Sequence record: OQ420740.1
DNA: 64,000 nucleotides
DNA from: Escherichia phage B9-1
Direction: 5' to 3' (one strand)
Positions 1 to 64,000 of the stretch are shown piece by piece. The notes under the pieces are model-generated. The model saw only the letters and a list, made by a program, of their open reading frames with translations. It had not been told where the DNA came from and did not search any database. The position numbers and the translations under genes are program-made. Within the stretch, counting starts at the first letter, position 1. Each line of letters opens with the position of its first letter.

Positions 1-3000
1 AACGGAACGTCGTTGACTGTCCACGAACACCCAGACCCTTGGCCTGATCCTGGAAAACCTCACCCAGGTGCTCGTACACTGAAAATTGTCAGCCATGATG
101 CAGGATATTTCGGAATACGCTGGGAAGCCACAGTAAGATATGCAGACGGGACAACAAACAACATAGGGATTACACTTGGAGGCACCAGTGAAGATAGCTC
201 TCTGAAAATTGCCTACACCCCTAGGGGCATCTCTATTGATAATATGGATGTTGTTCGCAATGGTTACGGCGATGTGAATGTCAAAGTTACTCTTGGCGAA
301 CATCTTGGTGGGGAAAGGATCATCATGTATGCCTTTGATCATGACCCGCGAACCAATGGAACTTATGCAAATCAGGCATGGAGTTACCTGATAAATGCAC
401 CTGAGCCGAATACTAAAGAGTTCTACTACGGTATGAAGCGAGATGTATGCAAGAAAACAGGAACACATGACTGGATTGCTATCTGCGTTAAAGATGAGCG
501 CACAGCTTGGGATGAGCCTGTTAATAGATGGTTCATAGGTATTCCTACCAGAAGCGATAAGTATATCGCAGAATACATTGTGTGCATGGGCGGTACCAAC
601 CTAAATATGTGTTGGAACGAAGATGCAAACAAATACTCTGATTATGACTATATGAGAGATTACTCTTGTAATCAGTGGTTTAACCAATCAACAGGGTATC
701 CTCCACGACAGGCGAGAGTAAACCCTGCAATCTTTACAGATACGCAGGTTTTCTTGACAAAACAGGCCAACGAGGTTCAGACCTTCAAGAACAAATACGA
801 CCCTAACAAGTGGTTTTATAACTGTTATGGCGCATTTTTCTGGGGTCCTGGCGAACTGCCTAATGGAGGATCTTGCTTCGAGGCTGCAACTTACGCCAGT
901 GACAGGTTCATGGGGCAGGTTAAGAAGTACAAGATAATCCCAGGGCCTGAAACTTTAGGCAACGCTGTTGACCCATATATCATCATGACAGCACTAAGAT
1001 CGAACATGGACGGAACATCCATATCTATGCAAGTTCCAGTAACAAACGGGTACAAACGTGTTGTGATGATCATTAAGTGCGACTTAATAGGTAAGCAAGT
1101 TCTTGCAGAAAACGGAACCTCAACACATCTATTCGAGACTGCTCTGCATTATCAGTTTGCTGATTCACCTTTTGCAGGGGATAAGAGAATATCTGATACA
1201 GACAACACTCGATGCAAGAAATTTATGCTTGGTGGTGGATGGTGGTGGTATGAATTTGATTTAACAGACAAATTCACTGACACGTCTAAAGTGGTGACAG
1301 GGCTTCGTCTAGATCTTGGCGAAAACATGCACAAAAGTGTTTGTGATGGCACCTACGGTGACCCAACAATCTACTTAAAGTATGTCTCTTTTGAGCATCC
1401 GGAAGATGTTGTTTACGGTCCAAAACTGAGATTGTTTGGCAGTTGGATTGCAAAAGACAGGGTAGGCATGGGTAAAAAGGTAAGAGGGTTCTTGGTTGAT
1501 GCAGGAACAGAAGACATGCTGGTTAATGCAGTGTGGCCTGAATTACCTGGGACTCAGTGGGATAACTCAGCCAAGTCCATAAACTGGTTCAACATTCACA
1601 GAGCTATGTGGACAACTAACTGCTACCTGTGGAAAGAGTTGAATGACGGCGCTTTCGGGTTTACAGGTGGCAGAAGAATGGCAATCATTTGCTGGACAAC
1701 GCTGCAAAGATGTTATGACCATGACTACGAGATTGGGGGTAGGGCATGGAAAAATATTAGGGATAGAATCATAACTAACTTCGCAGACCCTAATGGTGGT
1801 GGAGCGTATGGCTTCGACTGCAGCAGGCTCATCCATTTGAACGGGTCCTCTGCATATAAGAAAGAGGGTTACTCTGGATCTATGATTGAGTGGGGCCTGG
1901 TGAAAGATGCTCGCGTATTGATGGGTCAACAACTTGCTGCTGCAATAGGACCTAACGCAGTGCAGTCTGTTAAACCAGCGTGGTTCGATATCCCAATATG
2001 GTCATCTGGAACACCAGGAACTGCGGCAATCAACCCTACCACTGGGGATCTGGAAATCTCTTGGGAGGACTTGAAGCAGGTTGGTGGCTGGGATAAGACA
2101 GGCTACCAGGTACAATGGTGGAGATCTGACGGATCGTTAGCGGCTGATGAGTTTGTTAAGGACAATTTCTACACTATGTCCTCTGCAAAAGCACAGCAAT
2201 TGTTTGGTCAGGCAACTCCGTCAACGATCACCATGTCCATGTGCTGTAAAGACAACAGGACTGGAGCCCTGGGACCAAGGGTTGCTAAAGTTTTCTCAGG
2301 TATTAAATGGAATCTCCCTGTTCAAAGTGTTTCATGGAAGCAAATAGGTGATAACAAGCTGCTGGTTACTCCTGCCTGTCAGTTCAACGCAACTCTTAAC
2401 GTTGATCCTGCTGTTGCGGCAAACTCAGCTAAAGCTTCTGACTTCTCTGTGTCTAACACTGCTATGGCAGATGTGAGGAAGATTGATACACTGAATGCCA
2501 GAATTACCTGTAAAAACACTTATGGCACATTCCAGATCATCAACAACTTCACAGATGCTGATTCTAAGGTAGTGAGGACAGCAAGCCAGACTATGCAGTT
2601 GGGAACTCTGGCATACTCTGCCTTGATCACTGAACAATCTCCTACCCTTCAGGGTGGGGGTGTTGGTAAGTTGATCACAACACCTGTGTGGAAGCCAAAT
2701 GAGTGGGTTGTGTTTGATTTGACTGTAGACTTCTCCAGTGACAATAACTGGACATGGGTAAGGAATTGCTTGTCACAGTTGATGGGTGGTCCAAGCTCTG
2801 TTAGTGATAGCCACGACTCTACTGACCCGAGCGTGTTCCAGGTGGGTAAAACTCACCCAGAAACTGGGGCACAGTTGCCTGACAGGAAGTATGCTTTGGT
2901 TTGCATCTCTTACGGAAAAGCAGATGTCACCTTCTCAGGGACGCACACTTATAACGGAACTTACAACTTCTCAAGGAAGTATAGTCTCAAGGCTGGTAAC

Positions 3001-3663
3001 ATTATAGATGAAGTTGGTGCGTTGTATAACCCAGGTAACGGCATAGGGATTGTGGGTGGTAAACTGCAGATGCAGGAACCTTCTATTACCCCTTCCAATG
3101 TGTCTGGGATTAGAAAGACTTGGGAAAGCAGTAATACCAACATTGCAACAGTGGATGCTACCACAGGGCTGGTAACATTTAAAGCCCCTGGTAATGTCAC
3201 TATAAAGTTTGTAGTTACTGATGATGCAGGGCGCAAAACGTCTTCAACATCTTTTACTGTCAAACAGATGACACCACAGTGGAGAATGTGGATAGGTACA
3301 GCAACAAACGGGGCATACCCTAATCCGGCAGGTACTTCTGGTATGAAGACTTTCTCTACAAGCAAACCGATGGAGTACGGCAGCGGTCCTAAGGTAGGGC
3401 AGATGGTGTACTTTGGTGCGTATATTCCTGAAATTATAGGGCTTCCGAGAAGTCAGCTTCAGTTGCTGTTTGGGGCTGGTGTTGACGATCTTGCCACTTT
3501 CGGGTATAGCGACAACATCGAGGCTGCAAGGAGTTCAGGATGGGTAGGGTTCAGAATGGAGTCTGGAAAGGAAGGCAGGATTCTAGGGACAGCCTCTATA
3601 GGTGTTATGTTCCCTGGTGACCAGCAGTATCGTCTGGAAGCCTACGCGACTTTCTCTCTTTAA
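1..3663 (+). CDS. Large virion structural / tail-fibre-like protein with C-terminal Ig-like (Big_2-type) domain; 5' end probably upstream of window
   Basis: Track ORF 13..3663 (1216 aa) with frame open back to position 1; Ig-like segment ITPSNVSGIRKTWESSNTNIATVDATTGLVTFKAPGNVTIKFVVTDDAGRKTSSTSFTV; followed by intrinsic terminator. Confidence 0.6.
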   Translation, partial: NGTSLTVHEHPDPWPDPGKPHPGARTLKIVSHDAGYFGIRWEATVRYADGTTNNIGITLGGTSEDSSLKIAYTPRGISIDNMDVVRNGYGDVNVKVTLGEHLGGERIIMYAFDHDPRTNGTYANQAWSYLINAPEPNTKEFYYGMKRDVCKKTGTHDWIAICVKDERTAWDEPVNRWFIGIPTRSDKYIAEYIVCMGGTNLNMCWNEDANKYSDYDYMRDYSCNQWFNQSTGYPPRQARVNPAIFTDTQVFLTKQANEVQTFKNKYDPNKWFYNCYGAFFWGPGELPNGGSCFEAATYASDRFMGQVKKYKIIPGPETLGNAVDPYIIMTALRSNMDGTSISMQVPVTNGYKRVVMIIKCDLIGKQVLAENGTSTHLFETALHYQFADSPFAGDKRISDTDNTRCKKFMLGGGWWWYEFDLTDKFTDTSKVVTGLRLDLGENMHKSVCDGTYGDPTIYLKYVSFEHPEDVVYGPKLRLFGSWIAKDRVGMGKKVRGFLVDAGTEDMLVNAVWPELPGTQWDNSAKSINWFNIHRAMWTTNCYLWKELNDGAFGFTGGRRMAIICWTTLQRCYDHDYEIGGRAWKNIRDRIITNFADPNGGGAYGFDCSRLIHLNGSSAYKKEGYSGSMIEWGLVKDARVLMGQQLAAAIGPNAVQSVKPAWFDIPIWSSGTPGTAAINPTTGDLEISWEDLKQVGGWDKTGYQVQWWRSDGSLAADEFVKDNFYTMSSAKAQQLFGQATPSTITMSMCCKDNRTGALGPRVAKVFSGIKWNLPVQSVSWKQIGDNKLLVTPACQFNATLNVDPAVAANSAKASDFSVSNTAMADVRKIDTLNARITCKNTYGTFQIINNFTDADSKVVRTASQTMQLGTLAYSALITEQSPTLQGGGVGKLITTPVWKPNEWVVFDLTVDFSSDNNWTWVRNCLSQLMGGPSSVSDSHDSTDPSVFQVGKTHPETGAQLPDRKYALVCISYGKADVTFSGTHTYNGTYNFSRKYSLKAGNIIDEVGALYNPGNGIGIVGGKLQMQEPSITPSNVSGIRKTWESSNTNIATVDATTGLVTFKAPGNVTIKFVVTDDAGRKTSSTSFTVKQMTPQWRMWIGTATNGAYPNPAGTSGMKTFSTSKPMEYGSGPKVGQMVYFGAYIPEIIGLPRSQLQLLFGAGVDDLATFGYSDNIEAARSSGWVGFRMESGKEGRILGTASIGVMFPGDQQYRLEAYATFSL

Positions 3664-3675
3664 CAAGTAGTAGAT

Positions 3676-3706
3676 AAAAAAGGGGCCAAATGGCCCCTTT
3701 CTTTTT
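3676..3706. terminator. Bidirectional intrinsic terminator between convergent genes
   Basis: A-run 3676-3680, hairpin AGGGGCC-aaat-GGCCCCT 3681-3698, T-run 3699-3706; sits between + gene stop (3663) and - gene stop (3711). Confidence 0.75.
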
Positions 3707-3710
3707 ATAG

Positions 3711-3911
3711 TTAGTAATACTCCCAACATGCCCCATCTTCAGACGGCTTGACGCGCTTACCTTTATGGTCAACATAGGTATAGCCACAACCTTCACAAAT
3801 AACAGGTGCTGCATAGCCTTCCTTCCACTGATCCTCAGTGATCAGACCTTCCAAATCTTTGCAGTCAAAGCCAAACAACTCTTCAGAGCAATCTTTACAA
3901 AAATCAGCCAT
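3711..3911 (-). CDS. Small cysteine-rich (CxxC...CxxC zinc-ribbon-like) protein
   Basis: Track ORF 66 aa; CKDCSEE...CEGCGY cysteine pairs. Confidence 0.55.
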   Translation of the reverse strand: MADFCKDCSEELFGFDCKDLEGLITEDQWKEGYAAPVICEGCGYTYVDHKGKRVKPSEDGACWEYY

Positions 3912-3914
3912 TTC

Positions 3915-4397
3915 TCAGTCCTCGCATTTAACAAATTTTTCTACAGATCCACCAAGCACAGCTTGTTGTTTGATGGCACTTTCTTCTTCATAGTGGATAG
4001 ACTTATGTGCCGTACCTCCGAACTTACCTGTGTGGAAGGTGTGCACCCAAATCTCTTTGGGAAGGGATTTATTCTCTTCTTCCACCAATTCCCACATACC
4101 CCACAAGTGATCTGTGATATCTTTGATGAAATACCCCTCGCCGAGGTTTGTATTCACACTATAGGCCGATTCGTGATCTCCACAAATATAACGGAAGGCA
4201 GTGTACTCCTTCCCAGGTGTGAAGTGGGTATCCATCAGTATAGCTGTTAGAGAATTAGGGTCTCGAAAGCCCAAGAACTTTAGTTTAACAATTTCGACGT
4301 TCACACTTGCAAGATTATCCATGACAATCTCCTCTGCTTGGTTGATGAGATAATCATATATAAATCTGGTGTTGATGTCAAGCTTAATTTTAAGCAA
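3915..4397 (-). CDS. Hypothetical protein (160 aa)
   Basis: Track ORF; tightly packed co-directional block; no recognised motif. Confidence 0.6.
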   Translation of the reverse strand: MLKIKLDINTRFIYDYLINQAEEIVMDNLASVNVEIVKLKFLGFRDPNSLTAILMDTHFTPGKEYTAFRYICGDHESAYSVNTNLGEGYFIKDITDHLWGMWELVEEENKSLPKEIWVHTFHTGKFGGTAHKSIHYEEESAIKQQAVLGGSVEKFVKCED

Positions 4398-4485
4398 TTT
4401 GAGAGGGTATTTTATTTAGAAGGGTAATCACACAGAGGCAGGTAGTTTATGAAGGCATAGGCCTCGTTTGAGGCCTTAAAATAGG

Positions 4486-4869
4486 TTACGACGATACCTT
4501 GACAGATTTATCTGATAAAGCTGGGAAACCTAAAGCAGCACCAAGACCGCCATACGCTATCCACCACTGGAGTTCATCGTGGCACCATTTTCCAATCAAG
4601 AAGGTGCTGTAGTAGCGGGTCAGTATCTTGGCATATGCTTTAGGATCTGCATTCTCCGGTATGATAATGCTTGGTGGGCGTTTGTTATGACCACAGCAGC
4701 AGTTTAAGGTCTTCAATCCTGCCGCCCATAGGCTCATGATAGGTTTAGCCATGCACTTATCAAGGCACACACGTTTTTTGCCGTCACGGAGCTTTTTAGG
4801 CACATCAACGATAACATTTGGATGCTTGGCACCTTTCACTTTCCAATTATAAGATTTACACTTGCACAT
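4486..4869 (-). CDS. Hypothetical Cys-rich protein (127 aa)
   Basis: Track ORF; cluster CLDKC...NCCCGHN suggests metal binding; family not recognised. Confidence 0.55.
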   Translation of the reverse strand: MCKCKSYNWKVKGAKHPNVIVDVPKKLRDGKKRVCLDKCMAKPIMSLWAAGLKTLNCCCGHNKRPPSIIIPENADPKAYAKILTRYYSTFLIGKWCHDELQWWIAYGGLGAALGFPALSDKSVKVSS

Positions 4870-4899
4870 TTAGTCAGTCTCCATCTAGAAAGCCATATT

Positions 4900-5070
4900 T
4901 TACTTAAAGTCTTTGTCACCTATTACGATTGCACGAATCCACTCATTGTGATGCTCAATGGATGTAAGGTGTAACATAATGCAGTGATTGTCATTACCAA
5001 ACACGGCTCGATAAGCCTTAGCAGCACCATGATATAACTTCCACATCACGTAATGGTATCTTCGTTTCAT
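4900..5070 (-). CDS. Small hypothetical protein (56 aa)
   Basis: ORF below track cutoff, MKRRYHYVMWKLYHGAAKAYRAVFGNDNHCIMLHLTSIEHHNEWIRAIVIGDKDFK; its ATG overlaps stop of upstream gene (ATGA). Confidence 0.3.
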   Translation of the reverse strand: MKRRYHYVMWKLYHGAAKAYRAVFGNDNHCIMLHLTSIEHHNEWIRAIVIGDKDFK

Positions 5071-5546
5071 GGTTCTTTCTCCGGTTCAGGATCTGGATAA
5101 TCTTCAATAATAAAGGGCCATCCGTTACGCTTAGCGTCAGACTTATACTCAATCTCCTTCATTGCAAACTCTAACTGATTCTTAGCCGGAATGCAAGCTG
5201 GAGAATCATCAACCCAGATGTCTGGGTAGATATCAAACTGCGCCAGATAAGCGGCCTTCTGAACGCCTTCAGTATAAAACACTCCAACATCTAACTCCTT
5301 GCGCCAGTATTCGATGTCCACGTTGTCTTGAGTGATGAATCGGAAAGTCACAAGATAGACTGTCCACCCTTCCTTCTTCAGGTCCTTAATAAGGCGGGAG
5401 AAGATGAAAGGGCTCGCATTAAACGTTCCATCAAAGTCGATAGCAATGATGTGGGTGCCGTGACGAGTCTCATATGGATTGCTCGTGGTGAGATTGCTGT
5501 AGTTGAAAGGTACTTCTTCTCCGCAGTAGCTGTAGTCCATATTCAC
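5067..5546 (-). CDS. HAD-superfamily phosphatase-like protein (possible nucleotidase)
   Basis: Track ORF 159 aa; HAD motif I IIAIDFDGTF and distal acidic motif WVDDSP. Confidence 0.6.
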   Translation of the reverse strand: MNMDYSYCGEEVPFNYSNLTTSNPYETRHGTHIIAIDFDGTFNASPFIFSRLIKDLKKEGWTVYLVTFRFITQDNVDIEYWRKELDVGVFYTEGVQKAAYLAQFDIYPDIWVDDSPACIPAKNQLEFAMKEIEYKSDAKRNGWPFIIEDYPDPEPEKEP

Positions 5547-5818
5547 ACCTTCTCGTTGATAAATTTACGGGCGGTTTGGTGAGTTGTTTCTGCTGTCTTC
5601 AGAATGATATTAATTTTATTGTCAAGATCATTCATCTCAGCAGTTAATTCAGGAATCTCTCCAGCATGCATGGTGAAATCATACATAGACATACCCAGGA
5701 TCTCATTGATTCGGCGGTTGCATTCTGCAGCACGTTGGTTCATTTTCCAAGCTAACACTAGAGCCTCTTGCGTAGCCTCTAGTGCAAAGTCTAATACGTC
5801 AGCTTCTTCTTTCGTCAT
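5543..5818 (-). CDS. Hypothetical protein (91 aa)
   Basis: Track ORF; 4-nt overlap with downstream gene. Confidence 0.55.
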   Translation of the reverse strand: MTKEEADVLDFALEATQEALVLAWKMNQRAAECNRRINEILGMSMYDFTMHAGEIPELTAEMNDLDNKINIILKTAETTHQTARKFINEKV

Positions 5819-5874
5819 CTCAGTCTCTCTTGTTGTATTGTTGATAGGTGTATGAATGCTTTATAACTCACCTT

Positions 5875-6441
5875 TTATTCAAACTGCAATAGCAAATCCA
5901 CTACCGCGCTAGGTCTGTCAACAAACTCACCGGGTCCACATGCCCACAGAGGGTATCCGTCTACATACCGCCAAATCCAACCTGCAGTGTGGAGTTCTAG
6001 CAGGGCAGTACCGTCCTTACTGTCAACCACTCTTTCCCACAGTGTTGGGCAGCGAAGCTTGAGGATCGGATCCCCTCCCTTATACCCATCCATGTAGATA
6101 CCCATTGCAAAGTTCAGCATCATCTTTTTGTGCACTGACCTCTTACTGAGGGTGCTCATCACTTCCTCTTTGTGGATGTTTGTAAGCTTCTCCTTGGCTA
6201 CCTGCAGATCGTTGCAGCCATTGTTCAGAAGATCTTCCAGACACTTGACCCGAAGGTCGTGAATATCTTTGTCGTGCACCGTTGGTACAGGGTCGTAGCG
6301 ATATAGCACTGTTGATACAAGGTTGCTCGGGTGTGGGTCTGACAGCAACCCATAACCCCAATACTCCTCTGTATCTGAAAGGACAAGACACCCAATGTCT
6401 CTGTCAAGCTTTCCTGTGTTGTAAGCCACATTGACCGCCAT
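5875..6441 (-). CDS. Hypothetical protein (188 aa)
   Basis: Track ORF; no recognised motif. Confidence 0.6.
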   Translation of the reverse strand: MAVNVAYNTGKLDRDIGCLVLSDTEEYWGYGLLSDPHPSNLVSTVLYRYDPVPTVHDKDIHDLRVKCLEDLLNNGCNDLQVAKEKLTNIHKEEVMSTLSKRSVHKKMMLNFAMGIYMDGYKGGDPILKLRCPTLWERVVDSKDGTALLELHTAGWIWRYVDGYPLWACGPGEFVDRPSAVVDLLLQFE

Positions 6442-6443
6442 AA

Positions 6444-6689
6444 TTATAGCTCCACTAGCAAAGTGCTCTCAAAATGCCTCTCATGCAGACCACTATAAGG
6501 AACCACTTCCACAACACCGTCGCGGATGTATGGAGTCATCATGGTGACATAATCACCGAACGGGTTGGCATTATCACTAACCACGACCACATGCTGCCCC
6601 TCCTTGGCAGAGTGCCAGATAGATCTGCACTTCATCATGTGTTCGAGAGCGCCAGGTAAAATCTTGTTACGTTCTTTACGGGTCTTCAT
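6444..6689 (-). CDS. Hypothetical protein (81 aa)
   Basis: Track ORF in co-directional block. Confidence 0.5.
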   Translation of the reverse strand: MKTRKERNKILPGALEHMMKCRSIWHSAKEGQHVVVVSDNANPFGDYVTMMTPYIRDGVVEVVPYSGLHERHFESTLLVEL

Positions 6690-7135
6690 AACAGATATAG
6701 CTCCTTATGAAAGTGGGCTTTCAATTTCTCACCGAGAAACTTCTTGATACCTTCCTCTAAAGTGTTTTCGATGTAGTCCAGCTTAACTGCTTCGATAGAC
6801 ATATCATAGATCGCCAGCTCTAAGCTGTCAAGTCCCATCATAGCATGAACCATAAGATTTTCATCTTCAGATACATTCAGGGGACTTCCTATAACATCTG
6901 GAGGCAGAATAGTTTCCCAATTATTCTGGGCGGTAGATCTCCCGCCATCCACCTTACGTCTCAGCTCGAATGTATTCTTAGTGTAGAACACTTCATAAGA
7001 AACGATACGACTGTCACTCTCATAATAGACGAAGTTCAAGTAGGAGCCCAGCCGTAGTCGGCAAACTTCTACCCCAAACCATTGTTTCTTATAAGAATTC
7101 AGGCTAATGCTGTCGCATTCACGTTTGCTCAACAC
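6686..7135 (-). CDS. Hypothetical protein (149 aa)
   Basis: Track ORF; 4-nt overlap with neighbour. Confidence 0.55.
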   Translation of the reverse strand: MLSKRECDSISLNSYKKQWFGVEVCRLRLGSYLNFVYYESDSRIVSYEVFYTKNTFELRRKVDGGRSTAQNNWETILPPDVIGSPLNVSEDENLMVHAMMGLDSLELAIYDMSIEAVKLDYIENTLEEGIKKFLGEKLKAHFHKELYLL

Positions 7136-7151
7136 GGCTCTCTCCTTCTTG

Positions 7152-7385
7152 TTAATCTTCGTAAATAATGATTTCTGCTTTAGGTTTTCGTGCTTTCAGG
7201 TCCAGCTCTATCCAGTGCACCATCGCTGTTTCAAGAAAAACAGCCTGGATGCATCCGTCTTCAGCGTGCCCTACCAGCATAACAAGATCTTCACATTCAT
7301 CATCTGCATCACGGACATACAAGATCTCTCCAGATTCAAAGTCTTTCACAACCTGATTGCTGGATAATTTACGAATTTTTGCCAT
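7152..7385 (-). CDS. Small protein, member of tandem paralogue array (77 aa)
   Basis: Track ORF; shares GEI/GTVV core and acidic C-terminus with next three genes. Confidence 0.5.
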   Translation of the reverse strand: MAKIRKLSSNQVVKDFESGEILYVRDADDECEDLVMLVGHAEDGCIQAVFLETAMVHWIELDLKARKPKAEIIIYED

Positions 7386-7386
7386 A

Positions 7387-7650
7387 TCAGAAACCCTCTA
7401 AAAAGCTCTTGTAGAAAATAATCTCAGTATCCACACCAGTCACGATCTTGTCGTTCCTGATTTCATCTGTAAGATAGGTGTCAAAACGCAGCACCTGTGT
7501 GGTATTGTCACACATCCACTCGGCTGTTACCATGGCAAAAATCTTAGCATCTTCATTATCTGGTGTAAATGTCACCACCTCACCGCATTTAAACTTTTCG
7601 ATAGGTTGCGTGTTAGCTTTTGGTTCTGCAATGGTGATTTTCGTGGTCAT
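7387..7650 (-). CDS. Small protein, tandem paralogue array member (87 aa)
   Basis: Track ORF; CGEVVTF core similar to neighbours. Confidence 0.55.
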   Translation of the reverse strand: MTTKITIAEPKANTQPIEKFKCGEVVTFTPDNEDAKIFAMVTAEWMCDNTTQVLRFDTYLTDEIRNDKIVTGVDTEIIFYKSFLEGF

Positions 7651-7913
7651 TATTCTCCTCCTTCTTTTGAATAGCTTGTCTCTCCAAGGATGGTAATTTT
7701 GGTGTCAAGCTCTGTAACTTTCATGTTTGGTGGCAGATCGTACAACTCATTATTTTCTAAATCGAACCCCCATACACAATGTTCCCCTGTTTTGACAATC
7801 ATAACTATGTTTTGAATGCCGTCTCCGTCACAACTTACCACGGTCCCACATGGAAAACTGTCTGCACGCTTTTTGTTCTTCACTTTAGAATTGAATACAA
7901 TGCTAGTAGCCAT
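7650..7913 (-). CDS. Small protein, tandem paralogue array member (87 aa)
   Basis: Track ORF; MAT..F.S..K.KK...GTVV...FDL...ILGE pattern shared with 7913..8176. Confidence 0.55.
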   Translation of the reverse strand: MATSIVFNSKVKNKKRADSFPCGTVVSCDGDGIQNIVMIVKTGEHCVWGFDLENNELYDLPPNMKVTELDTKITILGETSYSKEGGE

Positions 7914-8176
7914 TATTGTTCCTCCACCATAACTTCGCCAAGAATTTCTATGCAGGCATCCATTTCTGTAACAACCAAGGTGTGAGGTAGTTCTGCAAAC
8001 ACCTTTCTGAACAGGTCAAATACCCCAACATATATGTTTGCAGGATGTGATCTCACAACAAGTGCTGTATTCACATCTCCAAGTTCATCAACAAACATCA
8101 CCACAGTACCTGGAGCTACTGAAGACAGATACTTCTTAGTTTTACGGTTGGATGCAAATTTTAACTCTGTTGCCAT
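7913..8176 (-). CDS. Small protein, tandem paralogue array member (87 aa)
   Basis: Track ORF; clear similarity to 7650..7913. Confidence 0.55.
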   Translation of the reverse strand: MATELKFASNRKTKKYLSSVAPGTVVMFVDELGDVNTALVVRSHPANIYVGVFDLFRKVFAELPHTLVVTEMDACIEILGEVMVEEQ

Positions 8177-8191
8177 AAATAATCTCCTCCT

Positions 8192-9673
8192 TTATTTAAC
8201 GTACTCGATTAATTCCACAGTTCTCCCAAAGCTAGGGATATAATTTTTATTATACCCTTCGGTGAGAACCCATAAAGTATCGTACTTTTTCCACTTGTTG
8301 TCAACAGCCTTTTGTTCAAAGTTATGCTCAAAGTATAGGTCGGTAAGGACGATGACATCTTTTGCATTTGGTATGTTAGCATCCAGATACTCGAACACGC
8401 AGGCGGCTGTTGTGCCCCATGTTGAGTGGACCTCATAGTTGATCATCTCATCGATGTTACCGCGAGTGTATACTTTAACCTCTCCAACCTCGGTTGACCA
8501 ACAGAACATCGTAACCTTAAACTCTTTATACAAATTGCACAACCCGGTGATCTCATTGAACATTTTCTTTAAAGTTCTTTGTGAGATCGATCCAGAAACG
8601 TCTAAAGCCACCACAATATCTATAGTGTTTTCCGGATTACGACCAGGAACAATAACGTGCTGATTCTTGTTTATAGCTCCAACTTTTCGCATTGTGGTGG
8701 TCAAAGACCCAGATCGGCGACCCGGTTTTCTGTAGGTTAACTCAGCCTTCCTTTTAGATAACATACGTTGCTTAATAATATCTATATAATTGATTACAGG
8801 CTTGCCTCTGTTTTTGACAAACTCGCGCACCGCCTCGGGGCAACGACCTCCTGAAGCTTGCATTGCTGCTTCCAACATGTCACCAGAGTCCTGCATGGCC
8901 TGATCTTTATCCGATTGACTGATTACTGGTTGCGGCTGATCATACCCCATAGCCTTTCCAAGATCATCACTAGTGCCACCGTTCCCGCTCATGTGATCAT
9001 CGGTTTGTCGTTTATCTCCTTGGGAGTTCTCTCCTTTACCGTTCTTACTTTTACCGCTATTCTGATCTCTTTGTTTATCAAGAACTGCATAGACGTTCTC
9101 AGCAATCCATCCATGAAACTTCATGTCGCAGTAGCAACTAGCTAAGAAGCCAAAAGGCTTACCTTTTACGAACTCAGTGCTTTTCCCCTTCGGGAAGAAA
9201 ACACAAGGAGGCTTGCTAAAGTCAACCACAAGACCTGTGTTGATAACGTGATCACAAGCAATATTGAACAGTTCCGGCTCAAAGCTTTTACCACGGACCA
9301 GATGATCACAGATAATATGCCCCACCTCATGTGACAGAAGAAAGGCCACCTCTTTCACAGATTTTGGGGAATAGAAAACCTCAGCCATCTCAAACTGCTT
9401 GTCAGTCAGAGATGCTTTAAGAATGGTTTTACGCTCATCTGCCAACCCCATAATGAACTCAGGGCTGTAGTAGATGCGTTTATGGTCTGTTGCCATAGTG
9501 GAGCACCATGTGTGGTTTTCTACGAACTGCAACCCTGACAACAGTGTGCCATAAAACGGCAGCTTTTCAAGAAGGTACATGCGAGCGGCCTGCAGCATTC
9601 GCAAGGCATCATCTTTTTGTGCGGTAATGATTTCTGAACTTCTGCTATCCATTAAAACTCCAGAAGGGGCCAT
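8192..9673 (-). CDS. Putative metallopeptidase (HExxH) fused to von Willebrand factor A domain
   Basis: Track ORF 493 aa; HEVGHIICDH zinc-protease motif; C-terminal VWA MIDAS motif VVALDVSGSIS. Confidence 0.8.
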   Translation of the reverse strand: MAPSGVLMDSRSSEIITAQKDDALRMLQAARMYLLEKLPFYGTLLSGLQFVENHTWCSTMATDHKRIYYSPEFIMGLADERKTILKASLTDKQFEMAEVFYSPKSVKEVAFLLSHEVGHIICDHLVRGKSFEPELFNIACDHVINTGLVVDFSKPPCVFFPKGKSTEFVKGKPFGFLASCYCDMKFHGWIAENVYAVLDKQRDQNSGKSKNGKGENSQGDKRQTDDHMSGNGGTSDDLGKAMGYDQPQPVISQSDKDQAMQDSGDMLEAAMQASGGRCPEAVREFVKNRGKPVINYIDIIKQRMLSKRKAELTYRKPGRRSGSLTTTMRKVGAINKNQHVIVPGRNPENTIDIVVALDVSGSISQRTLKKMFNEITGLCNLYKEFKVTMFCWSTEVGEVKVYTRGNIDEMINYEVHSTWGTTAACVFEYLDANIPNAKDVIVLTDLYFEHNFEQKAVDNKWKKYDTLWVLTEGYNKNYIPSFGRTVELIEYVK

Positions 9674-9685
9674 TGGCCCCTGTCA

Positions 9686-10735
9686 TTATTTAACGTGCTT
9701 GAAAATACCAGCCAACTCGGTCATTGTCATGCGAGTGGTCTTCATAAGGTCTGTCATAGCCTTCTCCATGATTGGAGATACTACCATGAAGTTACCTTTG
9801 GTGAAACCTTTGTTCCAGTCGGTAACTAATAGGGGTTTAAGTCCGGCACCGAGACGTTCACCAGTTAAAGCACAACATTTTCGAATGTATGTGCTCTTAA
9901 ACTGGCTGAATGACAGATCAACTTTCATACCTGCATCGTAGAACGTCTGGCAATAGAAAGTGTAAGCTTTGGCAATCTCAACATCGTCAGGCAGTGCAGG
10001 AACCTCTTCTGTAAGCTCTTCTTCGACCCCTTGAGGCTCTTTTTCCTCTTCGTAAGCCTGTTGCGTCATCTCTTCAATCTCCTCTACTACAGGCTCGTTT
10101 ACAATGTCAGAAATGTGCTTGTTGGCTCCACGATTAGCCATGAAGTTTTTAAAATCCTGCATTGGTGACATATCTTCCTCCCATTCTTCGTCAAAGAGTG
10201 CTAGTTTATCCTCTTCCGTTCCATATTGCAAGATGAAATCTTCAAAAGTGTAATCACCTTTCAATTTCTCCATACGCTCTTCGCTCAGGTGGAGCATCAT
10301 CTGCTGGACAATTTTTCGATCAGTTTTGTCTTTAATCAAGACTGCGGTCTTTTTATCTACCAGGCAGTCCTTTAGGGAGTTGCATCTCAATCCCACCACA
10401 CAACAATTATCAACCGCATAAGGACCTTCATCATCTATCCGCTCCAGAGATGGGTAGAAAGGATTTCCCAGTCCGTTTTCATCTGTGTGCATGTCGAAAG
10501 GTATAAGGGTATAGTCGCATACTCCCTCTCCTAAAAGTTTTTTACCAAATAGGAGATATTCTTCCCATGACAGGTTGAACTCTATATCCCGTTTCCGTGC
10601 GTTATTCTGTTTGCGTCTGTATTTTTTGAGCAAGCGCTCTAACTCTTCTGGTGTATAATATTTTTCAAGATTCATGAGTTGTCTCTTGTTCTCTGTGGGT
10701 GGAGAAATCTTACCAAGTGCCTGAGAAGATGTCAA
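9686..10735 (-). CDS. HNH-like endonuclease domain protein
   Basis: Track ORF 349 aa; SLERIDDEGPYAVDNCCVV resembles HNH core; acidic central region. Confidence 0.55.
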   Translation of the reverse strand: MTSSQALGKISPPTENKRQLMNLEKYYTPEELERLLKKYRRKQNNARKRDIEFNLSWEEYLLFGKKLLGEGVCDYTLIPFDMHTDENGLGNPFYPSLERIDDEGPYAVDNCCVVGLRCNSLKDCLVDKKTAVLIKDKTDRKIVQQMMLHLSEERMEKLKGDYTFEDFILQYGTEEDKLALFDEEWEEDMSPMQDFKNFMANRGANKHISDIVNEPVVEEIEEMTQQAYEEEKEPQGVEEELTEEVPALPDDVEIAKAYTFYCQTFYDAGMKVDLSFSQFKSTYIRKCCALTGERLGAGLKPLLVTDWNKGFTKGNFMVVSPIMEKAMTDLMKTTRMTMTELAGIFKHVK

Positions 10736-10748
10736 CCTGAAAAACGTG

Positions 10749-10777
10749 TTGACTTTACTCTAAATCCACGATATAGT
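10749..10777 (+). promoter_or_regulatory. sigma70-type promoter for rightward module
   Basis: -35 TTGACT 10749-10754, 17-bp spacer, -10 TATAGT 10772-10777; RBS TAGGAG before ATG 10818. Confidence 0.55.
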
Positions 10778-10817
10778 GCACCCATTCAAAAGAAAACTAA
10801 CATAGGAGCACTTACTC

Positions 10818-11717
10818 ATGACAAATCTTAACAGTTTTAGCACCAGGTGGAAACAAGATATCACAACCAATCTCTCAGCAGGTGATATCCTTTCTGCAAT
10901 TTACGAGGCTTTGGATGATAAAGCTACTTCAAAATCGGTTTGTACTAATCCGCTAATCCCTGTAGTGATGAAGGTAATTGAGCGGAGGTTGGTATCTGGG
11001 TCCGATAAGTGGACATACCTTGATAATGGAGGGCATACTTACTCCAACGGATATGTTGATATAAAAGTGGAATACGCAGTATCATACCGCCGGAGCGGTT
11101 CTGTAACTTTCAACTTCTCTGGAGGTTTCCGATCTCTGGCAACTTCACCTTTTGTTTCCTCAGAGGAGAAGTATGAGCTGCCATTTCTTTGGATGATGGC
11201 TAACGCGACAGGAAAAACCCCCGTTAGCATCCGAGTAAAATACAACTACAACGGATCTAGTAAGATCTATGCCGAGAGTGTCTCAGCAAGTTTTTATTTT
11301 GTGATGGGGGATGGAATCCTCAAACATATAAAGATGTGCGATATGCATGATGTTATAAATGAAGTGACTGATAAGAATGTCCTAGTGAAAGACCTCAATA
11401 ATTTTTATACACCTGGAGACTATTACGTCAACCGCCCACTGTGCATCTTTAATGCCGCACACCCTTTAGGTGAGTATTTGATCGCCAATAGCGATATTGC
11501 CAATAATCGCTTCGAGGTAGCAAGAGTACAGAATGAGGTGTTGACATCTTGCAAGAGCGGTGATAAGTTTACCGAAGAAGAGATGGGTGTTTTAGAGATG
11601 ATGGGATATAAGTGTAGCCTTTGGGTAGATGAGGTGTTTAATGACGGCATCTATGGACAGGATATTTACCCACTAAAGAAGTATACTGATTCCAGTTTAA
11701 TTTACGCGGGGATTTGA
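10818..11717 (+). CDS. Hypothetical protein (299 aa)
   Basis: Track ORF; first gene of rightward block after divergent intergenic region. Confidence 0.65.
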   Translation: MTNLNSFSTRWKQDITTNLSAGDILSAIYEALDDKATSKSVCTNPLIPVVMKVIERRLVSGSDKWTYLDNGGHTYSNGYVDIKVEYAVSYRRSGSVTFNFSGGFRSLATSPFVSSEEKYELPFLWMMANATGKTPVSIRVKYNYNGSSKIYAESVSASFYFVMGDGILKHIKMCDMHDVINEVTDKNVLVKDLNNFYTPGDYYVNRPLCIFNAAHPLGEYLIANSDIANNRFEVARVQNEVLTSCKSGDKFTEEEMGVLEMMGYKCSLWVDEVFNDGIYGQDIYPLKKYTDSSLIYAGI

Positions 11718-11719
11718 CT

Positions 11720-11992
11720 ATGATGAAGTCATGTGGTAGTGTATATTATGTTGGTGAGAATGTTCAGGCAGATAGTGTGTGGAAATCCATTAAGTCCACC
11801 ACCGATGATGCCTTCTTGAGCGGATCATGTTTCCCCAATCCTGGGGACATTCTCCCTTACCCTGGGGATTTTGTTGTCAATAAGATGGACGGTTACACCG
11901 TGTGCCTGATGGTTGAAAAAATCTTTTTAGACACTAGACACAATCACCGTCTTGTGTTAAAATTTCAAGAATGTAAAATGACAGTTGCCTAA
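11720..11992 (+). CDS. Hypothetical protein (~90 aa)
   Basis: Track ORF 11714..11992; ATG at 11720 preferred over TTG 11714. Confidence 0.5.
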   Translation: MMKSCGSVYYVGENVQADSVWKSIKSTTDDAFLSGSCFPNPGDILPYPGDFVVNKMDGYTVCLMVEKIFLDTRHNHRLVLKFQECKMTVA

Positions 11993-12004
11993 GGAGGCCT
12001 ACCA

Positions 12005-12361
12005 ATGTCTAAAGTTACTTATCGTGCAGCTATTTACTGCAATGAGCAACCAATCAATAGTGATGGTCACTGCTTTTTTAAAGAAAATCAGTTGGGCTGT
12101 ATTGCCCTCCCTGATGAAGGGGAAGGTTATATGATTGCATTGACAGGGTTTGAGCCTGAAGCCTTGGAAGCCAATCTGGACTACCTGGTAGAGAAGGGTG
12201 CTGCAGACTTGGTTGCCAATGGCCTCTCCATAAGCCTTGAAGAAGTGGAGCGCTTCATGGGCAATTACCGTGTAGTGCGTGAGTTTACTGTCGAGGTGGA
12301 AACTCCAGAGTGGGGTGGTACTGAAACTAATGCTGAAGAAAAAGAAGAGGAGGCAGAATAA
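12005..12361 (+). CDS. Hypothetical protein with acidic C-terminus (118 aa)
   Basis: Track ORF; RBS AAGGAGG upstream; ends EEKEEEAE. Confidence 0.6.
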   Translation: MSKVTYRAAIYCNEQPINSDGHCFFKENQLGCIALPDEGEGYMIALTGFEPEALEANLDYLVEKGAADLVANGLSISLEEVERFMGNYRVVREFTVEVETPEWGGTETNAEEKEEEAE

Positions 12362-12618
12362 TGAAAGTGCAAATCTTAACTAATGCCGAGAAGATGTTTA
12401 TCGAAGATACGCCTTTTGAAACTGGTGAGCTACAGTTTGTATATTTTGTTGACTTAGATAAGGTTTTTCCTGCGCTGAATCTGGGTTTGGAGAAAGTACC
12501 TTATAAAACTCTATGCCAGGTTGTCCGTGCCTTAGCGGCAGATGGAGAGTTCCACACCTTTGAAGATATCCAGACCTATGGGTATCTTGAACTGCAACGA
12601 GAAGAAGAGGTAGACTGA
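12361..12618 (+). CDS. Hypothetical protein (85 aa)
   Basis: Track ORF; start overlaps upstream stop. Confidence 0.55.
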   Translation: MKVQILTNAEKMFIEDTPFETGELQFVYFVDLDKVFPALNLGLEKVPYKTLCQVVRALAADGEFHTFEDIQTYGYLELQREEEVD

Positions 12619-12620
12619 TA

Positions 12621-13001
12621 ATGGCCCAGTGGAAGACAACAGTTGACCTTCATGATCAGTGGTTAGGACGCATAACTGAAGACGGGAAACTGGTAGAGTG
12701 GGACAACAAACATGTTAGCGAGTTGGCAAGTATTGTGGCTGGCAAGTTACGCTCCAAGTTCCCTGAACAGCTGGATCCTGATAGTTCAAAGTTCGATCCT
12801 GAGTTGGAGGATGTTGTATACTACTTCGATACCGTTGATGACTACGACGCGTGGTTTGCAGCACGGGAGCTTTACCCACAAGGCTCTGCTATGCGCAAGA
12901 TGGAAGAAGATTATCCTCCGTGTGAGCAATTCAATAGTGCAATGACTTGCCTCTATGATTGGGCAGATAAGAACCTTGTCTGGATTCGGACTGCATTTTA
13001 G
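12621..13001 (+). CDS. Hypothetical protein (126 aa)
   Basis: Track ORF. Confidence 0.6.
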   Translation: MAQWKTTVDLHDQWLGRITEDGKLVEWDNKHVSELASIVAGKLRSKFPEQLDPDSSKFDPELEDVVYYFDTVDDYDAWFAARELYPQGSAMRKMEEDYPPCEQFNSAMTCLYDWADKNLVWIRTAF

Positions 13002-13045
13002 TGGGTAGGGATGGCGGCAAGGATGCTGCTTAAGGAGCAGTAGAG

Positions 13046-13315
13046 ATGTTATACCAGCAGTACGAACTTCGTGCAGAAAAAGAATTAAATTTTGACAAAG
13101 ATATTCACAGATATTATTATGGGAAAGTTAGAGGGCAAGCAAGAAAGTGTACTCCAACACTCTTTTATGCCAGCAGACGACTAGCGCCAGAAGAGGCAAC
13201 AGCAGAAAGGGTTGCATATGGCTGGAGAGTTGCGTATGATATTGACAGATCCGATGTGATGTCTGTTTTGGAAAACTTTGAAAACACTTACACACAAGTA
13301 GAGGACTTTTACTAA
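13046..13315 (+). CDS. Hypothetical protein (89 aa)
   Basis: Track ORF; stop overlaps next start. Confidence 0.55.
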   Translation: MLYQQYELRAEKELNFDKDIHRYYYGKVRGQARKCTPTLFYASRRLAPEEATAERVAYGWRVAYDIDRSDVMSVLENFENTYTQVEDFY

Positions 13316-14499
13316 TGTCAAGAAACGTATTCGAAAGTGGTCAAATCACTGTCCGCGAGTTGCCAGCTATTATTCAATTTGCCCAGCGTCATAACCGATC
13401 TGTCCTGATTTTAGGACCGATGGGCGTGGGGAAGAGCCAGGTGATGAAGCAGATTGCTGATAGTATGTTCGGTGAGCGAGATGACAACCTTGTTGACGTG
13501 CGACTGTCAGATAAAGACCCTGCTGACTTATCTGGGCTACCTATCCCTGTAGAGTCGGATGGGACTACACGTACAGTGTTTGCAATTCCAGAATTTTGGC
13601 CTGCAGATCCGGACTGGAGCGGAATTATCTTTCTAGACGAGCTTACTCATGCAGATAACTACCTGCAGAAGGTTGCAATGCAAATTATGCTCGACCACAA
13701 GTGCGGCACCTATGCATTTCCTAAGGGCTCTGTTTTTGTAGCTGCAGGTAACCGTGCTACAGACGGTGCTGTTCTTTCGGCGCTCGAAGCTCCTCTAGCT
13801 AACCGCTTTATCATTGTAGAAGTTACAAGCAGTGCAGAGGTGTTTATTGAGGACTATGCATTCCTTAATGGGGTGCACTCCTCTGTAATTGGATATCTGA
13901 AAAGAGTCCCATCAGCCATTGATAATTATGAGGCCATGGCTGAGATTAATTGTCCATCTTTTGCCACACCGCGATCTTGGGTTGCTGCATCTGACATCTT
14001 GCACGATTTTGACAGCGGTATTATTTCTGACGCTATGGCCCGTGTCCTTCTACAAGGTGCCATTGGTCACACTGCAGCGGTAGAAATTTGGACCTACCAC
14101 ACCAAGAAACGAAACTTGCCAGAAATCGGTCGGATTATGGCAGGAGGCTGCAAAGAATATGTAGGTCCTAAGCAGCCAGACATCTTGTGGATTCTGGGGT
14201 CTGAAGGTTGTATCGCTATTCGTAATATGATGGAAAATGCAAGTATCTCCGACGAAGATCTCGTCAGCTGTGTGGCAAACTTCCTTGATTTCCTTTGGGA
14301 AAATTTCAAGGATGAGAACCGAGACTTTGTATTCTCAGTCTTTATGGCGATGATGAAACCTAACGCCTTAGGAAATGCCTTACTTATTGGTAAAGGCAGG
14401 GACAAGATCGTTGCTCAGCTGATCAAAGCATACCCAAACCTGATGAAGATTGTAAAAGAGTTTGGTGAAGAGTTTAGCGCCATTTTAGCTAAAGCTTGA
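13315..14499 (+). CDS. MoxR-like AAA+ ATPase (AAA_5 type)
   Basis: Track ORF 394 aa; Walker A ILGPMGVGKSQ; Walker B IIFLDELTHAD; AAGNRA...LANRF arginine-finger region. Confidence 0.8.
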   Translation: MSRNVFESGQITVRELPAIIQFAQRHNRSVLILGPMGVGKSQVMKQIADSMFGERDDNLVDVRLSDKDPADLSGLPIPVESDGTTRTVFAIPEFWPADPDWSGIIFLDELTHADNYLQKVAMQIMLDHKCGTYAFPKGSVFVAAGNRATDGAVLSALEAPLANRFIIVEVTSSAEVFIEDYAFLNGVHSSVIGYLKRVPSAIDNYEAMAEINCPSFATPRSWVAASDILHDFDSGIISDAMARVLLQGAIGHTAAVEIWTYHTKKRNLPEIGRIMAGGCKEYVGPKQPDILWILGSEGCIAIRNMMENASISDEDLVSCVANFLDFLWENFKDENRDFVFSVFMAMMKPNALGNALLIGKGRDKIVAQLIKAYPNLMKIVKEFGEEFSAILAKA

Positions 14500-14508
14500 G
14501 GAGGTTGT

Positions 14509-14889
14509 ATGGCTAAAGTAGGTAAGCGGGGAAACTACTTGGTGGTATTGACCGAGGAGCCGGAGAAGGAGTACGAATGCAGCTCCGCTTGTGTGATCGA
14601 TATCCGAGAAAAAGATGTGGATGAAATCTGGTTTAAAATACTGGACGCTTGCGACAGCAGTGACTATTTCTTCATCTATGTCAACGATAAAGCGGGGTTC
14701 TTCCATGACGATGGGGAATTACCGTATGAAATCTATGAACTTGTAGAGGCTTGCCATCGTGGAGATGCGGAGTTGTTTGGTCTACGGCTGAAAAGCGGTA
14801 AATTCTTCTATCAAGATGAATGCATGAATCTTCACAACTTCGTAGAGGGGACTTGCAACGATGGAGAGATTTTGGCACACTACGATTAA
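14509..14889 (+). CDS. Hypothetical protein (126 aa)
   Basis: Track ORF with RBS GAGGAGG; followed by terminator. Confidence 0.6.
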   Translation: MAKVGKRGNYLVVLTEEPEKEYECSSACVIDIREKDVDEIWFKILDACDSSDYFFIYVNDKAGFFHDDGELPYEIYELVEACHRGDAELFGLRLKSGKFFYQDECMNLHNFVEGTCNDGEILAHYD

Positions 14890-14902
14890 TTTCTAAGACA
14901 CA

Positions 14903-14929
14903 CCCCGCTTCGGCGGGGATTTTCTATTT
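14903..14929 (+). terminator. Intrinsic terminator
   Basis: Hairpin CCCCGC-ttcg-GCGGGG 14903-14918 followed by ATTTTCTATTT. Confidence 0.7.
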
Positions 14930-14938
14930 GGAGCTATT

Positions 14939-15439
14939 GTGAAAATTAAAATCTTTGCTATTATTTTGAGCGCATTTTTATCGCTGCCTGTTGTTGCAGC
15001 ACCAAAACAAAAAGTATATCACACTTGCAAGCCGTCGGATACTAAGGAAAACATTCTAGCATGCAATATCTACAGGGAGGCTAGAGGGGATGGCACGATG
15101 GGTATGCTGGCATCCGGATTTGCCACACTAAACAGGAAATCTCACCCCAAATACCCAGACACTATAAGAAAGATTGTCTACCAACCTAACCAGTTTTCGT
15201 GGACAAACCACGGCAAAACTTTTAAGGTGACAGAAAAAGATTCATGGGATCACGCTAAAAGTCTTGCAAAGATGCTTCTAAAGGTCTATAATAACAACCA
15301 TGTTGCATACATGGCTATGGATATAACAGGCGGAGCAACACACTACCATACAACAAAAGTACGACCGAAATGGGCAAAAAAGATGCAGAGGACAGCTCAA
15401 TTCGGGAGCCATATCTACTACAAGGAGCGCAATAAATGA
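14939..15439 (+). CDS. Secreted SleB/CwlJ-like cell-wall hydrolase (GTG start)
   Basis: Track ORF 166 aa; N-terminal signal peptide MKIKIFAIILSAFLSLPVVAAP; motifs ILACNIYREARGDG and QPNQFSW typical of Hydrolase_2 family. Confidence 0.65.
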   Translation: MKIKIFAIILSAFLSLPVVAAPKQKVYHTCKPSDTKENILACNIYREARGDGTMGMLASGFATLNRKSHPKYPDTIRKIVYQPNQFSWTNHGKTFKVTEKDSWDHAKSLAKMLLKVYNNNHVAYMAMDITGGATHYHTTKVRPKWAKKMQRTAQFGSHIYYKERNK

Positions 15440-17418
15440 TTGTAAACAGCAATGAAACTAAAGCGGTGCTAACTGGGAATATGGAGGTAACCAGGGGATC
15501 AATTTCTCTGAACAAAGAGACTTTTGGGCTAATCATCAAAGGGATTTATGAAGATAAGGTACTGGCAAGCTGCCGTGAACCGATCTTCAATGCTGTGGAC
15601 TCACATGTTGAGTCTGGACGAGGTGATGTACCGATCATCATTCACTCTCCTACAGACCTTGAACCATACTTCTTTGTGCAGGACGTTGGATTAGGCATGT
15701 CAGAAGAGATGGTCCGTAACACTTTCATGAACCTAGGTGAGTCGACCAAGCGCAACAGCAACGCTCTGGTAGGCAATAAAGGTGTTGGTTCAAAGGCCCC
15801 GTTCAGCATGGTGGACACTTTCGATGTAATCAGTGTGCACAACGGTGTGGAAAGCACATACCTATTGTTCTTGGACCAGGGTATCCCAAATGTCACCAAG
15901 ATCCGTGAGCGGAAGACTGAAGAGCACAACGGGGTAAAAGTTCAGTTTCATGTTAAGAAAGAGCATGTTCTGAAATATCGCACCGCTATTGCATCATGCC
16001 TGCGCTATGCAAAATTTCCGTTCACTGTCACCGACCCGATGACGAGCAAGATGCTGGAGGGAGACAAAGTAGAGGCGCAGTATTATTATGAAAAAGATGG
16101 TTGGAAGATGACCATCCTGAAGGGTTATACCAGCTCTGACGAGAGTCGTGTGGTAATGGGTCACCAACCTTACCGTTCTAAGTTCCTGGAGACACTAATA
16201 GATTATCCTGCAATTTGTGTAGAGATCCCTATCGGAGATTGCAATATTAACCCAGGGCGTGAATGGACCATAGAAGGTCACGACGATGGTGGATTCCAAG
16301 AGCGTTTGGAAGCTTTTGTCAAAGAAGGCATTCGCCTTCGTGGAGCAGAAGTTGTTGCAGAACTGGAGACAGCAAAAACATCCTCAGAAGCACGCGAGAT
16401 GATGAAGAACAGTGGAGTGTTCGGGCACATCTTCGGTAAGAATTTTATGTATGACCGCTGGGAAGAAACAGGGCTAGGAAATTTGGGGGACTGCGAGATC
16501 TTCGCTGGCGGCTTAAATAAAGGCCGCATAGGTTACGCCTGCTACGGAAAGGTAGAATTCTTACGGGGAGTTTATTTAGTATTTAACGACGGAGACGGCA
16601 AATATAACCGGAATAAGTGTAACTACTTAAGCGAGATTACCGGACGCAACGTTTTCTATTGCCGTAACACGGATCTGGTGAAAGAGTTTAAAGAGGCGGC
16701 ACACCATCCGTTTTTTGCAGATACGGTCAAATTGTTATCGGAGCTTCCACGCCGACCTACGAAGAAAGGTGAAACCAAAACCCGTTACGAACCAGGCTAT
16801 TGGGTTAAAAAACTTGAGAAGGATGGTTACTTCCGGCGTGAGCGTATTACTAAGGCAGAGTTCAGGAAGATTAAGCACTGCATACCGTATGAGGGGGATA
16901 TCCAACGCGGAAGTTGTTGGCTAGGGCAGATGAGCAACATCTACCAGCAAGATTATGACCGTGTGCGTTCGGCACTCCAGATTCCTGAAGGGGAAGATCT
17001 GTACCTGGTGTCGGAATCTCGTCTGCTTTGGACTGATCCTGATTGCCAATATGTTACAGAGAAGAATGTGGAACATTTGTTGAAAGAGGATGCTTGGAAA
17101 TTCTTACTAACTCGCGCAGCAAATGAAACTTCATATGACAGCCTGTACAGACAGTTAGGTAAAATTATCCCCATGCAGGATTTTGGAAGTTATCGGCCAC
17201 ATTTCCACAAGTGGGAAGGTAGCACCACGTGGAAGTACGGTGAGCTAAATCATCGTGCCAAAATCTTAATCGCCAACCGGGTTAAGTGCGGGAAGGCCTA
17301 TATTGCAAGATTGGAAAAGAAATATCCACTTTTGAAGCATGTAGGCTTGAAATATTGGGACACTCCTGCTATGATTGAATACCGTGAACTGATTGATACA
17401 AAGAATAACATCAAATAA
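15436..17418 (+). CDS. GHKL-family ATPase domain protein, possibly rIIA-like
   Basis: Track ORF 660 aa; N-box EPIFNAVDS, G1 box VQDVGLGM, G2 box GNKGVGSKA; rIIA assignment is inference from domain type and size. Confidence 0.6.
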   Translation: MIVNSNETKAVLTGNMEVTRGSISLNKETFGLIIKGIYEDKVLASCREPIFNAVDSHVESGRGDVPIIIHSPTDLEPYFFVQDVGLGMSEEMVRNTFMNLGESTKRNSNALVGNKGVGSKAPFSMVDTFDVISVHNGVESTYLLFLDQGIPNVTKIRERKTEEHNGVKVQFHVKKEHVLKYRTAIASCLRYAKFPFTVTDPMTSKMLEGDKVEAQYYYEKDGWKMTILKGYTSSDESRVVMGHQPYRSKFLETLIDYPAICVEIPIGDCNINPGREWTIEGHDDGGFQERLEAFVKEGIRLRGAEVVAELETAKTSSEAREMMKNSGVFGHIFGKNFMYDRWEETGLGNLGDCEIFAGGLNKGRIGYACYGKVEFLRGVYLVFNDGDGKYNRNKCNYLSEITGRNVFYCRNTDLVKEFKEAAHHPFFADTVKLLSELPRRPTKKGETKTRYEPGYWVKKLEKDGYFRRERITKAEFRKIKHCIPYEGDIQRGSCWLGQMSNIYQQDYDRVRSALQIPEGEDLYLVSESRLLWTDPDCQYVTEKNVEHLLKEDAWKFLLTRAANETSYDSLYRQLGKIIPMQDFGSYRPHFHKWEGSTTWKYGELNHRAKILIANRVKCGKAYIARLEKKYPLLKHVGLKYWDTPAMIEYRELIDTKNNIK

Positions 17419-17428
17419 GGAGACCAAG

Positions 17429-18634
17429 ATGATTTTCATCTACGAACATTTCAAAACTCGTAAAGAAGCACGTGACCGCCGTGCAGAACTTGAGAAGAAG
17501 GGTTTCACATGCGCTATTGAGAAAGGTAACACAACCTGGACACTGGCAGTAGGTGCCCCAGAGTTGTTCGATCCTGACCGTGACAGCGTCTGCTACACCC
17601 GTGAGGATTTTGAAACCCGTGAAGAGGCCCGTTTATTTCGATATGGGCTGGAAGATAACGGTAAGTACGCCATGATCTTAGATTTAGGAGAAGGTTCCGT
17701 TAAACGTTGGGGTGTGGTATATCCACTGTGTGTTGTTCACGGTGTAGGGTTCACTGGGGTAGCAATCAAGTCAGAAGAACCTTTAGTAGAAGTAAAAGAC
17801 CCGGTGCTGGAGGTGGTGAGCAGTGTGTCTCAGCAACAGACCCGAAGCATCGAGCCTTTGGTGGTTATTTGCGGGGAACTCCTCCAGATCACCTGCAACG
17901 AAGGTATTTTTGAAATTCGCCGCAGTGAAAGTGAGGAAGTTTACCAGAAAGTCTTCGACCATATCTCTGTTCAGGAATATGACGAGGCAATTGGTGAAAT
18001 CCTTGTCTGGCTGGAACGCAAGAATGAGTTCACCACACTTGCAGACAACCTGATCATGAAAGATGGTAAGCTCTACTACTACGGTGTAGAGATGCGATCC
18101 ACCATTGCAAAGAAAATTGAGAAAGATTATGCAGACGGAACACTGGATGACCGCTATGTGAAATTCCTCGTTCGCCTGCTACGCAATCCTTCTGCAAAAT
18201 CTGTAAACATGCTCTACGATTTTATGCAGGCAAACGACATTCAGATTGCAGAAGATGGTCGAATCATTTGCTACAAAGGGGTTCAGTTTAACGGCGACAA
18301 GTGGGTGGATTGGCACAGTGGTAAAGTCCCACAATACCAGGGGGCTTTTGTATCCATGCCTCGTAACTTTGTAGAGGATGATCCGGAAGCTGCATGCTCT
18401 TATGGCCTGCACTGTGCCAGCAAAGAGTATGCAAAGAGCTACGGAACTGTGATGACGGTTATGGTTGACCCTGCCGATGTAGTTAGTGTACCTTACCAAC
18501 ACAACAGCGCCAAGTGCCGTGCATGCCGCTACGAAATCGTAGTAGCTCCAGAATCGCGCAAAGATGGCGACCCAATTGAGTACGTGGTTGACCGCGACGG
18601 TAATACTATCGACATTATCTACGAGGAGGCGTAA
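17429..18634 (+). CDS. Hypothetical protein, possible rIIB-like partner of upstream gene
   Basis: Track ORF 17393..18634; ATG 17429 preceded by RBS AAGGAGA is the likely start; partner call is by position only. Confidence 0.5.
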   Translation: MIFIYEHFKTRKEARDRRAELEKKGFTCAIEKGNTTWTLAVGAPELFDPDRDSVCYTREDFETREEARLFRYGLEDNGKYAMILDLGEGSVKRWGVVYPLCVVHGVGFTGVAIKSEEPLVEVKDPVLEVVSSVSQQQTRSIEPLVVICGELLQITCNEGIFEIRRSESEEVYQKVFDHISVQEYDEAIGEILVWLERKNEFTTLADNLIMKDGKLYYYGVEMRSTIAKKIEKDYADGTLDDRYVKFLVRLLRNPSAKSVNMLYDFMQANDIQIAEDGRIICYKGVQFNGDKWVDWHSGKVPQYQGAFVSMPRNFVEDDPEAACSYGLHCASKEYAKSYGTVMTVMVDPADVVSVPYQHNSAKCRACRYEIVVAPESRKDGDPIEYVVDRDGNTIDIIYEEA

Positions 18635-20004
18635 TGGAAAAAGGGCAGTACGATGTAGGCACAGATGCTGCCCTTGTTGCAATCATGAGCGGTGAGAATG
18701 TCTTCGTAAGTGGACCTGGTGGAACCGGGAAGACATATCTTATCAACATGATCCAGTCCATGTATGGAGACTCTTGCATAACGGTTGCCCCGACAGGGGT
18801 AGCCGCTTTAAACGTTAATGGAGCAACAGCGCACCGAACTTTCGATCTTGCCGCAGGTGTGAGCATGGAGTCAGACTGGACAGCAATAAGGGCAAAAACA
18901 GCAAAGCCTCTGAAAAGCAAGGCATTTACCATCCTGATTATCGATGAAATCTCTATGATCCGTGCTGACAAGTTCATAGAGATGGATAGAAAACTCCGCT
19001 TTCTTCGGAAAAATGACAAACCTTTCGGAGGCATTCAGGTGTTATTGTTTGGAGATTTCTACCAAGCACCTCCAGTTGTCTCTTCTATGGAGAAAGAAGC
19101 CTACTTCAACTTCTACCACACAGACCTGTGTTGCTATACAGAATCTTGGGAGGATCTTAATCTTCACAACATAGCCTTAGTAGACCAGTTCCGTCAGGAA
19201 TCTGTTCGCTTCGCCACAATGTTGAACTGTGTTCGTGAAGGTCGTCGCATAAAAGAGGTTGTAGCAGAGCTTAACACTCGTTGCTATCATGGTGGTGTCC
19301 CAACAGATGCCTTGACCATCTGTGCCACCAATAAGCAAGCAGAGGAGGTGAACAGACGTTTCTATGATGCCATCAAGGCCCCAGAGAAGACCTACATTGG
19401 TAAAATGAAAGGTAAGTTCCCTTCCACACTACCTGTGGAGCAGGAAATGAGGCTGAAGATAGGGATGAAGGTTATGATAACCTCAAACGATGTTGACCCT
19501 ACTCACAAAGTTCCGTATTATGTTAACGGGACACGTGCCACAGTGGTAAAATTCAAGACCAAATCCGTAGTAGTTGAGCTAGAAGACGGAACACAGGTTG
19601 AAATTGAGCCAAGATTGTGGGAGAATAACGAGTACAAACCTTCCCAGAGGTACAATATTGCCGAAAGGAAGATGGAGAAGTTCATAGAGAGGGTTGTGAT
19701 CGGGTCTTATGAGCAACTTCCTTTGAAATCTGGGTACGCAGTAACATCGCATAAAAGTCAAGGACTTACGTTAGATTGTTACAACCTAGACCTCGGAAAG
19801 AACGGAGCTTTCTCTCCCGGAATGACGTATGTTGCCTTGAGTCGGGTTAAGACGATACAAGGAATAAACTTGTTGCGTCCATTAAGAGAGGTGGATATTA
19901 TTGTTGACCCGAGAGTCGTAGAGTTTTATAATACAACTTTCCCTGGCTTAGACGAGAAAGTCAGGAAAGATTTTGAAACTAGAGCAGAAAAGGGGGACGT
20001 ATGA
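18634..20004 (+). CDS. SF1B DNA helicase (Dda/Pif1/RecD-like)
   Basis: Track ORF 456 aa; Walker A SGPGGTGKTY; Walker B LIIDEISM; C-terminal GYAVTSHKSQGLT...YVALSRV. Confidence 0.85.
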   Translation: MEKGQYDVGTDAALVAIMSGENVFVSGPGGTGKTYLINMIQSMYGDSCITVAPTGVAALNVNGATAHRTFDLAAGVSMESDWTAIRAKTAKPLKSKAFTILIIDEISMIRADKFIEMDRKLRFLRKNDKPFGGIQVLLFGDFYQAPPVVSSMEKEAYFNFYHTDLCCYTESWEDLNLHNIALVDQFRQESVRFATMLNCVREGRRIKEVVAELNTRCYHGGVPTDALTICATNKQAEEVNRRFYDAIKAPEKTYIGKMKGKFPSTLPVEQEMRLKIGMKVMITSNDVDPTHKVPYYVNGTRATVVKFKTKSVVVELEDGTQVEIEPRLWENNEYKPSQRYNIAERKMEKFIERVVIGSYEQLPLKSGYAVTSHKSQGLTLDCYNLDLGKNGAFSPGMTYVALSRVKTIQGINLLRPLREVDIIVDPRVVEFYNTTFPGLDEKVRKDFETRAEKGDV

Positions 20005-20342
20005 GTTTGTGGAGAAATATCGTTAACTACGTGTGTGGCAATCCGACTCCTGAAGAGAAGGATGTTGTGATTCACGATTTTACTAAAAGATCTCGTGAAA
20101 AAGATCTACTGCTAACAAAGGTGACTGATAAAGATCCTGCAGTAGGGGACTGGGCAGGTTTTGCGTTTACATCGGACAAATACACCTTTAACAAAGGTGA
20201 CTACCTTGTTGTGGATTTTAACGAAGATATTGAGGGTGCTGAACCTTACTATCAAACCCTTATTGTTGCAGGGTGTGTTGATCTCTCTGCAGGCATGCAC
20301 AGTTTGATTCTTTTTGAGCTTGACTCTGAAGACCTTGAGTAG
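20001..20342 (+). CDS. Hypothetical protein (113 aa)
   Basis: Track ORF; overlaps helicase stop. Confidence 0.55.
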   Translation: MSLWRNIVNYVCGNPTPEEKDVVIHDFTKRSREKDLLLTKVTDKDPAVGDWAGFAFTSDKYTFNKGDYLVVDFNEDIEGAEPYYQTLIVAGCVDLSAGMHSLILFELDSEDLE

Positions 20343-20403
20343 TAAGATGTGAGTATAAAGGGGAGGCACTCCTCCCCACAAAAACTAAGGAGAGCACCAA
20401 ACG

Positions 20404-21747
20404 ATGAGTAAAACCAAATTAGAACTTACCTGGATAGGTAAGAACGAGCGCAAAAAGCTAGAGCCTCACATTTTGCGAGAAGATTCGAGCAAGTCTTATC
20501 ACGCCAGTAAAAAGGTGACCGAAAACGATATTTTTGATAATAAACTGATTTTTGGAGATAACTTACTGGCATTGAAGGCACTAGAGCAAGAGTATGCAGG
20601 CAAAGTGAAGTGTGTTTACATAGACCCGCCATTTAATACCGGAAGGGATTTTGAGCACTACGATGATAGCCTGGAGCACTCCATTTGGCTGGGCTTAATG
20701 CGGGACAGATTAGAAATAATTCGTAATCTGCTAAGCGATGATGGAGTGATATTCGTTCACTTAGATGACTGCGAAATGGCTTATTTAAAAGTCTTGATGG
20801 ACGAGATTTTTGGTCGTGCAAATCAGTTAAATACCATATCGATGACTACAAATTGCCCTTCAGGCTTTAAGGCAACAGGAACTACAGTTTTCTCCACAGC
20901 AAACTTTTTGCTTGTATATGCAAAAGATCGTACCAAGAAACCACTTAACAAAATCTATATACCTAAAGAGTATGATACGGGATATAACAAATATCTATTA
21001 AACCCAGATGACCATTATAAAAGTTGGACGTGGTGCGGTATTGCCGATGCGTTTGCAAAGGCCAATGGCTATAAAGATACAAAAGAAGCCAAGAAAAAAC
21101 TGCCTGATACATTTGATGATGAATTAGCACAATTTGCAATTGATAATGCAGAACGTGTATTTCAATCCGTTGCAATTGGCGGTGGTGCCAAAATAAAGAG
21201 AAAAGAAACTATCGAGAAGTCAAAGAAAGATAGGGATAAGGTTTATGTACATCCAAATGAGGATGTCGAAGGCTTTTATATCGCAAATGGTAGGCAAATG
21301 GTCTTTTATTCCAATAGGCTTTTGGAAATTGACGGTGAGATGCAGCCTGCTGAACTAATAACTGATGTTTGGACTGACATTAGTTGGAATGGAATAGCAA
21401 ATGAAGGGGGCGTTAGTTTCAAAAATGGAAAAAAACCTGAAGCGCTTTTGAAGCGGATTTTAAAAATGTGTACGCGAGAAGGAGATTTAGTATTGGATTC
21501 ATTCGGCGGTTCGGGGACTACTGCTGCTGTAGCTCACAAGATGAAAAGACGTTGGATCTCTGTTGAGCTAGGAGATCATTGTCATACCCATATTATTCCA
21601 CGCTTGCAAAAAGTGATCGATGGTGAAGATCAAAGTGGTATTTCTAAATCTGTAAACTGGCAAGGTGGTGGGGGCTTTCGTTATTACAAACTTGCCCAGA
21701 ACTTAGTTGTGAAAGATAAGCTTGACTCAGAAGAAGATTTAGAGTAA
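20404..21747 (+). CDS. DNA N6-adenine/N4-cytosine methyltransferase (beta-class)
   Basis: Track ORF 447 aa; motif IV DPPF then motif I LDSFGGSGTT; N-terminal LELTWIGK. Confidence 0.85.
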   Translation: MSKTKLELTWIGKNERKKLEPHILREDSSKSYHASKKVTENDIFDNKLIFGDNLLALKALEQEYAGKVKCVYIDPPFNTGRDFEHYDDSLEHSIWLGLMRDRLEIIRNLLSDDGVIFVHLDDCEMAYLKVLMDEIFGRANQLNTISMTTNCPSGFKATGTTVFSTANFLLVYAKDRTKKPLNKIYIPKEYDTGYNKYLLNPDDHYKSWTWCGIADAFAKANGYKDTKEAKKKLPDTFDDELAQFAIDNAERVFQSVAIGGGAKIKRKETIEKSKKDRDKVYVHPNEDVEGFYIANGRQMVFYSNRLLEIDGEMQPAELITDVWTDISWNGIANEGGVSFKNGKKPEALLKRILKMCTREGDLVLDSFGGSGTTAAVAHKMKRRWISVELGDHCHTHIIPRLQKVIDGEDQSGISKSVNWQGGGGFRYYKLAQNLVVKDKLDSEEDLE

Positions 21748-21803
21748 TATTTAAAATATCGAAGGAGAGGTCTACTCTTAACACAAGATAAGGAGAACAC
21801 CGA

Positions 21804-22109
21804 ATGATGAAGCGTTATAAACCATATACTTTTGAAATCGATTTCGAACTTGACAATATGCTCACTGTAGAGGCTCAGGCAGTTGTCCAGTTGCCAGATC
21901 CAGAGTGCCGTGATTCTGATGTTGATTATTATGGATTTAGACAGATTACTGATGTGCATGTTTACCACAACGGAGAAGAGGTGGATTTTCACCAACTGCC
22001 GAACGATATGCGCCACTCGATTTACAAACGGGCAGCACGTGAACTAGAGTCCTATCTGGATGCAGCAACAACAGCGGCTGCATTTGCTGAAGAGACAGGA
22101 GGTTTCTGA
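21804..22109 (+). CDS. Hypothetical protein (101 aa)
   Basis: Track ORF with RBS AAGGAGA. Confidence 0.55.
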   Translation: MMKRYKPYTFEIDFELDNMLTVEAQAVVQLPDPECRDSDVDYYGFRQITDVHVYHNGEEVDFHQLPNDMRHSIYKRAARELESYLDAATTAAAFAEETGGF

Positions 22110-22504
22110 TGATTACAGATGTGAAGATTATCCAATACCACCTAACCAAATTAGAAGATGCTGAAAAAGAGCTTTCAGAAGTTCTGAACAGTGGGTATAC
22201 TTTACTGACATGCTCCTGTTCAGACACATACATTGTGTGGACACTTGCTAAGAAGGAAGAACCAGCAGGAATCTTGGTGCCAAACCCTAAGATTATTAGT
22301 GAGGTGGACGACTACTCTCAGGATGGCCTACCAGAAGGCTGGGAAACATGGGAAGGTGGTGAAAACCCTGCACCAGGTAAGTGGGTAAAATACAAACTAC
22401 GTAGCGGTGCACAGTATGCTGACTACTCTGATGACCTAGACTGGAGTCACTCTTCACCAGGATCATCTGCAAGTGCATATGATATTGTTGCTTTTCAGGA
22501 ATAA
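22109..22504 (+). CDS. Hypothetical protein (131 aa)
   Basis: Track ORF; ATGA overlap. Confidence 0.55.
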   Translation: MITDVKIIQYHLTKLEDAEKELSEVLNSGYTLLTCSCSDTYIVWTLAKKEEPAGILVPNPKIISEVDDYSQDGLPEGWETWEGGENPAPGKWVKYKLRSGAQYADYSDDLDWSHSSPGSSASAYDIVAFQE

Positions 22505-22516
22505 GGAGAGAGTGTT

Positions 22517-22999
22517 ATGTCAGATTTTATGTGGAAGGTAGGCTACGCTGCTCCCGAGATGTGCAAGGCCTGCTTTGTGAAAATAGGCCGCGAGGATATC
22601 GACAAAGTTATCTTTAAGTTTCGTGATGTGGCTGTAATCGGCAACCGAGTGCTTAAGCACTTAAAAAATCTGAAACTCACCAAAAAGAAATTCTTCGGGC
22701 TTTTTGAAGAGAAAGTTGATGCTTGGACCCATTGCATTCAGGAAGCTAAATCTCACTACAGTGCTATTGTTACTCCAGAACGGGTAGCCAAGATGGAAGG
22801 ATTCATCAACAGCACGGAGTTTGAGTGCTTAAAAGCTGCCCTTGATAGTTATCCAAAGTGCCTCAAACATCTCGACAAGTATGTAGAAGAGGATGGGGAA
22901 ATGTATCTCACTCTGGATGCATACTATGAGATGCAAGAAATTTTAAATTTAGATTTGACATTGGTATCCACCGAGTATACAATAGGTATCCGGGTTTAA
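22517..22999 (+). CDS. Hypothetical protein (160 aa)
   Basis: Track ORF with RBS AAGGAGAG. Confidence 0.6.
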   Translation: MSDFMWKVGYAAPEMCKACFVKIGREDIDKVIFKFRDVAVIGNRVLKHLKNLKLTKKKFFGLFEEKVDAWTHCIQEAKSHYSAIVTPERVAKMEGFINSTEFECLKAALDSYPKCLKHLDKYVEEDGEMYLTLDAYYEMQEILNLDLTLVSTEYTIGIRV

Positions 23000-23005
23000 C
23001 ACTAG

Positions 23006-23032
23006 GCCCTGCCCGAAAGGGTGGGGCTTTTT
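23006..23032 (+). terminator. Intrinsic terminator (hairpin with G.U pairs, GAAA loop)
   Basis: GCCCTGCCC-gaaa-GGGTGGGGC then TTTTT; identical hairpin recurs at 33152. Confidence 0.7.
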
Positions 23033-23050
23033 GCATTAGGAGACAGCAAA

Positions 23051-23815
23051 TTGAAATTTATCTACAAAGAACACTACCACAAAGGTGTTGTGTGGAGTCT
23101 ATTTGACGGGTCTGGTGGTGCAGTTATTGACTGGGCAAAAGCTGGATATCTGTGCCTGTGCTTTAACGCAGAAGGTGCTGACCATGGCAGTTATGCAGAG
23201 GTGATAACCGATCATCCCAACATTCACTACGTGGATTATTGGATTGACCCGTGGTTCCCTCAAGAAACTTTTTGCATGTACCCAGCTCCAGACTTTATTC
23301 TTGCATTTCCTCCGTGCACGCATTTAGCAGTATCAGGTGCTGCACATTTTAAGAAAAAGCTGGCTAAGGACCCTCTGATTCAAATTAATGCTGTAAAAGA
23401 TGCTCGGGTTGCAGAAGAGTTGGGAGAGATTTACGATTGCCCGTGGCATGTAGAGAATCCTGTGGGAGTTATGTCCACACTGTGGCGAAAACCTGATTAC
23501 CGTTTTCATCCTTCAGATTATGGCGGGTATTTACCGGAGGATGATGTAAACCCCTGGTTTCCTGAATTTATAGCTCCACGGGATGCCTACCCAAAAATAA
23601 CTTGCGGTTGGATAGGCAATGGATTTATAATCCCCGCCACAAAACCTGTCCCGCAAATAGTTGATGTGGTTAGTGGTTATTCCATGCAACACGCTAAGCT
23701 AGGTGGAAAGAGTGCAAGGACGAAGATGATTCGAAGCCTTACACCACGTGGCTGGGCAAGAGCTGTATTCTTAGCAAACGAGCCTGCAGTAAGGAGAAGA
23801 ATTAATGGGCAGTAA
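23051..23815 (+). CDS. Putative C5-cytosine methyltransferase-like protein (TTG start)
   Basis: Track ORF 23021..23815 begins inside the terminator hairpin; TTG 23051 follows RBS AGGAGA; motifs SLFDGSGG (motif I), AFPPC (PC motif), VENPVG (ENV motif). Confidence 0.5.
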   Translation: MKFIYKEHYHKGVVWSLFDGSGGAVIDWAKAGYLCLCFNAEGADHGSYAEVITDHPNIHYVDYWIDPWFPQETFCMYPAPDFILAFPPCTHLAVSGAAHFKKKLAKDPLIQINAVKDARVAEELGEIYDCPWHVENPVGVMSTLWRKPDYRFHPSDYGGYLPEDDVNPWFPEFIAPRDAYPKITCGWIGNGFIIPATKPVPQIVDVVSGYSMQHAKLGGKSARTKMIRSLTPRGWARAVFLANEPAVRRRINGQ

Positions 23816-25883
23816 ATTCATGGCATCTGCATACAACCGTTTCGGTGAGCCAAACCCGAAAGCAACTAAGTATAAAAGTGGGGGAAGTGTGAAACGAGAC
23901 TATCGTGATGAAAAAGAAGTTGAAACTGTAGAGACTGTTTTAGAAAATACTAAAATTGTCCCTGTTCCACAACAAAATATTGGACTGATGGCTGCACAAT
24001 ATTTTGGTGTACGATCATCGCTATCCCAAGAGGATGGTGTAACTGTTACTGCCACCTACTTTCCGTATTACGACCGCTACGGTAATCTATCTGGCTTTAA
24101 AAAGCGTGACTGGACAATCCCTAAAGAGCAAAGGGGCCATTTCTCGGTTGTCGGCATAGTAAAGGCCAACTCCCAGATGTTTGGTCAAAAGCTGTGTGCA
24201 TCCTCCAACAACCGCAAGCAGATTAACGTTTGTGAGGGGGAAGGGGATGTTATTGCAGCGTGGCAGGCTGCATATCAGGTACAAGTAAAAGGAATTCTCA
24301 CCAATGCTAAAGCCCCAGCGAAGGTGAAGCAGTGGGCTAAAGAAGTCCAGGATGGGATCGATGCAGTTATCAACGGCGGCGATCTTGCAGGAAAACCATG
24401 CCTGCCTTTTGTTGGAATTAACTGCGGGTGTGCAAACGCAGTAGACACTTTTGCGAACAATGAGAAATTTATCCGTAGCTACGGAACAGTAGTCCTTGCA
24501 ATGGACAACGATGCAGCTAACGAGGTAGAGAAGCAAAAACACGTTATCAAAGGTGTTGAAGCTACGCATAATATCGCAGCATTTTTGATGGCTGACAACG
24601 TTTACCACGTGGAATACCCAGGTGAGGTAAACGACCCTGATGGTGTAAAAGATATTCGTGACATGCTGAAGGCTAAAAAGCTGGAAGATATTGTCAACAT
24701 GTTCCGTCACCCAGTCAAATATGTGCCTGATGCTGTATCTGATTTAGAAGACTTCTCCATTGAATCTCTTCGTAAGAAGACTTCCAATGGCGTGGATATT
24801 AGTGCAGAGTTCCCTAAACTGCAGAAGATGCTGAAAGGACTCCACAAAGGCACCTTGATGATGCTGACAGGCCCGTCTGGCGGTGGTAAAACAACTGTAG
24901 CCAAGAAGCTGGAACATTGCATTGCAAGATACTTGATGGATCCAACATGCCCTAAAGCTGATGATTATGAAGAGGATGATCGCCTGTGCCTGATTCACCT
25001 TGAAGAGGATCCTGAGGAAGCAATCAACTCTCTGTACGCTAACCAGCTGGGGTTTGATGTTAAAGAGTTTGTTGAAGACCCCAGTCAGTTCCTGACCGAT
25101 CAGGAGCACGCTGAGATTCATCAATCTTGGGCCAAGGCCGGAAAAATCAAAGTGTTCAAGCATTTCGGCTCCATCCCTGTAGATGAGCTGATCACTAAGC
25201 TTAAACAAATGGTGTGCCTGTATCACTGCCGTTACATTGTGCTGGATCACTTGTCTATGGTGATTTCAGGGCTTAATGTTAAGGATGAGCGTAAAGAGCT
25301 TGACATGGCTATGACTCAACTAGCCGCGTTCTGTAAGCAGTTTAATGTGTTTATCTTGGTGATTGCTCACCTGAAGCGCACAGAGATTGTACCTCCGAAG
25401 GATAAGGATGGAAATCCGTTACCTTTCTGGTACCCTGTACGAAAAGAGAACCTTCGCGGTAGTGCCGGATTGGAGCAACTTAGCTGGGTGGTTGTCGGGG
25501 TAGAGGCAGAGGAGATGGTGGATCGTTCCCGTGGACGTGTCCGACTGGTAGGTCTTAAAAACCGCCCAGCAAAAACCTTAGGTATTGCGGACACTCTAGT
25601 TATGGATCCTCACACAGGCAAGTTCCATGATGCCAGCAACTGGTACTGGGACAAAGAAATGCAGATGTTTACAGACGGGGAAGGTGGGGAGGTTGTTTGG
25701 AGACCTCAGGCTATGTTTGAGGATCAGGAGCATGCAGTTGTAGAAACACCTGTGGGCAAGGTTGTGGCTGATAAGGTTGTAACTCCTACTGTTAACCCTG
25801 TTGACACACAGGAAGACCTTCAGTATGATGATCCGTCCTCTAACCACGTTCCGGGTTTTGAAGACGACGAAACACCTTTTTAA
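23805..25883 (+). CDS. Primase-helicase (Toprim primase domain + DnaB/gp4-like helicase)
   Basis: Track ORF 692 aa; Toprim VCEGEGDVIA and VVLAMDNDAAN; Walker A LTGPSGGGKTT. Confidence 0.85.
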   Translation: MGSKFMASAYNRFGEPNPKATKYKSGGSVKRDYRDEKEVETVETVLENTKIVPVPQQNIGLMAAQYFGVRSSLSQEDGVTVTATYFPYYDRYGNLSGFKKRDWTIPKEQRGHFSVVGIVKANSQMFGQKLCASSNNRKQINVCEGEGDVIAAWQAAYQVQVKGILTNAKAPAKVKQWAKEVQDGIDAVINGGDLAGKPCLPFVGINCGCANAVDTFANNEKFIRSYGTVVLAMDNDAANEVEKQKHVIKGVEATHNIAAFLMADNVYHVEYPGEVNDPDGVKDIRDMLKAKKLEDIVNMFRHPVKYVPDAVSDLEDFSIESLRKKTSNGVDISAEFPKLQKMLKGLHKGTLMMLTGPSGGGKTTVAKKLEHCIARYLMDPTCPKADDYEEDDRLCLIHLEEDPEEAINSLYANQLGFDVKEFVEDPSQFLTDQEHAEIHQSWAKAGKIKVFKHFGSIPVDELITKLKQMVCLYHCRYIVLDHLSMVISGLNVKDERKELDMAMTQLAAFCKQFNVFILVIAHLKRTEIVPPKDKDGNPLPFWYPVRKENLRGSAGLEQLSWVVVGVEAEEMVDRSRGRVRLVGLKNRPAKTLGIADTLVMDPHTGKFHDASNWYWDKEMQMFTDGEGGEVVWRPQAMFEDQEHAVVETPVGKVVADKVVTPTVNPVDTQEDLQYDDPSSNHVPGFEDDETPF

Positions 25884-25941
25884 TGTTTAACCAAGAGTGG
25901 GAGGGGTAGTACAACCGCCTCCCCTTTAAGGAGAACTGTAT

Positions 25942-28719
25942 ATGAGCATGTGGTCGTTCGATTTTGAGGCCTCTGGCCTGCTGGAAGACCCAGATCTTTA
26001 TTATCACTGCGGTTTGTTTAAAGAGCTGAATAAGAACCGTTTTATGCTGTTCCTTCCTCTAAATGACCGCACACACTACTCTGAAGAGGATGTGGAGAAA
26101 GCTAAGAACTTCATTCTGGCAAAGAAGACCCTTTATACAGATTTTGATGTTCGCATAGCAGATTTTTCAGAGTTGGAGGGTTGGCTTACAGGTAACTCAG
26201 ACTGGTCACCTACAGCTTTGAACTGTCATAACTGCTACAGCTACGACTTTATGCTAATGGAGAGATTATCCGGTATTCATTTTGATATGTTCCGTGATCC
26301 TAAATGCATGGGGACTATCAACGACCACCAGGTTAATCTGTTCGATACGTTAGCAATGAGTCGAATCTTGTGGCCTGACCGCCCTTTGCCAAAAGGTTGT
26401 CCGGACGCAGTATTTAATCCAGTTACCAAGAAAATGCAGCCTGTTGGGCCTCATGGCCTTATGGCATGGGGCTATGCCCTTGGTAACCAGAAAGTTCAAA
26501 TCGATGACTGGCGTGAGCTTCCGCTGTGGAAGTATGTGGATCGTGTGTTCGAGGACGTTATCATTCAGGAGTTGCTCTGGAAGGAGTTGGTAGCTGAATC
26601 AAAAGGTGTATTCTACGGCAAATCTGACATGCAGAACTTTATGTACGATCCTGCCAAAGAGAAGCCGAAAGGCTTCAAGAAGATCACCTGGAAGAACGCA
26701 TTACGCCGAGGCATGTTACAGCACTTCCTGATGGAGCTGCAGGCTCGACAGGGGGTGTATTTCGACATAGATGGGGCTATTGCTCTACGTGACCGTTGCG
26801 ATGCGTGGATGAAAGAGATCGCTGATCGTGTTGAACCACAACTCCCTTTAAAAGAGCTATCAATGTCTCAACGGCCTAAGTTTCCTGAAAAGCCGTTTAA
26901 CCAGGATGGGACAATCTCCAATAATGGTTGGAAATGGTTAAAAGACAAGCTTGGCTACCCTGTGGACATGAGTGCTTTAGAGTTCAAAGCTCCTCCTAAG
27001 CGAGCATTTACCTCCACAGGGGATGTAAGTAAGATGGGGATAAAATGGTGTGAAGAGATGGGCTGTAAAGACCCCGATAAGATGGCTGATTTCTTGAGGG
27101 GGTATATCAAAGGAACTTCTACACCACACCCTTTACCTAAAGAGCTGATGGATCAGGCGATAAGTGACCTACAGCAGAAGCGAATGCCTGACTGCAAGAT
27201 ACCTATGAAAATCAGCAATCAGGACGACATCAAGCGATACCTGATCAGTGCTGGTTGGCTCCCAACAATGTGGAGAACTAAGGATGTAACTAAGGACAGC
27301 AAGAAGAAAGCTTTACCTGATGCAGATGTTGATGCACGAGTATATGCATATATGGACGAGCTTTTGGAGTCAGAGTATTGTGACCTAATTATCAACTTCT
27401 GGAACAAAACTGATGCTAAGTTCCAGACAACTGTACATAAGTTCAGAAGCTTCCCTAACTCTGAAAGAATTAAAAAGGAAGTGTTCGGGAAAATACGTAG
27501 AAAAGCCAGAGCGCTTATTACTTCTCCGCAACTGAAAGATACGTTTGGACACCTATGTCCGAATCTTGAAAAATTGAACGGAGAGATGGCTAAAGATATC
27601 GTTTTGTGGTTATCATTGCGAAACCGCAGATCGGTCCTTGATCCAATCAAGGAAGATAAGGTCGATACTGGTCTTCTTAATCATCCACGTTTGAAGATTG
27701 ACCACAAGCTTCCTGCTAAAAGTTCTGGATTAACAAACACTTCCAGACAGAAACATAGTATTTGTGCAAACATGCCTAAACCATCTCCTAAAGTGGTTAT
27801 GGGTAAAGAGATGCGTAGTCTGTGGGGTGTTCCTCCGGGATACTTTGAGATCGGTATTGACGGGTCCAACTTAGAGCAGCTCATCGGGGCCTGGGGTGCC
27901 TTTGAGTTTGACAACGGTCTGTATTATGATGTTGTAAGTAACGGGGACGCGCACCAAAACAATGCTGAGGCATATACAAAAGTAGCAGGTAGAGAGGTGT
28001 CTCGTAACGATGGTAAACCTATCACGTATGGGGTTATGTATGGGGCACAAAAAGATAAAGTTGCAGATATGCTGGATATCTCTCCAGAACTGGGGCAGAG
28101 AGTAATTGATGCTCTCTGGGATGCCAACCCAGGTCTTAAGGGGCGCAAAGAGGATCTGGAGAAATTCTGGGAAGCAACAGGTAAGAAATTTATCTACTCT
28201 TTTGACGGGCATGCCATTTGGACCCGCTCTAAACACTCTTTGCTTAATGCATATCAGCAAAATGGCGGTGCATCGTTGTGCGACTTGGTCGGAATCCTCA
28301 TGCACCACCAAATGGTGAAGCGTGGATGGTATGATGAAGGTGTTCGTCGTATTATTTATTACCATGACGAATATCAGCTTCAAGTGCCTGACACCCCTAA
28401 GTATAAAACTGTATACACCTTCGACACAATTGAAGAGCTGGAAACATTTAAAGCCCAACAAGAGGCTAAACTTCATGTGTTCGACGGTCATAAGTACAAA
28501 AAGGCACGCAAAGATGAGGACGGAAACGAAGTGGTTGACAAGGACGGAAATACGGTATACGATCCTATCTTGAACGATGACGGAAAGCTTGAACTTATCT
28601 GGAGCCCTGTGGGCGAAATGGTGGTGCATTGCTTCTGGCAGGCTTCTAAAATGATGGGCGTTCCGTTCCAGATCACAGGTGAATACTTGTGCGGTCGTAA
28701 CTGGGGCGATTGTCACTAA
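25942..28719 (+). CDS. Family A DNA polymerase
   Basis: Track ORF 925 aa; exo-like FDFEASGL; motif A GIDGSNLEQL; motif B GKPITYGVMYG; motif C YYHDEYQLQV. Confidence 0.9.
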   Translation: MSMWSFDFEASGLLEDPDLYYHCGLFKELNKNRFMLFLPLNDRTHYSEEDVEKAKNFILAKKTLYTDFDVRIADFSELEGWLTGNSDWSPTALNCHNCYSYDFMLMERLSGIHFDMFRDPKCMGTINDHQVNLFDTLAMSRILWPDRPLPKGCPDAVFNPVTKKMQPVGPHGLMAWGYALGNQKVQIDDWRELPLWKYVDRVFEDVIIQELLWKELVAESKGVFYGKSDMQNFMYDPAKEKPKGFKKITWKNALRRGMLQHFLMELQARQGVYFDIDGAIALRDRCDAWMKEIADRVEPQLPLKELSMSQRPKFPEKPFNQDGTISNNGWKWLKDKLGYPVDMSALEFKAPPKRAFTSTGDVSKMGIKWCEEMGCKDPDKMADFLRGYIKGTSTPHPLPKELMDQAISDLQQKRMPDCKIPMKISNQDDIKRYLISAGWLPTMWRTKDVTKDSKKKALPDADVDARVYAYMDELLESEYCDLIINFWNKTDAKFQTTVHKFRSFPNSERIKKEVFGKIRRKARALITSPQLKDTFGHLCPNLEKLNGEMAKDIVLWLSLRNRRSVLDPIKEDKVDTGLLNHPRLKIDHKLPAKSSGLTNTSRQKHSICANMPKPSPKVVMGKEMRSLWGVPPGYFEIGIDGSNLEQLIGAWGAFEFDNGLYYDVVSNGDAHQNNAEAYTKVAGREVSRNDGKPITYGVMYGAQKDKVADMLDISPELGQRVIDALWDANPGLKGRKEDLEKFWEATGKKFIYSFDGHAIWTRSKHSLLNAYQQNGGASLCDLVGILMHHQMVKRGWYDEGVRRIIYYHDEYQLQVPDTPKYKTVYTFDTIEELETFKAQQEAKLHVFDGHKYKKARKDEDGNEVVDKDGNTVYDPILNDDGKLELIWSPVGEMVVHCFWQASKMMGVPFQITGEYLCGRNWGDCH

Positions 28720-28770
28720 TGTAAACTATCAACACACGGAAGTGTTGTTAGACAAAGAGAGGAGACTTTT

Positions 28771-29055
28771 ATGGTAGTAGAACCAACAAAAACATTTACC
28801 TCCATGACTATCCCTGTCATTATGCAGGTAGAGTGCGTTCAGGTGTCCCAAGTGTGGCCCGGTACTAAAATTCCAACAGGGCCCGATTTCTTTCAGGTCG
28901 GCAAAGTGTATAATGTCTGGAAGGCACCGGATTGTTATCCTTTCATCAAAGATGACCGTGGGATGCTGTGGTATCTTGGAAATGATTTGACACTGCATCT
29001 TGGAAATGCTATTATTGCAGTGTTCCGGCTCAACAAGAAGGAGACAGATCAATGA
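28771..29055 (+). CDS. Small protein, GKVY/WY paralogue family (94 aa)
   Basis: Track ORF; FFQVGKVYNVW...DDRGMLWYL shared with next two genes. Confidence 0.55.
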   Translation: MVVEPTKTFTSMTIPVIMQVECVQVSQVWPGTKIPTGPDFFQVGKVYNVWKAPDCYPFIKDDRGMLWYLGNDLTLHLGNAIIAVFRLNKKETDQ

Positions 29056-29279
29056 CAACTTTGGTTAAAGCTACATTTGTAGAAGAAAAGATGACAGACC
29101 TGTCATTCTTTGAAGAAGGTAAGGTCTACAAGGTTTATTACGATAAGGATCGCAGGAACAATATGATCGAAGACGAGGACGGTATCTCCTGGTATATCTC
29201 CCATCTGGCAAATGGTGAGTATCATATCTATGGGACCACCCTACTTGCCAAGTTTGTAGTTGTTGAAGAGGATCTATGA
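29052..29279 (+). CDS. Small protein, GKVY/WY paralogue family (75 aa)
   Basis: Track ORF; FFEEGKVYKVY...DEDGISWYI. Confidence 0.55.
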   Translation: MTTLVKATFVEEKMTDLSFFEEGKVYKVYYDKDRRNNMIEDEDGISWYISHLANGEYHIYGTTLLAKFVVVEEDL

Positions 29280-29470
29280 AAGTAAAGTATCTGGCTGAAG
29301 GTATGAGTAGGTATTTTACCCTTGGGGAAGAGTATTGGCCCTTCACGGAAAATGGAGATGTATACGTGAAGGATGACCAAGGTGTGCCGTGGTTTCTGCA
29401 CCATAATGGGTTGGGATATTCCATCTACTGCGGTGCGGTGAACAACACAACCCTTGCAGAGTTTGTATAG
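29276..29470 (+). CDS. Small protein, GKVY/WY paralogue family (64 aa)
   Basis: Track ORF; YFTLGEEYWPF...DDQGVPWFL. Confidence 0.5.
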   Translation: MKVKYLAEGMSRYFTLGEEYWPFTENGDVYVKDDQGVPWFLHHNGLGYSIYCGAVNNTTLAEFV

Positions 29471-29480
29471 AGGAGGTAGA

Positions 29481-29852
29481 ATGTTAGTAAAAGGTACCCA
29501 CACAGTCAAGCAACGTATTGAAGTTGAGATTGATGACTGCGAGCTGAAGCATATTTTACAGTCATGCTCCAACGTTTTGCTCCTCAGTATTCTCCAGGAG
29601 CGAGCGGAGAACGAGTTCTTAAATGCACTGGCAGGCCGCCCCGGTGACTTCTGTGTGCGTAAGCGTGGTGACAACAAGTCATGGTTGTGGGAAATCGATG
29701 CCGACTGGGATTACCACAAAAATGAGGGTATAGATGAGCCTATTCGTGAATTGACAGACAAAGAGATTCAGATGTACAATGAAGTTTGTCATTGGGCAAA
29801 ACGCCAACAAATTTACCTCGACCCTGTGTGGCTGATTGAAAATAGCCATTGA
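29481..29852 (+). CDS. Hypothetical protein (~123 aa)
   Basis: Track ORF 29454..29852; ATG 29481 after RBS GAGGAGG preferred. Confidence 0.55.
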   Translation: MLVKGTHTVKQRIEVEIDDCELKHILQSCSNVLLLSILQERAENEFLNALAGRPGDFCVRKRGDNKSWLWEIDADWDYHKNEGIDEPIRELTDKEIQMYNEVCHWAKRQQIYLDPVWLIENSH

Positions 29853-29927
29853 CAAGAAGTAAGATTAGATATAAGATGCTTCACACAAACAGAGCGTTGA
29901 TTTCAAATAATTAAGGAGACCTCCAAG

Positions 29928-30182
29928 ATGAAAATCACTTTGAAGCCAGAATGCGTTGCAAATGACCGAGCTTTTAAAGATTGCACAGTCGGTGCAATTT
30001 ATGAAGCAGAGTTTTGTGAGAATCCCCTGGTAAAAGCCCTTCTGGAAGAAGGGACCTATTTATCACAAGAAGAGCTAGATGAGTTGGAAAACTCAGCCCA
30101 GTGTCTTACCTTTAAAGATGATGAAGGAGATTCTGTCTGGTGCACTGTTAACGAAGTAGTTTTTGTAAAACCTGAGCATTAA
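29928..30182 (+). CDS. Small Cys-containing protein, paralogue of 30246..30506 (84 aa)
   Basis: Track ORF; KPECVANDRAFKDCT...DDEGDSVWCT. Confidence 0.55.
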   Translation: MKITLKPECVANDRAFKDCTVGAIYEAEFCENPLVKALLEEGTYLSQEELDELENSAQCLTFKDDEGDSVWCTVNEVVFVKPEH

Positions 30183-30185
30183 TAC

Positions 30186-30222
30186 TTGACAATAGCGATA
30201 GGGCCTAATATAATGGCCCTAT
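30186..30222 (+). promoter_or_regulatory. sigma70-type promoter whose -10 is embedded in a perfect palindrome
   Basis: -35 TTGACA 30186-30191, 17-bp spacer, -10 TATAAT 30209-30214; palindrome ATAGGGCC-taatataat-GGCCCTAT 30198-30222. Confidence 0.6.
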
Positions 30223-30245
30223 CAAAACGAAAGGGTACCACAGCA

Positions 30246-30506
30246 ATGACCAAACAATATCAACGAATTAAAGCCAAGGTTAAGCCAGACTATCTGGAGA
30301 AGGACTCTGCTTTTCGGGACTGCACGGCAGATAAAGTTTACACAGGTTCCGTTCTGTTAAACGACGAATTTGAAGTGGATGTTCTTGGTAAAGAGGCCGT
30401 TATCGAAGATGACAACGGGGACTGTGTTTTCTGCACCACCCGTGAGCTGGAAGTCTTAGAATACTTCGGTGAAATCTTCAACTCATTAGATGACGAGGAA
30501 GCGTGA
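30246..30506 (+). CDS. Small Cys-containing protein, paralogue of 29928..30182 (~86 aa)
   Basis: Track ORF 30186..30506 starts on the promoter -35; ATG 30246 preferred; KPDYLEKDSAFRDCT...DDNGDCVFCT. Confidence 0.55.
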   Translation: MTKQYQRIKAKVKPDYLEKDSAFRDCTADKVYTGSVLLNDEFEVDVLGKEAVIEDDNGDCVFCTTRELEVLEYFGEIFNSLDDEEA

Positions 30507-30907
30507 TGAAAAACATTTGGGATATTAATATCTTTGAAGCCTCGGAGCTTGACGGTGCCGATGGGGTTATTATAGTTTCTGATGGGAAGGCAACATTGAC
30601 CTCTGGACTGACCTATGAGGACACTACCTACGCATTGGGCGATCTTGCCTTGTTGAAATCCACAGGTGACTCTCTGGAAGAACGTCTGCAAGGATTTGCC
30701 TTTAAAGAAGGCACAAGCACCACACTAATGTGCACTACACGCACTGTTCAGTTGGGCAACGGGGTCTATATGGTCATTGCAGTGTGCCCCAAATTCAGCA
30801 ACATCAATAAAGATGATGCTGACGCTGTCAACGACGTGGTTGTCCTCTTCGTTGGTGACGCTATGGCAGATCTGATGAATGCAGGAGAAGCAGCAAATGA
30901 AGACTGA
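30503..30907 (+). CDS. Hypothetical protein (134 aa)
   Basis: Track ORF; ATGA overlap. Confidence 0.55.
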   Translation: MMKNIWDINIFEASELDGADGVIIVSDGKATLTSGLTYEDTTYALGDLALLKSTGDSLEERLQGFAFKEGTSTTLMCTTRTVQLGNGVYMVIAVCPKFSNINKDDADAVNDVVVLFVGDAMADLMNAGEAANED

Positions 30908-31199
30908 AAACATCAACCCAACAGGATTCTTGAAAGTATACCGTGAACTGCTGTATACTACAGAAGATAGTGTTCTAGAGTATCCAGAATATCTTTTGCT
31001 GTATAAGTATCTACAGGAAGCTGGTGAAAATCTACCAGTTAGTGCAGAAGGCGGTCCGAACTGGATATACAGCGCATGGAGAAAGGTTGACATTCTCCCA
31101 GATCCAGGAAAAGATATGGTAGTTTGGCAGCTTATCAACAACATCGGGATTCCAATCTTTGATGAGGCTGTTAAAATCTATTTTGAACTTGACGATTAA
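30897..31199 (+). CDS. Hypothetical protein (~100 aa)
   Basis: Track ORF 30879..31199; ATG 30897 after RBS AGGAGA preferred. Confidence 0.5.
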   Translation: MKTENINPTGFLKVYRELLYTTEDSVLEYPEYLLLYKYLQEAGENLPVSAEGGPNWIYSAWRKVDILPDPGKDMVVWQLINNIGIPIFDEAVKIYFELDD

Positions 31200-31216
31200 T
31201 ATCAGGAGACCTTAAG

Positions 31217-31462
31217 ATGGCTGAAGTAGTTGCTCGCGCAGGACAGAAAGTACGTTGTGTTGAAGTTGGTTTCGGCGGCAAAGGTTGCCAGAACCTGACA
31301 CAAGGTAAGGAATACGCTGTTATTTCTGGTGGTGGCGATAAGAGCATTGTGTTCGATGACCATATTCTGGATGCTGAAAACTTTGAAATAATTGACGATG
31401 ATGGTGATCCAATCACCTGCCTGCTGAACGGGAGTTGGGGTACTTTCGAAGTAATTGGCTAA
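31217..31462 (+). CDS. Small Gly-rich protein (81 aa)
   Basis: Track ORF; RBS AGGAGA; loosely resembles the small paralogue families. Confidence 0.55.
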   Translation: MAEVVARAGQKVRCVEVGFGGKGCQNLTQGKEYAVISGGGDKSIVFDDHILDAENFEIIDDDGDPITCLLNGSWGTFEVIG

Positions 31463-31499
31463 CAAATACCTGTTGTAATTTACAGAAGGAGATGCTAAA

Positions 31500-31910
31500 A
31501 TGGTGTCTCCTTTATGTTGTTCAAATAAAATCGGAGATTCCACAATGGAACAAATGAACGATCAAACGTCGGTTGCGATGAACGGGCAAGAACAACCTCA
31601 AGAATTTTTCTTAGGGTTAAGCAAAGATCAAGTGTCTCTTCTACTAGTGCTTTCTTCTTTCATGGGAAGACTTCAGGAGCTTACACAACAGCCAGAGGCT
31701 GAACAATTATTCCAGGCTCTGCGTGAAGAAGAAAAATATCGCCGTTTGGACTATGCCTTAGGTTGGGTAGCTCAACAACGAGATATGCTGATGGCCCTCT
31801 CTGGGACCACGAGTTTTGCAATGGGCCTGTTGGCTCAAGTTCAGGACAAATTAATTCAAGCAGGGTTTGCACACACGGCAAACACTAACGAAGAACAAGG
31901 AGATAAATAA
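31500..31910 (+). CDS. Hypothetical protein (136 aa)
   Basis: Track ORF; RBS AAGGAGA 7 nt upstream. Confidence 0.55.
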   Translation: MVSPLCCSNKIGDSTMEQMNDQTSVAMNGQEQPQEFFLGLSKDQVSLLLVLSSFMGRLQELTQQPEAEQLFQALREEEKYRRLDYALGWVAQQRDMLMALSGTTSFAMGLLAQVQDKLIQAGFAHTANTNEEQGDK

Positions 31911-33136
31911 TGAGCGTTATTCAACAATTCGCTAACCCGATGAATCCGCGTGAAACTGTTTTACTGGCTCACGGCATGATTAAACGTGTCAGCATCAAGC
32001 CTATCAAAGGTGCTGATCCTACAACAGGTATTAAAACCACTGTGTGGCAAGGTAAGAAAATTGAATCCAGCCACACCATCTCTTTACTGATTTCTGAACT
32101 GGACTCCTCTGATAACCTGCTCCAAGGTGGTGAAGAAGTTTGGATCAGCATGGGTGATAAGCTGCTTAAGCCTGGTCATCAAGACTCCGTCTCTGTTAAA
32201 ATTGATGACAAGTGGGAAACAGTAACGCCAGGATGGATCGTAAATATCCCTTTAAAGGCAAATGAGCATAACGGTAAGACCTACTACAAAGGCTCACTGG
32301 CTAAAATGGTTAAGTTGGGGGCAGGAGAGGCTCCAGCAGCTCCACAGCAACAAAAACAGCAACAAGGCACACAATCACAAGGTCAGAAGCAGAAACCTCA
32401 GCAGAATGCCAATCAGGACGTTTTACGCATCTATGGTGATGTGACTCAGATTGTTGGTAACGTGGTTACTGTCAATGACCACAAGATTGGCGAAGGTGCT
32501 ATGGTTGTCTCTGATGAGCAGCTTAAAGACCTAGTGGTAGGTGGTCGTGTTGCGGCTATTGTTGACAAAGACACCGGGAATATTATCAGCGGTTTTAAAG
32601 CCTACCCGCCCAAGGCAGAGAACGGAACTCAAGGCTCTGGTGGTAAGCGTAAATCTTCTTATGATCCTATCGGTGTAGAAACAGGACATAGCATCAATGC
32701 GTTGCAAATCATCCTGGATCGCGGGTTTAAGGTAGACAATCCTTTAGACGTGGCTAAAACACTACACGTTGTCACCATTGAGCTTAAGAAAGAGTACGCT
32801 CAAGCTACCAACCGAACTGAAGATGAAGTAGGTGCCAGTGTTGGTAATGCGGTATTGAACGCTTGTCGCCGTATTGACAAGAAAACGAAAGTTGACGATT
32901 TTGCAGTAGCAATTACTGCAGAGGCAAAAGATGTCTTGACTAATCTTGCTGAACCGTTGTATGATTGGATCAAGAACGGTGCGGGAGCCACTGACCATCA
33001 AGAACCTCAAGCTGCCAAACAGGAAGCTGCTCCACAGCAAAACACTGTAGACGCTCCTCCTGTAGATAATGATGAAGATGACCCTATGGATCAGAATCCG
33101 GCACAGTACGCCTTTGATGATGACATTCCTTTTTAA
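31910..33136 (+). CDS. ssb: Single-stranded DNA-binding protein-like, with E. coli SSB-type acidic C-terminal tip
   Basis: Track ORF 408 aa; Q/P-rich linker; C-terminus YAFDDDIPF matches the bacterial SSB tip; OB fold not verifiable by eye. Confidence 0.7.
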   Translation: MSVIQQFANPMNPRETVLLAHGMIKRVSIKPIKGADPTTGIKTTVWQGKKIESSHTISLLISELDSSDNLLQGGEEVWISMGDKLLKPGHQDSVSVKIDDKWETVTPGWIVNIPLKANEHNGKTYYKGSLAKMVKLGAGEAPAAPQQQKQQQGTQSQGQKQKPQQNANQDVLRIYGDVTQIVGNVVTVNDHKIGEGAMVVSDEQLKDLVVGGRVAAIVDKDTGNIISGFKAYPPKAENGTQGSGGKRKSSYDPIGVETGHSINALQIILDRGFKVDNPLDVAKTLHVVTIELKKEYAQATNRTEDEVGASVGNAVLNACRRIDKKTKVDDFAVAITAEAKDVLTNLAEPLYDWIKNGAGATDHQEPQAAKQEAAPQQNTVDAPPVDNDEDDPMDQNPAQYAFDDDIPF

Positions 33137-33151
33137 CATCTAGTTAACATG

Positions 33152-33179
33152 GCCCTGCCCGAAAGGGTGGGGCATTTTT
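33152..33179 (+). terminator. Intrinsic terminator, same hairpin as at 23006
   Basis: GCCCTGCCC-gaaa-GGGTGGGGC then ATTTTT. Confidence 0.7.
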
Positions 33180-33198
33180 GTATATAGAGGACTGAAAA

Positions 33199-33615
33199 AT
33201 GACATTAGAAGATATCATTGTTAAACCTGAGAACTATGACCAATACAATCTATCAACTCAATCTGTGGATCTTGGATGCGCCACTGTCAGTGCGTGGCTG
33301 GTTAACGGAAAAGAGCTGGATAAATGCTTAGAAGCTCACATGACTGTGAACAAGTTCCTTGATGAAAATACTCACTGGCTGGAAGGTGCAGGTGTATACG
33401 CTTCGTGGCTAGAGAGTATGGGATTTGACTACCAATCTGAAGAGGGGTGGTGGAGCTATCTGGCTATCTGTCCAGAGACGTTGCAATGCTTCATGAAATA
33501 TTCTGAAGATTTGGAGTACCGGGCGGTGGTTGACAGTGCTATTGCCCGTTATAGCCGCAAACCTTTTTCCCATGACATTAAAACTGTGGAAGAATTTGTT
33601 GAAGTTTTCTGTTGA
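33199..33615 (+). CDS. Hypothetical protein (138 aa)
   Basis: Track ORF; RBS AGAGGA. Confidence 0.6.
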   Translation: MTLEDIIVKPENYDQYNLSTQSVDLGCATVSAWLVNGKELDKCLEAHMTVNKFLDENTHWLEGAGVYASWLESMGFDYQSEEGWWSYLAICPETLQCFMKYSEDLEYRAVVDSAIARYSRKPFSHDIKTVEEFVEVFC

Positions 33616-33711
33616 CACGGGTTGTAAGGTGTGCAATTATAACCTTGTTGAGCTGGAGGATGTGATGAACGAAGAAAACTGGGATGTGTAACTAACAGGA
33701 GGCCACTGCCC

Positions 33712-33909
33712 ATGATTTATCGAATCCGTGTGAGAGAAGATGCACCAGGTTGTTACTTTGACTGGCGTGGGTGGTGGTTTCTCCACCCAATGGATGGACT
33801 CACAGATAGAATGCTAGATGCTGCCCTTTACACAGATACTGACATAGAGTATAATCTTTACTTGAAGGATGGTATCGATAACGGCCTGTTTGAAGCAATT
33901 CCTGCGTAA
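33712..33909 (+). CDS. Hypothetical protein (65 aa)
   Basis: Track ORF; RBS AGGAGG. Confidence 0.5.
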   Translation: MIYRIRVREDAPGCYFDWRGWWFLHPMDGLTDRMLDAALYTDTDIEYNLYLKDGIDNGLFEAIPA

Positions 33910-33974
33910 GAGAATGTGATCGCCATGTTTTATGATCTTCCTGTAGCACCACCTATTGATCCTGGAGAACTACG

Positions 33975-34400
33975 ATGATTTATGAAATGCCAAAACTGAT
34001 TCGTGACGATGCACGAAACGCCCACACCTTTATTATGGGCAAGCGCATGGATATTATTTGTCACAAAGACTTCTGGGAAGGGAGCTACTTCACAGAATAT
34101 TTTGGAAAAATGGATGATGGCCTACTGATCCAGTTTTACACCGATGCGGAAAACAACATTAGTTGGGAGTTCGAGACCGAAGATGTCCATAAACTTTTCA
34201 CCTTCCTCGACATTAAGGTTAAGGCCAAGTTTGAAGAAGGTGAGTGCGACGATTGTGGATTTTATGAGGTAACGGATTTCTATCTTCCGAGCGGTAAAAA
34301 CCTTTACTATGAAAGCCACTTCGGTAACTCCAATATGCCACAGTGCTGGACTGAGTTTTTTGAAATTGTGGAAGAGGAGCTGGAATATCGTGATTATTGA
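33975..34400 (+). CDS. Hypothetical protein (141 aa)
   Basis: Track ORF. Confidence 0.55.
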   Translation: MIYEMPKLIRDDARNAHTFIMGKRMDIICHKDFWEGSYFTEYFGKMDDGLLIQFYTDAENNISWEFETEDVHKLFTFLDIKVKAKFEEGECDDCGFYEVTDFYLPSGKNLYYESHFGNSNMPQCWTEFFEIVEEELEYRDY

Positions 34401-34848
34401 TACTGTAGAGGGAGATTTAATCTCCCTTTTTAAGAGCGGTGCTGGTCACCTGATCCACGGTTGTAACTGCTTCCACACAATGGGGAAGGGTGTAGCAAAG
34501 CAGATTGCTCGTGAATTCCCTCAAGCATTGGAAGCTGATAAAATGACTATGCACGGTTGCCTAAGTAAACTGGGCGCGTTCTCCCGCTGGGAGCACTTAT
34601 CTCCGAGAGGTATTGTCTACGGAATAAATCTGTATACTCAGTTCTACCCAGGGCCTAATGCTGAATATTTCTCAATACTGAAAGGATTTGAGCGAGTCAA
34701 TGAAGTATTTGAGGGGTCGATTTTACCATTCTACATCCCTAAGATCGGGTGCGGCATAGGCGGTTTGAAGTGGGAACATGTAGAGGACATTATTAACCTT
34801 GCCACTTTTGATATAGATATTATCGTGGTGGAGTACAAAGAGTGTTGA
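34390..34848 (+). CDS. Macrodomain protein (ADP-ribose binding/processing fold); start uncertain
   Basis: Track ORF 34309..34848; GTG 34390 after GAGGAG proposed; motifs HGCNCFHTMGKGVAKQI and later IGCGIGG fit macrodomain signatures. Confidence 0.6.
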   Translation: MIIDTVEGDLISLFKSGAGHLIHGCNCFHTMGKGVAKQIAREFPQALEADKMTMHGCLSKLGAFSRWEHLSPRGIVYGINLYTQFYPGPNAEYFSILKGFERVNEVFEGSILPFYIPKIGCGIGGLKWEHVEDIINLATFDIDIIVVEYKEC

Positions 34849-34902
34849 CAGCTATATTTTAAGGTGGTATAGTCACCACAACGATTAAGACAGGGGAGCA
34901 CT

Positions 34903-35097
34903 ATGGAGACTAAAATCTTAATTCTAGCTGTGGTAGATACAACAGAAGGAGCCATGTTTGAATCTGCAGGAGGGTATTTCTACCTGCCCTACGGAAAAAG
35001 AACTTCCGAGCCGAGTAAAGATTCAATCATCAAAGTGTTCCCGTGTGCTTTCTGGCTGGAGATTCTGGTAGAAGATTGCAGAGGCTTGGGGAGATAA
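34903..35097 (+). CDS. Hypothetical protein (64 aa)
   Basis: Track ORF. Confidence 0.45.
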   Translation: METKILILAVVDTTEGAMFESAGGYFYLPYGKRTSEPSKDSIIKVFPCAFWLEILVEDCRGLGR

Positions 35098-35099
35098 TT

Positions 35100-35294
35100 A
35101 TGAGAAACAAGAAAGAGCTTTACTCTGGCGAGTGGATAAACGATCAACAGGTAGGAGAGGTAACCTGCTTCCGTTGCTTTACTCGGTACAATCTTAAAAC
35201 TGCACCAAAAAGTGTTCCAAAGACTGACGGTTATTACATAAAAGAACCTCATTGCCCGAAGTGTAAATGCCGAGTATACTGGAGTAACCTGTAA
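35100..35294 (+). CDS. Small zinc-ribbon protein (~64 aa)
   Basis: Track ORF 35043..35294; ATG 35100 after RBS GGGGAG; CFRC...CPKC. Confidence 0.5.
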   Translation: MRNKKELYSGEWINDQQVGEVTCFRCFTRYNLKTAPKSVPKTDGYYIKEPHCPKCKCRVYWSNL

Positions 35295-35298
35295 AAGG

Positions 35299-35326
35299 TT
35301 GACATCTGAAAACTGCGGTATATAAT
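35299..35326 (+). promoter_or_regulatory. sigma70-type promoter
   Basis: -35 TTGACA 35299-35304, 16-bp spacer, -10 TATAAT 35321-35326. Confidence 0.6.
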
Positions 35327-35357
35327 ATAAACATAAACTAGCAGAGAGGGATAAATT

Positions 35358-35549
35358 ATGGTAATTTTTAATCGAGACGGTATCATAGTTAGACAGCACC
35401 CATTCCTTGAATACTATCAGGTTGAGCAATGGTGTTACGGTGATTGCAGTCATTCCTATGGGCAAAGTTGGGGATATCGCACAGTTTTTGAATCAACAGA
35501 TCTTGATAAAGTAAAACAGAAAGTCTTAGAACTTCTTAACAACAAGTGA
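35358..35549 (+). CDS. Hypothetical protein (63 aa)
   Basis: Track ORF downstream of promoter. Confidence 0.5.
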   Translation: MVIFNRDGIIVRQHPFLEYYQVEQWCYGDCSHSYGQSWGYRTVFESTDLDKVKQKVLELLNNK

Positions 35550-35559
35550 GTATTATACT

Positions 35560-35892
35560 ATGGTAACATTAGAAAGACGTAAAGCTATCGCCGCCACACT
35601 GGCAGACATCTTTTGGGATTGCAATTTAAAAGATACCCGATATTGCGGCGCATCTGTAGATGTATTATTCCCACGGCCCACCATTGTTGCAATGGGTAGC
35701 CTGCTGGGTGTAGTTGCAGGTGCATGGGATAAGGAAGGTGGTTTCTATATCTGGCAGCCTGACTACGGGACCTGGAAAGAAGTAAGGGGTGCTGATGACT
35801 TTGGGCCTGCAGTTGCTAAGATGGATGGCTGGGAAATTTATGTTGGAAACGACATGAAGCTGAAAGGTGAGATTGTTTACTGGTTACCTTAA
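35560..35892 (+). CDS. Hypothetical protein (110 aa)
   Basis: Track ORF. Confidence 0.55.
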   Translation: MVTLERRKAIAATLADIFWDCNLKDTRYCGASVDVLFPRPTIVAMGSLLGVVAGAWDKEGGFYIWQPDYGTWKEVRGADDFGPAVAKMDGWEIYVGNDMKLKGEIVYWLP

Positions 35893-35912
35893 TAAAACGC
35901 AGGAGATAAAGT

Positions 35913-36158
35913 ATGAACAAAGGGTGGACATTTGTAGACGGCGTTAAAAACATGCCTCTAGGAAAGTATATTGTAGCCATGGCAGATGAGAATGGCAAGG
36001 TGGATTTCGGAGTTTGCGAGATTGTTCTTGCAGGATCTGGTGACTATGCCCACAAAACTGGGATAATTAACGGTCATTTCTACTTTGATTACAACCCTGT
36101 TGTGGCGTATATGGCTATGCCAGAGTTAGAGCTCCCAAAGGAGGGTGCAAATGTTTAA
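35913..36158 (+). CDS. Hypothetical protein (81 aa)
   Basis: Track ORF; RBS AGGAGA. Confidence 0.55.
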   Translation: MNKGWTFVDGVKNMPLGKYIVAMADENGKVDFGVCEIVLAGSGDYAHKTGIINGHFYFDYNPVVAYMAMPELELPKEGANV

Positions 36159-36348
36159 GCTTAAATCTGCATGGAACATTGCTGTGGGTGATGAGATCCG
36201 CATCCCTGGTGGGAAGACCGTTATGAAGATATCTCGTATTGAATACGAAGGCGACCGTGTATTCCACATCTTTGCAGAAGATGGTCGGGAAATTTATGTA
36301 CAAGCGGGCTCTCACATCTATATCCGTAAGAAAGGGGATGACAAATGA
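36145..36348 (+). CDS. Hypothetical protein (67 aa)
   Basis: Track ORF; RBS AAGGAGGG. Confidence 0.5.
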   Translation: MQMFKLKSAWNIAVGDEIRIPGGKTVMKISRIEYEGDRVFHIFAEDGREIYVQAGSHIYIRKKGDDK

Positions 36349-36674
36349 CAGAGATCATTATTTCAACTGCAGGGTATGTATTCCTGACAATCATTGCTCT
36401 GACCATTTTGGTGGCGGTATATGGATTTGTTATTCTACCTATTCTTGAGACAATTAGTTTGTGTCGGTGTTGGAGAAAGGCTTACGGTCCACAGCCGTGG
36501 AGGGACTGGCCCCACCTGGTTCGCATAGCGTTCTCTTATGCTTATGATCACGCCAGCAGTGCATGCATAACCGGGTATCACGCTCACAATTGGAACTGGG
36601 AGGGGTTGGGTAGATGGAATGTTATAAAGACCATACCTCTACGTATGCACAAGCCTAAAAACAAAGACAGTTGA
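36345..36674 (+). CDS. Putative membrane protein (109 aa)
   Basis: Track ORF; N-terminal hydrophobic helix IIISTAGYVFLTIIALTILVAVYGFVILPIL. Confidence 0.55.
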   Translation: MTEIIISTAGYVFLTIIALTILVAVYGFVILPILETISLCRCWRKAYGPQPWRDWPHLVRIAFSYAYDHASSACITGYHAHNWNWEGLGRWNVIKTIPLRMHKPKNKDS

Positions 36675-36985
36675 TACTTGAAAATCCCTGGCACATCAAG
36701 TATAAGGAGGATTTCTAAAATGGACTTCCTCCTTTTGATATTTTACCTGGCCGGATATTTTAAAATTCTTAGAAAATCAGAAAATGGATCGAAAACTAAA
36801 ATGGATTTTTCAAGACAGGCGCGATAAGATGTGCTGCTCATTCTATCGTTCGCACCGTACTTTAAGTTACTATTCCAGATTTTCCGCACATACTCTCACC
36901 CTTCTACCAGGACTTTCCCAGCTTACCTTTGACCCTTTATAACAATAAACCCATTATTCTCAGTAGGTTTTGATACATCTCTCTC

Positions 36986-37151
36986 AGTACTCGATCTGTT
37001 TTTCGTTTCAAAGATTGAATTTTCTGAAAATTTTTCTCGATAAATTTCTTAGTACTCGATCTGTTTTTCGTTTTCTGAATCAGATTTTCTGGAAATCGTT
37101 CCGGAGCTCGACCTGAAATTTTTGGGGACGAAATCGATTTTTCGTTTTCGG
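36986..37151. repeat. AT-rich iteron-like direct repeats in non-coding DNA
   Basis: AGTACTCGATCTGTTTTTCGTTT at 36986-37008 and 37051-37073; related CTCGACCTGAAATTTTTGG 37107-37125 and CGAAATCGATTTTTCGTTTTCGG 37129-37151. Confidence 0.7.
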
Positions 37152-37282
37152 AAATGGATTTTTAAAATTTGTATATGGAAATACTTAAGGAGGTATTATT
37201 TTATATAGAATTGTCACGGTAGGTAATTAGCATGCTAACTAAATTTATGAAATGCGAAAAGTTCTCATTTAGAATTTTGAAT

Positions 37283-37490
37283 GATAATCATTCTCGTTTG
37301 CAGAATAACGGGCACCCCCGGTGATTGTCTCCCGGCCCCTGTTGCCCCGGCTTGTTATTATAGTATCACACAGGACAAAGAAAGCAAGGATTTTTTGCAT
37401 AAATTTTTAAATGATAATGATAACCGTTCTCATTTTATGCAGCGCCCATCCCCGGTGGTTGTCTCCCCCGTCACCGGTGCCTGCCGTCCT
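37283..37490. repeat. Two direct copies of a GC-rich ~50-bp element (third, inverted copy at 46052-46100)
   Basis: AATGATAA...CCCGGTGATTGTCTCCC at ~37283-37340 and AATGATAATGATAA...CCCCGGTGGTTGTCTCCCCCGTCACCGGTGCC at ~37420-37490. Confidence 0.65.
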
Positions 37491-37652
37491 TTCGATAGGT
37501 ATATTGTGCCACCTGGCGGGGCCGCTGTCAACACTTTTCAAAAAAATTCTAACCTGATGCGCTAACCGTTGCAACCTGGCGGGGCCAGCCTGGCAGGGCT
37601 ATGCTATAGGGTAGGCAACAACTGAAGAGGAGGTACAAAAATAAAAGGTAAT

Positions 37653-37820
37653 ATGATCCCTGGAAATGTAGCGATTAATGACGCTGAGGCTATCGCCCTG
37701 GTTGAAAAGGCTATGGCGGGAGCGTTGGAACATAAAGAAGAGTACGAAAAAATGATGGTTAACCTGGCAGGGCGGCGGCTGGAGAATTCTGCCCAAAAAA
37801 TAATTCTAACTAATGGTTGA
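37653..37820 (+). CDS. Small hypothetical protein (55 aa)
   Basis: ORF below track cutoff, MIPGNVAINDAEAIALVEKAMAGALEHKEEYEKMMVNLAGRRLENSAQKIILTNG; RBS GAGGAGG/AAAAGG upstream. Confidence 0.35.
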   Translation: MIPGNVAINDAEAIALVEKAMAGALEHKEEYEKMMVNLAGRRLENSAQKIILTNG

Positions 37821-37896
37821 CAGCTCGGATAGTTCTGTTATTCTTATCCTCGCAAGGTGAACAACACCACACTAATTAACAGAGAGGATAAAAATC

Positions 37897-38094
37897 ATGA
37901 ACGCCTACGGAATTAAAGTACGTCGCAACACTCGCCAGGCCGTCACCGATCAAATGATTTGCCAGGTGGACGTAACCATCAACAACGGGCAAGGCCTTTA
38001 TAAATTCCGTCGCGGTCAGAGCTACACCCGGCAACAGCTTAATCGTTGCGCCCTGACAAAAGGCCAGATCAACCACTGGTTTAATAAAAAATAA
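37897..38094 (+). CDS. Small basic protein (65 aa)
   Basis: Track ORF; RBS AGAGAGGA. Confidence 0.5.
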   Translation: MNAYGIKVRRNTRQAVTDQMICQVDVTINNGQGLYKFRRGQSYTRQQLNRCALTKGQINHWFNKK

Positions 38095-38097
38095 GTA

Positions 38098-38126
38098 TTG
38101 ACATACAGTCTGACACCAAATACACT
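38098..38126 (+). promoter_or_regulatory. sigma70-type promoter
   Basis: -35 TTGACA 38098-38103, 17-bp spacer, -10 TACACT 38121-38126. Confidence 0.5.
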
Positions 38127-38158
38127 AAAAGCACAAAAGACACTAAGAGGATAAAATC

Positions 38159-38557
38159 ATGAAAACCACTACCTTTAATTTTGATAATGCGGACTTTTCT
38201 TTTTCTGATGTCAAGAACTGCCGCCGTGATCGTGGATTTTACAAGGCTTATAATCTGGTGGGCCTGGACGATGACAATAATTTGCACGAAGTAGCTGAGA
38301 TCCGGTATTATGCCGCCGCCAGCGGGAACACTCAATACTGTGTTTTTTGGATTCACGACAACAAGAACAATAAGTACGGTTATACTGGCGGGAAGGCGAG
38401 CGGTCACGGTTACGATAAAGCTAATGCAGCACTTGAGAGCGCATTAAATGCTATGGGGATCACTGCCAACGGCTGGATCTATGAAGAAGAGTTTTTGTCG
38501 GCACTTGCTAACCACCTGGGCTATAAAAAGCACATTGTAACATGCGCCCACGAATAA
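38159..38557 (+). CDS. Hypothetical protein (132 aa)
   Basis: Track ORF; RBS AAGAGGA. Confidence 0.6.
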   Translation: MKTTTFNFDNADFSFSDVKNCRRDRGFYKAYNLVGLDDDNNLHEVAEIRYYAAASGNTQYCVFWIHDNKNNKYGYTGGKASGHGYDKANAALESALNAMGITANGWIYEEEFLSALANHLGYKKHIVTCAHE

Positions 38558-38563
38558 AAATTG

Positions 38564-38620
38564 TTGACACGCTGCAAAATTCAAGTAAACTAATCACAAA
38601 AGGCGGGAATGTTTCCCGCC
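38564..38620 (+). promoter_or_regulatory. sigma70-type promoter plus 5' leader hairpin
   Basis: -35 TTGACA 38564-38569; weak -10 TAAACT ~38586; hairpin GGCGGGAA-tg-TTTCCCGCC 38602-38620 then AACACAAAGGA and ATG 38640. Confidence 0.5.
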
Positions 38621-38639
38621 AACACAAAGGAAAAAGATC

Positions 38640-39044
38640 ATGAATAAGAACGTACGCCGCATCATGAATGAACTGGCAAACGATGAAAAAATTATTGACA
38701 TGCATTTGATCAACATTTGCCGCCGTTGTGTAACATATAACAACCGCGCCGCAAAAGCGCGTGAGATGAACGCAAAAGGCACCTTAAAGCCCTTCCAGGT
38801 GGTGGTAAAGGCCATTAAAGATGTAACTAATACGGCAAATCAGGTACAGGGGAACACCAACGAAAGTACCAATATTGATCCGGCTTACATCATGAAACGG
38901 ATCCGGACCTGCAAGAACAAAGAGCAGGTGTATAACGTCATAGACTGGTTGGATTCCATGGGCGACGTGGTGTACAATAGGTTTTCTGCAGCTATCGAGA
39001 TCCAGCTTGACAGGTTGGACGGTAAAGTACTGAAAACTTACTAA
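38640..39044 (+). CDS. Hypothetical protein (134 aa)
   Basis: Track ORF. Confidence 0.6.
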   Translation: MNKNVRRIMNELANDEKIIDMHLINICRRCVTYNNRAAKAREMNAKGTLKPFQVVVKAIKDVTNTANQVQGNTNESTNIDPAYIMKRIRTCKNKEQVYNVIDWLDSMGDVVYNRFSAAIEIQLDRLDGKVLKTY

Positions 39045-39093
39045 GTTTATTTTTAGATGGCCTTGACTACAGGGCCATCAATAAAGTAAACTA
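39043..39093 (+). repeat. Conserved ~45-bp intergenic element, copy 1
   Basis: TAAGTTTATTTTTAGATGGCCTTGACTACAGGGCCATCAATAAAGTAAACT, starting on the stop codon; internal hairpin GATGGCC...GGCCATC. Confidence 0.7.
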
Positions 39094-39123
39094 ATCTCAG
39101 TTAAGCGAAAAAGGGGCTTTAAG

Positions 39124-39243
39124 ATGAGCACTACACGCCAATACACAAAGGTAACTATTATCGCCTGCGTTGTCGGTTACATCCTGGCGCAAATGTTAAT
39201 GAGTAGCGCTAACAGTTTTGCAAAATTTTTCTTAAATTTTTAA
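39124..39243 (+). CDS. Small hydrophobic peptide (39 aa)
   Basis: ORF below track cutoff, MSTTRQYTKVTIIACVVGYILAQMLMSSANSFAKFFLNF; weak RBS. Confidence 0.25.
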   Translation: MSTTRQYTKVTIIACVVGYILAQMLMSSANSFAKFFLNF

Positions 39244-39271
39244 TTGACAAGCTAACCCAAATCAGTATACT
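39244..39271 (+). promoter_or_regulatory. sigma70-type promoter
   Basis: -35 TTGACA 39244-39249, 16-bp spacer, -10 TATACT 39266-39271; then leader hairpin GGGAAAACTTCCC 39285-39297. Confidence 0.6.
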
Positions 39272-39322
39272 TAAACACGTAAACGGGAAAACTTCCCAGA
39301 ACACACAAAAGGAGAAAACACC

Positions 39323-39664
39323 ATGACTACTATGACCGCCGCAGAAAAAGCTATTCAGGTTGCCGCACTGAAAAAACAGATCGCAGACCTTGAGAACAAG
39401 ATCGATAACTTTGAAATCGACGAGGACAAGTACGACGAAAACTATGATGAATGGTTAGACGAGGTCTACGGCGAAATCATGATCGGAAACATTTCTTTTC
39501 TTCCGTCGCGTATCCTCAAGGAGCTAGATCCTATCGCTTACCGCTGCGGATTTAGCGACTACATCGACAGCCTGGATATTGAGGACGATGAAGAGTACCA
39601 AGAATTGCAAACAGAGTTGGAAGAAGCAAAAGAAGAGCTTGCAGAACTGGAAGAAAACGAGTAA
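39323..39664 (+). CDS. Highly acidic coiled-coil-like protein (113 aa)
   Basis: Track ORF; RBS AAGGAGA; D/E-rich, e.g. DEDKYDENYDEWLDE and DIEDDEEYQELQTELEEAKEELAELEENE. Confidence 0.6.
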   Translation: MTTMTAAEKAIQVAALKKQIADLENKIDNFEIDEDKYDENYDEWLDEVYGEIMIGNISFLPSRILKELDPIAYRCGFSDYIDSLDIEDDEEYQELQTELEEAKEELAELEENE

Positions 39665-39713
39665 GTTTATTTTTAGATGGCCTTGACTCCAGGGCCATCA
39701 ATAAAGTAAACTT
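39663..39713 (+). repeat. Conserved ~45-bp intergenic element, copy 2
   Basis: TAAGTTTATTTTTAGATGGCCTTGACTCCAGGGCCATCAATAAAGTAAACT, starting on the stop codon. Confidence 0.7.
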
Positions 39714-39750
39714 TACACTGTTAACACTGAACTAATGAGGAGTTAAAACC

Positions 39751-39996
39751 ATGGCAGCACTAATCACCAAATACTATGCCCCTACCAACACCAAAAGCGC
39801 CCGGATCATGGTAAAAGGCTTCGGACGTAAAAAGGTTTACACCTGGGATTATTCCCTAGACATGGAAGACAACTACACCAACGCGATGACCGATTTTATT
39901 AACGAGCTGAATACGCGGATCTTAACAAATTATAAAATTACCGACATTGCTTATATAGGTGAAGGCGGGATCTGTTTTGTAGGCATTGTGAAATAG
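39751..39996 (+). CDS. Hypothetical protein (81 aa)
   Basis: Track ORF; RBS GAGGAG. Confidence 0.55.
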   Translation: MAALITKYYAPTNTKSARIMVKGFGRKKVYTWDYSLDMEDNYTNAMTDFINELNTRILTNYKITDIAYIGEGGICFVGIVK

Positions 39997-40047
39997 TTAT
40001 TTTTTCGGTGGTCCTGGTTGCAGGGCCATCTATAAAAATAATTTACT
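39997..40047 (+). repeat. Diverged copy of the ~45-bp intergenic element
   Basis: TTATTTTTTCGGTGGTCCTGGTTGCAGGGCCATCTATAAAAATAATTTAC, directly after a stop codon. Confidence 0.5.
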
Positions 40048-40071
40048 AACACCATGAAAGGAGAAAGTAAC

Positions 40072-40425
40072 ATGATCAGCGGTGCAAGTTTTATTATTGG
40101 CGCTATTGCTACGGCTTTAATTGTAAACAAGATCCAATCCAAAAACGAAAAAGAGAGCAACGCCCTTGCAGAATATCCATTTTGGACATTTAACGATAAC
40201 GAAGATTATATTATAAAGTATAAAAATAAAGAAGGTGACCAAGTAACACCGCGACCGATCCCGGCTTACAAGATGCAGGAAACACTATACCGCCTGGAGG
40301 CGGGGGGCGCAAAAATTGTGGACTTTTGGGGATACGATCACACAGATCAGGAAGTTATAAAGCGCCGTATCCGGGCTATTCAGGCCAATATTGAAGTTAG
40401 CAAGGGGGGAATATATGAAGATTAA
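40072..40425 (+). CDS. Putative membrane-anchored protein (~117 aa)
   Basis: Track ORF 40054..40425; ATG 40072 after RBS AGGAGA; N-terminal helix ISGASFIIGAIATALIV. Confidence 0.55.
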   Translation: MISGASFIIGAIATALIVNKIQSKNEKESNALAEYPFWTFNDNEDYIIKYKNKEGDQVTPRPIPAYKMQETLYRLEAGGAKIVDFWGYDHTDQEVIKRRIRAIQANIEVSKGGIYED

Positions 40426-40612
40426 TTTTGAGAAGATTGTAAAGCGATCTCATGATTCCGAAGAGCTGCCGGAACGCCGCCAGCGTAACAATAAACTGAA
40501 TAAGCCAAAAAGATTTGGAAAGATCTGGCGAAATCATTATGATCGTAAATTGCCTGGCCTACTTTTGGAACGTGAACGACAGGCAGAACGATACCGCCAT
40601 AAAGACAAATAA
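40415..40612 (+). CDS. Small basic protein (~65 aa)
   Basis: Track ORF 40391..40612; ATG 40415 after GGGGGGA preferred. Confidence 0.45.
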   Translation: MKINFEKIVKRSHDSEELPERRQRNNKLNKPKRFGKIWRNHYDRKLPGLLLERERQAERYRHKDK

Positions 40613-40620
40613 CAACCAAC

Positions 40621-40647
40621 GCCCCGCCATTGTGCGGGGCTTTTTAT
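40621..40647 (+). terminator. Intrinsic terminator
   Basis: GCCCCGC-cattgt-GCGGGGC then TTTTTATTT. Confidence 0.75.
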
Positions 40648-40793
40648 TTCTATCCTACGAATAGCGCCCCTGGTTGGCCCTATAAGCGCCAAAAAGGCCC
40701 CCACCTATGCAATCCCCTTTCTTAACCTGAAAACATCGCCCAGGGCCGTTTTATGGCGTTAAAAATATTATTGACAGTGATTTTATTTAAAGC

Positions 40794-40821
40794 TTGACAT
40801 CTTAAACAGGTTAGCTATACT
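40794..40821 (+). promoter_or_regulatory. sigma70-type promoter
   Basis: -35 TTGACA 40794-40799, 16-bp spacer, -10 TATACT 40816-40821. Confidence 0.6.
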
Positions 40822-40853
40822 AACCACATCAAAGAGAGAAAGGAGTAAACGCC

Positions 40854-41114
40854 ATGCGTAAATTAAAAAATTTTGATAAGGTTGATGTTGTCCTGAATAA
40901 TTTTTACTACTGCAACAACAAGGCCATTTGGTGGCGTGATAGTTCCACCGATAAAGTCAAGGCGCGCTTTCTCCAGGGGCACTGGCAAGGCCGCCCAGTG
41001 ATTAAAATCATGGGGCAATTGGTAGCGTTTAAAAATTGCCGCCGTGTTGATGACGTTGAAGAGATCTTGAACATTTTACGCCACAATAATTTAAAAAATA
41101 GTGTTGACAAGTAA
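40854..41114 (+). CDS. Hypothetical protein (86 aa)
   Basis: Track ORF; RBS AAGGAG. Confidence 0.6.
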   Translation: MRKLKNFDKVDVVLNNFYYCNNKAIWWRDSSTDKVKARFLQGHWQGRPVIKIMGQLVAFKNCRRVDDVEEILNILRHNNLKNSVDK

Positions 41115-41160
41115 ATCTCGATAAGTATAATTAAACACACAGGCGGGAAAACTTCCCGCC
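41104..41160 (+). promoter_or_regulatory. Near-consensus sigma70 promoter plus 5' leader hairpin
   Basis: -35 TTGACA 41104-41109, 16-bp spacer, -10 TATAAT 41126-41131; hairpin GGCGGGAA-aac-TTCCCGCC 41142-41160; RBS AGGAGA; ATG 41189. Confidence 0.7.
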
Positions 41161-41188
41161 ACTAACAAAGAAAACAGGAGAAAATATC

Positions 41189-41812
41189 ATGACCACCGTT
41201 AACATTACCACAGGTTACAATTTATCTTTCGACGTGCTGACCGACGAACAAAAAGAAAAAGCCGTTGAAATGGTCCGCGAAAGAGAAGAACACAGCGGGG
41301 ATAACTTTTTTGCAGAAAGTGTAATTGAATACTATAAAGAATATGTTTTTCCAGAGTATGGCCTTGAAGATACCGAAGTACATTGGTCCGGCTTTTGGTG
41401 CCAGGGTGACGGCGCGTCAATCAGTGCTGAAAACGTTGATTTAGAAAAATTCTTGCGTAAAGTCAAATCTCTGACTAAATTCCGCTCAATTCGTAACTTG
41501 TTCGGCACAATGCACGATGGCGAGCTATCTGCAAGTGTTGAGCGTGATCCATATAGCCGCCATAGTCACGAAAACACTGTAAGCGGGTACATTGATACTA
41601 CATGGCTAGACCTGACAGCCAAGCAAGAAAGTAAGGTTGAAGAGCTGGAAGAGCTGATCACCGAGACGGTACGGGAGCTATCCCGCAAGGTTTATGTAGA
41701 CCTGGAGGAGGCCTATCTTGAACAGTTTACTACCGAAAACCTGATCGGCCTTATTGAAGCCAATGATTGGCGGTTTAATGTGGATGAATATGGGGAGATG
41801 AGTTTTTCATAA
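41189..41812 (+). CDS. Hypothetical acidic protein (207 aa)
   Basis: Track ORF; largest gene in the island; no motif recognised. Confidence 0.65.
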   Translation: MTTVNITTGYNLSFDVLTDEQKEKAVEMVREREEHSGDNFFAESVIEYYKEYVFPEYGLEDTEVHWSGFWCQGDGASISAENVDLEKFLRKVKSLTKFRSIRNLFGTMHDGELSASVERDPYSRHSHENTVSGYIDTTWLDLTAKQESKVEELEELITETVRELSRKVYVDLEEAYLEQFTTENLIGLIEANDWRFNVDEYGEMSFS

Positions 41813-41820
41813 ATAAAGTG

Positions 41821-41877
41821 TTGCAATAATCTAAAAACCTGCTATATTAAAACTCAAGGGGCGAGATGACTTGCCCC
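41821..41877 (+). promoter_or_regulatory. sigma70-type promoter plus 5' leader hairpin
   Basis: -35 TTGCAA 41821-41826, 16-bp spacer, -10 TATATT 41843-41848; hairpin GGGGC-gagatgactt-GCCCC 41858-41877. Confidence 0.6.
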
Positions 41878-41901
41878 ACACAAAACAAAGAGGATAACAT
41901 C

Positions 41902-42282
41902 ATGAAAAACACCACCAAGGCTATTGACACCGTTATGTTTAACCTGGTTACATTCCGTGAAGATATGAAAGATCTTCCACGTGAAACAGTGTGCGACCAT
42001 ATCGAAAACTATCGCAAACTTATTAAAGAATTGCCATTAAAACGAGATCAGTACGCGGCTAACGCTATGCTTAACGCCATGATCAAAAAGATGATCCAGT
42101 GTGATTTAACTCTGGCCTATGATTATGCAGGTGGTCGTTTTGCAGTATACAATCAGCCCGTGCCTGGTATGAGCACCACCGAAGAATTGCACGCGCTCAA
42201 TCTAAAACAAGACGTGTGGGATAATATGCCCCGCGTGGTGGTGTGGGCAGAAAGCGGAAAGATTTACGGCGATAATTTTTAA
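41902..42282 (+). CDS. Hypothetical protein (~127 aa)
   Basis: Track ORF 41866..42282; ATG 41902 after RBS AAGAGGA preferred. Confidence 0.6.
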   Translation: MKNTTKAIDTVMFNLVTFREDMKDLPRETVCDHIENYRKLIKELPLKRDQYAANAMLNAMIKKMIQCDLTLAYDYAGGRFAVYNQPVPGMSTTEELHALNLKQDVWDNMPRVVVWAESGKIYGDNF

Positions 42283-42348
42283 TCAGGTAACAGGCGGCGG
42301 CATATTTGCCGCCCTATTGTTAAGAAGAATTGTAAGAGGGTACATAGA

Positions 42349-42720
42349 ATGGAATTTATTATTTTGGCTATATTAGTTGCCTTGTTTAACGCCTGGATCG
42401 CTGGCAAGATGGGCAGATCTGCCTTTTTATGGTTTATTATATCTATCTTCCTGGGAGTGGTTGCAACTATTGTATTGGTTATCCTTGCAATTGTTGATAA
42501 GGGGAATAATAGAAAGGGTAAAGTATTTTCAGACCTGTACGACGCTCAAACATTTGTCAACGCCTACTACAGCGATCTTCCAGTCTCCCTACGTTGCAGC
42601 CTTGCACAACAGGTTTTCGATGAAGCTAAAACCAGAGATCACGCCCATGAGATATGTTTAACTGAGGCGGATCGCCTATTTGAGAGGAATAGAAAATATG
42701 TGGACCAACCGTTTAAATAA
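42349..42720 (+). CDS. Putative membrane protein (123 aa)
   Basis: Track ORF; two hydrophobic helices near N-terminus. Confidence 0.6.
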   Translation: MEFIILAILVALFNAWIAGKMGRSAFLWFIISIFLGVVATIVLVILAIVDKGNNRKGKVFSDLYDAQTFVNAYYSDLPVSLRCSLAQQVFDEAKTRDHAHEICLTEADRLFERNRKYVDQPFK

Positions 42721-42770
42721 TGCCACGTTAATTAATCCCTTTAGTGAAGATTTGAAGCCAGCCGCCTGGC

Positions 42771-42956
42771 GTGATGGATTCAATAACGAAAGCTTTATTT
42801 TCAGGCCTGATCTTAAGGAATTTTATAACAATGGATCGAACAACGACAGAGATAATTTTTCTCGTAATGTGCGTGGCGATAATACTCCTGGGGGCCATTG
42901 CAAACCACGTCACTGCTAACAGGAGGGAAGGGGGAGACGATGACACCCAAGGATAA
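42771..42956 (+). CDS. Possible small membrane protein (61 aa); frame choice ambiguous
   Basis: Track ORF with hydrophobic segment IIFLVMCVAIILLGAIA; competing ORF 42680..42919 in another frame. Confidence 0.3.
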   Translation: MMDSITKALFSGLILRNFITMDRTTTEIIFLVMCVAIILLGAIANHVTANRREGGDDDTQG

Positions 42957-43059
42957 GCCCCGCACCGATAAGGCGCGCCGTGTTATGGTATGGCTTGAGA
43001 TCATCGCCCTTGAAATATTGTTAGGCGTAGGGATGTATTTTATCGCTGTAAGTAACTGA
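42940..43059 (+). CDS. Small membrane peptide (39 aa)
   Basis: ORF below track cutoff, MTPKDKPRTDKARRVMVWLEIIALEILLGVGMYFIAVSN; strong RBS AGGAGGGAAGGGGGAG; followed by terminator. Confidence 0.4.
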   Translation: MTPKDKPRTDKARRVMVWLEIIALEILLGVGMYFIAVSN

Positions 43060-43063
43060 TAAC

Positions 43064-43096
43064 GGCCCCCGATCCCTGGGGGCCTAACTTTTTAAA
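43064..43096 (+). terminator. Intrinsic terminator
   Basis: GGCCCCC-gatccct-GGGGGCC then TAACTTTTTAAATTTTTT. Confidence 0.75.
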
Positions 43097-43113
43097 TTTT
43101 TTCTCCCTGGGTG

Positions 43114-43165
43114 TTGCAATCCGATCCAGAATATGGATAATAACAATCAACGGGGAGCAATCCCC
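43114..43165 (+). promoter_or_regulatory. sigma70-type promoter plus 5' leader hairpin
   Basis: -35 TTGCAA 43114-43119, 16-bp spacer, -10 GATAAT 43136-43141; hairpin GGGGAGCAATCCCC 43152-43165 then ACCAACACAAAG. Confidence 0.6.
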
Positions 43166-43196
43166 ACCAACACAAAGACTAAAAAGGAGAAACAAA

Positions 43197-43397
43197 ATGA
43201 GCAACAATATCCGCGTTATTAACTTCAAAAAAGAAGAAAAAATTGCCGTGCTGATTGACGGTCAAGAAATCTTTAAAGGCGATTATGAAGATCATCAGGT
43301 AGCGATCAGTATTACCCGCGTGATTGGTTACCATAATTTTTACCCCCAAGGCGCTGAGGCAGCAGTAAAACGAATTAAAGAGATTGTAGGCCTGTAA
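43197..43397 (+). CDS. Hypothetical protein (66 aa)
   Basis: Track ORF; RBS AAGGAGA. Confidence 0.6.
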   Translation: MSNNIRVINFKKEEKIAVLIDGQEIFKGDYEDHQVAISITRVIGYHNFYPQGAEAAVKRIKEIVGL

Positions 43398-43399
43398 AA

Positions 43400-43444
43400 T
43401 TTATTTTTAGATGGCCTTGACTCCAGGGCCATCAATAAAGTAAA
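43400..43444 (+). repeat. Conserved ~45-bp intergenic element, copy 3
   Basis: TTTATTTTTAGATGGCCTTGACTCCAGGGCCATCAATAAAGTAAA, immediately after stop codon at 43395-43397. Confidence 0.7.
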
Positions 43445-43481
43445 TTTAAACCCTGTTAAAATAATCAGTGCAAAAGGAGTA

Positions 43482-43787
43482 ATGATCATGTTTATCCAGG
43501 CTAATAATCTTTATTTCTTTGATGGTCAGATCGTAGACGGCGTGGAGGTGGAAATCACCGGGTGCCCTGGCGGTCAGGTTATGACTTTTCGGAATAATGC
43601 CTTTGATGATTCTCATATCGTTATGAGAATGGAAGTTAGTAAGCTGGACGATAAGAAAACACTCATTGATTATTCCGTGAAAGATCATCCAGACTACCAC
43701 ATGATCTATGGCGATTTGTGCATTGTTGACCGTGACAAGGTGGGCGGCATTGTGATCGCTATTGTGAACGATGTTTTCTCTAAATAA
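43482..43787 (+). CDS. Hypothetical protein (101 aa)
   Basis: Track ORF; RBS AAGGAG; ATG 43488 equally possible. Confidence 0.6.
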   Translation: MIMFIQANNLYFFDGQIVDGVEVEITGCPGGQVMTFRNNAFDDSHIVMRMEVSKLDDKKTLIDYSVKDHPDYHMIYGDLCIVDRDKVGGIVIAIVNDVFSK

Positions 43788-43927
43788 TTCCGGCAAATGA
43801 TGCAAAATAAGGCCCCTGGCAGGGCCTGCAGCGATATAATCACATAAAGGCTATGCGGTTGCATGGCCTTTATTATTTTAGCGTTACAGCTGCCCCCAAG
43901 GCGCTTAAAAAATTTTTAAAGAAGTAC

Positions 43928-43955
43928 TTGCATCAAGTCCTACAATATGGATAAT
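43928..43955 (+). promoter_or_regulatory. sigma70-type promoter
   Basis: -35 TTGCAT 43928-43933, 16-bp spacer, -10 GATAAT 43950-43955; same ATATGGATAATAA block as the 43114 promoter. Confidence 0.55.
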
Positions 43956-44016
43956 AAAGGGTGTCGGGGGGCGGTGAGGCCTCCAATCATTAACCAGATA
44001 GATAGGAGTTAAAACC

Positions 44017-44301
44017 ATGGCTATTGTTACCGTTGGCGATGTAGTAGAAATGGAAGCCAAATACTTAAAAGCGGGTATGCATATCATACGGAATGATCAA
44101 GAATTGTTATTAACCATGGTTGAATATAATCCCGGTCAGGATTATCCTAGCGTTGACTACTTTTTCCAGTATGTTGATGAAGAATTAAAAGAGGATGAGG
44201 CTTATCAGGGTGAATTTTGCAATTTCTTTTGCTCTGACGAGGTTGTAAAAGTTATTTATCAACCTGGTGTACCTTTCCCGTTGCACGCCATCAATAAATA
44301 A
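44017..44301 (+). CDS. Hypothetical protein (94 aa)
   Basis: Track ORF; RBS TAGGAG. Confidence 0.6.
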   Translation: MAIVTVGDVVEMEAKYLKAGMHIIRNDQELLLTMVEYNPGQDYPSVDYFFQYVDEELKEDEAYQGEFCNFFCSDEVVKVIYQPGVPFPLHAINK

Positions 44302-44367
44302 GCCTGGCGGGGCCGAAAAGGCCCCTCCTGAAATTATGAAAAAAAAAATAAAGAGGGGTGAATCATC

Positions 44368-44604
44368 ATGATTGAACAAATTAAAAGCACTAAACCGAAC
44401 GTTAACGGCAATGTTTCTCACTTTATTGGTGATAATGAAAGAGGGACACCGTACGCTGCGGTAACAGTTCAACCGAACGGGGATTATTGGTTTACTGTAT
44501 ATGGATCTTATTCTTTTGGGCGTCCGGTGCATGATAGAATTTTAAAAGTAGCTAATCCGACCGGGAAGAATATCACAGCAGAAAAATTTTTTGAAAATAG
44601 TTGA
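44368..44604 (+). CDS. Hypothetical protein (78 aa)
   Basis: Track ORF; RBS AGAGGGG. Confidence 0.55.
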   Translation: MIEQIKSTKPNVNGNVSHFIGDNERGTPYAAVTVQPNGDYWFTVYGSYSFGRPVHDRILKVANPTGKNITAEKFFENS

Positions 44605-44651
44605 CATGACCGTATAAGACTGTAGTATATAAATCAAAGGGGGCAAGCCCC
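44601..44651 (+). promoter_or_regulatory. sigma70-type promoter (-35 overlaps upstream stop codon) plus leader hairpin
   Basis: -35 TTGACA 44601-44606, 16-bp spacer, -10 TAGTAT 44623-44628; hairpin GGGGGCAAGCCCC 44639-44651 then ACCAACCACAAAGAGGA. Confidence 0.55.
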
Positions 44652-44676
44652 ACCAACCACAAAGAGGATAAAAATC

Positions 44677-44856
44677 ATGGCTATTATTGCAAAGACCGAG
44701 ATTGTAGGGTTAGATTCTATTCTCCTGGCATATGAGGAGGCTATAGAAATGTATGTGGTTTCCTATGGTGAGTATATCCGTGAATATAAATCTATTGATC
44801 TAGCTTTTGAATGTTATATTCGCCAGGTCAATAAAGCATATGATGATTATCGTTAA
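44677..44856 (+). CDS. Small hypothetical protein (59 aa)
   Basis: ORF just below track cutoff, MAIIAKTEIVGLDSILLAYEEAIEMYVVSYGEYIREYKSIDLAFECYIRQVNKAYDDYR; preceded by promoter, hairpin and RBS AAGAGGA. Confidence 0.45.
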   Translation: MAIIAKTEIVGLDSILLAYEEAIEMYVVSYGEYIREYKSIDLAFECYIRQVNKAYDDYR

Positions 44857-44948
44857 AATAGTTTGACAACAAACAACACCGTCTAACAAAGCATAATACA
44901 TAAGGTGGTGGAATGGTCCGCCACCTGGAGCAAGAAGAGGAAAACAAG

Positions 44949-45053
44949 ATGAAACAGAAATTAATTGATGCGATGATCCTGGTTATTGCCCTGGGTATTG
45001 GCCTGATTGCAACCATGGCTAATATGATCTTGTCTTCCAACGGTATCGGATAA
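44949..45053 (+). CDS. Small membrane peptide (34 aa)
   Basis: ORF MKQKLIDAMILVIALGIGLIATMANMILSSNGIG; RBS AGAAGAGGA; preceded by hairpin GGTGGTGGAATGGTCCGCCACC. Confidence 0.3.
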   Translation: MKQKLIDAMILVIALGIGLIATMANMILSSNGIG

Positions 45054-45062
45054 GGTGGGCAA

Positions 45063-45278
45063 ATGATCACCAACAAAACAGGCAAAACAGAATTTTTACG
45101 CAACTTGCAGATCGGCAAGCCTGAGATCTGGTATTGCACTAAAACACCACGTGACGAAATGAAAGATTTTACCGCCACGCTGAAGCGGGTAAAGATATCT
45201 ATCACGCAGAAAAAAGCCTTGATAGTGGTTGAAGGTGAGATCCCTCAAGCCGTTGTTATAGTTGAGCGTACAGCATAG
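45063..45278 (+). CDS. Hypothetical protein (71 aa)
   Basis: Track ORF; RBS AAGGTGGG. Confidence 0.5.
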   Translation: MITNKTGKTEFLRNLQIGKPEIWYCTKTPRDEMKDFTATLKRVKISITQKKALIVVEGEIPQAVVIVERTA

Positions 45279-45369
45279 TTTAATTTATACAGATACCCGA
45301 AAATTAACCAACAAAGCATAAACAGGCGGTTACTGCCGCCTTAAACGTAGCAGAAAGAGGATAGACACA

Positions 45370-45654
45370 ATGAAAAAGATGATCGCAGTGGTTGCCCTGG
45401 TTGTTGGACTTAATGCGCCTGTAATGGCTAAAGAGTTGGCAAAAGAGGTAGATCTAACTGATATCCATGCCGTCAATCAAATCGGGGTTACTTATCGCCT
45501 ATGCCTTGCCGCAAAAACTTTTAAGGACGGCACTACAGAGTACTACGGATTCGAGGGCGTCCGGTGCGGTGAACTTGCTCGCGACCTTAAAGAAGATCCA
45601 GACCTGGAGGATCTGCCGATAACCGTAAACGGGAAAACTTACGTGAACCGTTAA
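45370..45654 (+). CDS. Small secreted protein with signal peptide (94 aa)
   Basis: Track ORF; N-terminus MKKMIAVVALVVGLNAPVMAKE; RBS AGAGGA; upstream hairpin GGCGGTTACTGCCGCC. Confidence 0.6.
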   Translation: MKKMIAVVALVVGLNAPVMAKELAKEVDLTDIHAVNQIGVTYRLCLAAKTFKDGTTEYYGFEGVRCGELARDLKEDPDLEDLPITVNGKTYVNR

Positions 45655-45656
45655 CC

Positions 45657-45791
45657 ATGAGAAAGATAATTATTACCATAGGGATCGTGGCGGCAATGTT
45701 GGCGATCTTTCCCCTTATGGTTAGGTATGTGCTGATCAGTGTTGTCCTGGTAGTCAGCGATCTAATGTTATATATTAACTCATTGTTTTAG
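45657..45791 (+). CDS. Small membrane peptide (44 aa)
   Basis: ORF MRKIIITIGIVAAMLAIFPLMVRYVLISVVLVVSDLMLYINSLF, directly after previous stop. Confidence 0.3.
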   Translation: MRKIIITIGIVAAMLAIFPLMVRYVLISVVLVVSDLMLYINSLF

Positions 45792-45799
45792 GTGGAATA

Positions 45800-45991
45800 A
45801 TGACAGCAGAAGAAGTTAAAAAAGTACTGGCAGTACTGCGCTACCATAATCACAGAAAGGTAATAGATGATCCTGATTATGTAGATTCAAGCCTAGAAGA
45901 GGATACACTACAAGCTATCAGCCATATGCAAGAATTGTTTAAGCGTATGACAGAGAAGAACAGATCCGACTACATAGGCGAAAAAATATAA
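45800..45991 (+). CDS. Hypothetical protein (63 aa)
   Basis: Track ORF; RBS AGGTGG. Confidence 0.5.
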   Translation: MTAEEVKKVLAVLRYHNHRKVIDDPDYVDSSLEEDTLQAISHMQELFKRMTEKNRSDYIGEKI

Positions 45992-46051
45992 TCCTTAAAT
46001 ACTATAAAGCAGGGCTTGCAACGGTCCTGTTTTTTGTTACACTTGTTTCAC

Positions 46052-46100
46052 GGGTGGCACCTGGCGACGGGGGGAGACAATCACCGGGCCTGCCTGTCAT
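46052..46100 (-). repeat. Inverted copy of the GC-rich element found at 37283-37490
   Basis: Reverse complement ATGACAGGCAGGCCCGGTGATTGTCTCCCCCCGTCGCCAGGTGCC aligns closely with 37436-37490. Confidence 0.6.
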
Positions 46101-46119
46101 ATAAAAACTATAAAAACCG

Positions 46120-46173
46120 TTGACACCTGCCAGGCGGTGGGGTAACATTTATCTTGAAGGGGCAAAAGTGCCC
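46120..46173 (+). promoter_or_regulatory. sigma70-type promoter plus leader hairpin
   Basis: -35 TTGACA 46120-46125, 17-bp spacer, -10 TAACAT 46143-46148; hairpin GGGGCAAAAGTGCCC 46159-46173 then ACACAACAACC. Confidence 0.5.
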
Positions 46174-46202
46174 ACACAACAACCAGAAGAGAGGAAAACG
46201 CC

Positions 46203-46475
46203 ATGTTAGGCTGGATTAACCAAGAAGTCGAATCACGTTTTAACGCTATTTGGGATCTCATCGAAAAAGAGGACGGAACATCAAGCCCTTATCTCAATAA
46301 TCTTGAATTCCATTTCGTGGAAGCGATGAACGCAGAACATGATCACGAAGGTGGTGCGGACGAGTTCGCTAAAGGGTATGGCTTCAACAATGCCAACGAA
46401 ATGATCGAGGCGGTTGTACTCCAGGCTGAGGAAGATTATCAATTAAAAACGCTTGAATTCTGCCGCCGTAAGTAA
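46203..46475 (+). CDS. Hypothetical protein (90 aa)
   Basis: Track ORF; RBS AGAGAGGA. Confidence 0.6.
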   Translation: MLGWINQEVESRFNAIWDLIEKEDGTSSPYLNNLEFHFVEAMNAEHDHEGGADEFAKGYGFNNANEMIEAVVLQAEEDYQLKTLEFCRRK

Positions 46476-46537
46476 TAAGATAATGACACGGGCCAAAAGG
46501 CCCACTAAACCAGGACCACATAAAGAGGAAAAACATC

Positions 46538-46801
46538 ATGAAACGTCTGGATCAGCTCAAACTAGTTCAGTACATGGCTTACAAAATTCTTGAAGTCCAA
46601 AAAGGTAGCAAAAAAGAAGTTTGCGAGAAAGCTTACAAGATCTTTACTCGCAAAAAAGACGATTGGATGTTACGCCAGACTAAAAAGGCTGATATCTTGG
46701 GGTGCCTGGAAGAAGAGATCCGGCTTGAAGAACAAGAAGAGATCCGCCGTAGTGAGGCAGATTATCAGGCAGCTTGGGAAAACTGGATGAGCAACAAATA
46801 A
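46538..46801 (+). CDS. Hypothetical basic protein (87 aa)
   Basis: Track ORF; RBS AAGAGGA; preceded by hairpin GGGCCAAAAGGCCC 46490-46503. Confidence 0.6.
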   Translation: MKRLDQLKLVQYMAYKILEVQKGSKKEVCEKAYKIFTRKKDDWMLRQTKKADILGCLEEEIRLEEQEEIRRSEADYQAAWENWMSNK

Positions 46802-46867
46802 TACAACAAGCTACATGGTCAGGGGCAATAAAGCCCCTTGATCACATAAAAATTATGCTATCCTTGG

Positions 46868-46896
46868 TTGACAGGGATCGGCAGTTTTGCTATATT
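46868..46896 (+). promoter_or_regulatory. sigma70-type promoter
   Basis: -35 TTGACA 46868-46873, 17-bp spacer, -10 TATATT 46891-46896. Confidence 0.6.
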
Positions 46897-46945
46897 CTTT
46901 TTTGAAGGGAAGTTGTAAGAAAATTAACTAAGAGGTAAAAACACC

Positions 46946-47365
46946 ATGAACATTAAATCTGATAATCCGGCATATAGCTTTGATAACGCTTTTTGTCACG
47001 GTCCGGCGGCGAAAGGATTCGAAATCGATGGTAAACTAGTTATTGTTAATGTTGACGGGGAAGAGGTTGCAGTATATCCGGTGGCAGACGTTAAAAGCCG
47101 TCTACAATGCCGCATGGATGTTACCGCCTACCAGCTTGATCCGGTCCGGGTAGTTGCCCTAGTCCTGGAAGAAGAAATTAAAGCAATGCACCACAGCAAC
47201 AAGTTTATTGGTGACGCTCAAGATAATATGCAGGTATGCCGCCATAAAGTTAATGAAGTACTTAAAGAGTACGGCTATAAGGATTTAATGATCAAGCGTG
47301 ATGAAAAATTCCGTTACCGTAACGACCTGGCAAATCGGATTTTTGAAATATACGAATCATTATAA
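46946..47365 (+). CDS. Hypothetical protein (139 aa)
   Basis: Track ORF; RBS AAGAGG; last gene of rightward island. Confidence 0.65.
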   Translation: MNIKSDNPAYSFDNAFCHGPAAKGFEIDGKLVIVNVDGEEVAVYPVADVKSRLQCRMDVTAYQLDPVRVVALVLEEEIKAMHHSNKFIGDAQDNMQVCRHKVNEVLKEYGYKDLMIKRDEKFRYRNDLANRIFEIYESL

Positions 47366-47384
47366 TTTCTTAACTGAATTATCA

Positions 47385-47410
47385 AGGGGCTTAAAGGCCC
47401 CTTTCTTTTT
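47385..47410 (+). terminator. Intrinsic terminator
   Basis: AGGGG-cttaaagg-CCCCT then TTCTTTTT. Confidence 0.7.
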
Positions 47411-47412
47411 GT

Positions 47413-49819
47413 CTGCTCTTCTCCTACCATAAACGGCCCTACCTGGCAAGTGGAATAATTGACTAGCCATCAATCCCACACACTGTACAAATATACATAT
47501 AAAATAACTATTGCATAATCTTTCACTGTGTGGTAGCAGGGCCATTTTTACCCGTTTTCTCTCCCAAAAGTGCACGTAATGCCGCTATTGCACAAATTTT
47601 AACCTGATGCACATCTCCAATATCTTGTCAACAACTAAAAATCTTTATAAGTCATACACTTACACAACATAGAAAGCGTGTCCTACGCGAAAAATCGAGT
47701 ATAACTATAGCCGCCAGATCTCAGAATTCACGTACGAACACCATTCTATAGTCTGCAAAGTATTTATTCCAACCACAGAATAACGGAATAGTCAATACCT
47801 GCATAAAATAATTATTCGTGTAAACTGCATAACATAAATCAGCTCAGGTGTCAACATTTTTCGTAAACAGTCCGAAATTATCACGATGAGTTATCATAAA
47901 CAGAGAAATCTTTAGTCGTCTAATGTTTACTGTACATTACTATACTGACTGGAATCATTAGATGACTAAGAGAAAGATAAGAAATAATTAATAATGTAAT
48001 TGTTTTACCTGTAACAATAAGGCAACTATGCAAACGAATGGCATGGCGCGACGGAGTCGCGACATAATATAAAAGCAGTAACAATCACCCCCGTGATAGT
48101 TTTTCTGCAATCTATTACTCAGATCATAGTTGCCTTGTATTTAGTTAATCATGACATAACAAGCAAGGCAACTATAGATCTTCTAATAGTTGCCCTGCTT
48201 TTATATTATGTCATAGATTGTTAGCTTGTTAATTGTTTTCATGCAAACGAATGGCATGGCTTATCATCTCTGTGTAAACTGTTCAGGCGTAAACAGTCTA
48301 TGCGTAAACAGTGAGATATGGAATAGTAACAGCCGTTATTGTGTCATATTGTGTGACATTGTGTCCGGTGTCTGGTGTCCAGTGTGTCAGACAAGTTTTT
48401 CTCCTCTTTGTCAAGTGCTGCATGAAAAATTTACAAACTGGTATGGTAGCATTTTTGCGGCCCTGTTTACATTCAGGAATGTATGTATAATCCTTGTTGT
48501 GTGGGCGTTTAGACGTCTGGACGGTCAGAAGTCTGCAGGTCAATATCTAATCTATTGGTTGCTAACTATATCCCACACAAATAGTAAGAAATATAATTGT
48601 TATATGCGTAAACAGTAACCCATGTTATCAATCCCTGCATGTATCGCCAGTGGTGCGCATAATGGGTATTATGTTAAATTGCCCGTAATGATAACCATTC
48701 TCACAATGATAGGTATTCTCATTCACTCCCACAAGATAGATTGCAAATGTTGTGCCACTGTGTGAACGGCCTGGCCTATTAATTTGCCTCACTGCCTCGA
48801 TATTTGAGAATTATTATAAAAATGAGAAGTATTCCCATTCCGTCCGCCTGGCAGCACTCCTGTAGGACAGGCACAAAATCGGGGTATAACTGGACCTGTT
48901 CAGATATTTCTGGCTGACTCTTCAGGCCTGTGTGGGAAAAGCCAACCTCTCCGGCGGCGGGGAGGGGTCAATTAAAAAATTTACGTGGTGTATGAAGCGC
49001 TCTTCAGGTAAGGCAGGTATTATGGGATGAAACCCTCTTCAGATGATGATATTTGTGGGTGTGATATTTGCTGGAAAGCCAGATATGACGGGACTCCCGG
49101 CAGGGGTGGGGTAGTACAGACAGGGAAAATGTGGGAATGTGATGGAGTAAATTGATCAGGTAGGTAGGATATGGAATATGTTACAAGTATGTTAAATATG
49201 GAGGTAGGATATTTGTAAGATTTGTGTGTAAAATCAAATACTTAAGTGGTGTTGTGGTATTTTCTATAAATAATTCAAGTTTAATAGGTGATATTTGTCT
49301 CCATCCACTTTGTGTGGTAAACAGATTCTAATTGAATTGGTTTACAAGTGTATATAAAGTATACAAATTAAAGATATAAGAAACCCCCCTCCCCCTTCGG
49401 CTACCATTCACCTTTTCCTCTGACTGGTACTTAAACACTTATTCAGACTCTTCAGGTTATCACCCATATACTATATGGCAGTGACTGGTGTCCTCCGGCC
49501 CCTCTTTCGTCACCCGTCCGCTTCGCCATGCTAATGCCATAGCCAAATGTTCGGTTGTTCACCCTGTTCACTCAGGTGTATCTCCATACCCCTTCAAACC
49601 GAAGAGAACAGAAAACCCGAATTACTCGGTAAAAGAAAAGAGAAGAACTTAATTTTATCAAGATAGGCAAGAATGTCAAGGGATGACTGCTCACTAAACA
49701 AGCAAACAGTCATGTGTGGTGGGTAAGTAACTGTGTTGGTAGGAAATTTAGTTGAAAGATGTTATAGGTGCCTCCAGAACCTTAGCTGGGCAGCTAAACC
49801 TGCAAAGCAGACTTGTGTG
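47413..49819. other. 2.4-kb non-coding, repeat-dense region between convergent gene blocks
   Basis: No convincing ORF; CGTAAACAGT x4, ATGCAAACGAATGGCATGGC x2, AAGGCAACTAT x4 in alternating orientation, palindrome GTCGCGAC, CTCTTCAGG x4. Confidence 0.7.
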
Positions 49820-50101
49820 TCAGTCCAAAGGTTCATCTACTACTTCACTGAAATCAATGGTCAGAGTCTCTTCCCAACCATCAATCTCAGCACCGGAGTA
49901 GAGATCTTTAGGGTCTACATCAAGGGCTTCCGCAACAGCATCTATATTTAACACCTCTGGCAGGTATGATTCATCAAATTCAAGGTAAATCAGGCCACGA
50001 GTGTTGTCAGCCCCACCAAATATTTCTATTTTCATGAAATCTCCTCTGGAAATGAGAGTGTGAACGGGGTTTATACGTTCCAATACGATGGAATTATGCA
50101 C
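49820..50101 (-). CDS. Hypothetical protein (93 aa)
   Basis: Track ORF; last gene of leftward block. Confidence 0.55.
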   Translation of the reverse strand: MHNSIVLERINPVHTLISRGDFMKIEIFGGADNTRGLIYLEFDESYLPEVLNIDAVAEALDVDPKDLYSGAEIDGWEETLTIDFSEVVDEPLD

Positions 50102-50155
50102 GTTTGCCTCTTCAGGCCATGCTTTAGCATGATAAACTTATGTGGGCTCGGTGCT

Positions 50156-50341
50156 TCATAGTCTCCCACCTCTGAACTCTTCGTGCTCAGGCATAATAGA
50201 GAACCAGATGGCTATGATATCTTCCCACGTTAGGTCATCAGCCTCAGGATCCACCTGGGACGGAGATAGAGAATCCTCAGAATTGAAGTTTTCCTCTGTC
50301 ACCCCTTCAGATGTCTCTTTAGATGCATGTGTGTTGGTCAT
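50156..50341 (-). CDS. Small acidic protein (61 aa)
   Basis: Track ORF; D/E-rich. Confidence 0.45.
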   Translation of the reverse strand: MTNTHASKETSEGVTEENFNSEDSLSPSQVDPEADDLTWEDIIAIWFSIMPEHEEFRGGRL

Positions 50342-50662
50342 GTTCCACCCGTGAGTATTCCGGCAACATGTTTAAAAATAAGACTTTATCGACATATGGC
50401 TGGAACGTGTCGATGCTATAAGCATATTTCAGGAGCGGTAATGTGTCAACAGAAGCGCCGCGAGGGTTTGGTTAAAATCCGAGCGTATGGTGATTTGGGT
50501 CAAAACGGACGTGCGTTCTCGCTACGCTCGAAATAGAGAGTTGCTTGTAAGCCGCCCTTAAACGCTCTGTAATGAGATTAACTGCTTAAGGTATGGAATC
50601 GTTCACCGGATAAAGAAAAGGACGCCACAGAGCGTCCTATGTGCCTTAAATTTGATACTTTG

Positions 50663-50974
50663 CTATACCCATGAAGGCTTGTCTAGGTTTGAGTAACTAA
50701 AAGGTGTCAAAAGGTGACTGTCAAAATCTTTCAAACTCTCCAGATCTTTTTCCTCGTCTTGACACCATCTGTGCCTACATTTATTGTTGTAGTGCATGGA
50801 GTGCATAGCGTTCTGCAACTTAACAGGTACAAGGGATTCAGGAGTAGATAGAATTGTTGGGTATGCCAGGACTATCTCAAACAATGGAAACACATCGAAA
50901 CTGAAGTCTATTTCTGCTGAGGTTGCTGGCATATAGGAGTATTTAGCTGTCGTTGTAGACATAATCCACCTCAC
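50663..50974 (-). CDS. Hypothetical protein (103 aa)
   Basis: Track ORF; overlaps upstream stop. Confidence 0.55.
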   Translation of the reverse strand: MRWIMSTTTAKYSYMPATSAEIDFSFDVFPLFEIVLAYPTILSTPESLVPVKLQNAMHSMHYNNKCRHRWCQDEEKDLESLKDFDSHLLTPFSYSNLDKPSWV

Positions 50975-51297
50975 ACAGGCTTGATAATACCTTCACCGAA
51001 TAACTCTTCATATTTAATCTTATCAGGATCCCACTCTTGGATAATTTCGAAGACAATGTCCAGCCCGGGGATAATCACTTCTCCAGTATCAAGTCTGGCA
51101 AGAACAAAACCGGAAGGTTGAATGGTTTCCCAGTTGCGACGATTAGAATAGAGAACTTCGAAAATATCACCAACCGCAATCTGCTGATCAAGGTGCTCAA
51201 GATTCTCTTTCATATAAACGCAGCGTATTTTCCGTGCAGGCCACAGGCCCCCTACATCACGTTCATTTAGCTCTTTTACAGTAATCGGCATTAGCAT
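50971..51297 (-). CDS. Hypothetical protein (108 aa)
   Basis: Track ORF. Confidence 0.55.
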   Translation of the reverse strand: MLMPITVKELNERDVGGLWPARKIRCVYMKENLEHLDQQIAVGDIFEVLYSNRRNWETIQPSGFVLARLDTGEVIIPGLDIVFEIIQEWDPDKIKYEELFGEGIIKPV

Positions 51298-51351
51298 CTC
51301 TGATCTCCTTCATAGATAGTAAAAAGAGGGGCTTTGAGCCCCTCTTTGTCA

Positions 51352-51657
51352 TTATTCTACAGAGCGTTTGAACAGAATGTCTGCTTCAGACATGTGCTCA
51401 ACCTCCTCTTCGATTTTAGCTCGACGTTTTTCAGCTTCGTAGCGGATATCGAACTCGGTAGCCACCAATGACTTGATAAACTTAGGAGAATACAAGTGAT
51501 CCTGTTTCTCGACAAGAATAATATCCTTGATAGCGTCTTTCAGATCTTTAATCTGAAGCTGAAGTTCCACCAGCTCTTCAATTGTTTTACGGAGGCGATC
51601 ACGCTCTGCAATGTCAGAAGGAAGAGAGGTGAACAGTTCAACTTTAGATTTAGCCAT
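51352..51657 (-). CDS. Hypothetical coiled-coil protein (101 aa)
   Basis: Track ORF; charged heptad-like sequence. Confidence 0.55.
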   Translation of the reverse strand: MAKSKVELFTSLPSDIAERDRLRKTIEELVELQLQIKDLKDAIKDIILVEKQDHLYSPKFIKSLVATEFDIRYEAEKRRAKIEEEVEHMSEADILFKRSVE

Positions 51658-51685
51658 AGTAAGAGTCTCCTTATATTGTTTTAAA

Positions 51686-52003
51686 TTAACGTTCTACAAA
51701 AATACCGTTCAGTTCGATAACCAGGAATTTCTGGTCTTCACTATCGTCACGTGCCAGCACCTCACAGACGTAGCGGTCATCTCCGTCATCATCACAGTCA
51801 AATACAAGGCTAAGGACTTTATCATGATAAACCTTCGCCACAACTGCCTCGTAAGTATTGCCGATTGTGAATCCAAGATAATCCCCGATGCATTTGACAA
51901 CAACATGGTCGCCAGCATTTAAGTCAATCTTCGTCATTACTGTGCTCCTTGGGTGAGAATATGGTATGTAAAACTTTAACCAGAGATGTGAATAACGCCC
52001 CAA
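51686..52003 (-). CDS. Hypothetical protein (105 aa)
   Basis: Track ORF. Confidence 0.55.
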   Translation of the reverse strand: MGRYSHLWLKFYIPYSHPRSTVMTKIDLNAGDHVVVKCIGDYLGFTIGNTYEAVVAKVYHDKVLSLVFDCDDDGDDRYVCEVLARDDSEDQKFLVIELNGIFVER

Positions 52004-52092
52004 AACACACCGATAGCGCTAAAACAGATAAGGCCATCATTAAAGCTTCAGTAAAATCAGTCATTCCTCACCTCTTGTTAGTCACTATACTA

Positions 52093-52407
52093 TCATTTGT
52101 CTTTGCCGTCAAGAACTTTTTTAAATCTCTCAGGAATATCTCCTGTTCTTAGATAGTTCATGACCTCACAAGGTTCCCACTTAAACTTCTTACACAGCAG
52201 GGCGGCTGAGATTGTCTCATTGCGAAAAGAAAGGATATTAATATCCCACTCTGAGAACCCTAATTTCCGAAGAGTGGCTATAGAAATCCTCACAGCAACC
52301 CAACAAGAGAGGCACGCAACAAACGCTACTGCTACAACCCACACCAAGATGTTCATACAGCCCCTTAATGAAATACAAGACATAGTGCCAAGGTCACTAT
52401 CCAGCAA
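52093..52407 (-). CDS. Putative membrane protein (104 aa)
   Basis: Track ORF; hydrophobic segment ILVWVVAVAFVACLSCWVAV. Confidence 0.5.
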   Translation of the reverse strand: MLDSDLGTMSCISLRGCMNILVWVVAVAFVACLSCWVAVRISIATLRKLGFSEWDINILSFRNETISAALLCKKFKWEPCEVMNYLRTGDIPERFKKVLDGKDK

Positions 52408-52444
52408 ATAATTAACAGTGCCGTTGCAACCTTGGCAAGATTTA

Positions 52445-52732
52445 TCATAGCGTCTCTAAAATTTCATACCCTTCGGGTCGGAAAACAAGCCACTCAGGTG
52501 CTCCATTTGGTCGATACGCTTTATACAGAACAACCTGATCTCGGCACATACACATTGCTACATAGTTTTCATCCACACCTGCAGCCTGCATTGCATCTTC
52601 TTCTCCGGCAACCGCTTTGCTTACAACTTCCTTGGTAGGCAGGTGGGCGATCAGTTCGTCACCATCGTTAATTCCAAAATGGCTGAGTTCTCCATTGGTG
52701 TCTTTAATCTTGATCTTAATCAAATCTTTCAT
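52445..52732 (-). CDS. Small protein, loosely related to MKVK family (95 aa)
   Basis: Track ORF; MQAAGVDE motif, C-terminal YEILETL. Confidence 0.55.
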   Translation of the reverse strand: MKDLIKIKIKDTNGELSHFGINDGDELIAHLPTKEVVSKAVAGEEDAMQAAGVDENYVAMCMCRDQVVLYKAYRPNGAPEWLVFRPEGYEILETL

Positions 52733-53061
52733 TAGTCTTCCCCCAAGTTCAAAGGCCCTAAGATCTCATATGCCAGATTAGAGGTTACCAGGGGATCTTC
52801 TGCATCTTTAGTATTATACCACCCGTGAATAACCAGAGTCCCACTTTGCTTCATGTCTAACTGGAACTGTTCTGCCGTTTCCTCATCCATCTCCAAGATC
52901 TCCATGAGGTATTTGATGTTAGGAAGGTGTGCAGCTGTTACAGTCCCCTCTACTAGGCCTTCAGGCCAACCTACATCCGGATGACAAGTAGGGACCAGAG
53001 AGGTCAGCTTGATAGTGTATGCTTTTTCTGCACGAGCCTTCAGTAACGGATCAATTTTCAT
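52732..53061 (-). CDS. Hypothetical protein (109 aa)
   Basis: Track ORF; overlapping start/stop. Confidence 0.55.
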   Translation of the reverse strand: MKIDPLLKARAEKAYTIKLTSLVPTCHPDVGWPEGLVEGTVTAAHLPNIKYLMEILEMDEETAEQFQLDMKQSGTLVIHGWYNTKDAEDPLVTSNLAYEILGPLNLGED

Positions 53062-53411
53062 TATTCTTCCTCCTCTTCGGTGCCTGCTTCCAGTAGTAAG
53101 TTAAGAACATCTTCAGCAGAAGGTTCGTAGAACTCTTGGCCTTCGTTGTCGATGATGCTATAGTCATCACCACGAATAATCAGAGGATCGTCATCAAAAC
53201 CTTCAAGACCTTTAACAACGACAACACGGTCGATTGCCATCATTGTAAGAACTTTATCGACATCTTCCTCTGCTACACCATACTGCAGCAGAATGTCTTT
53301 GGTAGGAGGAACAGCATCAACCACAACACCGTTACCAAAACCTTCCGGGAGTTTAGCTAAAATATCTTCCGGAACCGCATTCATATCAAAACCTGTGATC
53401 TCTACTTTCAT
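53061..53411 (-). CDS. Small acidic protein, paralogue of 53412..53672 (116 aa)
   Basis: Track ORF; VAEEDVDKVLTMMAIDRVVVVKGLEG; C-terminal EEEEE. Confidence 0.55.
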   Translation of the reverse strand: MKVEITGFDMNAVPEDILAKLPEGFGNGVVVDAVPPTKDILLQYGVAEEDVDKVLTMMAIDRVVVVKGLEGFDDDPLIIRGDDYSIIDNEGQEFYEPSAEDVLNLLLEAGTEEEEE

Positions 53412-53672
53412 TTACAGCACCTCTTCGTCAACTACTTCATAAAAATGGCTCGGGATTGCAATAGCGTTCTCACCTTCACCTACAAACACAGTCCCGTCAA
53501 GGATCAACATCATAAGAATGTCTGTAATATCCTCCTCCGGAACGTTGCCAAAACCTTTAATCAACTTATATGTCGGGACATTCGCCTCTAGGATGTCGCC
53601 ATCTTTAGAACGGAAATCAACACCTTCCTGAATCTCTGCCGTTTCAAGGTTTTTCAATTTAATCTTCATCAA
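53412..53672 (-). CDS. Small acidic protein, paralogue of 53061..53411 (86 aa)
   Basis: Track ORF; VPEEDITDILMMLILDGTVFVGEG; C-terminal YEVVDEEVL. Confidence 0.55.
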   Translation of the reverse strand: MMKIKLKNLETAEIQEGVDFRSKDGDILEANVPTYKLIKGFGNVPEEDITDILMMLILDGTVFVGEGENAIAIPSHFYEVVDEEVL

Positions 53673-53749
53673 TCAGTCTCCTAATCTTGTTAAGATGAAG
53701 GTATTATTGCACACAGGGTTGGTGTTGTCAACACCTGTGTGGCATAAAA

Positions 53750-54145
53750 TTACTGAAACAGTGCAGATAAATTACCTTCTGGTGGGAACTTATCTGCCAG
53801 GAATGGGGTTAGAACAGTGGCCTTCTGAATATCAGGAGTCCACTCATTGTTCAGAACATCCCAGTAGTACGCAATGTTACTGTGTGGGTGCCGCATTACG
53901 AACTTTTTCCCTTCGTAGTCAGTTGAAACCTCTACAGAAGAAATAACAACAGAATCTTCAAGGGTTTCTTCATAGAAAGATCCACCCTCAAATTTCCAAC
54001 GAGATGCAAGAGCTCCTGCCTTAAACGCTGCAGATAACGGATTGTCTGCAAGAACATACATTTCTTGCACTCTATCACTGCGATCTTTGCTTCTTACGTT
54101 GTATACAGTATCTGAGCTATACTCAACACGGTATAGACTTACCAT
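53750..54145 (-). CDS. Hypothetical protein, paralogue of 55952..56350 (131 aa)
   Basis: Track ORF; shared HP.S...YW.....WTP motif. Confidence 0.55.
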   Translation of the reverse strand: MVSLYRVEYSSDTVYNVRSKDRSDRVQEMYVLADNPLSAAFKAGALASRWKFEGGSFYEETLEDSVVISSVEVSTDYEGKKFVMRHPHSNIAYYWDVLNNEWTPDIQKATVLTPFLADKFPPEGNLSALFQ

Positions 54146-54477
54146 TACCGAACCTCCTCAATAACTTCCACATCTGAACCCACCACAAATGCAAAAGGAC
54201 AGGTTTCATGAAAGATATCCGGATCTCCACCGAGCTTGCTAACTATCTCTCCGCCACTAATAAACACAAGCTCACCAATATTCATCAGATTGCTAAAATA
54301 GTAGCCATAATGATTGAAGAATGCAGCTGGGTCAGGTAGACTGGTGGCCTCAAGCTCTACATTGCTTGAGATCACTTTCTTATCATACCCTCGCGCCTTT
54401 TGAGATGCAAGATCTGCAGAGTCTTCAGGAGACCGGAGATGCACAGGAATTGTTTCACCAATAAAGCGTACTTTCAT
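54145..54477 (-). CDS. Small protein, probable MKVK family member (110 aa)
   Basis: Track ORF; MKVRFIG start, C-terminal DVEVIEEVR. Confidence 0.55.
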   Translation of the reverse strand: MKVRFIGETIPVHLRSPEDSADLASQKARGYDKKVISSNVELEATSLPDPAAFFNHYGYYFSNLMNIGELVFISGGEIVSKLGGDPDIFHETCPFAFVVGSDVEVIEEVR

Positions 54478-54481
54478 ATTC

Positions 54482-54745
54482 TCACCCTACAATCATGGCT
54501 TCAAAAGGTGTCATAAACGAATAAACAGCATCATCATCTGCTTCAGGGAATGCCCCCAAAGACTTCATGTCTGAGCCTTTGACAAATACAAGGTTTTGAT
54601 CAAAAGCTTCTTGGGGATCAATCCGATACATATCTTGTAGGATACCGCTTACCTCCTCATCAAGAGGCGAGTATGCTGTGCACGTTTTTCCAATCAAGCT
54701 TTGAGAATCAGGGTATCCACCTGAAGTTTTAAAATAAACAATCAT
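54482..54745 (-). CDS. Small protein, MKVK family member (87 aa)
   Basis: Track ORF; GYPDSQSLIGKTCTA and LVFVKGSDMKSLGA resemble 60256..60489. Confidence 0.55.
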   Translation of the reverse strand: MIVYFKTSGGYPDSQSLIGKTCTAYSPLDEEVSGILQDMYRIDPQEAFDQNLVFVKGSDMKSLGAFPEADDDAVYSFMTPFEAMIVG

Positions 54746-54837
54746 ATAGTATCACCTCTGGTAAGAGATGGGGATTCCTTTCCCACAAATAATTATAAAC
54801 ATTTCTTGTCGAGGAAAGTATTCCAACCCAAGCAGGA

Positions 54838-55107
54838 TTACTCTTCTACAACCTCATACACATCCGGAGTTACAATCAACTCCTCTCCATTACCCGGAGC
54901 AACAAACACTACCAAACCTTCCGGTGTGTGCTTTTTAGCCATCTCGATGACATCTTCTCGCAGAGCTGGCTCCATCAGATCAAAACCTTCACCCAGGGCA
55001 TCACGAACCACCTTCATGTAGTCAACTGGTTGTGCTTCAACGATCATGCCTTCAACCAGTCCACAGTTTTTGTCTGCCAGCTCAGTTTGGAATAATTTAA
55101 TTTTCAT
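54838..55107 (-). CDS. Small acidic protein, MKVK-like (89 aa)
   Basis: Track ORF; MKIKLF start, C-terminal YEVVEE. Confidence 0.55.
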   Translation of the reverse strand: MKIKLFQTELADKNCGLVEGMIVEAQPVDYMKVVRDALGEGFDLMEPALREDVIEMAKKHTPEGLVVFVAPGNGEELIVTPDVYEVVEE

Positions 55108-55250
55108 TTAGAGGTCTCCTCAATTATTTGATATTAATAGCCGTAACCTAACACATTAACTACAACTGCGATTGCAAACATAATTTCAAAGCATGCAATC
55201 TCTACATTTGGGATTAATTTCTTAATCGTGCCCATTGTAGCACCTCAATC

Positions 55251-55562
55251 TCAAAAGTCAATCTTTACTTTGCCTTTTCCCTTACCTTTCTTTCCACCAC
55301 ACTTAGCCAACTGGCGTGCTGCAACATCTACCATACGGTCAGTTGCCTCGTAAGCATCACTACCTTTAGCTTTGGCGATAACTTCTTTTCCAGAAGTGTC
55401 AAAAATGAAAGCCATAACTTCCTGGTGATCATTTTCAACTTTTACACTCACACGTGCATAGTTGGCAGAGGGGTGCAAACGCTCCAGCTTGGACATTTTG
55501 TTGGAAATGAAAGACACCATACCTTCAGTGATCTCTACGTTGCCAGTGATTTCAATTTGCAT
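55251..55562 (-). CDS. hpf: Ribosome hibernation-promoting factor / RaiA-like protein
   Basis: Track ORF 103 aa; MQIEITGNVEITEGM...KLERL...VKVEN...AKAKGSDAYEATDRMVDVAARQLAK closely matches the bacterial HPF/YfiA sequence pattern; lysine-rich tail. Confidence 0.75.
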   Translation of the reverse strand: MQIEITGNVEITEGMVSFISNKMSKLERLHPSANYARVSVKVENDHQEVMAFIFDTSGKEVIAKAKGSDAYEATDRMVDVAARQLAKCGGKKGKGKGKVKIDF

Positions 55563-55643
55563 AATGTGTTCCTTTTAAAGAAGAGGGACCAACCCCTCTT
55601 TGAAAACAATGATACTAAATCTGAAGCGTTGTGTCAACAGTTT

Positions 55644-55934
55644 TTACAACTTGTTGTCGATAGTTTTTAAAATATCTACTGCAAGATCTGCCATTTTACG
55701 AACATACTCTGCAAACTCAACAGGATCCTTGATCAATGAGTTCACAGGGTCATACCCTAAAGCGTTTAAAATGGCTACAGCATCCACGACCTTCTCATCA
55801 TTTGCGAAGATCTCACCGTCAAACTTGTAGGTCCATTTTGAGTCAATCTTGACATCGCAGGATTGGTCCATGCTTATTACACCATCTTTTTTAAACGATC
55901 CGGTGTTATCAGCGTCCAAAACTAAATCCATCAT
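55644..55934 (-). CDS. Hypothetical protein (96 aa)
   Basis: Track ORF. Confidence 0.55.
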   Translation of the reverse strand: MMDLVLDADNTGSFKKDGVISMDQSCDVKIDSKWTYKFDGEIFANDEKVVDAVAILNALGYDPVNSLIKDPVEFAEYVRKMADLAVDILKTIDNKL

Positions 55935-55951
55935 GTAAGCACCCCACTATT

Positions 55952-56350
55952 TCAGCTTATCTTTTCTTCAACAACCCCATAGCTTGGGGCAGAGTCAAGA
56001 GCTTTCTGGTTTAAAAGTGGTGTAGCAGAATCTGCAAACGGTGTCCAGGTTTTTGTTCTGGCATTCCAGTAATGCTTCACTCTGGAATCTGGATGCACTA
56101 TAACAAAAACTTTTTCACTTGTCAACACATTAATTTCTTCCACACCCTTACTGACAATTTCTCCGTCATAGCCTCCAGTCTGGTATCCTTCGTACCAGGT
56201 TCTTGCATAGGCATAGCCAGCCTGCCAGCATGCAGCCTCCTCCGAGGTGGAGACTACGTAGAAGTCTTTCTCAAATTCGGGGATACGACCTTGCTTTACG
56301 CTCCAAGCTCCGCGAATTTTCATTGTAACTTTGAACAGTTTATTTTTCAC
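55952..56350 (-). CDS. Hypothetical protein, paralogue of 53750..54145 (132 aa)
   Basis: Track ORF; HPDSRVKHYWNARTKTWTP motif. Confidence 0.55.
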   Translation of the reverse strand: MKNKLFKVTMKIRGAWSVKQGRIPEFEKDFYVVSTSEEAACWQAGYAYARTWYEGYQTGGYDGEIVSKGVEEINVLTSEKVFVIVHPDSRVKHYWNARTKTWTPFADSATPLLNQKALDSAPSYGVVEEKIS

Positions 56351-56362
56351 AACAGTTCCCCA

Positions 56363-56617
56363 TCACAGCTCTAAAATATCTGCATCTGACCCTGCCCCAA
56401 AGGCATAATACGAGTCCTCTCCGAAATAATATTCCGGGGCACCAGCCGCGATCAGGTCTGATCCCAAGATGAACACCACATTGTGGCCTACATGGCTGTG
56501 ATTTTGCCGCACAGGATCGTCCCACGGCAACCCTTCGAAGTATACAGCAGGTACTACCTTTCCTTTCAGGAAGGATTGTCCCAAGTAGACGTTAGAGTCA
56601 AGAATTTTAACCTTCAT
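56363..56617 (-). CDS. Small protein, MKVK family member (84 aa)
   Basis: Track ORF; MKVKILDSNVYLGQ...GSDLIAAGA. Confidence 0.55.
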   Translation of the reverse strand: MKVKILDSNVYLGQSFLKGKVVPAVYFEGLPWDDPVRQNHSHVGHNVVFILGSDLIAAGAPEYYFGEDSYYAFGAGSDADILEL

Positions 56618-56831
56618 GATCGTCCTCCACTATCTCCACATCCTCTCCTAGGGCAAAGTTGTAGGTCCACTGACTGTCAAAGCATTCCTGGGATGCACCA
56701 GCGGCAATAAGATCTGCACCTTTTATTTTTAAAAGGTCAGGATAATCTTCGTTAGGGATAGCGGTAAACACTTTCCCCACTAAGGGCTCCTGACCAATAT
56801 AGAAGCTTGAATCTAAAACTTTAACTTTCAT
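56607..56831 (-). CDS. Small protein, MKVK family member (74 aa)
   Basis: Track ORF; MKVKVLDSSFYIGQ...GADLIAAGA...VEIVEDD. Confidence 0.55.
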   Translation of the reverse strand: MKVKVLDSSFYIGQEPLVGKVFTAIPNEDYPDLLKIKGADLIAAGASQECFDSQWTYNFALGEDVEIVEDDHEG

Positions 56832-57115
56832 CAGCGGTCTCCATCGGGCGGTTGTGGAACGTAAACACTGTTACGAATCTCGTCAGCAGTGTAGTAACAA
56901 GTTTTACCCTCTCTGTCCCTGGCAGCAATGTATTCAGCTATACCAATAAGTGCCATAGCCTTGGTTGCGTATCTCTTAAGCTCGTTAGCTCCCCAGCAAA
57001 ATCTCTGCCAAAACGGTATGAAACCGAATAGGTACACTTTCTGTTTCACTATCCAATAAGTTCCTTTACAGATCACTTTAAACTCTGCAGCACTATTGCT
57101 AACACCATTGCTCAT
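56831..57115 (-). CDS. Hypothetical protein (94 aa)
   Basis: Track ORF. Confidence 0.55.
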   Translation of the reverse strand: MSNGVSNSAAEFKVICKGTYWIVKQKVYLFGFIPFWQRFCWGANELKRYATKAMALIGIAEYIAARDREGKTCYYTADEIRNSVYVPQPPDGDR

Positions 57116-57127
57116 TATCTTCTCCTT

Positions 57128-57412
57128 TTATTTTTCTGGGTTTGGCAGATATTGCACATTAGCAGGAGGAACACCGGATAGCTCCCAAACAACCATAGTG
57201 CTGTACCCTGGCACACTTCTAACATTTAAAAGAGTAGGAGCACCAACACATTTAAACTTCCTTTTCCCAAATCCGTTCTCCATCATAACCCAGTATCCGG
57301 TATCCTGATCACCGGGAATTTGTGTTCCATCATCGTCCACCCAGCGGACGGTCCATTTCGACACAGCAACAGCCTGGTATTTAAACTTTTTAAACCACTC
57401 GAACAGTTTCAT
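57128..57412 (-). CDS. Hypothetical protein (94 aa)
   Basis: Track ORF. Confidence 0.55.
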   Translation of the reverse strand: MKLFEWFKKFKYQAVAVSKWTVRWVDDDGTQIPGDQDTGYWVMMENGFGKRKFKCVGAPTLLNVRSVPGYSTMVVWELSGVPPANVQYLPNPEK

Positions 57413-57507
57413 AATTCAGCCTCGCATAGCCATGATAACTATAAACAGACAAAGAATGAATCCGAATGCCACGCCACCCATAAACGTTAATATTGATGCG
57501 ACCATAA

Positions 57508-57693
57508 TCAATCAGCCTCGTTTGGCAGCTCTTCCATTTTGACATGCCGGAAAGTGTTGCCGTAATAGTTGATCCATGACATCAGCTCACTTTCTTGCTC
57601 TTCCTCTGGGATGGACTCTCGAACGCTGACAAGTTTTAAGAAAACCCAATCACAATCCACCCCCATCCTACCAGACAGACAATAGTGCTTCAT
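57508..57693 (-). CDS. Hypothetical protein (61 aa)
   Basis: Track ORF. Confidence 0.45.
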   Translation of the reverse strand: MKHYCLSGRMGVDCDWVFLKLVSVRESIPEEEQESELMSWINYYGNTFRHVKMEELPNEAD

Positions 57694-57711
57694 AAAACCC
57701 TCCCGCCTGGT

Positions 57712-57906
57712 TTAGAATATTGCTTCTTCCATTGCACCTGAGAGCAACAAAGAGGTAATCTGGCTAACATTCATCTCAGACTCCACTTCCTCTCCTTTGA
57801 AAGGTTCGCGGCAGAATAGGACTGTTTCAGGATTTTTACTTCGAACAATATAATACAAATCATTCAAAGTGTTGTAGTAATAAGTGTTAAAATGTAAGTT
57901 TTTCAT
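57712..57906 (-). CDS. Hypothetical protein (64 aa)
   Basis: Track ORF; overlaps upstream stop. Confidence 0.45.
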   Translation of the reverse strand: MKNLHFNTYYYNTLNDLYYIVRSKNPETVLFCREPFKGEEVESEMNVSQITSLLLSGAMEEAIF

Positions 57907-58190
57907 TTTCTAGTCCCCTTTTTAGATTTTTGTGCAGAAACGCTTTCTGCAATACGAGACAGGCGTTCTTCTGAAGCTTTACCTACCCCAGGTTTCTTGA
58001 GCGGGTTATCTTTATGACCGCAATCCAATTGGATGCTAGATACATCCCCAACCTTGTAAGTCAATTCTAGCAAAAGGTTGTCGTCCTTGTCAAATGTTTT
58101 TACGATAAATTTTTTATCGTCCTCCTTAACTTCATATCTAGTACCTGCAGTATACAGCATGGTGCCATCAGCGTAGGATATCCAGATCAT
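57903..58190 (-). CDS. Hypothetical protein (95 aa)
   Basis: Track ORF. Confidence 0.55.
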   Translation of the reverse strand: MIWISYADGTMLYTAGTRYEVKEDDKKFIVKTFDKDDNLLLELTYKVGDVSSIQLDCGHKDNPLKKPGVGKASEERLSRIAESVSAQKSKKGTRK

Positions 58191-58534
58191 TGCACCTCCT
58201 TCTGCTGCAACAGCATCAACTCTTTGTTGGAAATCTTTACTGCTGTCTTTATTGTCCCATCTTCACGGAACCACGACCAGAATTCTACAGTATCACCACT
58301 ATCAAGCAAGGCATGACCATGGTAAAAATCTTTGTCCTTAGACAGTTTCTCATCTATATCTGCATCGACACATTCGTGATCCATAGCATTCTGCCTGAAT
58401 GCATCGGTTATACCAATACACGCCTTGCTCTCAAGACTGGTATACCCAATATCTTTTAATTCAGTTTCCCAAGTCCAGTATCCTACAAAAGCTACAACAG
58501 CCACCCACATTAATATCGATTTAATCTTTGACAT
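58187..58534 (-). CDS. Putative membrane-anchored/secreted protein (115 aa)
   Basis: Track ORF; N-terminal hydrophobic ILMWVAVVAFVGYWTW. Confidence 0.55.
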   Translation of the reverse strand: MSKIKSILMWVAVVAFVGYWTWETELKDIGYTSLESKACIGITDAFRQNAMDHECVDADIDEKLSKDKDFYHGHALLDSGDTVEFWSWFREDGTIKTAVKISNKELMLLQQKEVQ

Positions 58535-58594
58535 TCTCTCTACCTCTTTCTTAGTTTATTTAATCATGGCACATCCTTTGTGCCATAATGCACA

Positions 58595-59056
58595 TTACTT
58601 AAACAACAGTTCAAAATAGTGCAAAATTAACAGAAGTTGAATTACGCCTAGCACAACGGCGAGTATGTTGATCTTAGAATCAAAAAACTTCTTAACTTTT
58701 ACCCTAAAAGGCTCCTTAATGTCCTTTACGATCCTATTTATAGATGATTTCATATCCCTGATTACCATCCTAAACATTAGGGACGGATCTTCCTTCTCTG
58801 TAACGGAATCGAAAACATACTCTCTTCGGTCATAAGGACCTCCAGATCTGCGTATTAACCTCTCCACAGATACCTCGTACGACACACCTGTAACGTAATC
58901 ATCTATGACAAGTAGTGACGGATCTTTATCGTCCAAAGGTATCAAAGTTATCTTTCCAGATTTTGTTAAAATTTCTCCTTTTTCAAGCAGTGTGTACCAA
59001 TGCTCTCTACCAAGGTTGTTGAGGCACGTTTTTACATATTTAACAAACATCGTCAC
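58595..59056 (-). CDS. Hypothetical protein with C-terminal hydrophobic anchor (153 aa)
   Basis: Track ORF; C-terminus ILAVVLGVIQLLLILHYFELLFK. Confidence 0.55.
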   Translation of the reverse strand: MTMFVKYVKTCLNNLGREHWYTLLEKGEILTKSGKITLIPLDDKDPSLLVIDDYVTGVSYEVSVERLIRRSGGPYDRREYVFDSVTEKEDPSLMFRMVIRDMKSSINRIVKDIKEPFRVKVKKFFDSKINILAVVLGVIQLLLILHYFELLFK

Positions 59057-59256
59057 CCCTCATCGCACGTCTGATATAGCCATTCTATGAAATCTTGATA
59101 CCACTCTCCCTCTGAGCGCTCCGTAGGCCAATAATCTTCCCCCTCTCTTGCATTAAAATCTGAGTATTCAACTTTCCACTCCTTTACCAGCTCGTGGAGA
59201 AGGTTTTCAGCCTGTTCTAAGGATTTATTTTTTGTCATTACTGTCCCCTTTTTCAA
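59053..59256 (-). CDS. Hypothetical protein (67 aa)
   Basis: Track ORF. Confidence 0.5.
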   Translation of the reverse strand: MKKGTVMTKNKSLEQAENLLHELVKEWKVEYSDFNAREGEDYWPTERSEGEWYQDFIEWLYQTCDEG

Positions 59257-59458
59257 GATAATTATACATCAGTGCCGCACCACCCAAAATGGCTACCAGC
59301 AGTAATACCCCAGAGAGCATTTCAATAAACATGGCTTGAAACATTAGAAGGCCCCCTCTAATTTCACGCACCATTTTAAATACATATTCTTTTCCCATAA
59401 AGGTGCCCGGCTAAGATCTGCGTAGAACGCAATCTCTTTAAGAACAGTATAAACAGTT

Positions 59459-59695
59459 TTAGGTGCGGTATCCATCCCTACTCTCCTTTTTCTCCTTACG
59501 GGTATTCTTGTGGTAATCAACTAGGCACATTATTACGATGAAGATAACAACAGGCCAAAAGGGCGCAGCAGTGATGATGGTGATAAAATCATCAAACTTC
59601 ACCCTTCGTGTAGACACGATGCATATACCTGCCAAGATTACTGCTGTTATAACAGCTACTACCAGGTAACCTATCAGCACAGCATCTATACTCAT
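59459..59695 (-). CDS. Putative membrane protein (78 aa)
   Basis: Track ORF; two hydrophobic helices. Confidence 0.5.
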   Translation of the reverse strand: MSIDAVLIGYLVVAVITAVILAGICIVSTRRVKFDDFITIITAAPFWPVVIFIVIMCLVDYHKNTRKEKKESRDGYRT

Positions 59696-59713
59696 TGGCT
59701 CCTCCTTTGTAGG

Positions 59714-60259
59714 TTAAATTGTACACTGCAGGTGGTTGCCGAGGGTGTCAAGAAAATTATCCCGTTCTTTCTCAGAGTTTTCACGGGTGTAGCTGAAAAA
59801 CATATCTAGAATAACCTTATTGATATATTCCAGCTCCTCTGTGTTCAGGTACTTAGCAGGATCTACAATGACATCCCAAATATCATACAAACCGCACTCA
59901 TGATACCCCCAACGCCACTCAATTGTCAAACTGAGCGGCAAATCTTTACCATCACAAACAACCTTCCATCTACAGATGTTGGTATCTGGACGTACCTGTG
60001 CACGGTATACCTGTACAAAATCCAATTTGAATTTGAGGTACTCGTCATACAATTTAAGTACAAAACTCTCGATTTGTGGAGACACTTTTGCAGCAAACTG
60101 TGCGTATTTGTACTTGCACTGGATGATCTTTCTGCGTTTTGCAGTTAAATTTTTTGCAGCCAGTTGTTCTTCAGTGTATCTCCACCTACGATCAACAAAC
60201 GCAACAGGGTCTTTGTCCCCATAGAGGTCTTCCCAGTTAATCAGAAGCATACCTGTCAC
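59714..60259 (-). CDS. Hypothetical protein (181 aa)
   Basis: Track ORF. Confidence 0.6.
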   Translation of the reverse strand: MTGMLLINWEDLYGDKDPVAFVDRRWRYTEEQLAAKNLTAKRRKIIQCKYKYAQFAAKVSPQIESFVLKLYDEYLKFKLDFVQVYRAQVRPDTNICRWKVVCDGKDLPLSLTIEWRWGYHECGLYDIWDVIVDPAKYLNTEELEYINKVILDMFFSYTRENSEKERDNFLDTLGNHLQCTI

Positions 60260-60489
60260 TCCTCCACAACTTCAAGGCCTTTGCCGCCTCGTTCTGGTAG
60301 ATTACTTAAAGACAGGTAATACGTATAGTCAGGAGAGATCCTGCCAGACTCTGCACCTGCAGCTAGTAAATCTTTTCCCTTAACCATGACAACATTATCG
60401 TTTGCAGATAGCCGTTTTGCTTCCACAATTTTACCAACGCAGTCAACCAAGGAAGGGTACCCTAAATCTGTAAGAAATTTAACTTTCAT
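60256..60489 (-). CDS. Small protein, MKVK family member (77 aa)
   Basis: Track ORF; MKVKFLTDLGYPSLVDCVGKIVEA...KGKDLLAAGA...LEVVEE. Confidence 0.55.
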   Translation of the reverse strand: MKVKFLTDLGYPSLVDCVGKIVEAKRLSANDNVVMVKGKDLLAAGAESGRISPDYTYYLSLSNLPERGGKGLEVVEE

Positions 60490-60528
60490 GCTACCTCCTG
60501 CTTTTACCGTCCCTGGTAAGATAAATTA

Positions 60529-60927
60529 TTACTGAACAGATCGCGGAGCTGGGAAGGATAACTCTTCTAAAGAGAAGATTTCATTTCCCACAATCCATGT
60601 TGCCGGATCATCCGGGTTGACTGGATAGATAATCATCACCTCGTCCGTGTTACATACTCGCTTTTTACCTGTGGAGTTATCAGCAACTAGCATGCGAGGC
60701 TCTTCAGAGATACACAAGTATCCACCACGTCCAACTGTCCCTTCTACAGGATCCTGGCCTTTTATCACGATGAATATCTTCTCTCCTGAGGTGATATTAC
60801 CTTGCACACTCACCGTTTGACCAACCTTGGATGTGCCAATCTTAGTGACTTCGAACATTACATCACGGATAACTGTTGCATAGTTACCAGAGACTTTCTT
60901 ACCTTCTTCAGTAATCTCAATCTTCAT
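60529..60927 (-). CDS. Hypothetical protein (132 aa)
   Basis: Track ORF. Confidence 0.55.
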   Translation of the reverse strand: MKIEITEEGKKVSGNYATVIRDVMFEVTKIGTSKVGQTVSVQGNITSGEKIFIVIKGQDPVEGTVGRGGYLCISEEPRMLVADNSTGKKRVCNTDEVMIIYPVNPDDPATWIVGNEIFSLEELSFPAPRSVQ

Positions 60928-61190
60928 AATCTAGGCTCCTTAAATGAATCTATATAGTCAATTAAATCCCAAGCATCCCTATGACCTGTCAGAGGGTATA
61001 CTTCTCCAAGAGGGATCATAGCAATAAGCCTATCAAAAACCCAGTCTGGACGCAACATTTTATGATGATATTCCCACTCACCTTCCACAGATTTTTTCTG
61101 AGTGATCAGAATCTCTGTGTAGTGTTTTGCCTGTCTTGAGTAAATTGAAAATGACTTATACATAGATGACCCCCCTCTTGTTGAAAACAA
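60924..61190 (-). CDS. Hypothetical protein (88 aa)
   Basis: Track ORF. Confidence 0.5.
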   Translation of the reverse strand: MFSTRGGSSMYKSFSIYSRQAKHYTEILITQKKSVEGEWEYHHKMLRPDWVFDRLIAMIPLGEVYPLTGHRDAWDLIDYIDSFKEPRL

Positions 61191-61199
61191 AATACACTA

Positions 61200-61484
61200 C
61201 TACCAGGTCACTGTCAAGTAGGCAACTGTGTTATTTTTCTCCGGGGAGATGCCAACAACATCCACCTGCAGACCTCCTGCCCTCAAATCCCCAACGATGT
61301 GTGGGAAGTAGTCTGAGAGGTGTGATGGAAGATTTATCGAAAATCCGCATCCCAGAAAGCCTGCTAACGCCTTATTTTGTATCTCCCCTACAATCGCATC
61401 ATAAATGGAGTTAAGCTCGTCAGGGAGAGTTACAGGACGTTTTAGCGCTAACTGGTGCAACTTGTCCTTAGCACTCATTTTCAT
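61200..61484 (-). CDS. Hypothetical protein (~94 aa)
   Basis: Track ORF 61200..61553; internal ATG at 61484 gives an ATGA overlap with the upstream stop and avoids a 73-nt overlap. Confidence 0.5.
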   Translation of the reverse strand: MKMSAKDKLHQLALKRPVTLPDELNSIYDAIVGEIQNKALAGFLGCGFSINLPSHLSDYFPHIVGDLRAGGLQVDVVGISPEKNNTVAYLTVTW

Positions 61485-62014
61485 TTCAAGTCTGCCTCCG
61501 GAGGTGCCAACCACATAAATGGTGGTAGGTCTAAACGGTTCTTCTTGTCCCACACAAAATATGCATATGCTTGCCCGTCAGTTCTGCCATTCGATTGGAA
61601 TGATGGACGCTTAGATATTGTGATCACAGTGGTAGGGGCATTATCAAGCCACCATTCAAATCTGGCCTTGCTTTCCAGAAAATTAAGACGCAAAAGCATA
61701 ATAACTACGTCGGCATCTTTCAACGCCTTGTCCACAAACTCACGAGCCAGGCTGTACGGCGGGTTGGTGATAATACAGTCAACATGGTTGTATTCTGTAT
61801 TCAGATAGTCAACACCTTCTTGGATTTCTCCCCATGCAGATCCTAACGGCATACGGGAGTAGAACACACCTGAGGCGCTATTCCTGCAAGGCTCCAAATA
61901 GGTCCAATCTTCTGGGAACGGGATGAGGTCATACAACCCTTCTGCACACCACTCTGGTGTCACATATTCATCATAGGCGTTACGTTGTTCGTCAGGTTTT
62001 CTAGCACAAGTCAT
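61481..62014 (-). CDS. Small phage Dam-like DNA N6-adenine methyltransferase
   Basis: Track ORF 177 aa; catalytic motif DCIITNPPYS; size fits the short phage Dam family. Confidence 0.7.
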   Translation of the reverse strand: MTCARKPDEQRNAYDEYVTPEWCAEGLYDLIPFPEDWTYLEPCRNSASGVFYSRMPLGSAWGEIQEGVDYLNTEYNHVDCIITNPPYSLAREFVDKALKDADVVIMLLRLNFLESKARFEWWLDNAPTTVITISKRPSFQSNGRTDGQAYAYFVWDKKNRLDLPPFMWLAPPEADLK

Positions 62015-62065
62015 GCAAATCTCCAGATCATAAAAGCCCTCCGAAGAGGGCTTTAAGATTAATGT

Positions 62066-63115
62066 TTAAGCTTCTTCGATAATTCCTGCGCCCAGGATTT
62101 TTTCATTGAGCTCTTTTGCTGTTTTAATAATATTGTCCACCAGACGCTTGCGGGTCTTATCTTTAACCTGAACTTCTTCACCTCCGTTCAGGGTGGTTTT
62201 CAATTGGGACAAAATGTCCTGAAGCTCTACCACAGAGAATCGCTGCAGATCTTCCGAGGTAATCTCACCCAGTGCAATCTTAACGGTCTCACCACTCTCC
62301 ATCTGCAGATTCAGGAACACAGTGTGAACATCACCTTTCATACCATTTGCTTTTGCAGACTCAACAGCGTGAACCAGCTCGTCCAGAGATGTGCATTGGT
62401 GAATCTCTGGCAGGCCTGCTTCGCCTAGCACACCTTCTTCATCACTTTTTGCCAAAAGCTTTTTCGGTTTCTGCCCATTCTGAATGCGCTGAATGTTTTC
62501 ATCGTCCAGAATGATAGCACCAGTTCGAGCTGCCAGCTCTTCTCCATCCAACCACACTTCTCCACCAGCCGTGATGGATGCGATCTCATCTTCTGTCAGA
62601 ACCCCACCGTAGTATTTTTCGATCAGGCGTTCAAAACGTTTCTTCCAGTAGTTGACCTGAGTATTCATGTTCACACCGTTGCCATAGGTGCCACCTTGAT
62701 AGTAGTGGAACATAAACTCTGTGTCCGGAGCCACAGTTCGTTCTTTGCAACCCAGCCATAAGATTGTTCCTGCTGAGCAGCACATCCCTTCAGCGTGTAC
62801 AACAACGCTTGCCTGAGACTCGCGGAATGCCTGCAAATACGCCATGGCAATGTGGACACAACCACCAGGGCTGTTAACAATTACACGGATACTTTCTTCC
62901 GGCTGTGCCATACGAATTGTTTGCAAACGGGACATATGATCCTGCAAATCATCAAGATCGTCAATATAAAGCACGTGGTCAACAACTGGCGTTGGGTAGC
63001 TGTATGTTTCCATAATACCACCGGGCATACCAAACATTTTATTACTCATCGGTTCGAAGCCGTTCTGTTTTTCTTTCATGCCGTGTACCATGGTGCTGCG
63101 AGGTGTTAAATTCAT
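62066..63115 (-). CDS. ClpP-like serine protease with C-terminal extension
   Basis: Track ORF 349 aa; VNSPGG, catalytic Ser in GMCCSAGT, His in FMFHYYQGG; ~150-aa acidic C-terminal extension. Confidence 0.7.
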   Translation of the reverse strand: MNLTPRSTMVHGMKEKQNGFEPMSNKMFGMPGGIMETYSYPTPVVDHVLYIDDLDDLQDHMSRLQTIRMAQPEESIRVIVNSPGGCVHIAMAYLQAFRESQASVVVHAEGMCCSAGTILWLGCKERTVAPDTEFMFHYYQGGTYGNGVNMNTQVNYWKKRFERLIEKYYGGVLTEDEIASITAGGEVWLDGEELAARTGAIILDDENIQRIQNGQKPKKLLAKSDEEGVLGEAGLPEIHQCTSLDELVHAVESAKANGMKGDVHTVFLNLQMESGETVKIALGEITSEDLQRFSVVELQDILSQLKTTLNGGEEVQVKDKTRKRLVDNIIKTAKELNEKILGAGIIEEA

Positions 63116-63184
63116 GTGAGGTCCTTAATGTTGGAAAGTTAAAAGCGATCAAGCGATCTATTTAAACCTGATTCTCATTTGCCT

Positions 63185-63496
63185 TTATTTAGCAATTACC
63201 ATGGAATACTTACAATTGTCAGAAGCATCACAGGTCAACGATTGCCAGTCTACCACATACCACGTGTCATTGTCAACAATTACTTTATCCCCTGTTCTGT
63301 AAAATGTGTTGCTTTCAATAACACGGGACTCAGTGAAGAATCGGTGTCTTCGCTCACGTAGTAGCGCCAAGTTGATTATGTTACCACCGCTGTCCTTAAT
63401 CCACACATTCTTGTATCCTTTGTTTGCCAAAATTGTCTCACCGTTATAGACAAATAGGCAGTATATCTTATTCAGTCTCTCTTGTATTGTAGCCAT
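63185..63496 (-). CDS. Hypothetical protein (103 aa)
   Basis: Track ORF; leftward promoter upstream. Confidence 0.55.
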   Translation of the reverse strand: MATIQERLNKIYCLFVYNGETILANKGYKNVWIKDSGGNIINLALLRERRHRFFTESRVIESNTFYRTGDKVIVDNDTWYVVDWQSLTCDASDNCKYSMVIAK

Positions 63497-63521
63497 ACTG
63501 TCATTCTCCTTTTTTTGTTCG

Positions 63522-63550
63522 ATAATACCTAAAACTTATCTGTTTGTCAA
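63522..63550 (-). promoter_or_regulatory. sigma70-type promoter on minus strand
   Basis: Minus strand reads TTGACA (plus 63545-63550), 17-bp spacer, TATTAT (plus 63522-63527); upstream of 63185..63496. Confidence 0.55.
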
Positions 63551-63594
63551 TAATTGTTTTAGATATTTAAGGGTGGAATAACCACCCTTCTGTA

Positions 63595-64000
63595 TTACTC
63601 GGAAACAGGGGTCCAAATATGATTTGCACGATCCTCGATAAGATTGAGTGCAATCTGACGACCCAACCCGGAACGAACGACATCATCTGGGCTATCAAAG
63701 CTAATCATCCCAACCTCAGGATCTGGATGACGAGTAAAGAAATCCGTTACCCATGCAAGTCCAGACTTACCAGGGATGTCACGTTGGCTATTATCACCCA
63801 TGATTACAAGTGTGGCCTGATCAGAGATCCTTGTGATAATTGACAACATTTCTTCAGGGTTAGTTTGCTGTGCCTCGTCAATTAGGACAAAGCATCGCTC
63901 ATCGAAACTACGACCACGAATGCTTTCAACTTCACAGATCTCGATACGACTGTTCTGACCATCTCCCAGCATTGCGGCAAAAGCACCTTTGCCAACACGA
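63595..64000 (-). CDS. phoH: PhoH-like ATPase, C-terminal part; N-terminus beyond window end
   Basis: Track ORF 63595..63972 with frame open to window edge; FVLIDEAQQT and LVIMGDNSQRDIP match the PhoH family pattern. Confidence 0.7.
   Translation of the reverse strand, partial: RVGKGAFAAMLGDGQNSRIEICEVESIRGRSFDERCFVLIDEAQQTNPEEMLSIITRISDQATLVIMGDNSQRDIPGKSGLAWVTDFFTRHPDPEVGMISFDSPDDVVRSGLGRQIALNLIEDRANHIWTPVSE

Follow-up and report, generated by a model that had tools for sequence, protein, structure and literature searches.

The window analysed here, a stretch of 64,000 nucleotides from Escherichia phage B9-1 (OQ420740.1), contains an intact gene that encodes a stand-alone macrodomain protein in an rV5-like phage of E. 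coli, and this protein groups with Tk.4 (AdfM) of phage T4 within the ALC1/TARG1-like macrodomains. By analogy to T4 Tk.4, we think that its main role is probably, at a probability of roughly 0.6, the removal of the ADP-ribose that DarT2 attaches to thymidine in single-stranded phage DNA. The window protein is an expected addition to a known family and comes as no surprise, as phages that are nearly identical already have the gene annotated as encoding a macro domain or Tk.4 protein (‘macro domain protein’ in ECP26, ‘Tk.4 conserved hypothetical protein’ in rV5, and elsewhere ‘phosphatase’ or ‘Poa1p-like’), and the anti-DarTG2 idea has been published for homologues. Phages of the rV5 type are popular candidates for biocontrol and therapy of E. 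coli O157; if the assignment is correct, they would come equipped with a counter to DarTG2, and this would help to predict their host range on DarTG strains. T4 AdfM and the Adpp protein of NARP1-AP, both recently named counter-defence proteins, belong to one family and possess identical residues at the catalytic positions, which makes the substrate range of the glutamine-type macrodomain a question that is cheap to test.

The gene and its surroundings

The gene and the elements around it are the following.

33827..33855, plus strand: sigma-70-like promoter TTTACA-17-TATAAT (11/12), a consensus match only, candidate for the two-gene unit
33975..34400, plus strand: upstream 141-aa open reading frame (phrog_8157, a function-less annotation), whose stop overlaps the start of the macro gene by 11 nt
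34374..34379, plus strand: Shine-Dalgarno sequence GAGGAG, 10 nt 5' of the GTG of the macro gene, read from the sequence
34390..34848, plus strand: macro gene, 152 aa, Tk.4/AdfM clade, macro domain only, without a DarT-binding C-terminal domain
34845..34873, plus strand: sigma-70-like promoter TTGACA-17-TATAGT with TG, beginning at the macro stop codon, a consensus match only

The macrodomain reading frame lies exactly where a reading made from the sequence alone (the sequence-only reading) had placed it. According to the ORF call and its translation it comprises 152 codons and a stop, from the GTG at 34390 to the TGA at 34846-34848, and its 459 nt equal the length of the same coding sequence in Escherichia phage vB_EcoM-ECP26. 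The GTG is taken as the start because it is preceded by the GAGGAG sequence, because the context GAGGAG-N10-GTGATTATTGATACT is the same in every Vequintavirus allele examined (Bas53/54/58, ECP26), and because residue 1 of the window protein aligns with residue 1 of T4 Tk.4 and of the Krischvirus Tk.4, the N-terminus of which reads ATGATTATTGATACT. An ATG at 34309, the start of the 179-aa frame annotated in phage NHEP1, was rejected; it would create a 92-nt overlap with the upstream gene, and the resulting extension is without homologue, all alleles retaining GAGGAG-N10-GTG instead.

The 4 kb surrounding the gene are 99% identical to ECP26, and 151 phage records match them at 80% or more, nearly all from Vequintavirus (rV5-like). 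The gene is situated downstream of a block encoding a helicase, a primase-helicase and a DNA polymerase, in a long series of small reading frames on the same strand, for which only PHROGs of unknown function are found. The upstream 141-aa frame, for which there was no Pfam or PADLOC match, accompanies the macro gene also in ECP26, NHEP1 and Bas53/54/58, and because of the 11-nt overlap of stop and start the two genes are probably co-transcribed and translationally coupled. A consensus scan of the region returned 28 sigma-70-like matches against 13.1 ± 4.1 expected, and the match that begins at the macro stop codon probably serves the next small gene. Based on the promoter matches and the context, an early expression of the macro gene is plausible. 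No ART, NADAR, Adps, Namat or DarT protein was detected by Pfam and PHROG in 20 to 30 neighbouring reading frames, scans that returned only families of unknown function and one DUF; there is also no darT beside the macro gene, the neighbouring frames being without Pfam, PADLOC or informative PHROG match.

Fold, active site and kinship

The Pfam Macro profile (PF01661) matches the window protein with 32 bits at a cut-off of 22 (E 1.3e-7) over its full length, positions 1-118 of 118, and PHROG 335, which is annotated as ‘phosphatase’, matches with an E-value of 1e-60. An AlphaFold2 model generated with 65 homologues as input reached a pLDDT of 96.8 and a pTM of 0.91, and it predicts the three-layer alpha/beta/alpha macro fold. 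With this model, Foldseek assigned a probability of 1.00 to TARG1, Poa1p, DarG (Thermus, Mycobacterium), BT1257 and SCO6735 in the PDB, and the top 50 entries were all macrodomains or macrodomain-based designs, except for rank 50 (7d3y_B, a 337-residue complex chain). TARG1 is the top structural match, and Poa1p is found among the best matches in both structure and sequence. The family profile retrieved the same ALC1/TARG1-like set from the PDB at E-values of 1e-16 to 1e-18, with DarG as the best sequence match (E 2.9e-18). This set of neighbours, from the sequence profile and the predicted structure, supports a place of the window protein in the ALC1/TARG1-like class, and the claim of a macrodomain fold has thus been borne out by the profile and structure searches that had been proposed as its check, with PF01661, PHROG 335 and Foldseek all matching.

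Of the DarG models in NCBIfam and PADLOC, only the macro half matches the window protein, and the NCBIfam equivalog NF048014 scores 47 bits against a cut-off of 250, aligning over positions 3-143 of 338. Judged by this score and by the lack of the lysine, of the DarT-binding domain and of an adjacent darT, the window protein is not a DarG; it would work like the macro half of one.

The following residues and motifs are relevant for the active site.

34414..34416, plus strand: D9 of the conserved G-D motif (G8 and D9 invariant in both family alignments)
34456..34506, plus strand: loop-1 motif HGCNCFHTMGKGVAKQI, residues 23-39, from HMMER alignments to PDB chains
34627..34641, plus strand: NLYTQ motif with Q84 (34639-34641) at the position of the catalytic lysine, K80 in DarG and K84 in TARG1
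34744..34764, plus strand: glycine-rich loop IGCGIGG, residues 119-125, the predicted diphosphate-binding loop 2 of macrodomains

Both motifs that the sequence-only reading had named, at residues 23-39 and 119-125, are present. The residues of the predicted ADP-ribose-binding loops, D9, N26, G120, G122 and G125, are conserved, and D9 is presumably the aspartate that contacts the adenine in macrodomains. In loop 1, H23 corresponds to H23 of Poa1p, and N26 to N22 of DarG and N27 of SCO6735, while IGCGIGG aligns with IGCGL of TARG1 and BT1257 and with LGVGNGG of DarG. In a set of 144 sequences, made up of 143 family representatives with pairwise identities of at most 50% and the window protein, N26, Q84, D50, Y82, G120 and G122 are invariant (144/144), and H23 is found in 141.

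The lysine of the lysine-type enzymes of this class (TARG1 K84, DarG K80) is not found in the window protein, which has Q84 and G124 at the positions that align with the K84/D125 dyad of TARG1. The placement of Q84 at the lysine position is based on profile alignments to DarG of M. tuberculosis, TARG1 and BT1257, and on an hhalign alignment to K78 of PhiKZ AdfM; the glutamine of BT1257 aligns Q-to-Q with the family profile at Q84. It could be shown for SCO6735 of Streptomyces coelicolor that an enzyme with glutamine (Gln85) as the equivalent of K80/K84 hydrolyses the thymidine-ADP-ribose made by DarT on DNA, that the variants Q85A, Q85E and N27S lose the activity, and a water-mediated, lysine-independent mechanism was proposed. 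The equivalence of Q84 and Q85 is transitive, via the alignments to BT1257, DarG and TARG1 and the structural alignment in the SCO6735 paper; in a PDB search with the C-terminal 92 residues of the window protein, SCO6735 aligned only at the region of the glycine loop. From these alignments, the window protein is best described as a glutamine-type (Q84/N26) member of the ALC1/TARG1-like class, as are SCO6735 and BT1257. The expectation that catalytic residues should be present was thus disappointed with regard to the lysine of DarG and TARG1, but an invariant glutamine, which is essential in SCO6735, replaces it.

Among phage proteins, T4 Tk.4 shows 41% identity to the window protein in a full-length alignment that pairs residues 1-150 with 1-152 (E 7e-43); for the Tk.4 proteins of T4 and T2 the range is 41-43%. 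The identity is 94% to bas58_0093 of Bas58, 80% to the Bas54 allele and 70% to Tk.4 of the Krischvirus Phi1, which occupies the canonical tk.4 position of T4 in the order regB-vs.1-vs-tk.4-tk. In a neighbour-joining tree, the window protein and the Tk.4 proteins of T4, Raoultella phage and Krischvirus form one clade with 96% bootstrap, the NARP1-linked Adpp proteins form a clade of their own with 89%, and PhiKZ AdfM is the outgroup; with 11 taxa and 152 columns this tree is small, and its clade support is supportive rather than decisive. The clades differ in their motif sets, which are HGCNCF / NLYTQF-PGPN / GCGIGG in the Tk.4 clade, including the window protein, and HQxNCF / NxYGQYxW with a loop insertion / GCGLAGG in the NARP1-linked clade; the isoelectric point does not separate the two. 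The family is large, with tblastn homologues of the window protein in 2,809 of 50,697 phage records and 1,461 cluster representatives at E <= 1e-30.

T4 Tk.4 and the window protein are of the same size, consist of a single domain and have the motifs HGCNCFHTMG, NLYTQ-PGPN and P-IG-GIG in common, and in both cases the phage is a large lytic myovirus of E. coli and the gene would lie among small early genes. The phages themselves are different, T4 belonging to the Straboviridae and the window phage to the Vequintavirinae, and the window gene lacks the regB-vs-tk synteny and overlaps the unrelated 141-aa frame instead. The anti-DarTG2 phenotype is known for T4 only. According to the HIDEN-SEQ preprint, tk.4 was the only gene of T4 to be depleted on hosts with DarTG2 and was named adfM, for anti-DarT factor Macrodomain, a clean knockout sensitised T4 to DarTG2, and the enzymatic removal of ADP-ribose by Tk.4 is deduced in that one preprint (10.1101/2025.11.20.689424). 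No other functional work on Tk.4 was found in the literature searched.

The name AdfM was independently given to gp104 of the chimallivirus PhiKZ, likewise a phage-encoded stand-alone macrodomain, which removes DarT2 ADP-ribose from DNA in vitro (PMC13309987). In contrast to the window protein, to which it is only about 24% identical (E 2e-5), PhiKZ AdfM is a lysine-type enzyme like DarG2, with N23/K78 and FPTK, and is directed to the phage nucleus. The FPTK motif was misaligned by MAFFT, so that hhalign was used, which places K78 at Q84 of the window protein. PhiKZ AdfM seems to represent a lineage of its own in this class, and the name AdfM is in use for two macrodomain lineages, of which the chimalliviruses have a lysine type and the T-even and rV5-like phages a glutamine type.

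The relatives of known structure are more distant. SCO6735 (PDB 5E3B) possesses an ALC1-like fold (TM about 0.75), Q85/N27 in the place of Q84/N26, and is an orphan enzyme outside any DarTG operon, but it comes from a bacterium and its identity to the window protein is only about 23%. The DarG macrodomains of T. aquaticus and M. tuberculosis (PDB 5M31, 5M3E, 5M3I) share the fold, the asparagine and the glycine-rich loop, and their own substrate is thymidine-ADP-ribose on single-stranded DNA; they differ in K80, which is Q84 here, in the C-terminal DarT-binding domain and in the adjacent darT. Yeast Poa1p (PDB 6LFQ), which has the H-x-C-N-C motif in common with the window protein, and human TARG1/OARD1 (PDB 4J5R) are the top structural neighbours, but both are eukaryotic housekeeping enzymes.

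Proposed reaction and its alternatives

The sequence-only reading had suggested that a phage macrodomain might reverse ADP-ribosylation imposed by host defence, and homology supports this counter-defence reading, as the T4 protein of the same clade is needed against DarTG2. As an ALC1/TARG1-like enzyme of the Tk.4 (AdfM) clade that is probably made early from host-type promoters, the window protein would bind the ADP-ribose that host DarT2 has put on the thymidine N3 of single-stranded phage DNA. Hydrolysis of the C1''-N glycosidic bond would follow, and the release of free ADP-ribose would allow phage replication and transcription to go on. The chemistry would be of the lysine-independent glutamine type as in SCO6735, in which N26 may hold Q84, Q84 may position the distal ribose, and water may carry out the cleavage step. 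We infer the anti-DarTG2 phenotype because the window protein is 41% identical to T4 Tk.4 and of the same clade, and the T4 knockout is DarTG2-sensitive; thymidine-ADP-ribose on DNA is a likely substrate for the glutamine-type site because SCO6735 is proven on it and N26 and Q84 are invariant. The sequence by itself does not fix the substrate, since Adpp has the same H23, N26 and Q84, yet it uses ADP-ribose-1''-phosphate.

This latter activity forms the basis of an alternative in which the window protein is primarily an ADP-ribose-1''-phosphate phosphatase of the Adpp/Poa1p-like type, which turns the product of NAD+ phosphorolysis by aRES into ADP-ribose. Adpp of Vibrio phage Gary was purified as such a phosphatase, and it dephosphorylates the product of the RES-domain protein aRES, from which NARP1 then rebuilds NAD+ (10.64898/2026.01.28.702374). 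The Gary protein is a member of the same PHROG and the same Poa1p-like family, its identity to the window protein is about 35%, and H23, N26, D50, Y82 and Q84 are identical in both; its homologue in Achelous, 98.7% identical to it, likewise shows about 35% identity to the window protein and every invariant residue. The family thus offers a precedent also for the suggestion that the window protein could process NAD-derived signals. The ‘phosphatase’ annotation of PHROG 335 points in the same direction, as do the Poa1p matches, with H23 at the position of the Poa1p residue that was mutated in the H23A structure 6lfs. However, Adpp helps only by feeding NARP1, and its gene is embedded between Adps and Namat; other family members from Vibrio and Pseudomonas phages also sit within Adps-Namat operons, between or beside genes annotated as ribose-phosphate pyrophosphokinase and nicotinamide phosphoribosyltransferase, which correspond to Adps and Namat. 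For the window's lineage, the annotation of the closely related phage NHEP1, whose genome is complete, names no such products, and tblastn with Adps and Namat of Achelous against the window and the whole NHEP1 genome gave best E-values of 0.24 and 2.4, so that the pathway role of Adpp appears to be unavailable here. To our knowledge, T4 also has Tk.4 without NARP1. As the window protein moreover belongs to the Tk.4 clade with its motif set, and not to the NARP1-linked clade with its YGQY motif, loop insertion and GCGLAGG loop, we consider a primary phosphatase role rather unlikely.

A distinct possibility is that products or adducts of ADP-ribose unrelated to DarT are handled, such as O-acetyl-ADP-ribose from a phage Sir2 protein, or protein- or RNA-linked (uracil) ADP-ribose. 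TARG1, the top structural match, is also known as O-acetyl-ADP-ribose deacetylase 1, and NHEP1 has a gene for a protein of the Sir2 family (Pfam, 60.5 bits), but this gene lies elsewhere in the genome, about 50 kb from the macro gene and outside the window; many phages with a member of the macro family, T4 included, are not known to encode Sir2. Cleavage of ADP-ribose from thymine and uracil is common to the TARG1-like enzymes as a class, and they, including the glutamine-type SCO6735, act on uracil-ADP-ribose in RNA and on glutamate-linked ADP-ribose of proteins, whereas SCO6735 is inactive on RNA ADP-ribosylated at the 2'-OH. Pfam detected no ADP-ribosyltransferase in 31 reading frames of the window, which comprised the neighbours of the macro gene and the larger unannotated frames, and altogether we regard this explanation as improbable. 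The text of the SCO6735 paper on 5'-phosphate-linked substrates is internally inconsistent.

We think it still less probable, and indeed very unlikely, that the window protein binds or degrades immune signals derived from ADP-ribose, such as His-ADPR or cyclic ADPR isomers, or that it blocks DarT2 by binding. The macrodomain of the Thoeris II effector ThsA binds His-ADPR, a C1''-N-linked conjugate that would be chemically akin to thymidine-ADP-ribose, but a phage macrodomain that acts on Thoeris signals has no precedent in the literature searched, and no macro-domain role was found in the RyR/Thoeris preprints. Even without catalytic activity, SCO6735 inhibits DarT through an interaction, but the strict conservation of N26 and Q84 argues for catalysis and not for sequestration, and the window protein lacks the C-terminal domain by which DarG binds DarT.

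Beyond the removal of DarT2 modifications, which we prefer as the main role, a broader activity can be imagined. The hydrolysis of ADP-ribose-1''-phosphate and the removal of ADP-ribose from thymidine would both be cleavages at C1'' of the distal ribose. In the broader proposal, which is rather speculative and doubtful, the glutamine Tk.4-type macrodomain would be a general eraser of groups at C1'' of ADP-ribose, with one site for the thymidine-ADP-ribose made by DarT2 on DNA and for the ADP-ribose-1''-phosphate made by aRES, and perhaps also for uracil-ADP-ribose on RNA or for histidine-ADPR, the Thoeris II signal. If this were true, one small early gene would blunt several NAD-based defences.

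Dispensability and allelic divergence

The orthologue of the gene in Bas54, bas54_0092, is non-essential on E. coli K-12, with insertions at 31/31 TA sites, and one comparison with clinical isolates revealed no significant depletion (log2FC 0.42, q = 1), according to the HIDEN-SEQ preprint (10.1101/2025.11.20.689424), in the consulted passages of which Bas54 was screened on K-12 and clinical isolates. This dispensability fits a conditional counter-defence or accessory gene. E. coli K-12 lacks DarTG.

At this locus, the Vequintaviruses maintain two macro alleles that have diverged deeply. The DNA of the macro gene agrees to 76% in the window phage and Bas54, that of the flanking genes to 87-97%, and dS of the macro gene is 1.49 compared to 0.04-0.63 in four flanking genes. 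Positive selection was considered as the cause of this local divergence and was rejected, given a dN/dS of 0.095 at a dS of 1.49; the values rather point to an old allele that entered the locus by recombination and has since been under purifying selection. If the enzyme were the general eraser outlined above, the two alleles could mean a tuning to different host toxins. The 70% identity with the Krischvirus Tk.4 suggests an exchange of the gene between unrelated E. coli myoviruses.

Divergence of the macrodomain gene within the genus

The macrodomain gene (window 34390-34848) is only 76% identical in DNA to its counterpart in the Vequintavirus Bas54 (MZ501093.1 78894-79352), whereas the genes flanking it are 87-97% identical between the two phages. 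The gene is an island of local divergence between two Vequintaviruses, and a dS of 1.49 with a dN/dS of 0.095 was obtained for this pair. Across the genus, the copies fall into two allele groups, which share either about 91-99% or about 75-78% identity with the window copy. Outside the genus, the closest relatives are the tk.4 genes of Krischvirus phages, with a protein identity of 70%. The divergence looks like the result of an old allele swap.

About 1.2 kb 5' of the macrodomain gene lies a hot spot for the insertion of mobile nucleases. In Bas54, the "putative homing endonuclease" gene bas54_0088 (L010, the Bas54 locus, 3015-3638) separates the homologues of two window ORFs, 31910-33136 and 33199-33615; no counterpart of this gene is present at about 33132-33198 of the window. 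In several other relatives, the 4-kb stretch around the macrodomain gene is matched in two pieces, and an "endonuclease VII" gene is found there.

The upstream ORF and the promoter-like matches of the region

Features near the macrodomain gene
33975-34400 (+), 141-aa ORF of unknown function, phrog_8157
35299-35326, perfect 12/12 match to the sigma-70 consensus

The end of the 141-aa ORF and the start of the macrodomain gene share 11 nt, and this pairing is retained in every Vequintavirus checked. The ORF has no match in Pfam or PADLOC, and T-even and Krischvirus phages do not carry it 5' of tk.4. A consensus scan of window 31000-38000 gave 28 near-consensus sigma-70 promoter matches, the 12/12 match among them, as compared to 13.1 +/- 4.1 expected. 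Most of the matches lie on the + strand and precede small ORFs. The region is consistent with an early block that would be transcribed by the host RNA polymerase.

Links to NAD+ metabolism in other phages

Homologues of the window protein occur within or beside Adps-Namat operons (the NAD+ reconstitution pathway NARP1) of three phages.

NARP1-linked homologue loci
L011, Vibrio phage Achelous 106176-109182
L015, Pseudomonas phage Ps12
L019, Vibrio phage VPMCC14

In VPMCC14, the macrodomain gene between Adps and Namat seems to be broken into two short ORFs and has possibly decayed. In the close relative NHEP1, a gene for a Sir2-family protein (60.5 bits against Pfam) lies in the region PQ511146.1 14696-18549 (L012), outside the window. 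This gene adjoins those of an Rnl1-type RNA ligase, a calcineurin-like phosphoesterase, an ATPase and a "nucleotide pyrophosphohydrolase", the last of which is without a Pfam match. A similar set of RNA ligase, ATPase and phosphoesterase precedes the Achelous NARP1-AP operon.

Further observations in the window

The DNA polymerase ORF encodes 925 aa in the window (25942-28719), but 1,248 aa are annotated in NHEP1 (NHEP1 locus L002, 11975-15721). As the difference of 969 nt is in frame and the flanks match on both sides, the comparison suggests an intein or another insertion in the NHEP1 gene.

One further feature was noted.
8192-9673 (-), 492-aa protein with two domains, DUF2201_N (putative metallopeptidase) and DUF2201 (VWA-like)

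This protein may be a partner of the MoxR ATPase encoded by bas54_0063, a Bas54 gene with a reported requirement against the predicted defence system DS-28.

Follow-up and report, generated by a model that had tools for sequence, protein, structure and literature searches.

A gene-free module of three bipartite repeat units, a candidate unwinding element and Fur-type boxes is conserved across Vequintavirinae

The primary replication origin of phage T7 consists of the promoters phi1.1A and phi1.1B followed by an AT-rich segment, and the T4 origins oriF and oriG likewise combine a promoter with an unwinding element. Iteron origins, among them those of RK2, pSC101 and P1 (oriR), use 4-7 direct repeats of 17-22 bp, spaced by about 22 bp and set in the same orientation beside an AT-rich unwinding region, an arrangement also seen at the lambda origin. 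Other origins are split in two: SPP1 oriL and oriR, and P4 ori and crr, have short binding motifs common to two loci many kb apart. Two further systems matter here, the injection stop signal (iss) of T5, an untranslated and repeat-rich region (bioRxiv 10.1101/866236), and the Fur-repressed promoters known from E. coli (fhuA), Xanthomonas, Shewanella and Bacillus.

The window, the whole 64,000-nucleotide stretch of Escherichia phage B9-1 analysed here, comes from an rV5-like myovirus (Vequintavirus). Its segment 36600-37700 matches 121 phage records, the closest being Escherichia phages ECP2303 and ECP26 (98-99%), with rV5 at 89%. The locus under study is a gap that follows the rV5 gp195 homologue (36345-36674, + strand) and ends at a small gene resembling gp192 (37653-37820); its rV5 counterpart lies at about 116.6-117.7 kb. 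A sequence-only reading of the window had described about 1 kb of AT-rich DNA without a credible ORF, and both points held. The gp195 homologue and the next credible gene are 978 bp apart, and the GC content, 0.434 for the window, falls to 0.327 at 36977-37175, which ranks among its three lowest-GC spots, and stays at 0.28-0.33 across 36977-37250. The longest ORFs of the gap have 48-52 aa, if a 94-aa ORF across its GC-rich segment is left aside; stops occur in all frames across the repeat array, and in relatives indels of lengths not divisible by three, or loss of the start codon, disrupt the gap ORFs. Neither these ORFs nor the flanking ones (36345-36674, 37653-37820) had a Pfam match at E up to 1, save for a chance hit (E 0.25) on a minus-strand gap ORF. 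Some public records annotate short ORFs in the gap and the sets disagree between records; several of these are probably not genes. A coding reading of the array was rejected on these grounds: the ORFs are short, inconsistently annotated, broken by indels and without Pfam hits. A search of the Vequintavirus literature (origin, transcriptome, terminal repeats, Fur box) found no description of the locus. The features recognised are listed below.

36704-36744, + strand: terminator-like hairpin, AAGGAGGA, a 15-nt loop and TCCTCCTT, then TTTTGATATTTT
36715-36815, + strand: conserved block A, with two GATATTT (36737, 36754) and AAATGGAT repeats
36984-37048, + strand: unit a, with CTCGATC at 36990-36996, a T-rich spacer and the right half AAGATTGAATTT
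37049-37100, + strand: unit b, with CTCGATC at 37055-37061
37101-37151, + strand: unit c, with CTCGACC (37107-37113) as left half and CGAAATCGATTTTT (37129-37142) as right half
37152-37211, no strand: candidate DNA-unwinding element abutting unit c; no 60-bp duplex in the 64 kb is less stable
37251-37269 and 37280-37298, no strand: two Fur-box-type 9-1-9 palindromes 29 bp apart, with 3 and 2 mismatches to AATGAGAATnATTCTCATT
37277-37306, + strand: P+, possible rightward promoter, TTGAAT-N18-CAGAAT with a Fur box filling the spacer; inferred start about 37313
37357-37387, - strand: P-1, predicted leftward sigma-70 promoter, TTGCTT with TACTAT after a 16-nt spacer or TATAAT after 19
37416-37434, no strand: third Fur-type box, in duplicated unit 2, with 3 mismatches to the 9-1-9 consensus
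37503-37531, - strand: P-2, predicted leftward sigma-70 promoter, TTGACA-N17-CACAAT with an extended -10 TG; 10/12 in the promoter scan
48390-48848, no strand: terminal direct repeat, the physical end of the genome, with 96% identity to the 459-bp repeat_region annotated in phage Gotham

Like the T7 and T4 origins, this locus directs tandem promoters, here predicted ones, into an AT-rich, easily melted, ORF-free segment. The resemblance to T7 extends to a T7-type replisome, which in rV5 comprises gp228 (Pol A) and gp230 (a gp4-like helicase-primase) (PMC3606486), and to the lack of a recognised dedicated initiator gene. Unlike those of T7 and T4, the promoters are of the host sigma-70 type and not dependent on a phage RNA polymerase or MotA; moreover, the AT-rich arm holds three long conserved units, and Fur-type boxes stand between promoter and unwinding element.

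Same-orientation direct repeats beside an AT-rich unwinding region (here 37152-37211), a non-coding setting, a nearby promoter and GATC within the repeats are all shared with iteron origins and the lambda origin, and the sequence-only reading had called the repeats iteron-like. The comparison does not support that label. Whereas iterons are at least three initiator sites of 17-22 bp repeated directly at about 21-24 bp, the array has three bipartite units of 38-45 bp at 52-78 bp. No DnaA box (TTWTNCACA) occurs in 36000-38000 and no IHF consensus (WATCAANNNNTTR) in 36500-37700, and Pfam recognised no Rep- or O-like initiator gene beside the array, although one could be encoded elsewhere. GATC is not enriched: the gap has 3, and the window averages 5 per kb. 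Compared with SPP1 and P4, the motifs common to two places are the Fur-type boxes and GATATTT, not the units, and the second locus is the terminal repeat; this sharing between the module and a distant repeat recalls the two-site phage origins.

The exact 23-mer AGTACTCGATCTGTTTTTCGTTT lies at 36986-37008 and at 37051-37073, as had been reported from the sequence. The match is non-random (0 of 100 dinucleotide shuffles gave any), and no further copy with up to 3 mismatches is found in the 64 kb. Two "related units" had been noted as well; both stretches are present, at 37107-37125 (CTCGACCTGAAATTTTTGG) and 37129-37151 (CGAAATCGATTTTTCGTTTTCGG), but they are not separate units, since comparison with other genera identifies them as the left and right halves of one third unit, c. 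Each unit spans 38-45 bp and is bipartite, with CTCGATC, a T-rich spacer and an ATCG-type right half; start-to-start distances in the window are 65 and 52 bp. Unit a includes an exact H-NS-type motif (TCGATAAATT) at 37037, and an imperfect palindrome covers 37118-37155 at unit c. When the two-copy pattern was used as a scan, it returned, besides Vequintaviruses, two unrelated coding repeats, and the unit pattern gave chance hits only, in high-GC taxa, among bacterial genomes.

Within the genus the locus is nearly universal: of 116 Vequintavirus records, 115 contain a single aligned place that spans 80% or more of the query. Among 17 aligned Vequintaviruses, mean pairwise identity was 0.93 for the array (36984-37175), compared with 0.71 for the left spacer (36830-36980) and 0.77 for the 3' end of gp195; block A reached 0.91 against 0.71 in the adjoining spacer. 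Copy b is unchanged in all 17 save for one single-base change in one phage. Copy a exists as three haplotypes and is identical to b in only some phages, the window phage included; in rV5, navn, FFH2 and others it departs from b at 4-5 positions (CTACTTTTCATYTCA). That a and b are identical in some phages only is suggestive of gene conversion. All 17 phages keep the core GTACTCGATCT unaltered in a as well as in b, and the middle of unit c (37097-37113) varies among phages between invariant flanks. The hairpin at 36704-36744 is kept in the 17 phages. Its stem (36704-36734, with the U-tract after it) dominates the fold of 36695-36835; slur12 carries a two-sided compensatory change (GGAGAA/TTCTCC), and the other changes are G-U-compatible on the + strand only. 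This hairpin, the only one with good support, looks like a terminator closing the upstream + strand operon.

The gp195 protein is genus-specific and gave no anchor for distant relatives. These were found by sensitive blastn with 37216-37600, which hit gene-free gaps in Certrevirus (PBES02), Seunavirus (PVP-SE1), Mydovirus (Mydo), Avunavirus (19-1-2), Phapecoctavirus (UP17) and an Aeromonas Plateaulakevirus (2L372D). The first four genera each have exactly three units on the same strand, spaced by 74-78 and then 63-68 bp, with the consensus gGttCTCGATCga.ttTTCa.ttTc.A.AtCGTAtTt; CTCGATC, TTC and CGTA are invariant in these arrays, and units a and b of the window fit the left two-thirds of the consensus. 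Twelve more arrays were present in metagenomic viral contigs of 120-150 kb. Ordinary blastn with the window array did not find the arrays of other genera, and global alignment gave 69-75% identity with them (z 9-16 against shuffles). The array is kept across genera whose flanking DNA no longer aligns.

Read on the + strand, the module has a constant order: a GATATTT cluster, a variable spacer, units a-c, the least stable duplex, Fur-type palindromes, a G/C-rich segment of 40-50 bp, a leftward sigma-70 promoter and a second leftward promoter. GATATTT occurs in two copies in the window module and in 4-6 copies in the four other genera, 250-320 bp left of unit a. Vequintaviruses have the box, GC-rich segment and promoter in duplicate (37251-37390 and 37390-37531). 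In UP17 the units are swapped for an unrelated 72-nt repeat pair and the boxes and promoter are retained, as expected if lineage-specific protein sites lie beside host-factor sites. By these comparisons, the repeats are shown to be three copies of a bipartite, putative DNA recognition unit in the AT-rich arm of a gene-free, apparently cis-acting module of about 0.9 kb, the geometry of which is rigid across Vequintavirinae and which is partly recognisable in Phapecoctavirus and Aeromonas Plateaulakevirus. Module conservation as seen in these alignments extends beyond the limits of ordinary DNA similarity. The invariance of the CTCGATC primary sequence in 27 distinct units points to recognition as DNA rather than RNA. 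The sequence-only reading had proposed iterons of an origin or an array of regulator sites. Its broader idea, a non-coding cis-acting array of protein sites, is strongly supported by the copy number, order, orientation and spacing kept across genera, by the non-coding nature of the array, by the lack of an RNA signal described below and by the adjoining least stable duplex; its narrower label of iterons is not supported. The Fur-type boxes, the tandem orphan promoters and the link to the terminal repeat had escaped that reading. Because the boxes are near-identical across hosts and the units differ between lineages, a host factor would bind the boxes and a phage-specific protein the units. DUF7170 and other small leftward genes that lie beside the module in other genera were considered as candidates for box binding and set aside, being absent from the window and not universal.

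The candidate unwinding element has a nearest-neighbour dG of -62.8 kcal/mol (window mean -80.0, sd 4.4) and ranks second when 100-bp segments are compared. P-1 and P-2, consensus-level predictions both, point towards it, with predicted minus-strand starts near 37350 and 37496. An A/T-rich UP-like tract lies upstream of P-1, and in other lineages the P-1 equivalents have conserved hexamers and diverged spacers. Measured from the last box, the -10 of the leftward promoter lies 79-82 bp away in Certre-, Seuna-, Mydo- and Phapecoctavirus-type loci; in the Aeromonas phage the interval is 129 bp. Mydo, UP17 and four metagenomic relatives resemble the window in having another leftward promoter some 150-160 bp behind the first. 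Downstream of P-1 and P-2 the minus strand has no ORF of at least 25 aa for about 400 nt, nor is there one in 36937-37269. G clusters fall within the first 50 nt of the predicted leftward transcript and would favour R-loops. P+ scored 8/12 by consensus, under the scan threshold, and went uncalled; both its hexamers are kept in 4/7 lineages, with close variants in 2 more. If active, P+ would fire rightward, head-on to the leftward promoter.

The palindrome AATGAGAATnATTCTCATT occurs in one to four copies per module with a 29-bp period, in other genera too, and near-identical boxes are carried by phages of Escherichia, Salmonella, Cronobacter, Klebsiella, Proteus and Aeromonas. Its consensus is identical to the Xanthomonas Fur-box consensus; the authors of the latter put its identity with the consensus sequences of Shewanella and Bacillus at 84% (PMC1790865). 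The window has six sites that conform to the 9-1-9 consensus (1.0 expected), all at the module or the terminal repeat; the only boxes outside the module (48687, 48705 and 48821) lie in that repeat, 11.4 kb away. With the E. coli Fur consensus, 5 strand-specific sites were found at up to 4 mismatches (0.2 expected), and the 19-mer matched at 15/19 (37277), 16/19 (37413) and 15/19 (48684). Window positions 37288-37300 (ATCATTCTCGTTT) are 13 nt identical to the region upstream of E. coli fhuA. By motif, then, the palindromes are Fur-type boxes and putative Fur sites. Like Fur-repressed promoters, the module has the same 19-bp consensus, with E. coli matches of 15-16/19, and the spacer of a promoter-like site, the weak P+, is taken up by one of its boxes. 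With respect to the strong leftward promoters, the box positions are about +50 to +100. Unlike known Fur boxes, they belong to a virulent phage, form arrays with a 29-bp period in a non-coding module and a terminal repeat, and have no iron-related gene downstream. Resemblances to SlmA, ArgR and LexA motifs, seen by eye, were discarded as non-conserved or out of register. A host origin of the box region was also discarded, as blastn found no match in 5,426 E. coli genomes, a search of a size at which short matches are unreportable. The sole hit in plasmids was a 137.5-kb "plasmid" that is itself a Vequintavirus genome.

The reading that we favour, tentatively and at rather less than an even chance, is that the module may be a transcription-activated internal replication origin with a T7/T4-like logic, possibly gated by Fur. 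P-1 and P-2, in tandem and of host sigma-70 type, would fire leftward with no gene to express. Their transcription would cross the leader rich in G clusters, then the Fur-box array, and would reach the least stable duplex and the three units. The array arm would be organised by a DNA-binding protein specific for the units; since these change between lineages, the protein is probably encoded by the phage. Transcription or R-loop formation would open the duplex in this arm. The T7-like primase-helicase and Pol A of the phage could then load. Fur on the boxes, together with a possible Fur-repressed convergent P+, would tune leftward transcription according to iron status.

Strand composition gives this reading no help, and the differences from classical iterons described above also count against it. 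Cumulative GC skew shows no sign change at 37 kb; right of the module GC skew drops from about +0.13 to +0.04 and AT skew rises, the opposite of what a bidirectional origin would produce. Skew in rV5-like genomes mainly follows transcription, and the skew search for an origin in the rV5 genome paper failed, revealing only transcription-linked changes (PMC3606486). In ICP1, which has related replication proteins, the early origin maps near 60 kb (PMC7145576), and the mapped region has no comparable module.

Fur-type boxes with face-to-face promoters would fit a purely transcriptional switch equally well. The main rival, possible though on the unlikely side, is an iron-responsive transcription control region, in which Fur would repress P+ and the leftward promoters would interfere with it. 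The units and the AT-rich, possibly curved DNA would be sites for an activator or for H-NS/Fis upstream of P+, and the output would be the + strand genes lying rightward, which are small early genes in the window and DNA ligase in Mydo. Several observations agree with such a switch. The boxes equal a published Fur consensus and have the 13 nt in common with the fhuA upstream region, one box sits exactly between TTGAAT and CAGAAT, hexamers kept to the extent given above, and the 79-82 bp from the last box to the leftward -10 are rigid in most lineages. The terminator at 36704-36744 means that downstream genes need a new promoter, and the H-NS-type motif at 37037 is exact. Against it, P+ is weak and was not called, no lineage has a conserved ORF for several hundred bases past P+, and the downstream genes have strong promoters of their own. 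Both strong conserved promoters, moreover, point away from all genes, and a simple operator leaves unexplained the units, kept in rigid order 190-330 bp upstream.

The position of the module suggests another alternative. The physical end of the genome maps to the terminal repeat at 48390-48848, so that a terminal repeat or pac site at the 23-mer repeats was rejected; Vequintavirus terminal repeats measure 458-459 bp (PMC7471380; PMC6563267). The module is 11.3-11.9 kb from this end, about 8% of a genome of roughly 137 kb. Outside the module, 6 of the 10 + strand copies of GATATTT in the window fall at 48799-49290. In Mydovirus KPP-1 the module lies 8.5-9 kb from a 514-bp repeat, which also holds a box. 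By analogy with T5, the module could be a DNA-entry or anchoring element that pauses transfer or bridges the module to the terminal repeat, with the bracketed terminal small-gene block (about 11 kb, 8% of the genome) expressed first. Like T5 iss, which lies at 7.9% of the genome, it is a large, conserved, untranslated, repeat-rich region about 8% from the genome end, better conserved than neighbouring genes and with repeated elements at two separate places (bioRxiv 10.1101/866236); here boxes and GATATTT are almost confined to the module and the terminal repeat. Unlike in T5, the terminal repeat is short, 459 bp as against about 10 kb, and there are no DnaA-box pairs; promoter-like sites also lie outside the terminal block, and the conserved distance may be plain synteny. 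We regard this alternative as improbable.

The box arrays at the terminal repeat and at the module bracket the terminal small-gene block. One could imagine that the whole virulent-phage subfamily uses Fur as a sensor or architectural factor, with box arrays and the three units forming an iron-gated checkpoint for T5-iss-like entry or looping, or for the first round of replication. This idea, drawn from motif positions, is a speculation with little chance of being right; if true, it would couple phage development to the iron state of the host.

A functional RNA was considered in two forms, a leftward P-1/P-2 transcript with the units as modules, or a Fur-repressed rightward small RNA with a C-rich 5' end complementary to GGGGAGACAATCACCGGG at 46071-46088. 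Conserved orphan promoters exist, an 18-nt element at 37317 and 37451 recurs inverted at 46071 (expected 0.03), and variation in the unit-c hairpin is G-U-compatible on the + strand. Folding, on the other hand, gave nothing above shuffles: the array showed no signal on either strand (z +0.24 and +0.35), the putative leader transcripts ranged from z +1.0 to -0.8, and all single-sequence folds together (array, block A, putative transcripts) from +1.0 to -1.3. RNAalifold of the GC-rich leader of five genera returned a covariation term of 0 and no supported structure, and Rfam gave no hit with E below 0.6 for the window, nor, for six related loci, any with E up to 0.1. The minus strand has no terminator downstream of the array, the 46-kb site sits between a terminator and a promoter, and the CTCGATC invariance favours DNA recognition. 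Taken together, these data make a functional RNA very unlikely.

A locus with no such function, whether it arose by recent local duplication, is a repeat by chance or consists of small, real protein genes, could appeal to a and b being equal in only part of the genus, as gene conversion would produce, and to the short ORFs annotated in some records, but is hardly credible and already contradicted, given that no shuffle matched, that the array outlasts its alignable flanks across genera and that the annotated ORFs differ by record and are broken by indels.

As a kind of locus, the module would be one already known, an origin-like or regulatory nucleoprotein site, and the putative Fur boxes would set it apart: host Fur-type boxes in strictly virulent phages, at both module and terminal repeat, are unusual. 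The rV5-like phages and their relatives (PVP-SE1, CR3-type phages and Mydo-type Klebsiella and Proteus phages) are widely isolated candidates for therapy and biocontrol, and large phages of E. coli, Salmonella and Klebsiella keep the module almost unchanged. It offers a compact, testable cis-element, about 0.9 kb long, in which the three units, the candidate unwinding element, the Fur boxes and a pair of orphan promoters can be told apart. Were it an origin, phage engineering and the study of replication would gain a point of attack. Should its Fur boxes prove functional, the module would clearly exemplify how a virulent phage of enterobacteria can build a nutrient regulator of its host into non-coding control DNA.

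The sequence elements that accompany the repeat units are listed here, together with the small genes found at the equivalent position in other genera (loci L024, L026 and L027).

Features of the gene-free region, the terminal repeat and related loci
36721-36828, + strand: ORF of 35 aa whose ribosome-binding site is a perfect AAGGAGG, annotated in the Vequintavirus ECP2303
37037-37046: TCGATAAATT, between units a and b; the window has no other exact copy
37227-37238: perfect 12-bp palindrome TTAGCATGCTAA
37251-37298, 37416-37434, 48687-48723 and 48821-48839: Fur-box-type 19-bp palindromes, consensus AATGAGAATnATTCTCATT
37317-37334 (+), 37451-37468 (+) and 46071-46088 (-): GC-rich 18-mer CCCGGTGRTTGTCTCCCC
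37357-37387 and 37503-37531, - strand: two tandem strong sigma-70 promoters, predicted
48390-48848: direct terminal repeat (physical genome end), 96% identical to that of phage Gotham
L024 1226-1486, L026 1194-1376 and L027 1219-1404, all - strand: small leftward gene directly right of the module

The AAGGAGG of the 35-aa ORF doubles as one arm of a terminator-like hairpin, and the reading frame in relatives has ATA in place of ATG, lacks 4 nt or carries an indel of a single nt. This ORF is probably not a gene. The two predicted promoters fire leftward, opposite to every neighbouring gene, and no ORF was found downstream of them; other genera keep the promoters in this position, with diverged spacers. 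In other genera, the small leftward gene encodes a DUF7170 protein (PVP-SE1, Mydo and KPP-1) or, in Avunavirus, an unrelated 87-aa protein that has an unannotated homologue in UP17. Neither the DUF7170 gene nor the 87-aa protein has a homologue in the 64-kb window. At about 37599, directly upstream of the first gene past the gap, B9-1 lacks some 50-60 bp (ACCTAACTGACCAGGTAGGAGAG...CCTGGTGGGC) present in most Vequintaviruses, and similar deletions were observed at CCTGG repeats in FV3, slur12 and C5.

Within the array region, TCGATAAATT, which we take to be a high-affinity H-NS nucleation motif, is nearly invariant in Vequintavirus and absent from other genera. The palindrome TTAGCATGCTAA belongs to an almost invariant stretch, with the unwinding element on one side and the first Fur-type box on the other.

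Several short motifs recur in the window. The 18-mer is present in three copies against 0.03 expected. Its third copy is inverted and lies in a separate intergenic spacer, flanked by a terminator and a promoter. The element may be a protein site repeated at dispersed positions, or an RNA and its target. CCTGGCRGGGC was also observed, in six exact copies within 37512-44313 (37.5-44.3 kb), every one on the + strand; with one-mismatch sites included the total is 8, where 0.97 would be expected. Most + strand copies of GATATTT(G), 8 of 12, fall in the module (36737 and 36754) or the terminal region (48799-49290), and clusters of 4-6 copies occur at the equivalent position in four other genera.

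In public databases, sixteen 'Campylobacter phage' records (MG0656xx, e.g. L016) are Vequintaviruses, and the one inspected, MG065659.1, is marked UNVERIFIED. Likewise, the PLSDB entry CP057073.1, listed as an E. coli 'plasmid' of 137,565 bp, is a Vequintavirus genome. Mislabelling, contamination or a carrier state is the likely explanation for these entries.

Just inside the terminal repeat lie short tandem repeat arrays (48214-48385) of TAGATTGT, GTAAACAGTCCAGGC, TATTGTGTCA and GTGTCCG. About 2.6 kb around the terminal repeat and these arrays corresponds to 2.6 kb of the rV5 record in which no genes are annotated. This is probably what the rV5 genome paper (PMC3606486) draws as a 'non-coding' box. 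The Fur-box-type palindromes of the window are confined to the module and the 459-bp terminal repeat, and in the module, as in other genera, the box arrays have a 29-bp period. Their consensus is identical to a published Fur consensus. The palindromes represent a predicted site for the host iron regulator in a strictly virulent phage.

What the first reader, a model, noticed from the sequence alone, without database searches (positions are those of the whole stretch)
37283..46100. GC-rich ~50-bp element present twice in direct orientation and once inverted 8.6 kb away
Seen directly: core CCCGGTG(A/G)TTGTCTCCC with flanks at ~37296-37340 and ~37436-37490, each preceded by AATGATAA-type AT-rich sequence, and again in reverse orientation at 46052-46100 (reverse complement ...GGCCCGGTGATTGTCTCCCCCCGTCGCCAGGTGCC...). 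Related CCTGGCGGGGCC / CCTGGCAGGGC motifs recur at 37507, 37576, 37765 and 44300. The inverted copies bracket most of the small-gene island. Inference: binding sites for a regulator, small RNA genes, or recombination sites that could invert or exchange the intervening block.
Basis: partly seen in the sequence, partly recalled or inferred. Interest (0 to 1): 0.5.

Follow-up and report, generated by a model that had tools for sequence, protein, structure and literature searches.

The report
Fur-box-linked promoter-proximal motif, inverted pair
The repeated GC-rich element is real and is the conserved core of a small non-coding cassette (host-type promoter, about 30-nt motif, then binding sites for the host iron regulator Fur) that several genera of virulent rV5-like phages carry in opposite orientations at the two edges of their early small-gene island, which suggests iron-linked control rather than DNA inversion.

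Summary
The 16-mer CCGGTGRTTGTCTCCC occurs exactly three times: 37318(+), 37452(+) and 46072(-). No shuffle reached this count.

The window is an rV5-like Vequintavirus. The AT-rich sequences beside copies 1 and 2 are Fur boxes (15-16 of 19 to consensus). A further phage box at 48685 matches the E. coli fecI operator over 19 nt.

The conserved unit is about 30 nt: GGAG-N5-7-CACCGG-N3-TGCCCGYYATTC. In every lineage a sigma70-type promoter lies 22-36 nt upstream, reading in that sense. Fur boxes usually follow it.

The inverted pair, 7-11 kb apart, is conserved in Vequintavirus, Certrevirus, Seunavirus and Mydovirus. A degenerate B copy also occurs in Phapecoctavirus.

There is no conserved RNA fold, no Rfam family, no conserved reading frame and no E. 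coli homologue. None of the 55 near-full-length relatives shows an inverted island.

Best reading (confidence 0.4): a transcribed, promoter-proximal control motif sitting between an outward sigma70 promoter and an opposing Fur-overlapped promoter, making an iron-responsive convergent-transcription or antisense module. The recombination reading is not supported.

I found nothing published on this in the searchable library. I rate it a new variant of a known kind, of moderate interest.

The parts
36977..37162 (.). Three 65-74-bp direct repeats, each with a GATC/AT-rich core (..AGTACTCGATCTGTTTTTCGTTT..). They lie downstream, in the leftward sense, of the Fur boxes. This is context for the cassette and may be an unwinding or iteron region.
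   Evidence: Families D4 and D11. Analogous GGGTCTCGATC repeats occupy the same place in phiTE.
37250..37270 (.). Degenerate Fur-box-like palindrome 1a (AAATGCGAAAAGTTCTCATTT).
   Evidence: Read directly. It aligns with an intact box (GAATGAGAAGCATTCTCATTT) in the GAP31-like locus L181.
37277..37295 (.). Fur box 1b, TTGAATGATAATCATTCTC (15 of 19 to GATAATGATAATCATTATC).
   Evidence: It is conserved at 80-94% together with the element in other genera.
37277..37306 (+). Candidate Fur-overlapped promoter reading rightwards into copy 1: TTGAAT-18-CAGAAT. An alternative is TTCTCA 37264-18-AATCAT 37293.
   Evidence: Seen (score 8 of 12; the null reaches 8 or more in 13% of cases). The layout parallels the E. 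coli fecI promoter, where the Fur box fills the spacer. The -10 is weak, and its A at position 2 is missing in several lineages.
37301..37351 (-). Copy 1 (type A). On the minus strand it reads GCCGGGGCAACAGGGGCCGGGAGACAATCACCGGGGGTGCCCGTTATTCTG. The conserved 30-nt unit is 37301-37333.
37360..37387 (-). Sigma70-type promoter reading leftwards into copy 1: TTGCTT (37387-37382), 16 bp, TACTAT (37365-37360). TATAAT overlaps at 37362-37357.
   Evidence: The equivalent promoter is found at the same distance in all relatives.
37413..37432 (.). Fur box 2, GATAATGATAACCGTTCTC (16 of 19), overlapping TGATAACCGTTCTCA.
37440..37488 (-). Copy 2 (type B sequence in the A orientation). On the minus strand it reads ACGGCAGGCACCGGTGACGGGGGAGACAACCACCGGGGATGGGCGCTG.
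37503..37531 (-). Sigma70-type promoter reading leftwards into copy 2: TTGACA-17-CACAAT with a TG extension. Its spacer contains the first CCTGGCGGGGC motif.
46010..46043 (+). Terminator hairpin of the upstream gene (CAGGGC..GTCCTG followed by T6, 46010-46035), with an embedded promoter TTGCAA (46016-46021)-16-TACACT (46038-46043). The -10 is TATACT in rV5 and other relatives.
46050..46103 (+). Copy 3 (type B), read on the + strand as ACGGGTGGCACCTGGCGACGGGGGGAGACAATCACCGGGCCTGCCTGTCATAT. No Fur box follows in this phage.
46120..46148 (+). Strong promoter TTGACA-17-TAACAT for the gene at 46203. It is annotated P168 in phage rV5.

Best explanation
The element is the conserved core of a non-coding control cassette, not a gene and not a crossover site. 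Read in the sense GGAG-N5-7-CACCGG-N3-TGCCCGYYATTC, each copy lies 22-36 nt downstream of the -10 of a sigma70-type promoter. It is therefore the first 20-55 nt of a host-RNAP transcript. In most cassettes one or more Fur boxes follow directly.

In this window, copies 1 and 2 point leftwards out of the small-gene island, towards Fur boxes and an AT/GATC-rich repeat region. Copy 3 points rightwards into the gene at 46203.

Proposed mechanism (inferred, not shown): the Fur boxes overlap a second, weaker promoter that fires back towards the motif, as in the E. coli fecI promoter. The motif would then be the overlap of two convergent transcription units. With iron-loaded Fur bound, only the outward sigma70 transcript would be made. 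Under iron limitation the opposing promoter would be released, and its C-rich transcript would interfere with or pair with the G-rich leader. It would act in cis at copies 1 and 2. In trans it could pair with the complementary leader at copy 3 (19-29 nt).

The strong conservation of primary sequence without a conserved fold, and the differing middle segments of the A and B copies in some genomes, suggest that a shared factor also reads the motif. That factor could be RNAP, Fur-associated, or a phage protein.
For: Shown:
- Three significant copies in the window.
- The window is an rV5-like Vequintavirus. The Fur box plus element is conserved at 80-94% in Certrevirus, Seunavirus, Mydovirus, Phapecoctavirus, an Aeromonas phage and metagenome contigs, although the flanks are unalignable.
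- A sigma70-like promoter scoring at least 9 of 12 lies upstream in the GGAG sense in 31 of 41 instances, against 4.9% of random segments. The -10-to-core distance is nearly fixed (26 nt in most type A, 29 for copy 3, 36 for copy 2), yet the hexamers differ: TTGCAA/TATATT, TTGATC/TATTAT, TTGACA/TATTAT, TTGACC/GATAAT, TTGACG/GAAAAT.
- The similarity between copies 2 and 3 starts near the predicted start site and not in the promoters.
- Fur boxes: 5 hits at up to 4 mismatches against 0.35 in shuffles. Relatives carry arrays of 2-4 boxes beside the element. The phage box GTAATGATAACCATTCTCA at 48685-48703 is identical over 19 nt to the operator in the E. coli fecI promoter.
- The proximal box begins TTGAAT in the core Vequintavirinae genera rather than the consensus GATAAT. 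This creates a -35.
- The inverted A/B pair is conserved in CR8 (10.6 kb apart), GAP31 (9.4 kb), BIS47 (7.3 kb) and Salmonella 6S (7.9 kb). In those phages B is also followed by a Fur box.
- Predicted duplexes of the copy 1 and copy 2 C-rich sense with the copy 3 leader are -49 and -46 kcal/mol, against a window mean of -15.
Against: - No transcript ends are known. Every promoter is a consensus match only.
- The Fur-side promoter is weak: it scores 8 of 12, which 13% of random segments reach, and its -10 lacks the key A in the CGGAAT and CTGAAT lineages.
- A cis-antisense pair does not by itself require conservation of sequence across genera.
- In GAP31 and BIS47 the A and B cores differ in their middle (TACAAAA against GAAACA), so full trans pairing is not maintained.
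- Copy 3 in this window has no Fur box.
- Leftward transcripts from copies 1 and 2 have no obvious coding target.
- No fold is conserved, and wobble evidence for strand is contradictory.
Confidence: 0.4

Rival explanations
1. The motif is a double-stranded DNA site for a sequence-specific protein, phage-encoded or host. The protein would act with Fur on the adjacent promoters, as an operator, roadblock or loading site placed just after the promoter. The RNA would be irrelevant.
For: Primary sequence is conserved without any consensus fold or compensatory pairs. The spacing between motif and Fur box is fixed in type A cassettes across subfamilies. The blocks GGAG, CACCGG and TGCCCGYYATTC stay invariant while the segments between them vary. 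The motif sits at about +20 to +50 of a promoter, where a roadblock or a factor loading onto RNAP could act.
Against: The motif is about 30 nt long and asymmetric, unlike typical dimeric operators. No candidate binding protein was identified: the neighbouring small proteins give only DUF7170 or nothing in Pfam. The two recurrent alleles of the N3-5 segment (GGGTG against NCCTG) are tolerated inside the site.
Confidence: 0.25
2. Each cassette is a transcription-activated replication origin. The sigma70 promoter would make a G-rich leader that forms a persistent RNA-DNA hybrid and primes leading-strand synthesis into the adjacent AT/GATC-rich repeats. The two oppositely oriented cassettes would give bidirectional replication. 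Fur boxes would gate this.
For: The RNA in the GGAG sense is G-rich, with runs of 3-6 G. In NCR1 three minus-strand promoters (37574, 37531, 37387) all fire towards three 65-74-bp repeats containing GATCTGTTTTTCG, which resembles oriC 13-mers. phiTE has GGGTCTCGATC iterons in the same place. In CR8 the B cassette is also followed by about 400 nt of non-coding DNA with GATC-containing sequence. The layout recalls the T7 primary origin, the T4 ori(uvsY) and ori(34) origins, and ColE1 RNA II (own knowledge).
Against: Copy 3 in this window is followed at once by a promoter and a gene, with no AT-rich repeat region. No origin has been mapped in these phages. A larger repeat-rich non-coding region at 47400-50650 is at least as good an origin candidate. 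Nothing tested here bears on priming.
Confidence: 0.12
3. The C-rich sense (CCGGUGAUUGUCUCC) is a Fur-repressed trans-acting small RNA. Its conserved 5' region would be a seed with an anti-Shine-Dalgarno-like CUCC, targeting the copy 3 leader and possibly host mRNAs.
For: In that sense the conserved block is contiguous with the Fur box, as expected for a promoter plus a 5' seed. The inner hairpin shows U-G wobbles that favour this strand in phiTE, the Aeromonas phage and F1M1E. Copy 3 is the best complementary site in the window. A second, weaker site lies inside the ORF at 43541-43575.
Against: The promoter is weak and not conserved at the key -10 position. No terminator is conserved. Copy 3 and its relatives have no promoter for this sense in rV5-like phages. 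In the B cassettes of CR8 and Salmonella the Fur box is 35-40 nt further away, so the motif would not sit at the 5' end. No Rfam family matches and no fold is conserved.
Confidence: 0.13
4. The inverted copies are crossover sites for inversion or exchange of the 8.7-kb island.
For: Inverted repeats of 19-29 nt flank the island. The same two alleles of the variable segment (CACCCCC against CAGGNCC) turn up in either copy in different phages, which suggests sequence exchange between copies. The island is mosaic among relatives.
Against: All 55 relatives covering at least 80% of 36000-47500 are co-linear on one strand. The orientation is the same in five genera. All island genes share the strand of their flanks. 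The motif lacks the dyad symmetry of hix, gix or cix sites. No recombinase is annotated in the rV5 stretch examined.
Confidence: 0.04

Closest known systems
Fur-repressed promoters of the host, e.g. E. coli fecI (fecIR), and the few phage-borne Fur-controlled promoters (stx1 of Shiga-toxin prophages; the sit operon on lambdoid phages, PMC6969025)
   Same: The boxes are 19-bp AT-rich palindromes matching GATAATGATAATCATTATC. One phage box is identical over 19 nt to the fecI operator. The box fills the spacer between a TTGxxx hexamer and a -10-like hexamer, as in fecI.
   Different: Here the boxes sit in non-coding regions of virulent myophages and form arrays in several places (NCR1, B cassette, NCR2). 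They are coupled to a conserved 30-nt GC-rich motif and to an opposing strong promoter. No iron-related gene lies downstream. Fur binding is untested.
Convergent-promoter antisense pairs: IS10 RNA-IN/RNA-OUT and phage P22 sar/ant (own knowledge of the literature)
   Same: Two promoters face each other 50-110 bp apart, so the 5' parts of both transcripts overlap. The overlap is the conserved element.
   Different: The promoters are only predicted. No stable stem-loop typical of RNA-OUT or sar is conserved. One partner would be under Fur control. The leftward transcripts have no coding target. A third copy exists in trans.
Lambda nutL/nutR and HK022 putL/putR leader signals
   Same: These are short conserved sequences placed just downstream of early promoters. 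They occur in opposite orientations on the two sides of a regulatory region and are read in the nascent RNA.
   Different: There is no boxA/boxB match and no two-stem-loop put fold. No N-like protein was identified. The leftward unit does not lead into genes.
Invertible segments (Mu G/gix-Gin, P1 C/cix-Cin, Salmonella hix-Hin)
   Same: Short inverted repeats flank a multi-kb block.
   Different: The sites are asymmetric. No inversion isomer appears among 55 genomes. No invertase is annotated nearby. The block is co-oriented with its flanks.
PeSL promoter/stem-loop cassettes of T4-type phages (PMC2839356, PMC4122927)
   Same: These are repeated intergenic regulatory cassettes in a hyperplastic region of small early genes. 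The terminator with embedded promoter just upstream of copy 3 is of this kind, as are the repeats at 39042, 39662, 40001 and 43396.
   Different: The GC-rich motif itself is neither a promoter nor a terminator stem-loop. It has only 2-3 copies per genome, is linked to Fur boxes and is conserved across subfamilies.

Membership tests
Fur box (operator of the ferric uptake regulator) | Match to the 19-bp consensus GATAATGATAATCATTATC or the 7-1-7 form TGATAATnATTATCA | tested here: met
   37413-37431 matches 16 of 19 and 37277-37295 matches 15 of 19. There are 5 hits at up to 4 mismatches against 0.35 in shuffles.
Fur box (operator of the ferric uptake regulator) | Resemblance to an operator of a known Fur-regulated host promoter | tested here: met
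   Window 48685-48703, GTAATGATAACCATTCTCA, is identical to the E. coli K-12 fecI promoter box. Box 2 of NCR1 differs from it at 2-3 positions.
Fur box (operator of the ferric uptake regulator) | Overlap with the -35/-10 region of the regulated promoter | tested here: inconclusive
   TTGAAT-18-CAGAAT and TTCTCA-18-AATCAT overlap the boxes but score only 8 of 12.
Fur box (operator of the ferric uptake regulator) | Binding of Fe-Fur and iron-dependent repression | not testable with these tools
   This needs gel shift or footprinting, a Fur titration assay, or reporter fusions in fur+ and fur- hosts.
Sigma70 promoter followed by a transcribed leader | TTGACA-like and TATAAT-like hexamers 16-18 bp apart at a conserved position upstream of the element | tested here: met
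   31 of 41 instances score at least 9 of 12 against 4.9% of random segments, and the distance to the core is constant at 22-36 nt.
Sigma70 promoter followed by a transcribed leader | Mapped transcription start | not testable with these tools
   No transcriptome of a Vequintavirinae phage was found in the library.
Structured small RNA / Rfam family | Match to a curated covariance model | tested here: not met
   There were 0 hits at gathering threshold in the whole window. Only chance-level hits appeared at E up to 10 in 36800-37900, and 0 in three relatives.
Structured small RNA / Rfam family | Conserved secondary structure with compensatory changes | tested here: not met
   RNAalifold gives no consensus for 26 type A sequences on either strand. 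For 10 type B sequences it gives -3.6 kcal/mol and 0 compensatory pairs. Single-sequence z-scores run from +0.8 to -2.0.
Cis-antisense RNA pair (IS10, P22 sar type) | Convergent promoters with overlapping transcripts | tested here: inconclusive
   The outward promoter is well supported and the opposing one only weakly.
Site-specific inversion system | Both orientations of the segment found among genomes | tested here: not met
   55 records with at least 80% coverage are all co-linear, and the orientation is conserved in five genera.
Site-specific inversion system | Dyad-symmetric crossover sites and a nearby invertase gene | tested here: not met
   The shared 30 nt are asymmetric. No recombinase is annotated in the rV5 stretch covering the island. 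The whole genome was not scanned.
Protein-coding gene (rV5 ORF198 and similar calls) | Reading frame and length conserved among relatives | tested here: not met
   The ATG lies inside the Fur box, with no ribosome-binding site. Indels of 1-2 nt in the core (GGTGTTTTGTACTCC against GGTGATTGTCTCC) shift the frame, and substitutions show no codon periodicity.
nut/put-type antitermination leader | boxA/boxB sequences or the put double stem-loop | tested here: not met
   No such fold is present. The resemblance of CGCUAUUC to boxA is weak and rests on memory only.

The most novel reading that the evidence does not exclude
Virulent phages of the Vequintavirinae and Stephanstirmvirinae are wired into the host Fur regulon. 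They would carry ten or more genuine Fur operators spread over their non-coding regions, coupled to a conserved 30-nt promoter-proximal motif present as an inverted pair. With these the phage would sense, or by titration alter, the iron status of the cell and set early transcription or replication initiation accordingly.
Probability: 0.3. Interest if true: 0.75.

Novelty: new variant of a known kind. Interest (0 to 1): 0.55.

Why it matters
Iron limitation is the normal state of enteric hosts in the gut, yet how lytic phages read host physiology is largely unknown. A conserved Fur-linked control cassette in a widely used group of broad-host-range therapeutic coliphages (rV5, phi92-like, PVP-SE1, phAPEC8 relatives) would give a direct, testable link between iron status and phage early transcription or replication. 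It would also explain a large, conserved, unannotated or mis-annotated non-coding region. Finally, it would supply defined sequences (Fur boxes, motif, promoters) for reporter, binding and deletion experiments.

Tried and rejected
1. An exact-pattern scan of viral contigs with the 16-mer returned mostly an unrelated prophage coding sequence (..CTGCCGGTGATTGTCTCCCAGTA..). Only L042, L055, L063, L090 and L105 were relevant.
2. A blastn search of 37240-37640 against 5,426 E. coli genomes found no match, so no host origin of the element was found.
3. Rfam gave nothing.
4. Strand assignment by folding energy failed: 13 of 24 variants fold better in one sense and 11 in the other. Wobble pairs support both strands in different stems.
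5. A small-ORF reading was rejected in either sense. The candidates were rV5 ORF198, GUG-started peptides and the minus-strand 43-aa ORF. The frames are not conserved.
6. I considered sigma54 (GGCAC..), sigmaE and FecI-type promoter readings of the motif. Spacing and key bases do not fit. The fecA promoter shares only GATTGTC with the motif.
7. I considered the motif itself as a sigma70 promoter (GAGACA-18-TATTCT) aimed at the Fur box. The T at position 6 of the -10 is not conserved.
8. I considered intrinsic-terminator readings in both senses. A U-tract is present only at copy 1.
9. A possible fourth copy, GGTGATATTTGTCTCC at 49287, is not conserved in rV5 (GTCCCT), so it is probably chance.
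10. Pfam scans of neighbouring small proteins gave only DUF7170.
11. Literature searches for Fur boxes or transcript maps in these phages found nothing relevant.
12. I noted a resemblance to ToxI (the pseudo-ToxI of phiTE), to CRISPR repeats and to REP elements from memory and dropped it: only GGTGATT is shared with ToxI.

Full report
**What the window is.** Megablast of 36800-38000 finds 121 phage records. The best is Escherichia phage vB_EcoM-ECP26 at 98%, and the set includes rV5 and FV3. The window is therefore an rV5-like Vequintavirus. From about 12 kb to 47.4 kb all plausible genes are on the + strand. The finding spans a 700-bp non-coding gap (about 36940-37650, called NCR1 here) and an island of some 35 small genes with many strong sigma70-type promoters and terminators.

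**Checking the observation.** The 16-mer CCGGTGRTTGTCTCCC occurs exactly at 37318(+), 37452(+) and 46072(-). No shuffle reached the observed count. The repeat finder gives inverted arms of 29 nt (86%) and 19 nt (95%). The CCTGGCRGGGC motifs are also real and over-represented. On inspection, however, they are something else: one is the spacer of a minus-strand TTGACA-17-CACAAT promoter, and others are GC hairpins behind ORFs.

**The AT-rich flanks are Fur boxes.**
- 37277-37295 (TTGAATGATAATCATTCTC) matches the classical 19-bp Fur consensus at 15 of 19 positions, and 37413-37431 (GATAATGATAACCGTTCTC) at 16 of 19.
- The window holds 5 sites with at most 4 mismatches, against 0.35 in composition-matched shuffles.
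- A degenerate third box lies at 37250-37270. It is intact in a GAP31-like relative.
- A second cluster lies in a large non-coding region at 48684-48725 and 48803-48840 and is conserved in rV5.
- Its first box, GTAATGATAACCATTCTCA, is identical over 19 nt to the box in the E. coli K-12 fecI promoter. That this promoter is Fur-repressed is established knowledge, not tested here.
- Relatives carry arrays of 2-4 boxes next to the element. phiTE has at least eight more, one of them 18 of 19 to consensus, in its equivalent of the large non-coding region.

**The element is conserved far beyond this phage.** Sensitive blastn with 37270-37530 finds the Fur box plus the first element at 80-94% identity in several groups: Pectobacterium phiTE, Cronobacter CR8 and GAP31, Salmonella and Klebsiella phages (Certrevirus, Seunavirus, Mydovirus), Phapecoctavirus (Stephanstirmvirinae) and an Aeromonas phage. 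The surrounding DNA is not alignable. Pattern scans add viral and metagenome contigs, including a marine one. When all copies are read in the sense that shows GGAG, the conserved unit is GGAG-N5-7-CACCGG-N3-TGCC(C/T)G(C/T)(T/C)ATT. In type A cassettes a Fur box follows 4-6 nt later.

**A promoter always precedes it in that sense.**
- I scored the 85 nt upstream (GGAG sense) of 41 distinct instances for TTGACA/TATAAT matches with 16-18-bp spacing. 31 score at least 9 of 12, against 4.9% of random segments from the same loci.
- The distance from the -10 to the core is nearly fixed: 26 nt in most type A copies, 24 in rV5-like copy 1, 36 in copy 2, 29 in copy 3 and 22 in the unrelated-context locus L090.
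- The hexamers differ between lineages, so the promoter is conserved as a function and not merely as inherited sequence.
- In the window the promoters are TTGCTT-16-TACTAT (37387-37360, minus strand), TTGACA-17-CACAAT (37531-37503, minus strand) and TTGCAA-16-TACACT (46016-46043, plus strand).
- The last sits inside the terminator hairpin of the preceding gene. Its -10 is TATACT in rV5 and others.
- The similarity between copies 2 and 3 begins near the predicted start site and does not include the promoters.
- The 41 instances include close relatives, so they are not independent. About nine different hexamer combinations are represented.

**The inverted pair is an old, conserved arrangement.** Blastn with 45990-46200 shows that the copy 3 locus (terminator, promoter, element) also exists in Salmonella, Cronobacter, Pectobacterium, Enterobacter and Klebsiella phages and in Phapecoctavirus.

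| Genome | Distance between A and B |
|---|---|
| Window | 8.7 kb |
| CR8 | 10.6 kb |
| GAP31 | 9.4 kb |
| BIS47 | 7.3 kb |
| Salmonella 6S | 7.9 kb |

The A cassette in NCR1 and this B cassette always have opposite orientation, with both sigma70 promoters pointing outwards. Within a genome, A and B share only the roughly 30-nt unit (87-97%) plus the Fur boxes. In GAP31 and BIS47 a Fur box abuts B just as it does A. In CR8, Salmonella 6S and DU_PP_IV it follows 35-40 nt later. In the rV5-like phages, including this window, B has none. rV5-like phages instead have a second cassette in NCR1 (copy 2), whose element is of the B type.

**What it is not.**
- It is not a known RNA family.
- It has no E. 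coli counterpart.
- It does not encode a protein. rV5 ORF198 and similar annotations start at an ATG inside the Fur box without a ribosome-binding site. Core indels shift the frame, and allelic changes are non-synonymous without periodicity.
- It has no conserved fold. RNAalifold finds no consensus for 26 type A sequences on either strand. It finds only a marginal one, without compensatory pairs, for 10 type B sequences. The three window copies fold no better than dinucleotide shuffles, except copy 2 in the GGAG sense (z = -2.0).
- Lineage-specific hairpins do exist, for example ATAGCGGG...CCCGCTAT in Certrevirus and a 10-bp stem in rV5 copy 3. Wobble substitutions favour one strand in some stems and the other strand in others, so the strand cannot be assigned from structure.
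- It is not an inversion site. All 55 relatives that cover at least 80% of 36000-47500 are co-linear, the orientation is conserved across genera, and the repeat is asymmetric.

**How it most likely works.**

Shown:
- a sigma70-type promoter, a conserved 30-nt motif in the initially transcribed region, and Fur boxes, all in a fixed order;
- two or three such cassettes per genome, facing outwards from the island.

Inferred:
- In the core Vequintavirinae genera the proximal Fur box begins TTGAAT rather than the consensus GATAAT, and it is followed 18 bp later by CAGAAT. This is the layout of the fecI promoter, where the Fur box fills the spacer.
- A second candidate is TTCTCA/TTCGCA-18-AATCAT, embedded in two adjacent boxes.
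- Either would give a Fur-repressible promoter firing back through the motif, so that the motif is the overlap of two convergent units. Iron limitation would then switch on an opposing C-rich transcript.
- That transcript could interfere with the G-rich leader in cis. In rV5-like phages it could pair with the complementary leader of copy 3 (19-29 nt; predicted duplex -46 to -49 kcal/mol against a window mean of -15).

Weak points:
- The Fur-side promoter scores only 8 of 12 and lacks the essential A in some lineages.
- A cis-antisense pair does not explain conservation of primary sequence.
- The A and B cores differ in their middle in GAP31 and BIS47.

These points suggest that a common factor also reads the motif. 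I therefore give the model 0.4 and keep three main rivals. The first is a protein-binding DNA site acting with Fur. The second is a transcription-primed origin: the G-rich leader runs into GATC/AT-rich repeats at 36977-37162. The third is a Fur-repressed trans-acting small RNA.

**Comparison with what is known.** The parts are familiar: Fur operators, sigma70 promoters, convergent-promoter antisense control (IS10, P22 sar), leader signals in opposite orientation (lambda nut) and promoter/terminator cassettes in hyperplastic regions (PeSLs, PMC2839356 and PMC4122927). The combination is not. Full-text searches found Fur boxes on phages only for the sit operon of temperate lambdoids (PMC6969025). 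They found nothing on Fur boxes, this motif or transcript maps in Vequintavirinae. I rate it a new variant of a known kind, with interest 0.55.

Noticed in passing
window 47400-50650: A roughly 3.2-kb stretch without convincing ORFs lies where + strand genes (ending at 47365, terminator 47384-47403) meet - strand genes (from 50663). It is full of short repeats (GCGTAAACAGT three times, GGCAACTAT, TGTGTC runs) and contains four Fur-box-like sites at 48684-48725 and 48803-48840. One of these is identical over 19 nt to the E. coli fecI operator. The region is conserved at 92-97% in 96 relatives. The phiTE equivalent (L236 9911-11379) holds at least eight Fur-like boxes.
   Followed up: partly
L131 about 1640-1740; the same block occurs in L132-L136, L138 and L139: Relatives other than rV5-likes carry a second, almost invariant block of about 90 nt: CTACCGGCGATCCACCTTCCGACC..CCGGTACGTTAGCCCCGCCTTTTCGCCGTGGGGTGGCG. 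It lies about 100 nt to the right of the element and has its own strong minus-strand promoter. It gave no Rfam hit (the three relative loci searched, L131-L133), and U-G and U-to-C changes hint at a + strand hairpin. It is absent from this window, where copy 2 takes its place.
   Followed up: partly
window 39042-39104, 39662-39724, 40001-40045, 43396-43458: A 45-63-bp cassette is repeated four times. It is a stem-loop (GATGGCC..GGGCCATC) with an embedded TTGACT..TAAACT promoter-like sequence, lies between small genes, and resembles the PeSL promoter/terminator cassettes of T4-type phages.
   Followed up: no
window 36977-37162: Three tandem 65-74-bp repeats each contain ..CTCGATCTGTTTTTCGTTT.. 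(a GATC followed by a T-rich run, reminiscent of oriC 13-mers). phiTE has GGGTCTCGATC iterons at the corresponding place (L131 1190-1350).
   Followed up: no
window 43541-43575 (+), inside ORF 43482-43787: GGAGGTGGAAATCACCGGGTGCCCTGG resembles the motif (GGAG..ATCACCGG..GTGCCC). It is the best predicted pairing partner of the copy 1 C-rich sense after copy 3 (-36 kcal/mol). It could be chance, a relic or a target.
   Followed up: no
window 46120-46148 and 37503-37531; L131 2140-2170; L135 about 1805-1835: Many of the strongest promoters of these phages have a GC-rich 17-bp spacer containing CCWGG (a Dcm site), for example TTGACA-CCTGCCAGGCGGTGGGG-TAACAT.
   Followed up: partly
L140 1838-2116 (rV5 ORF198); L134 1498-1740; L139 1505-1801: Public annotations call a hypothetical protein across the Fur box and the GC-rich elements. 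The frame is not conserved among relatives and the start lies inside the Fur box, so these CDS calls are probably spurious.
   Followed up: yes
L090 (IMG/VR contig, 1217 nt), 440-500: A copy of the core (GGGGGAGACAATCACCGGGG) occurs in an unrelated-looking contig. It lies 22 nt downstream of an extended -10 promoter (TGATATAAT), between two genes of the same strand and without a Fur box. The motif therefore exists outside the usual cassette.
   Followed up: partly
phiTE L131 1776-2207, GAP31 L132 1793-1984, ESCO13 L133 1780-2046 and others: Relatives have a single small gene on the opposite strand just to the right of the cassette (DUF7170 in GAP31 and BIS47, no family in the others). It forms a divergent promoter pair with the first island gene. 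rV5-like phages lack it.
   Followed up: partly
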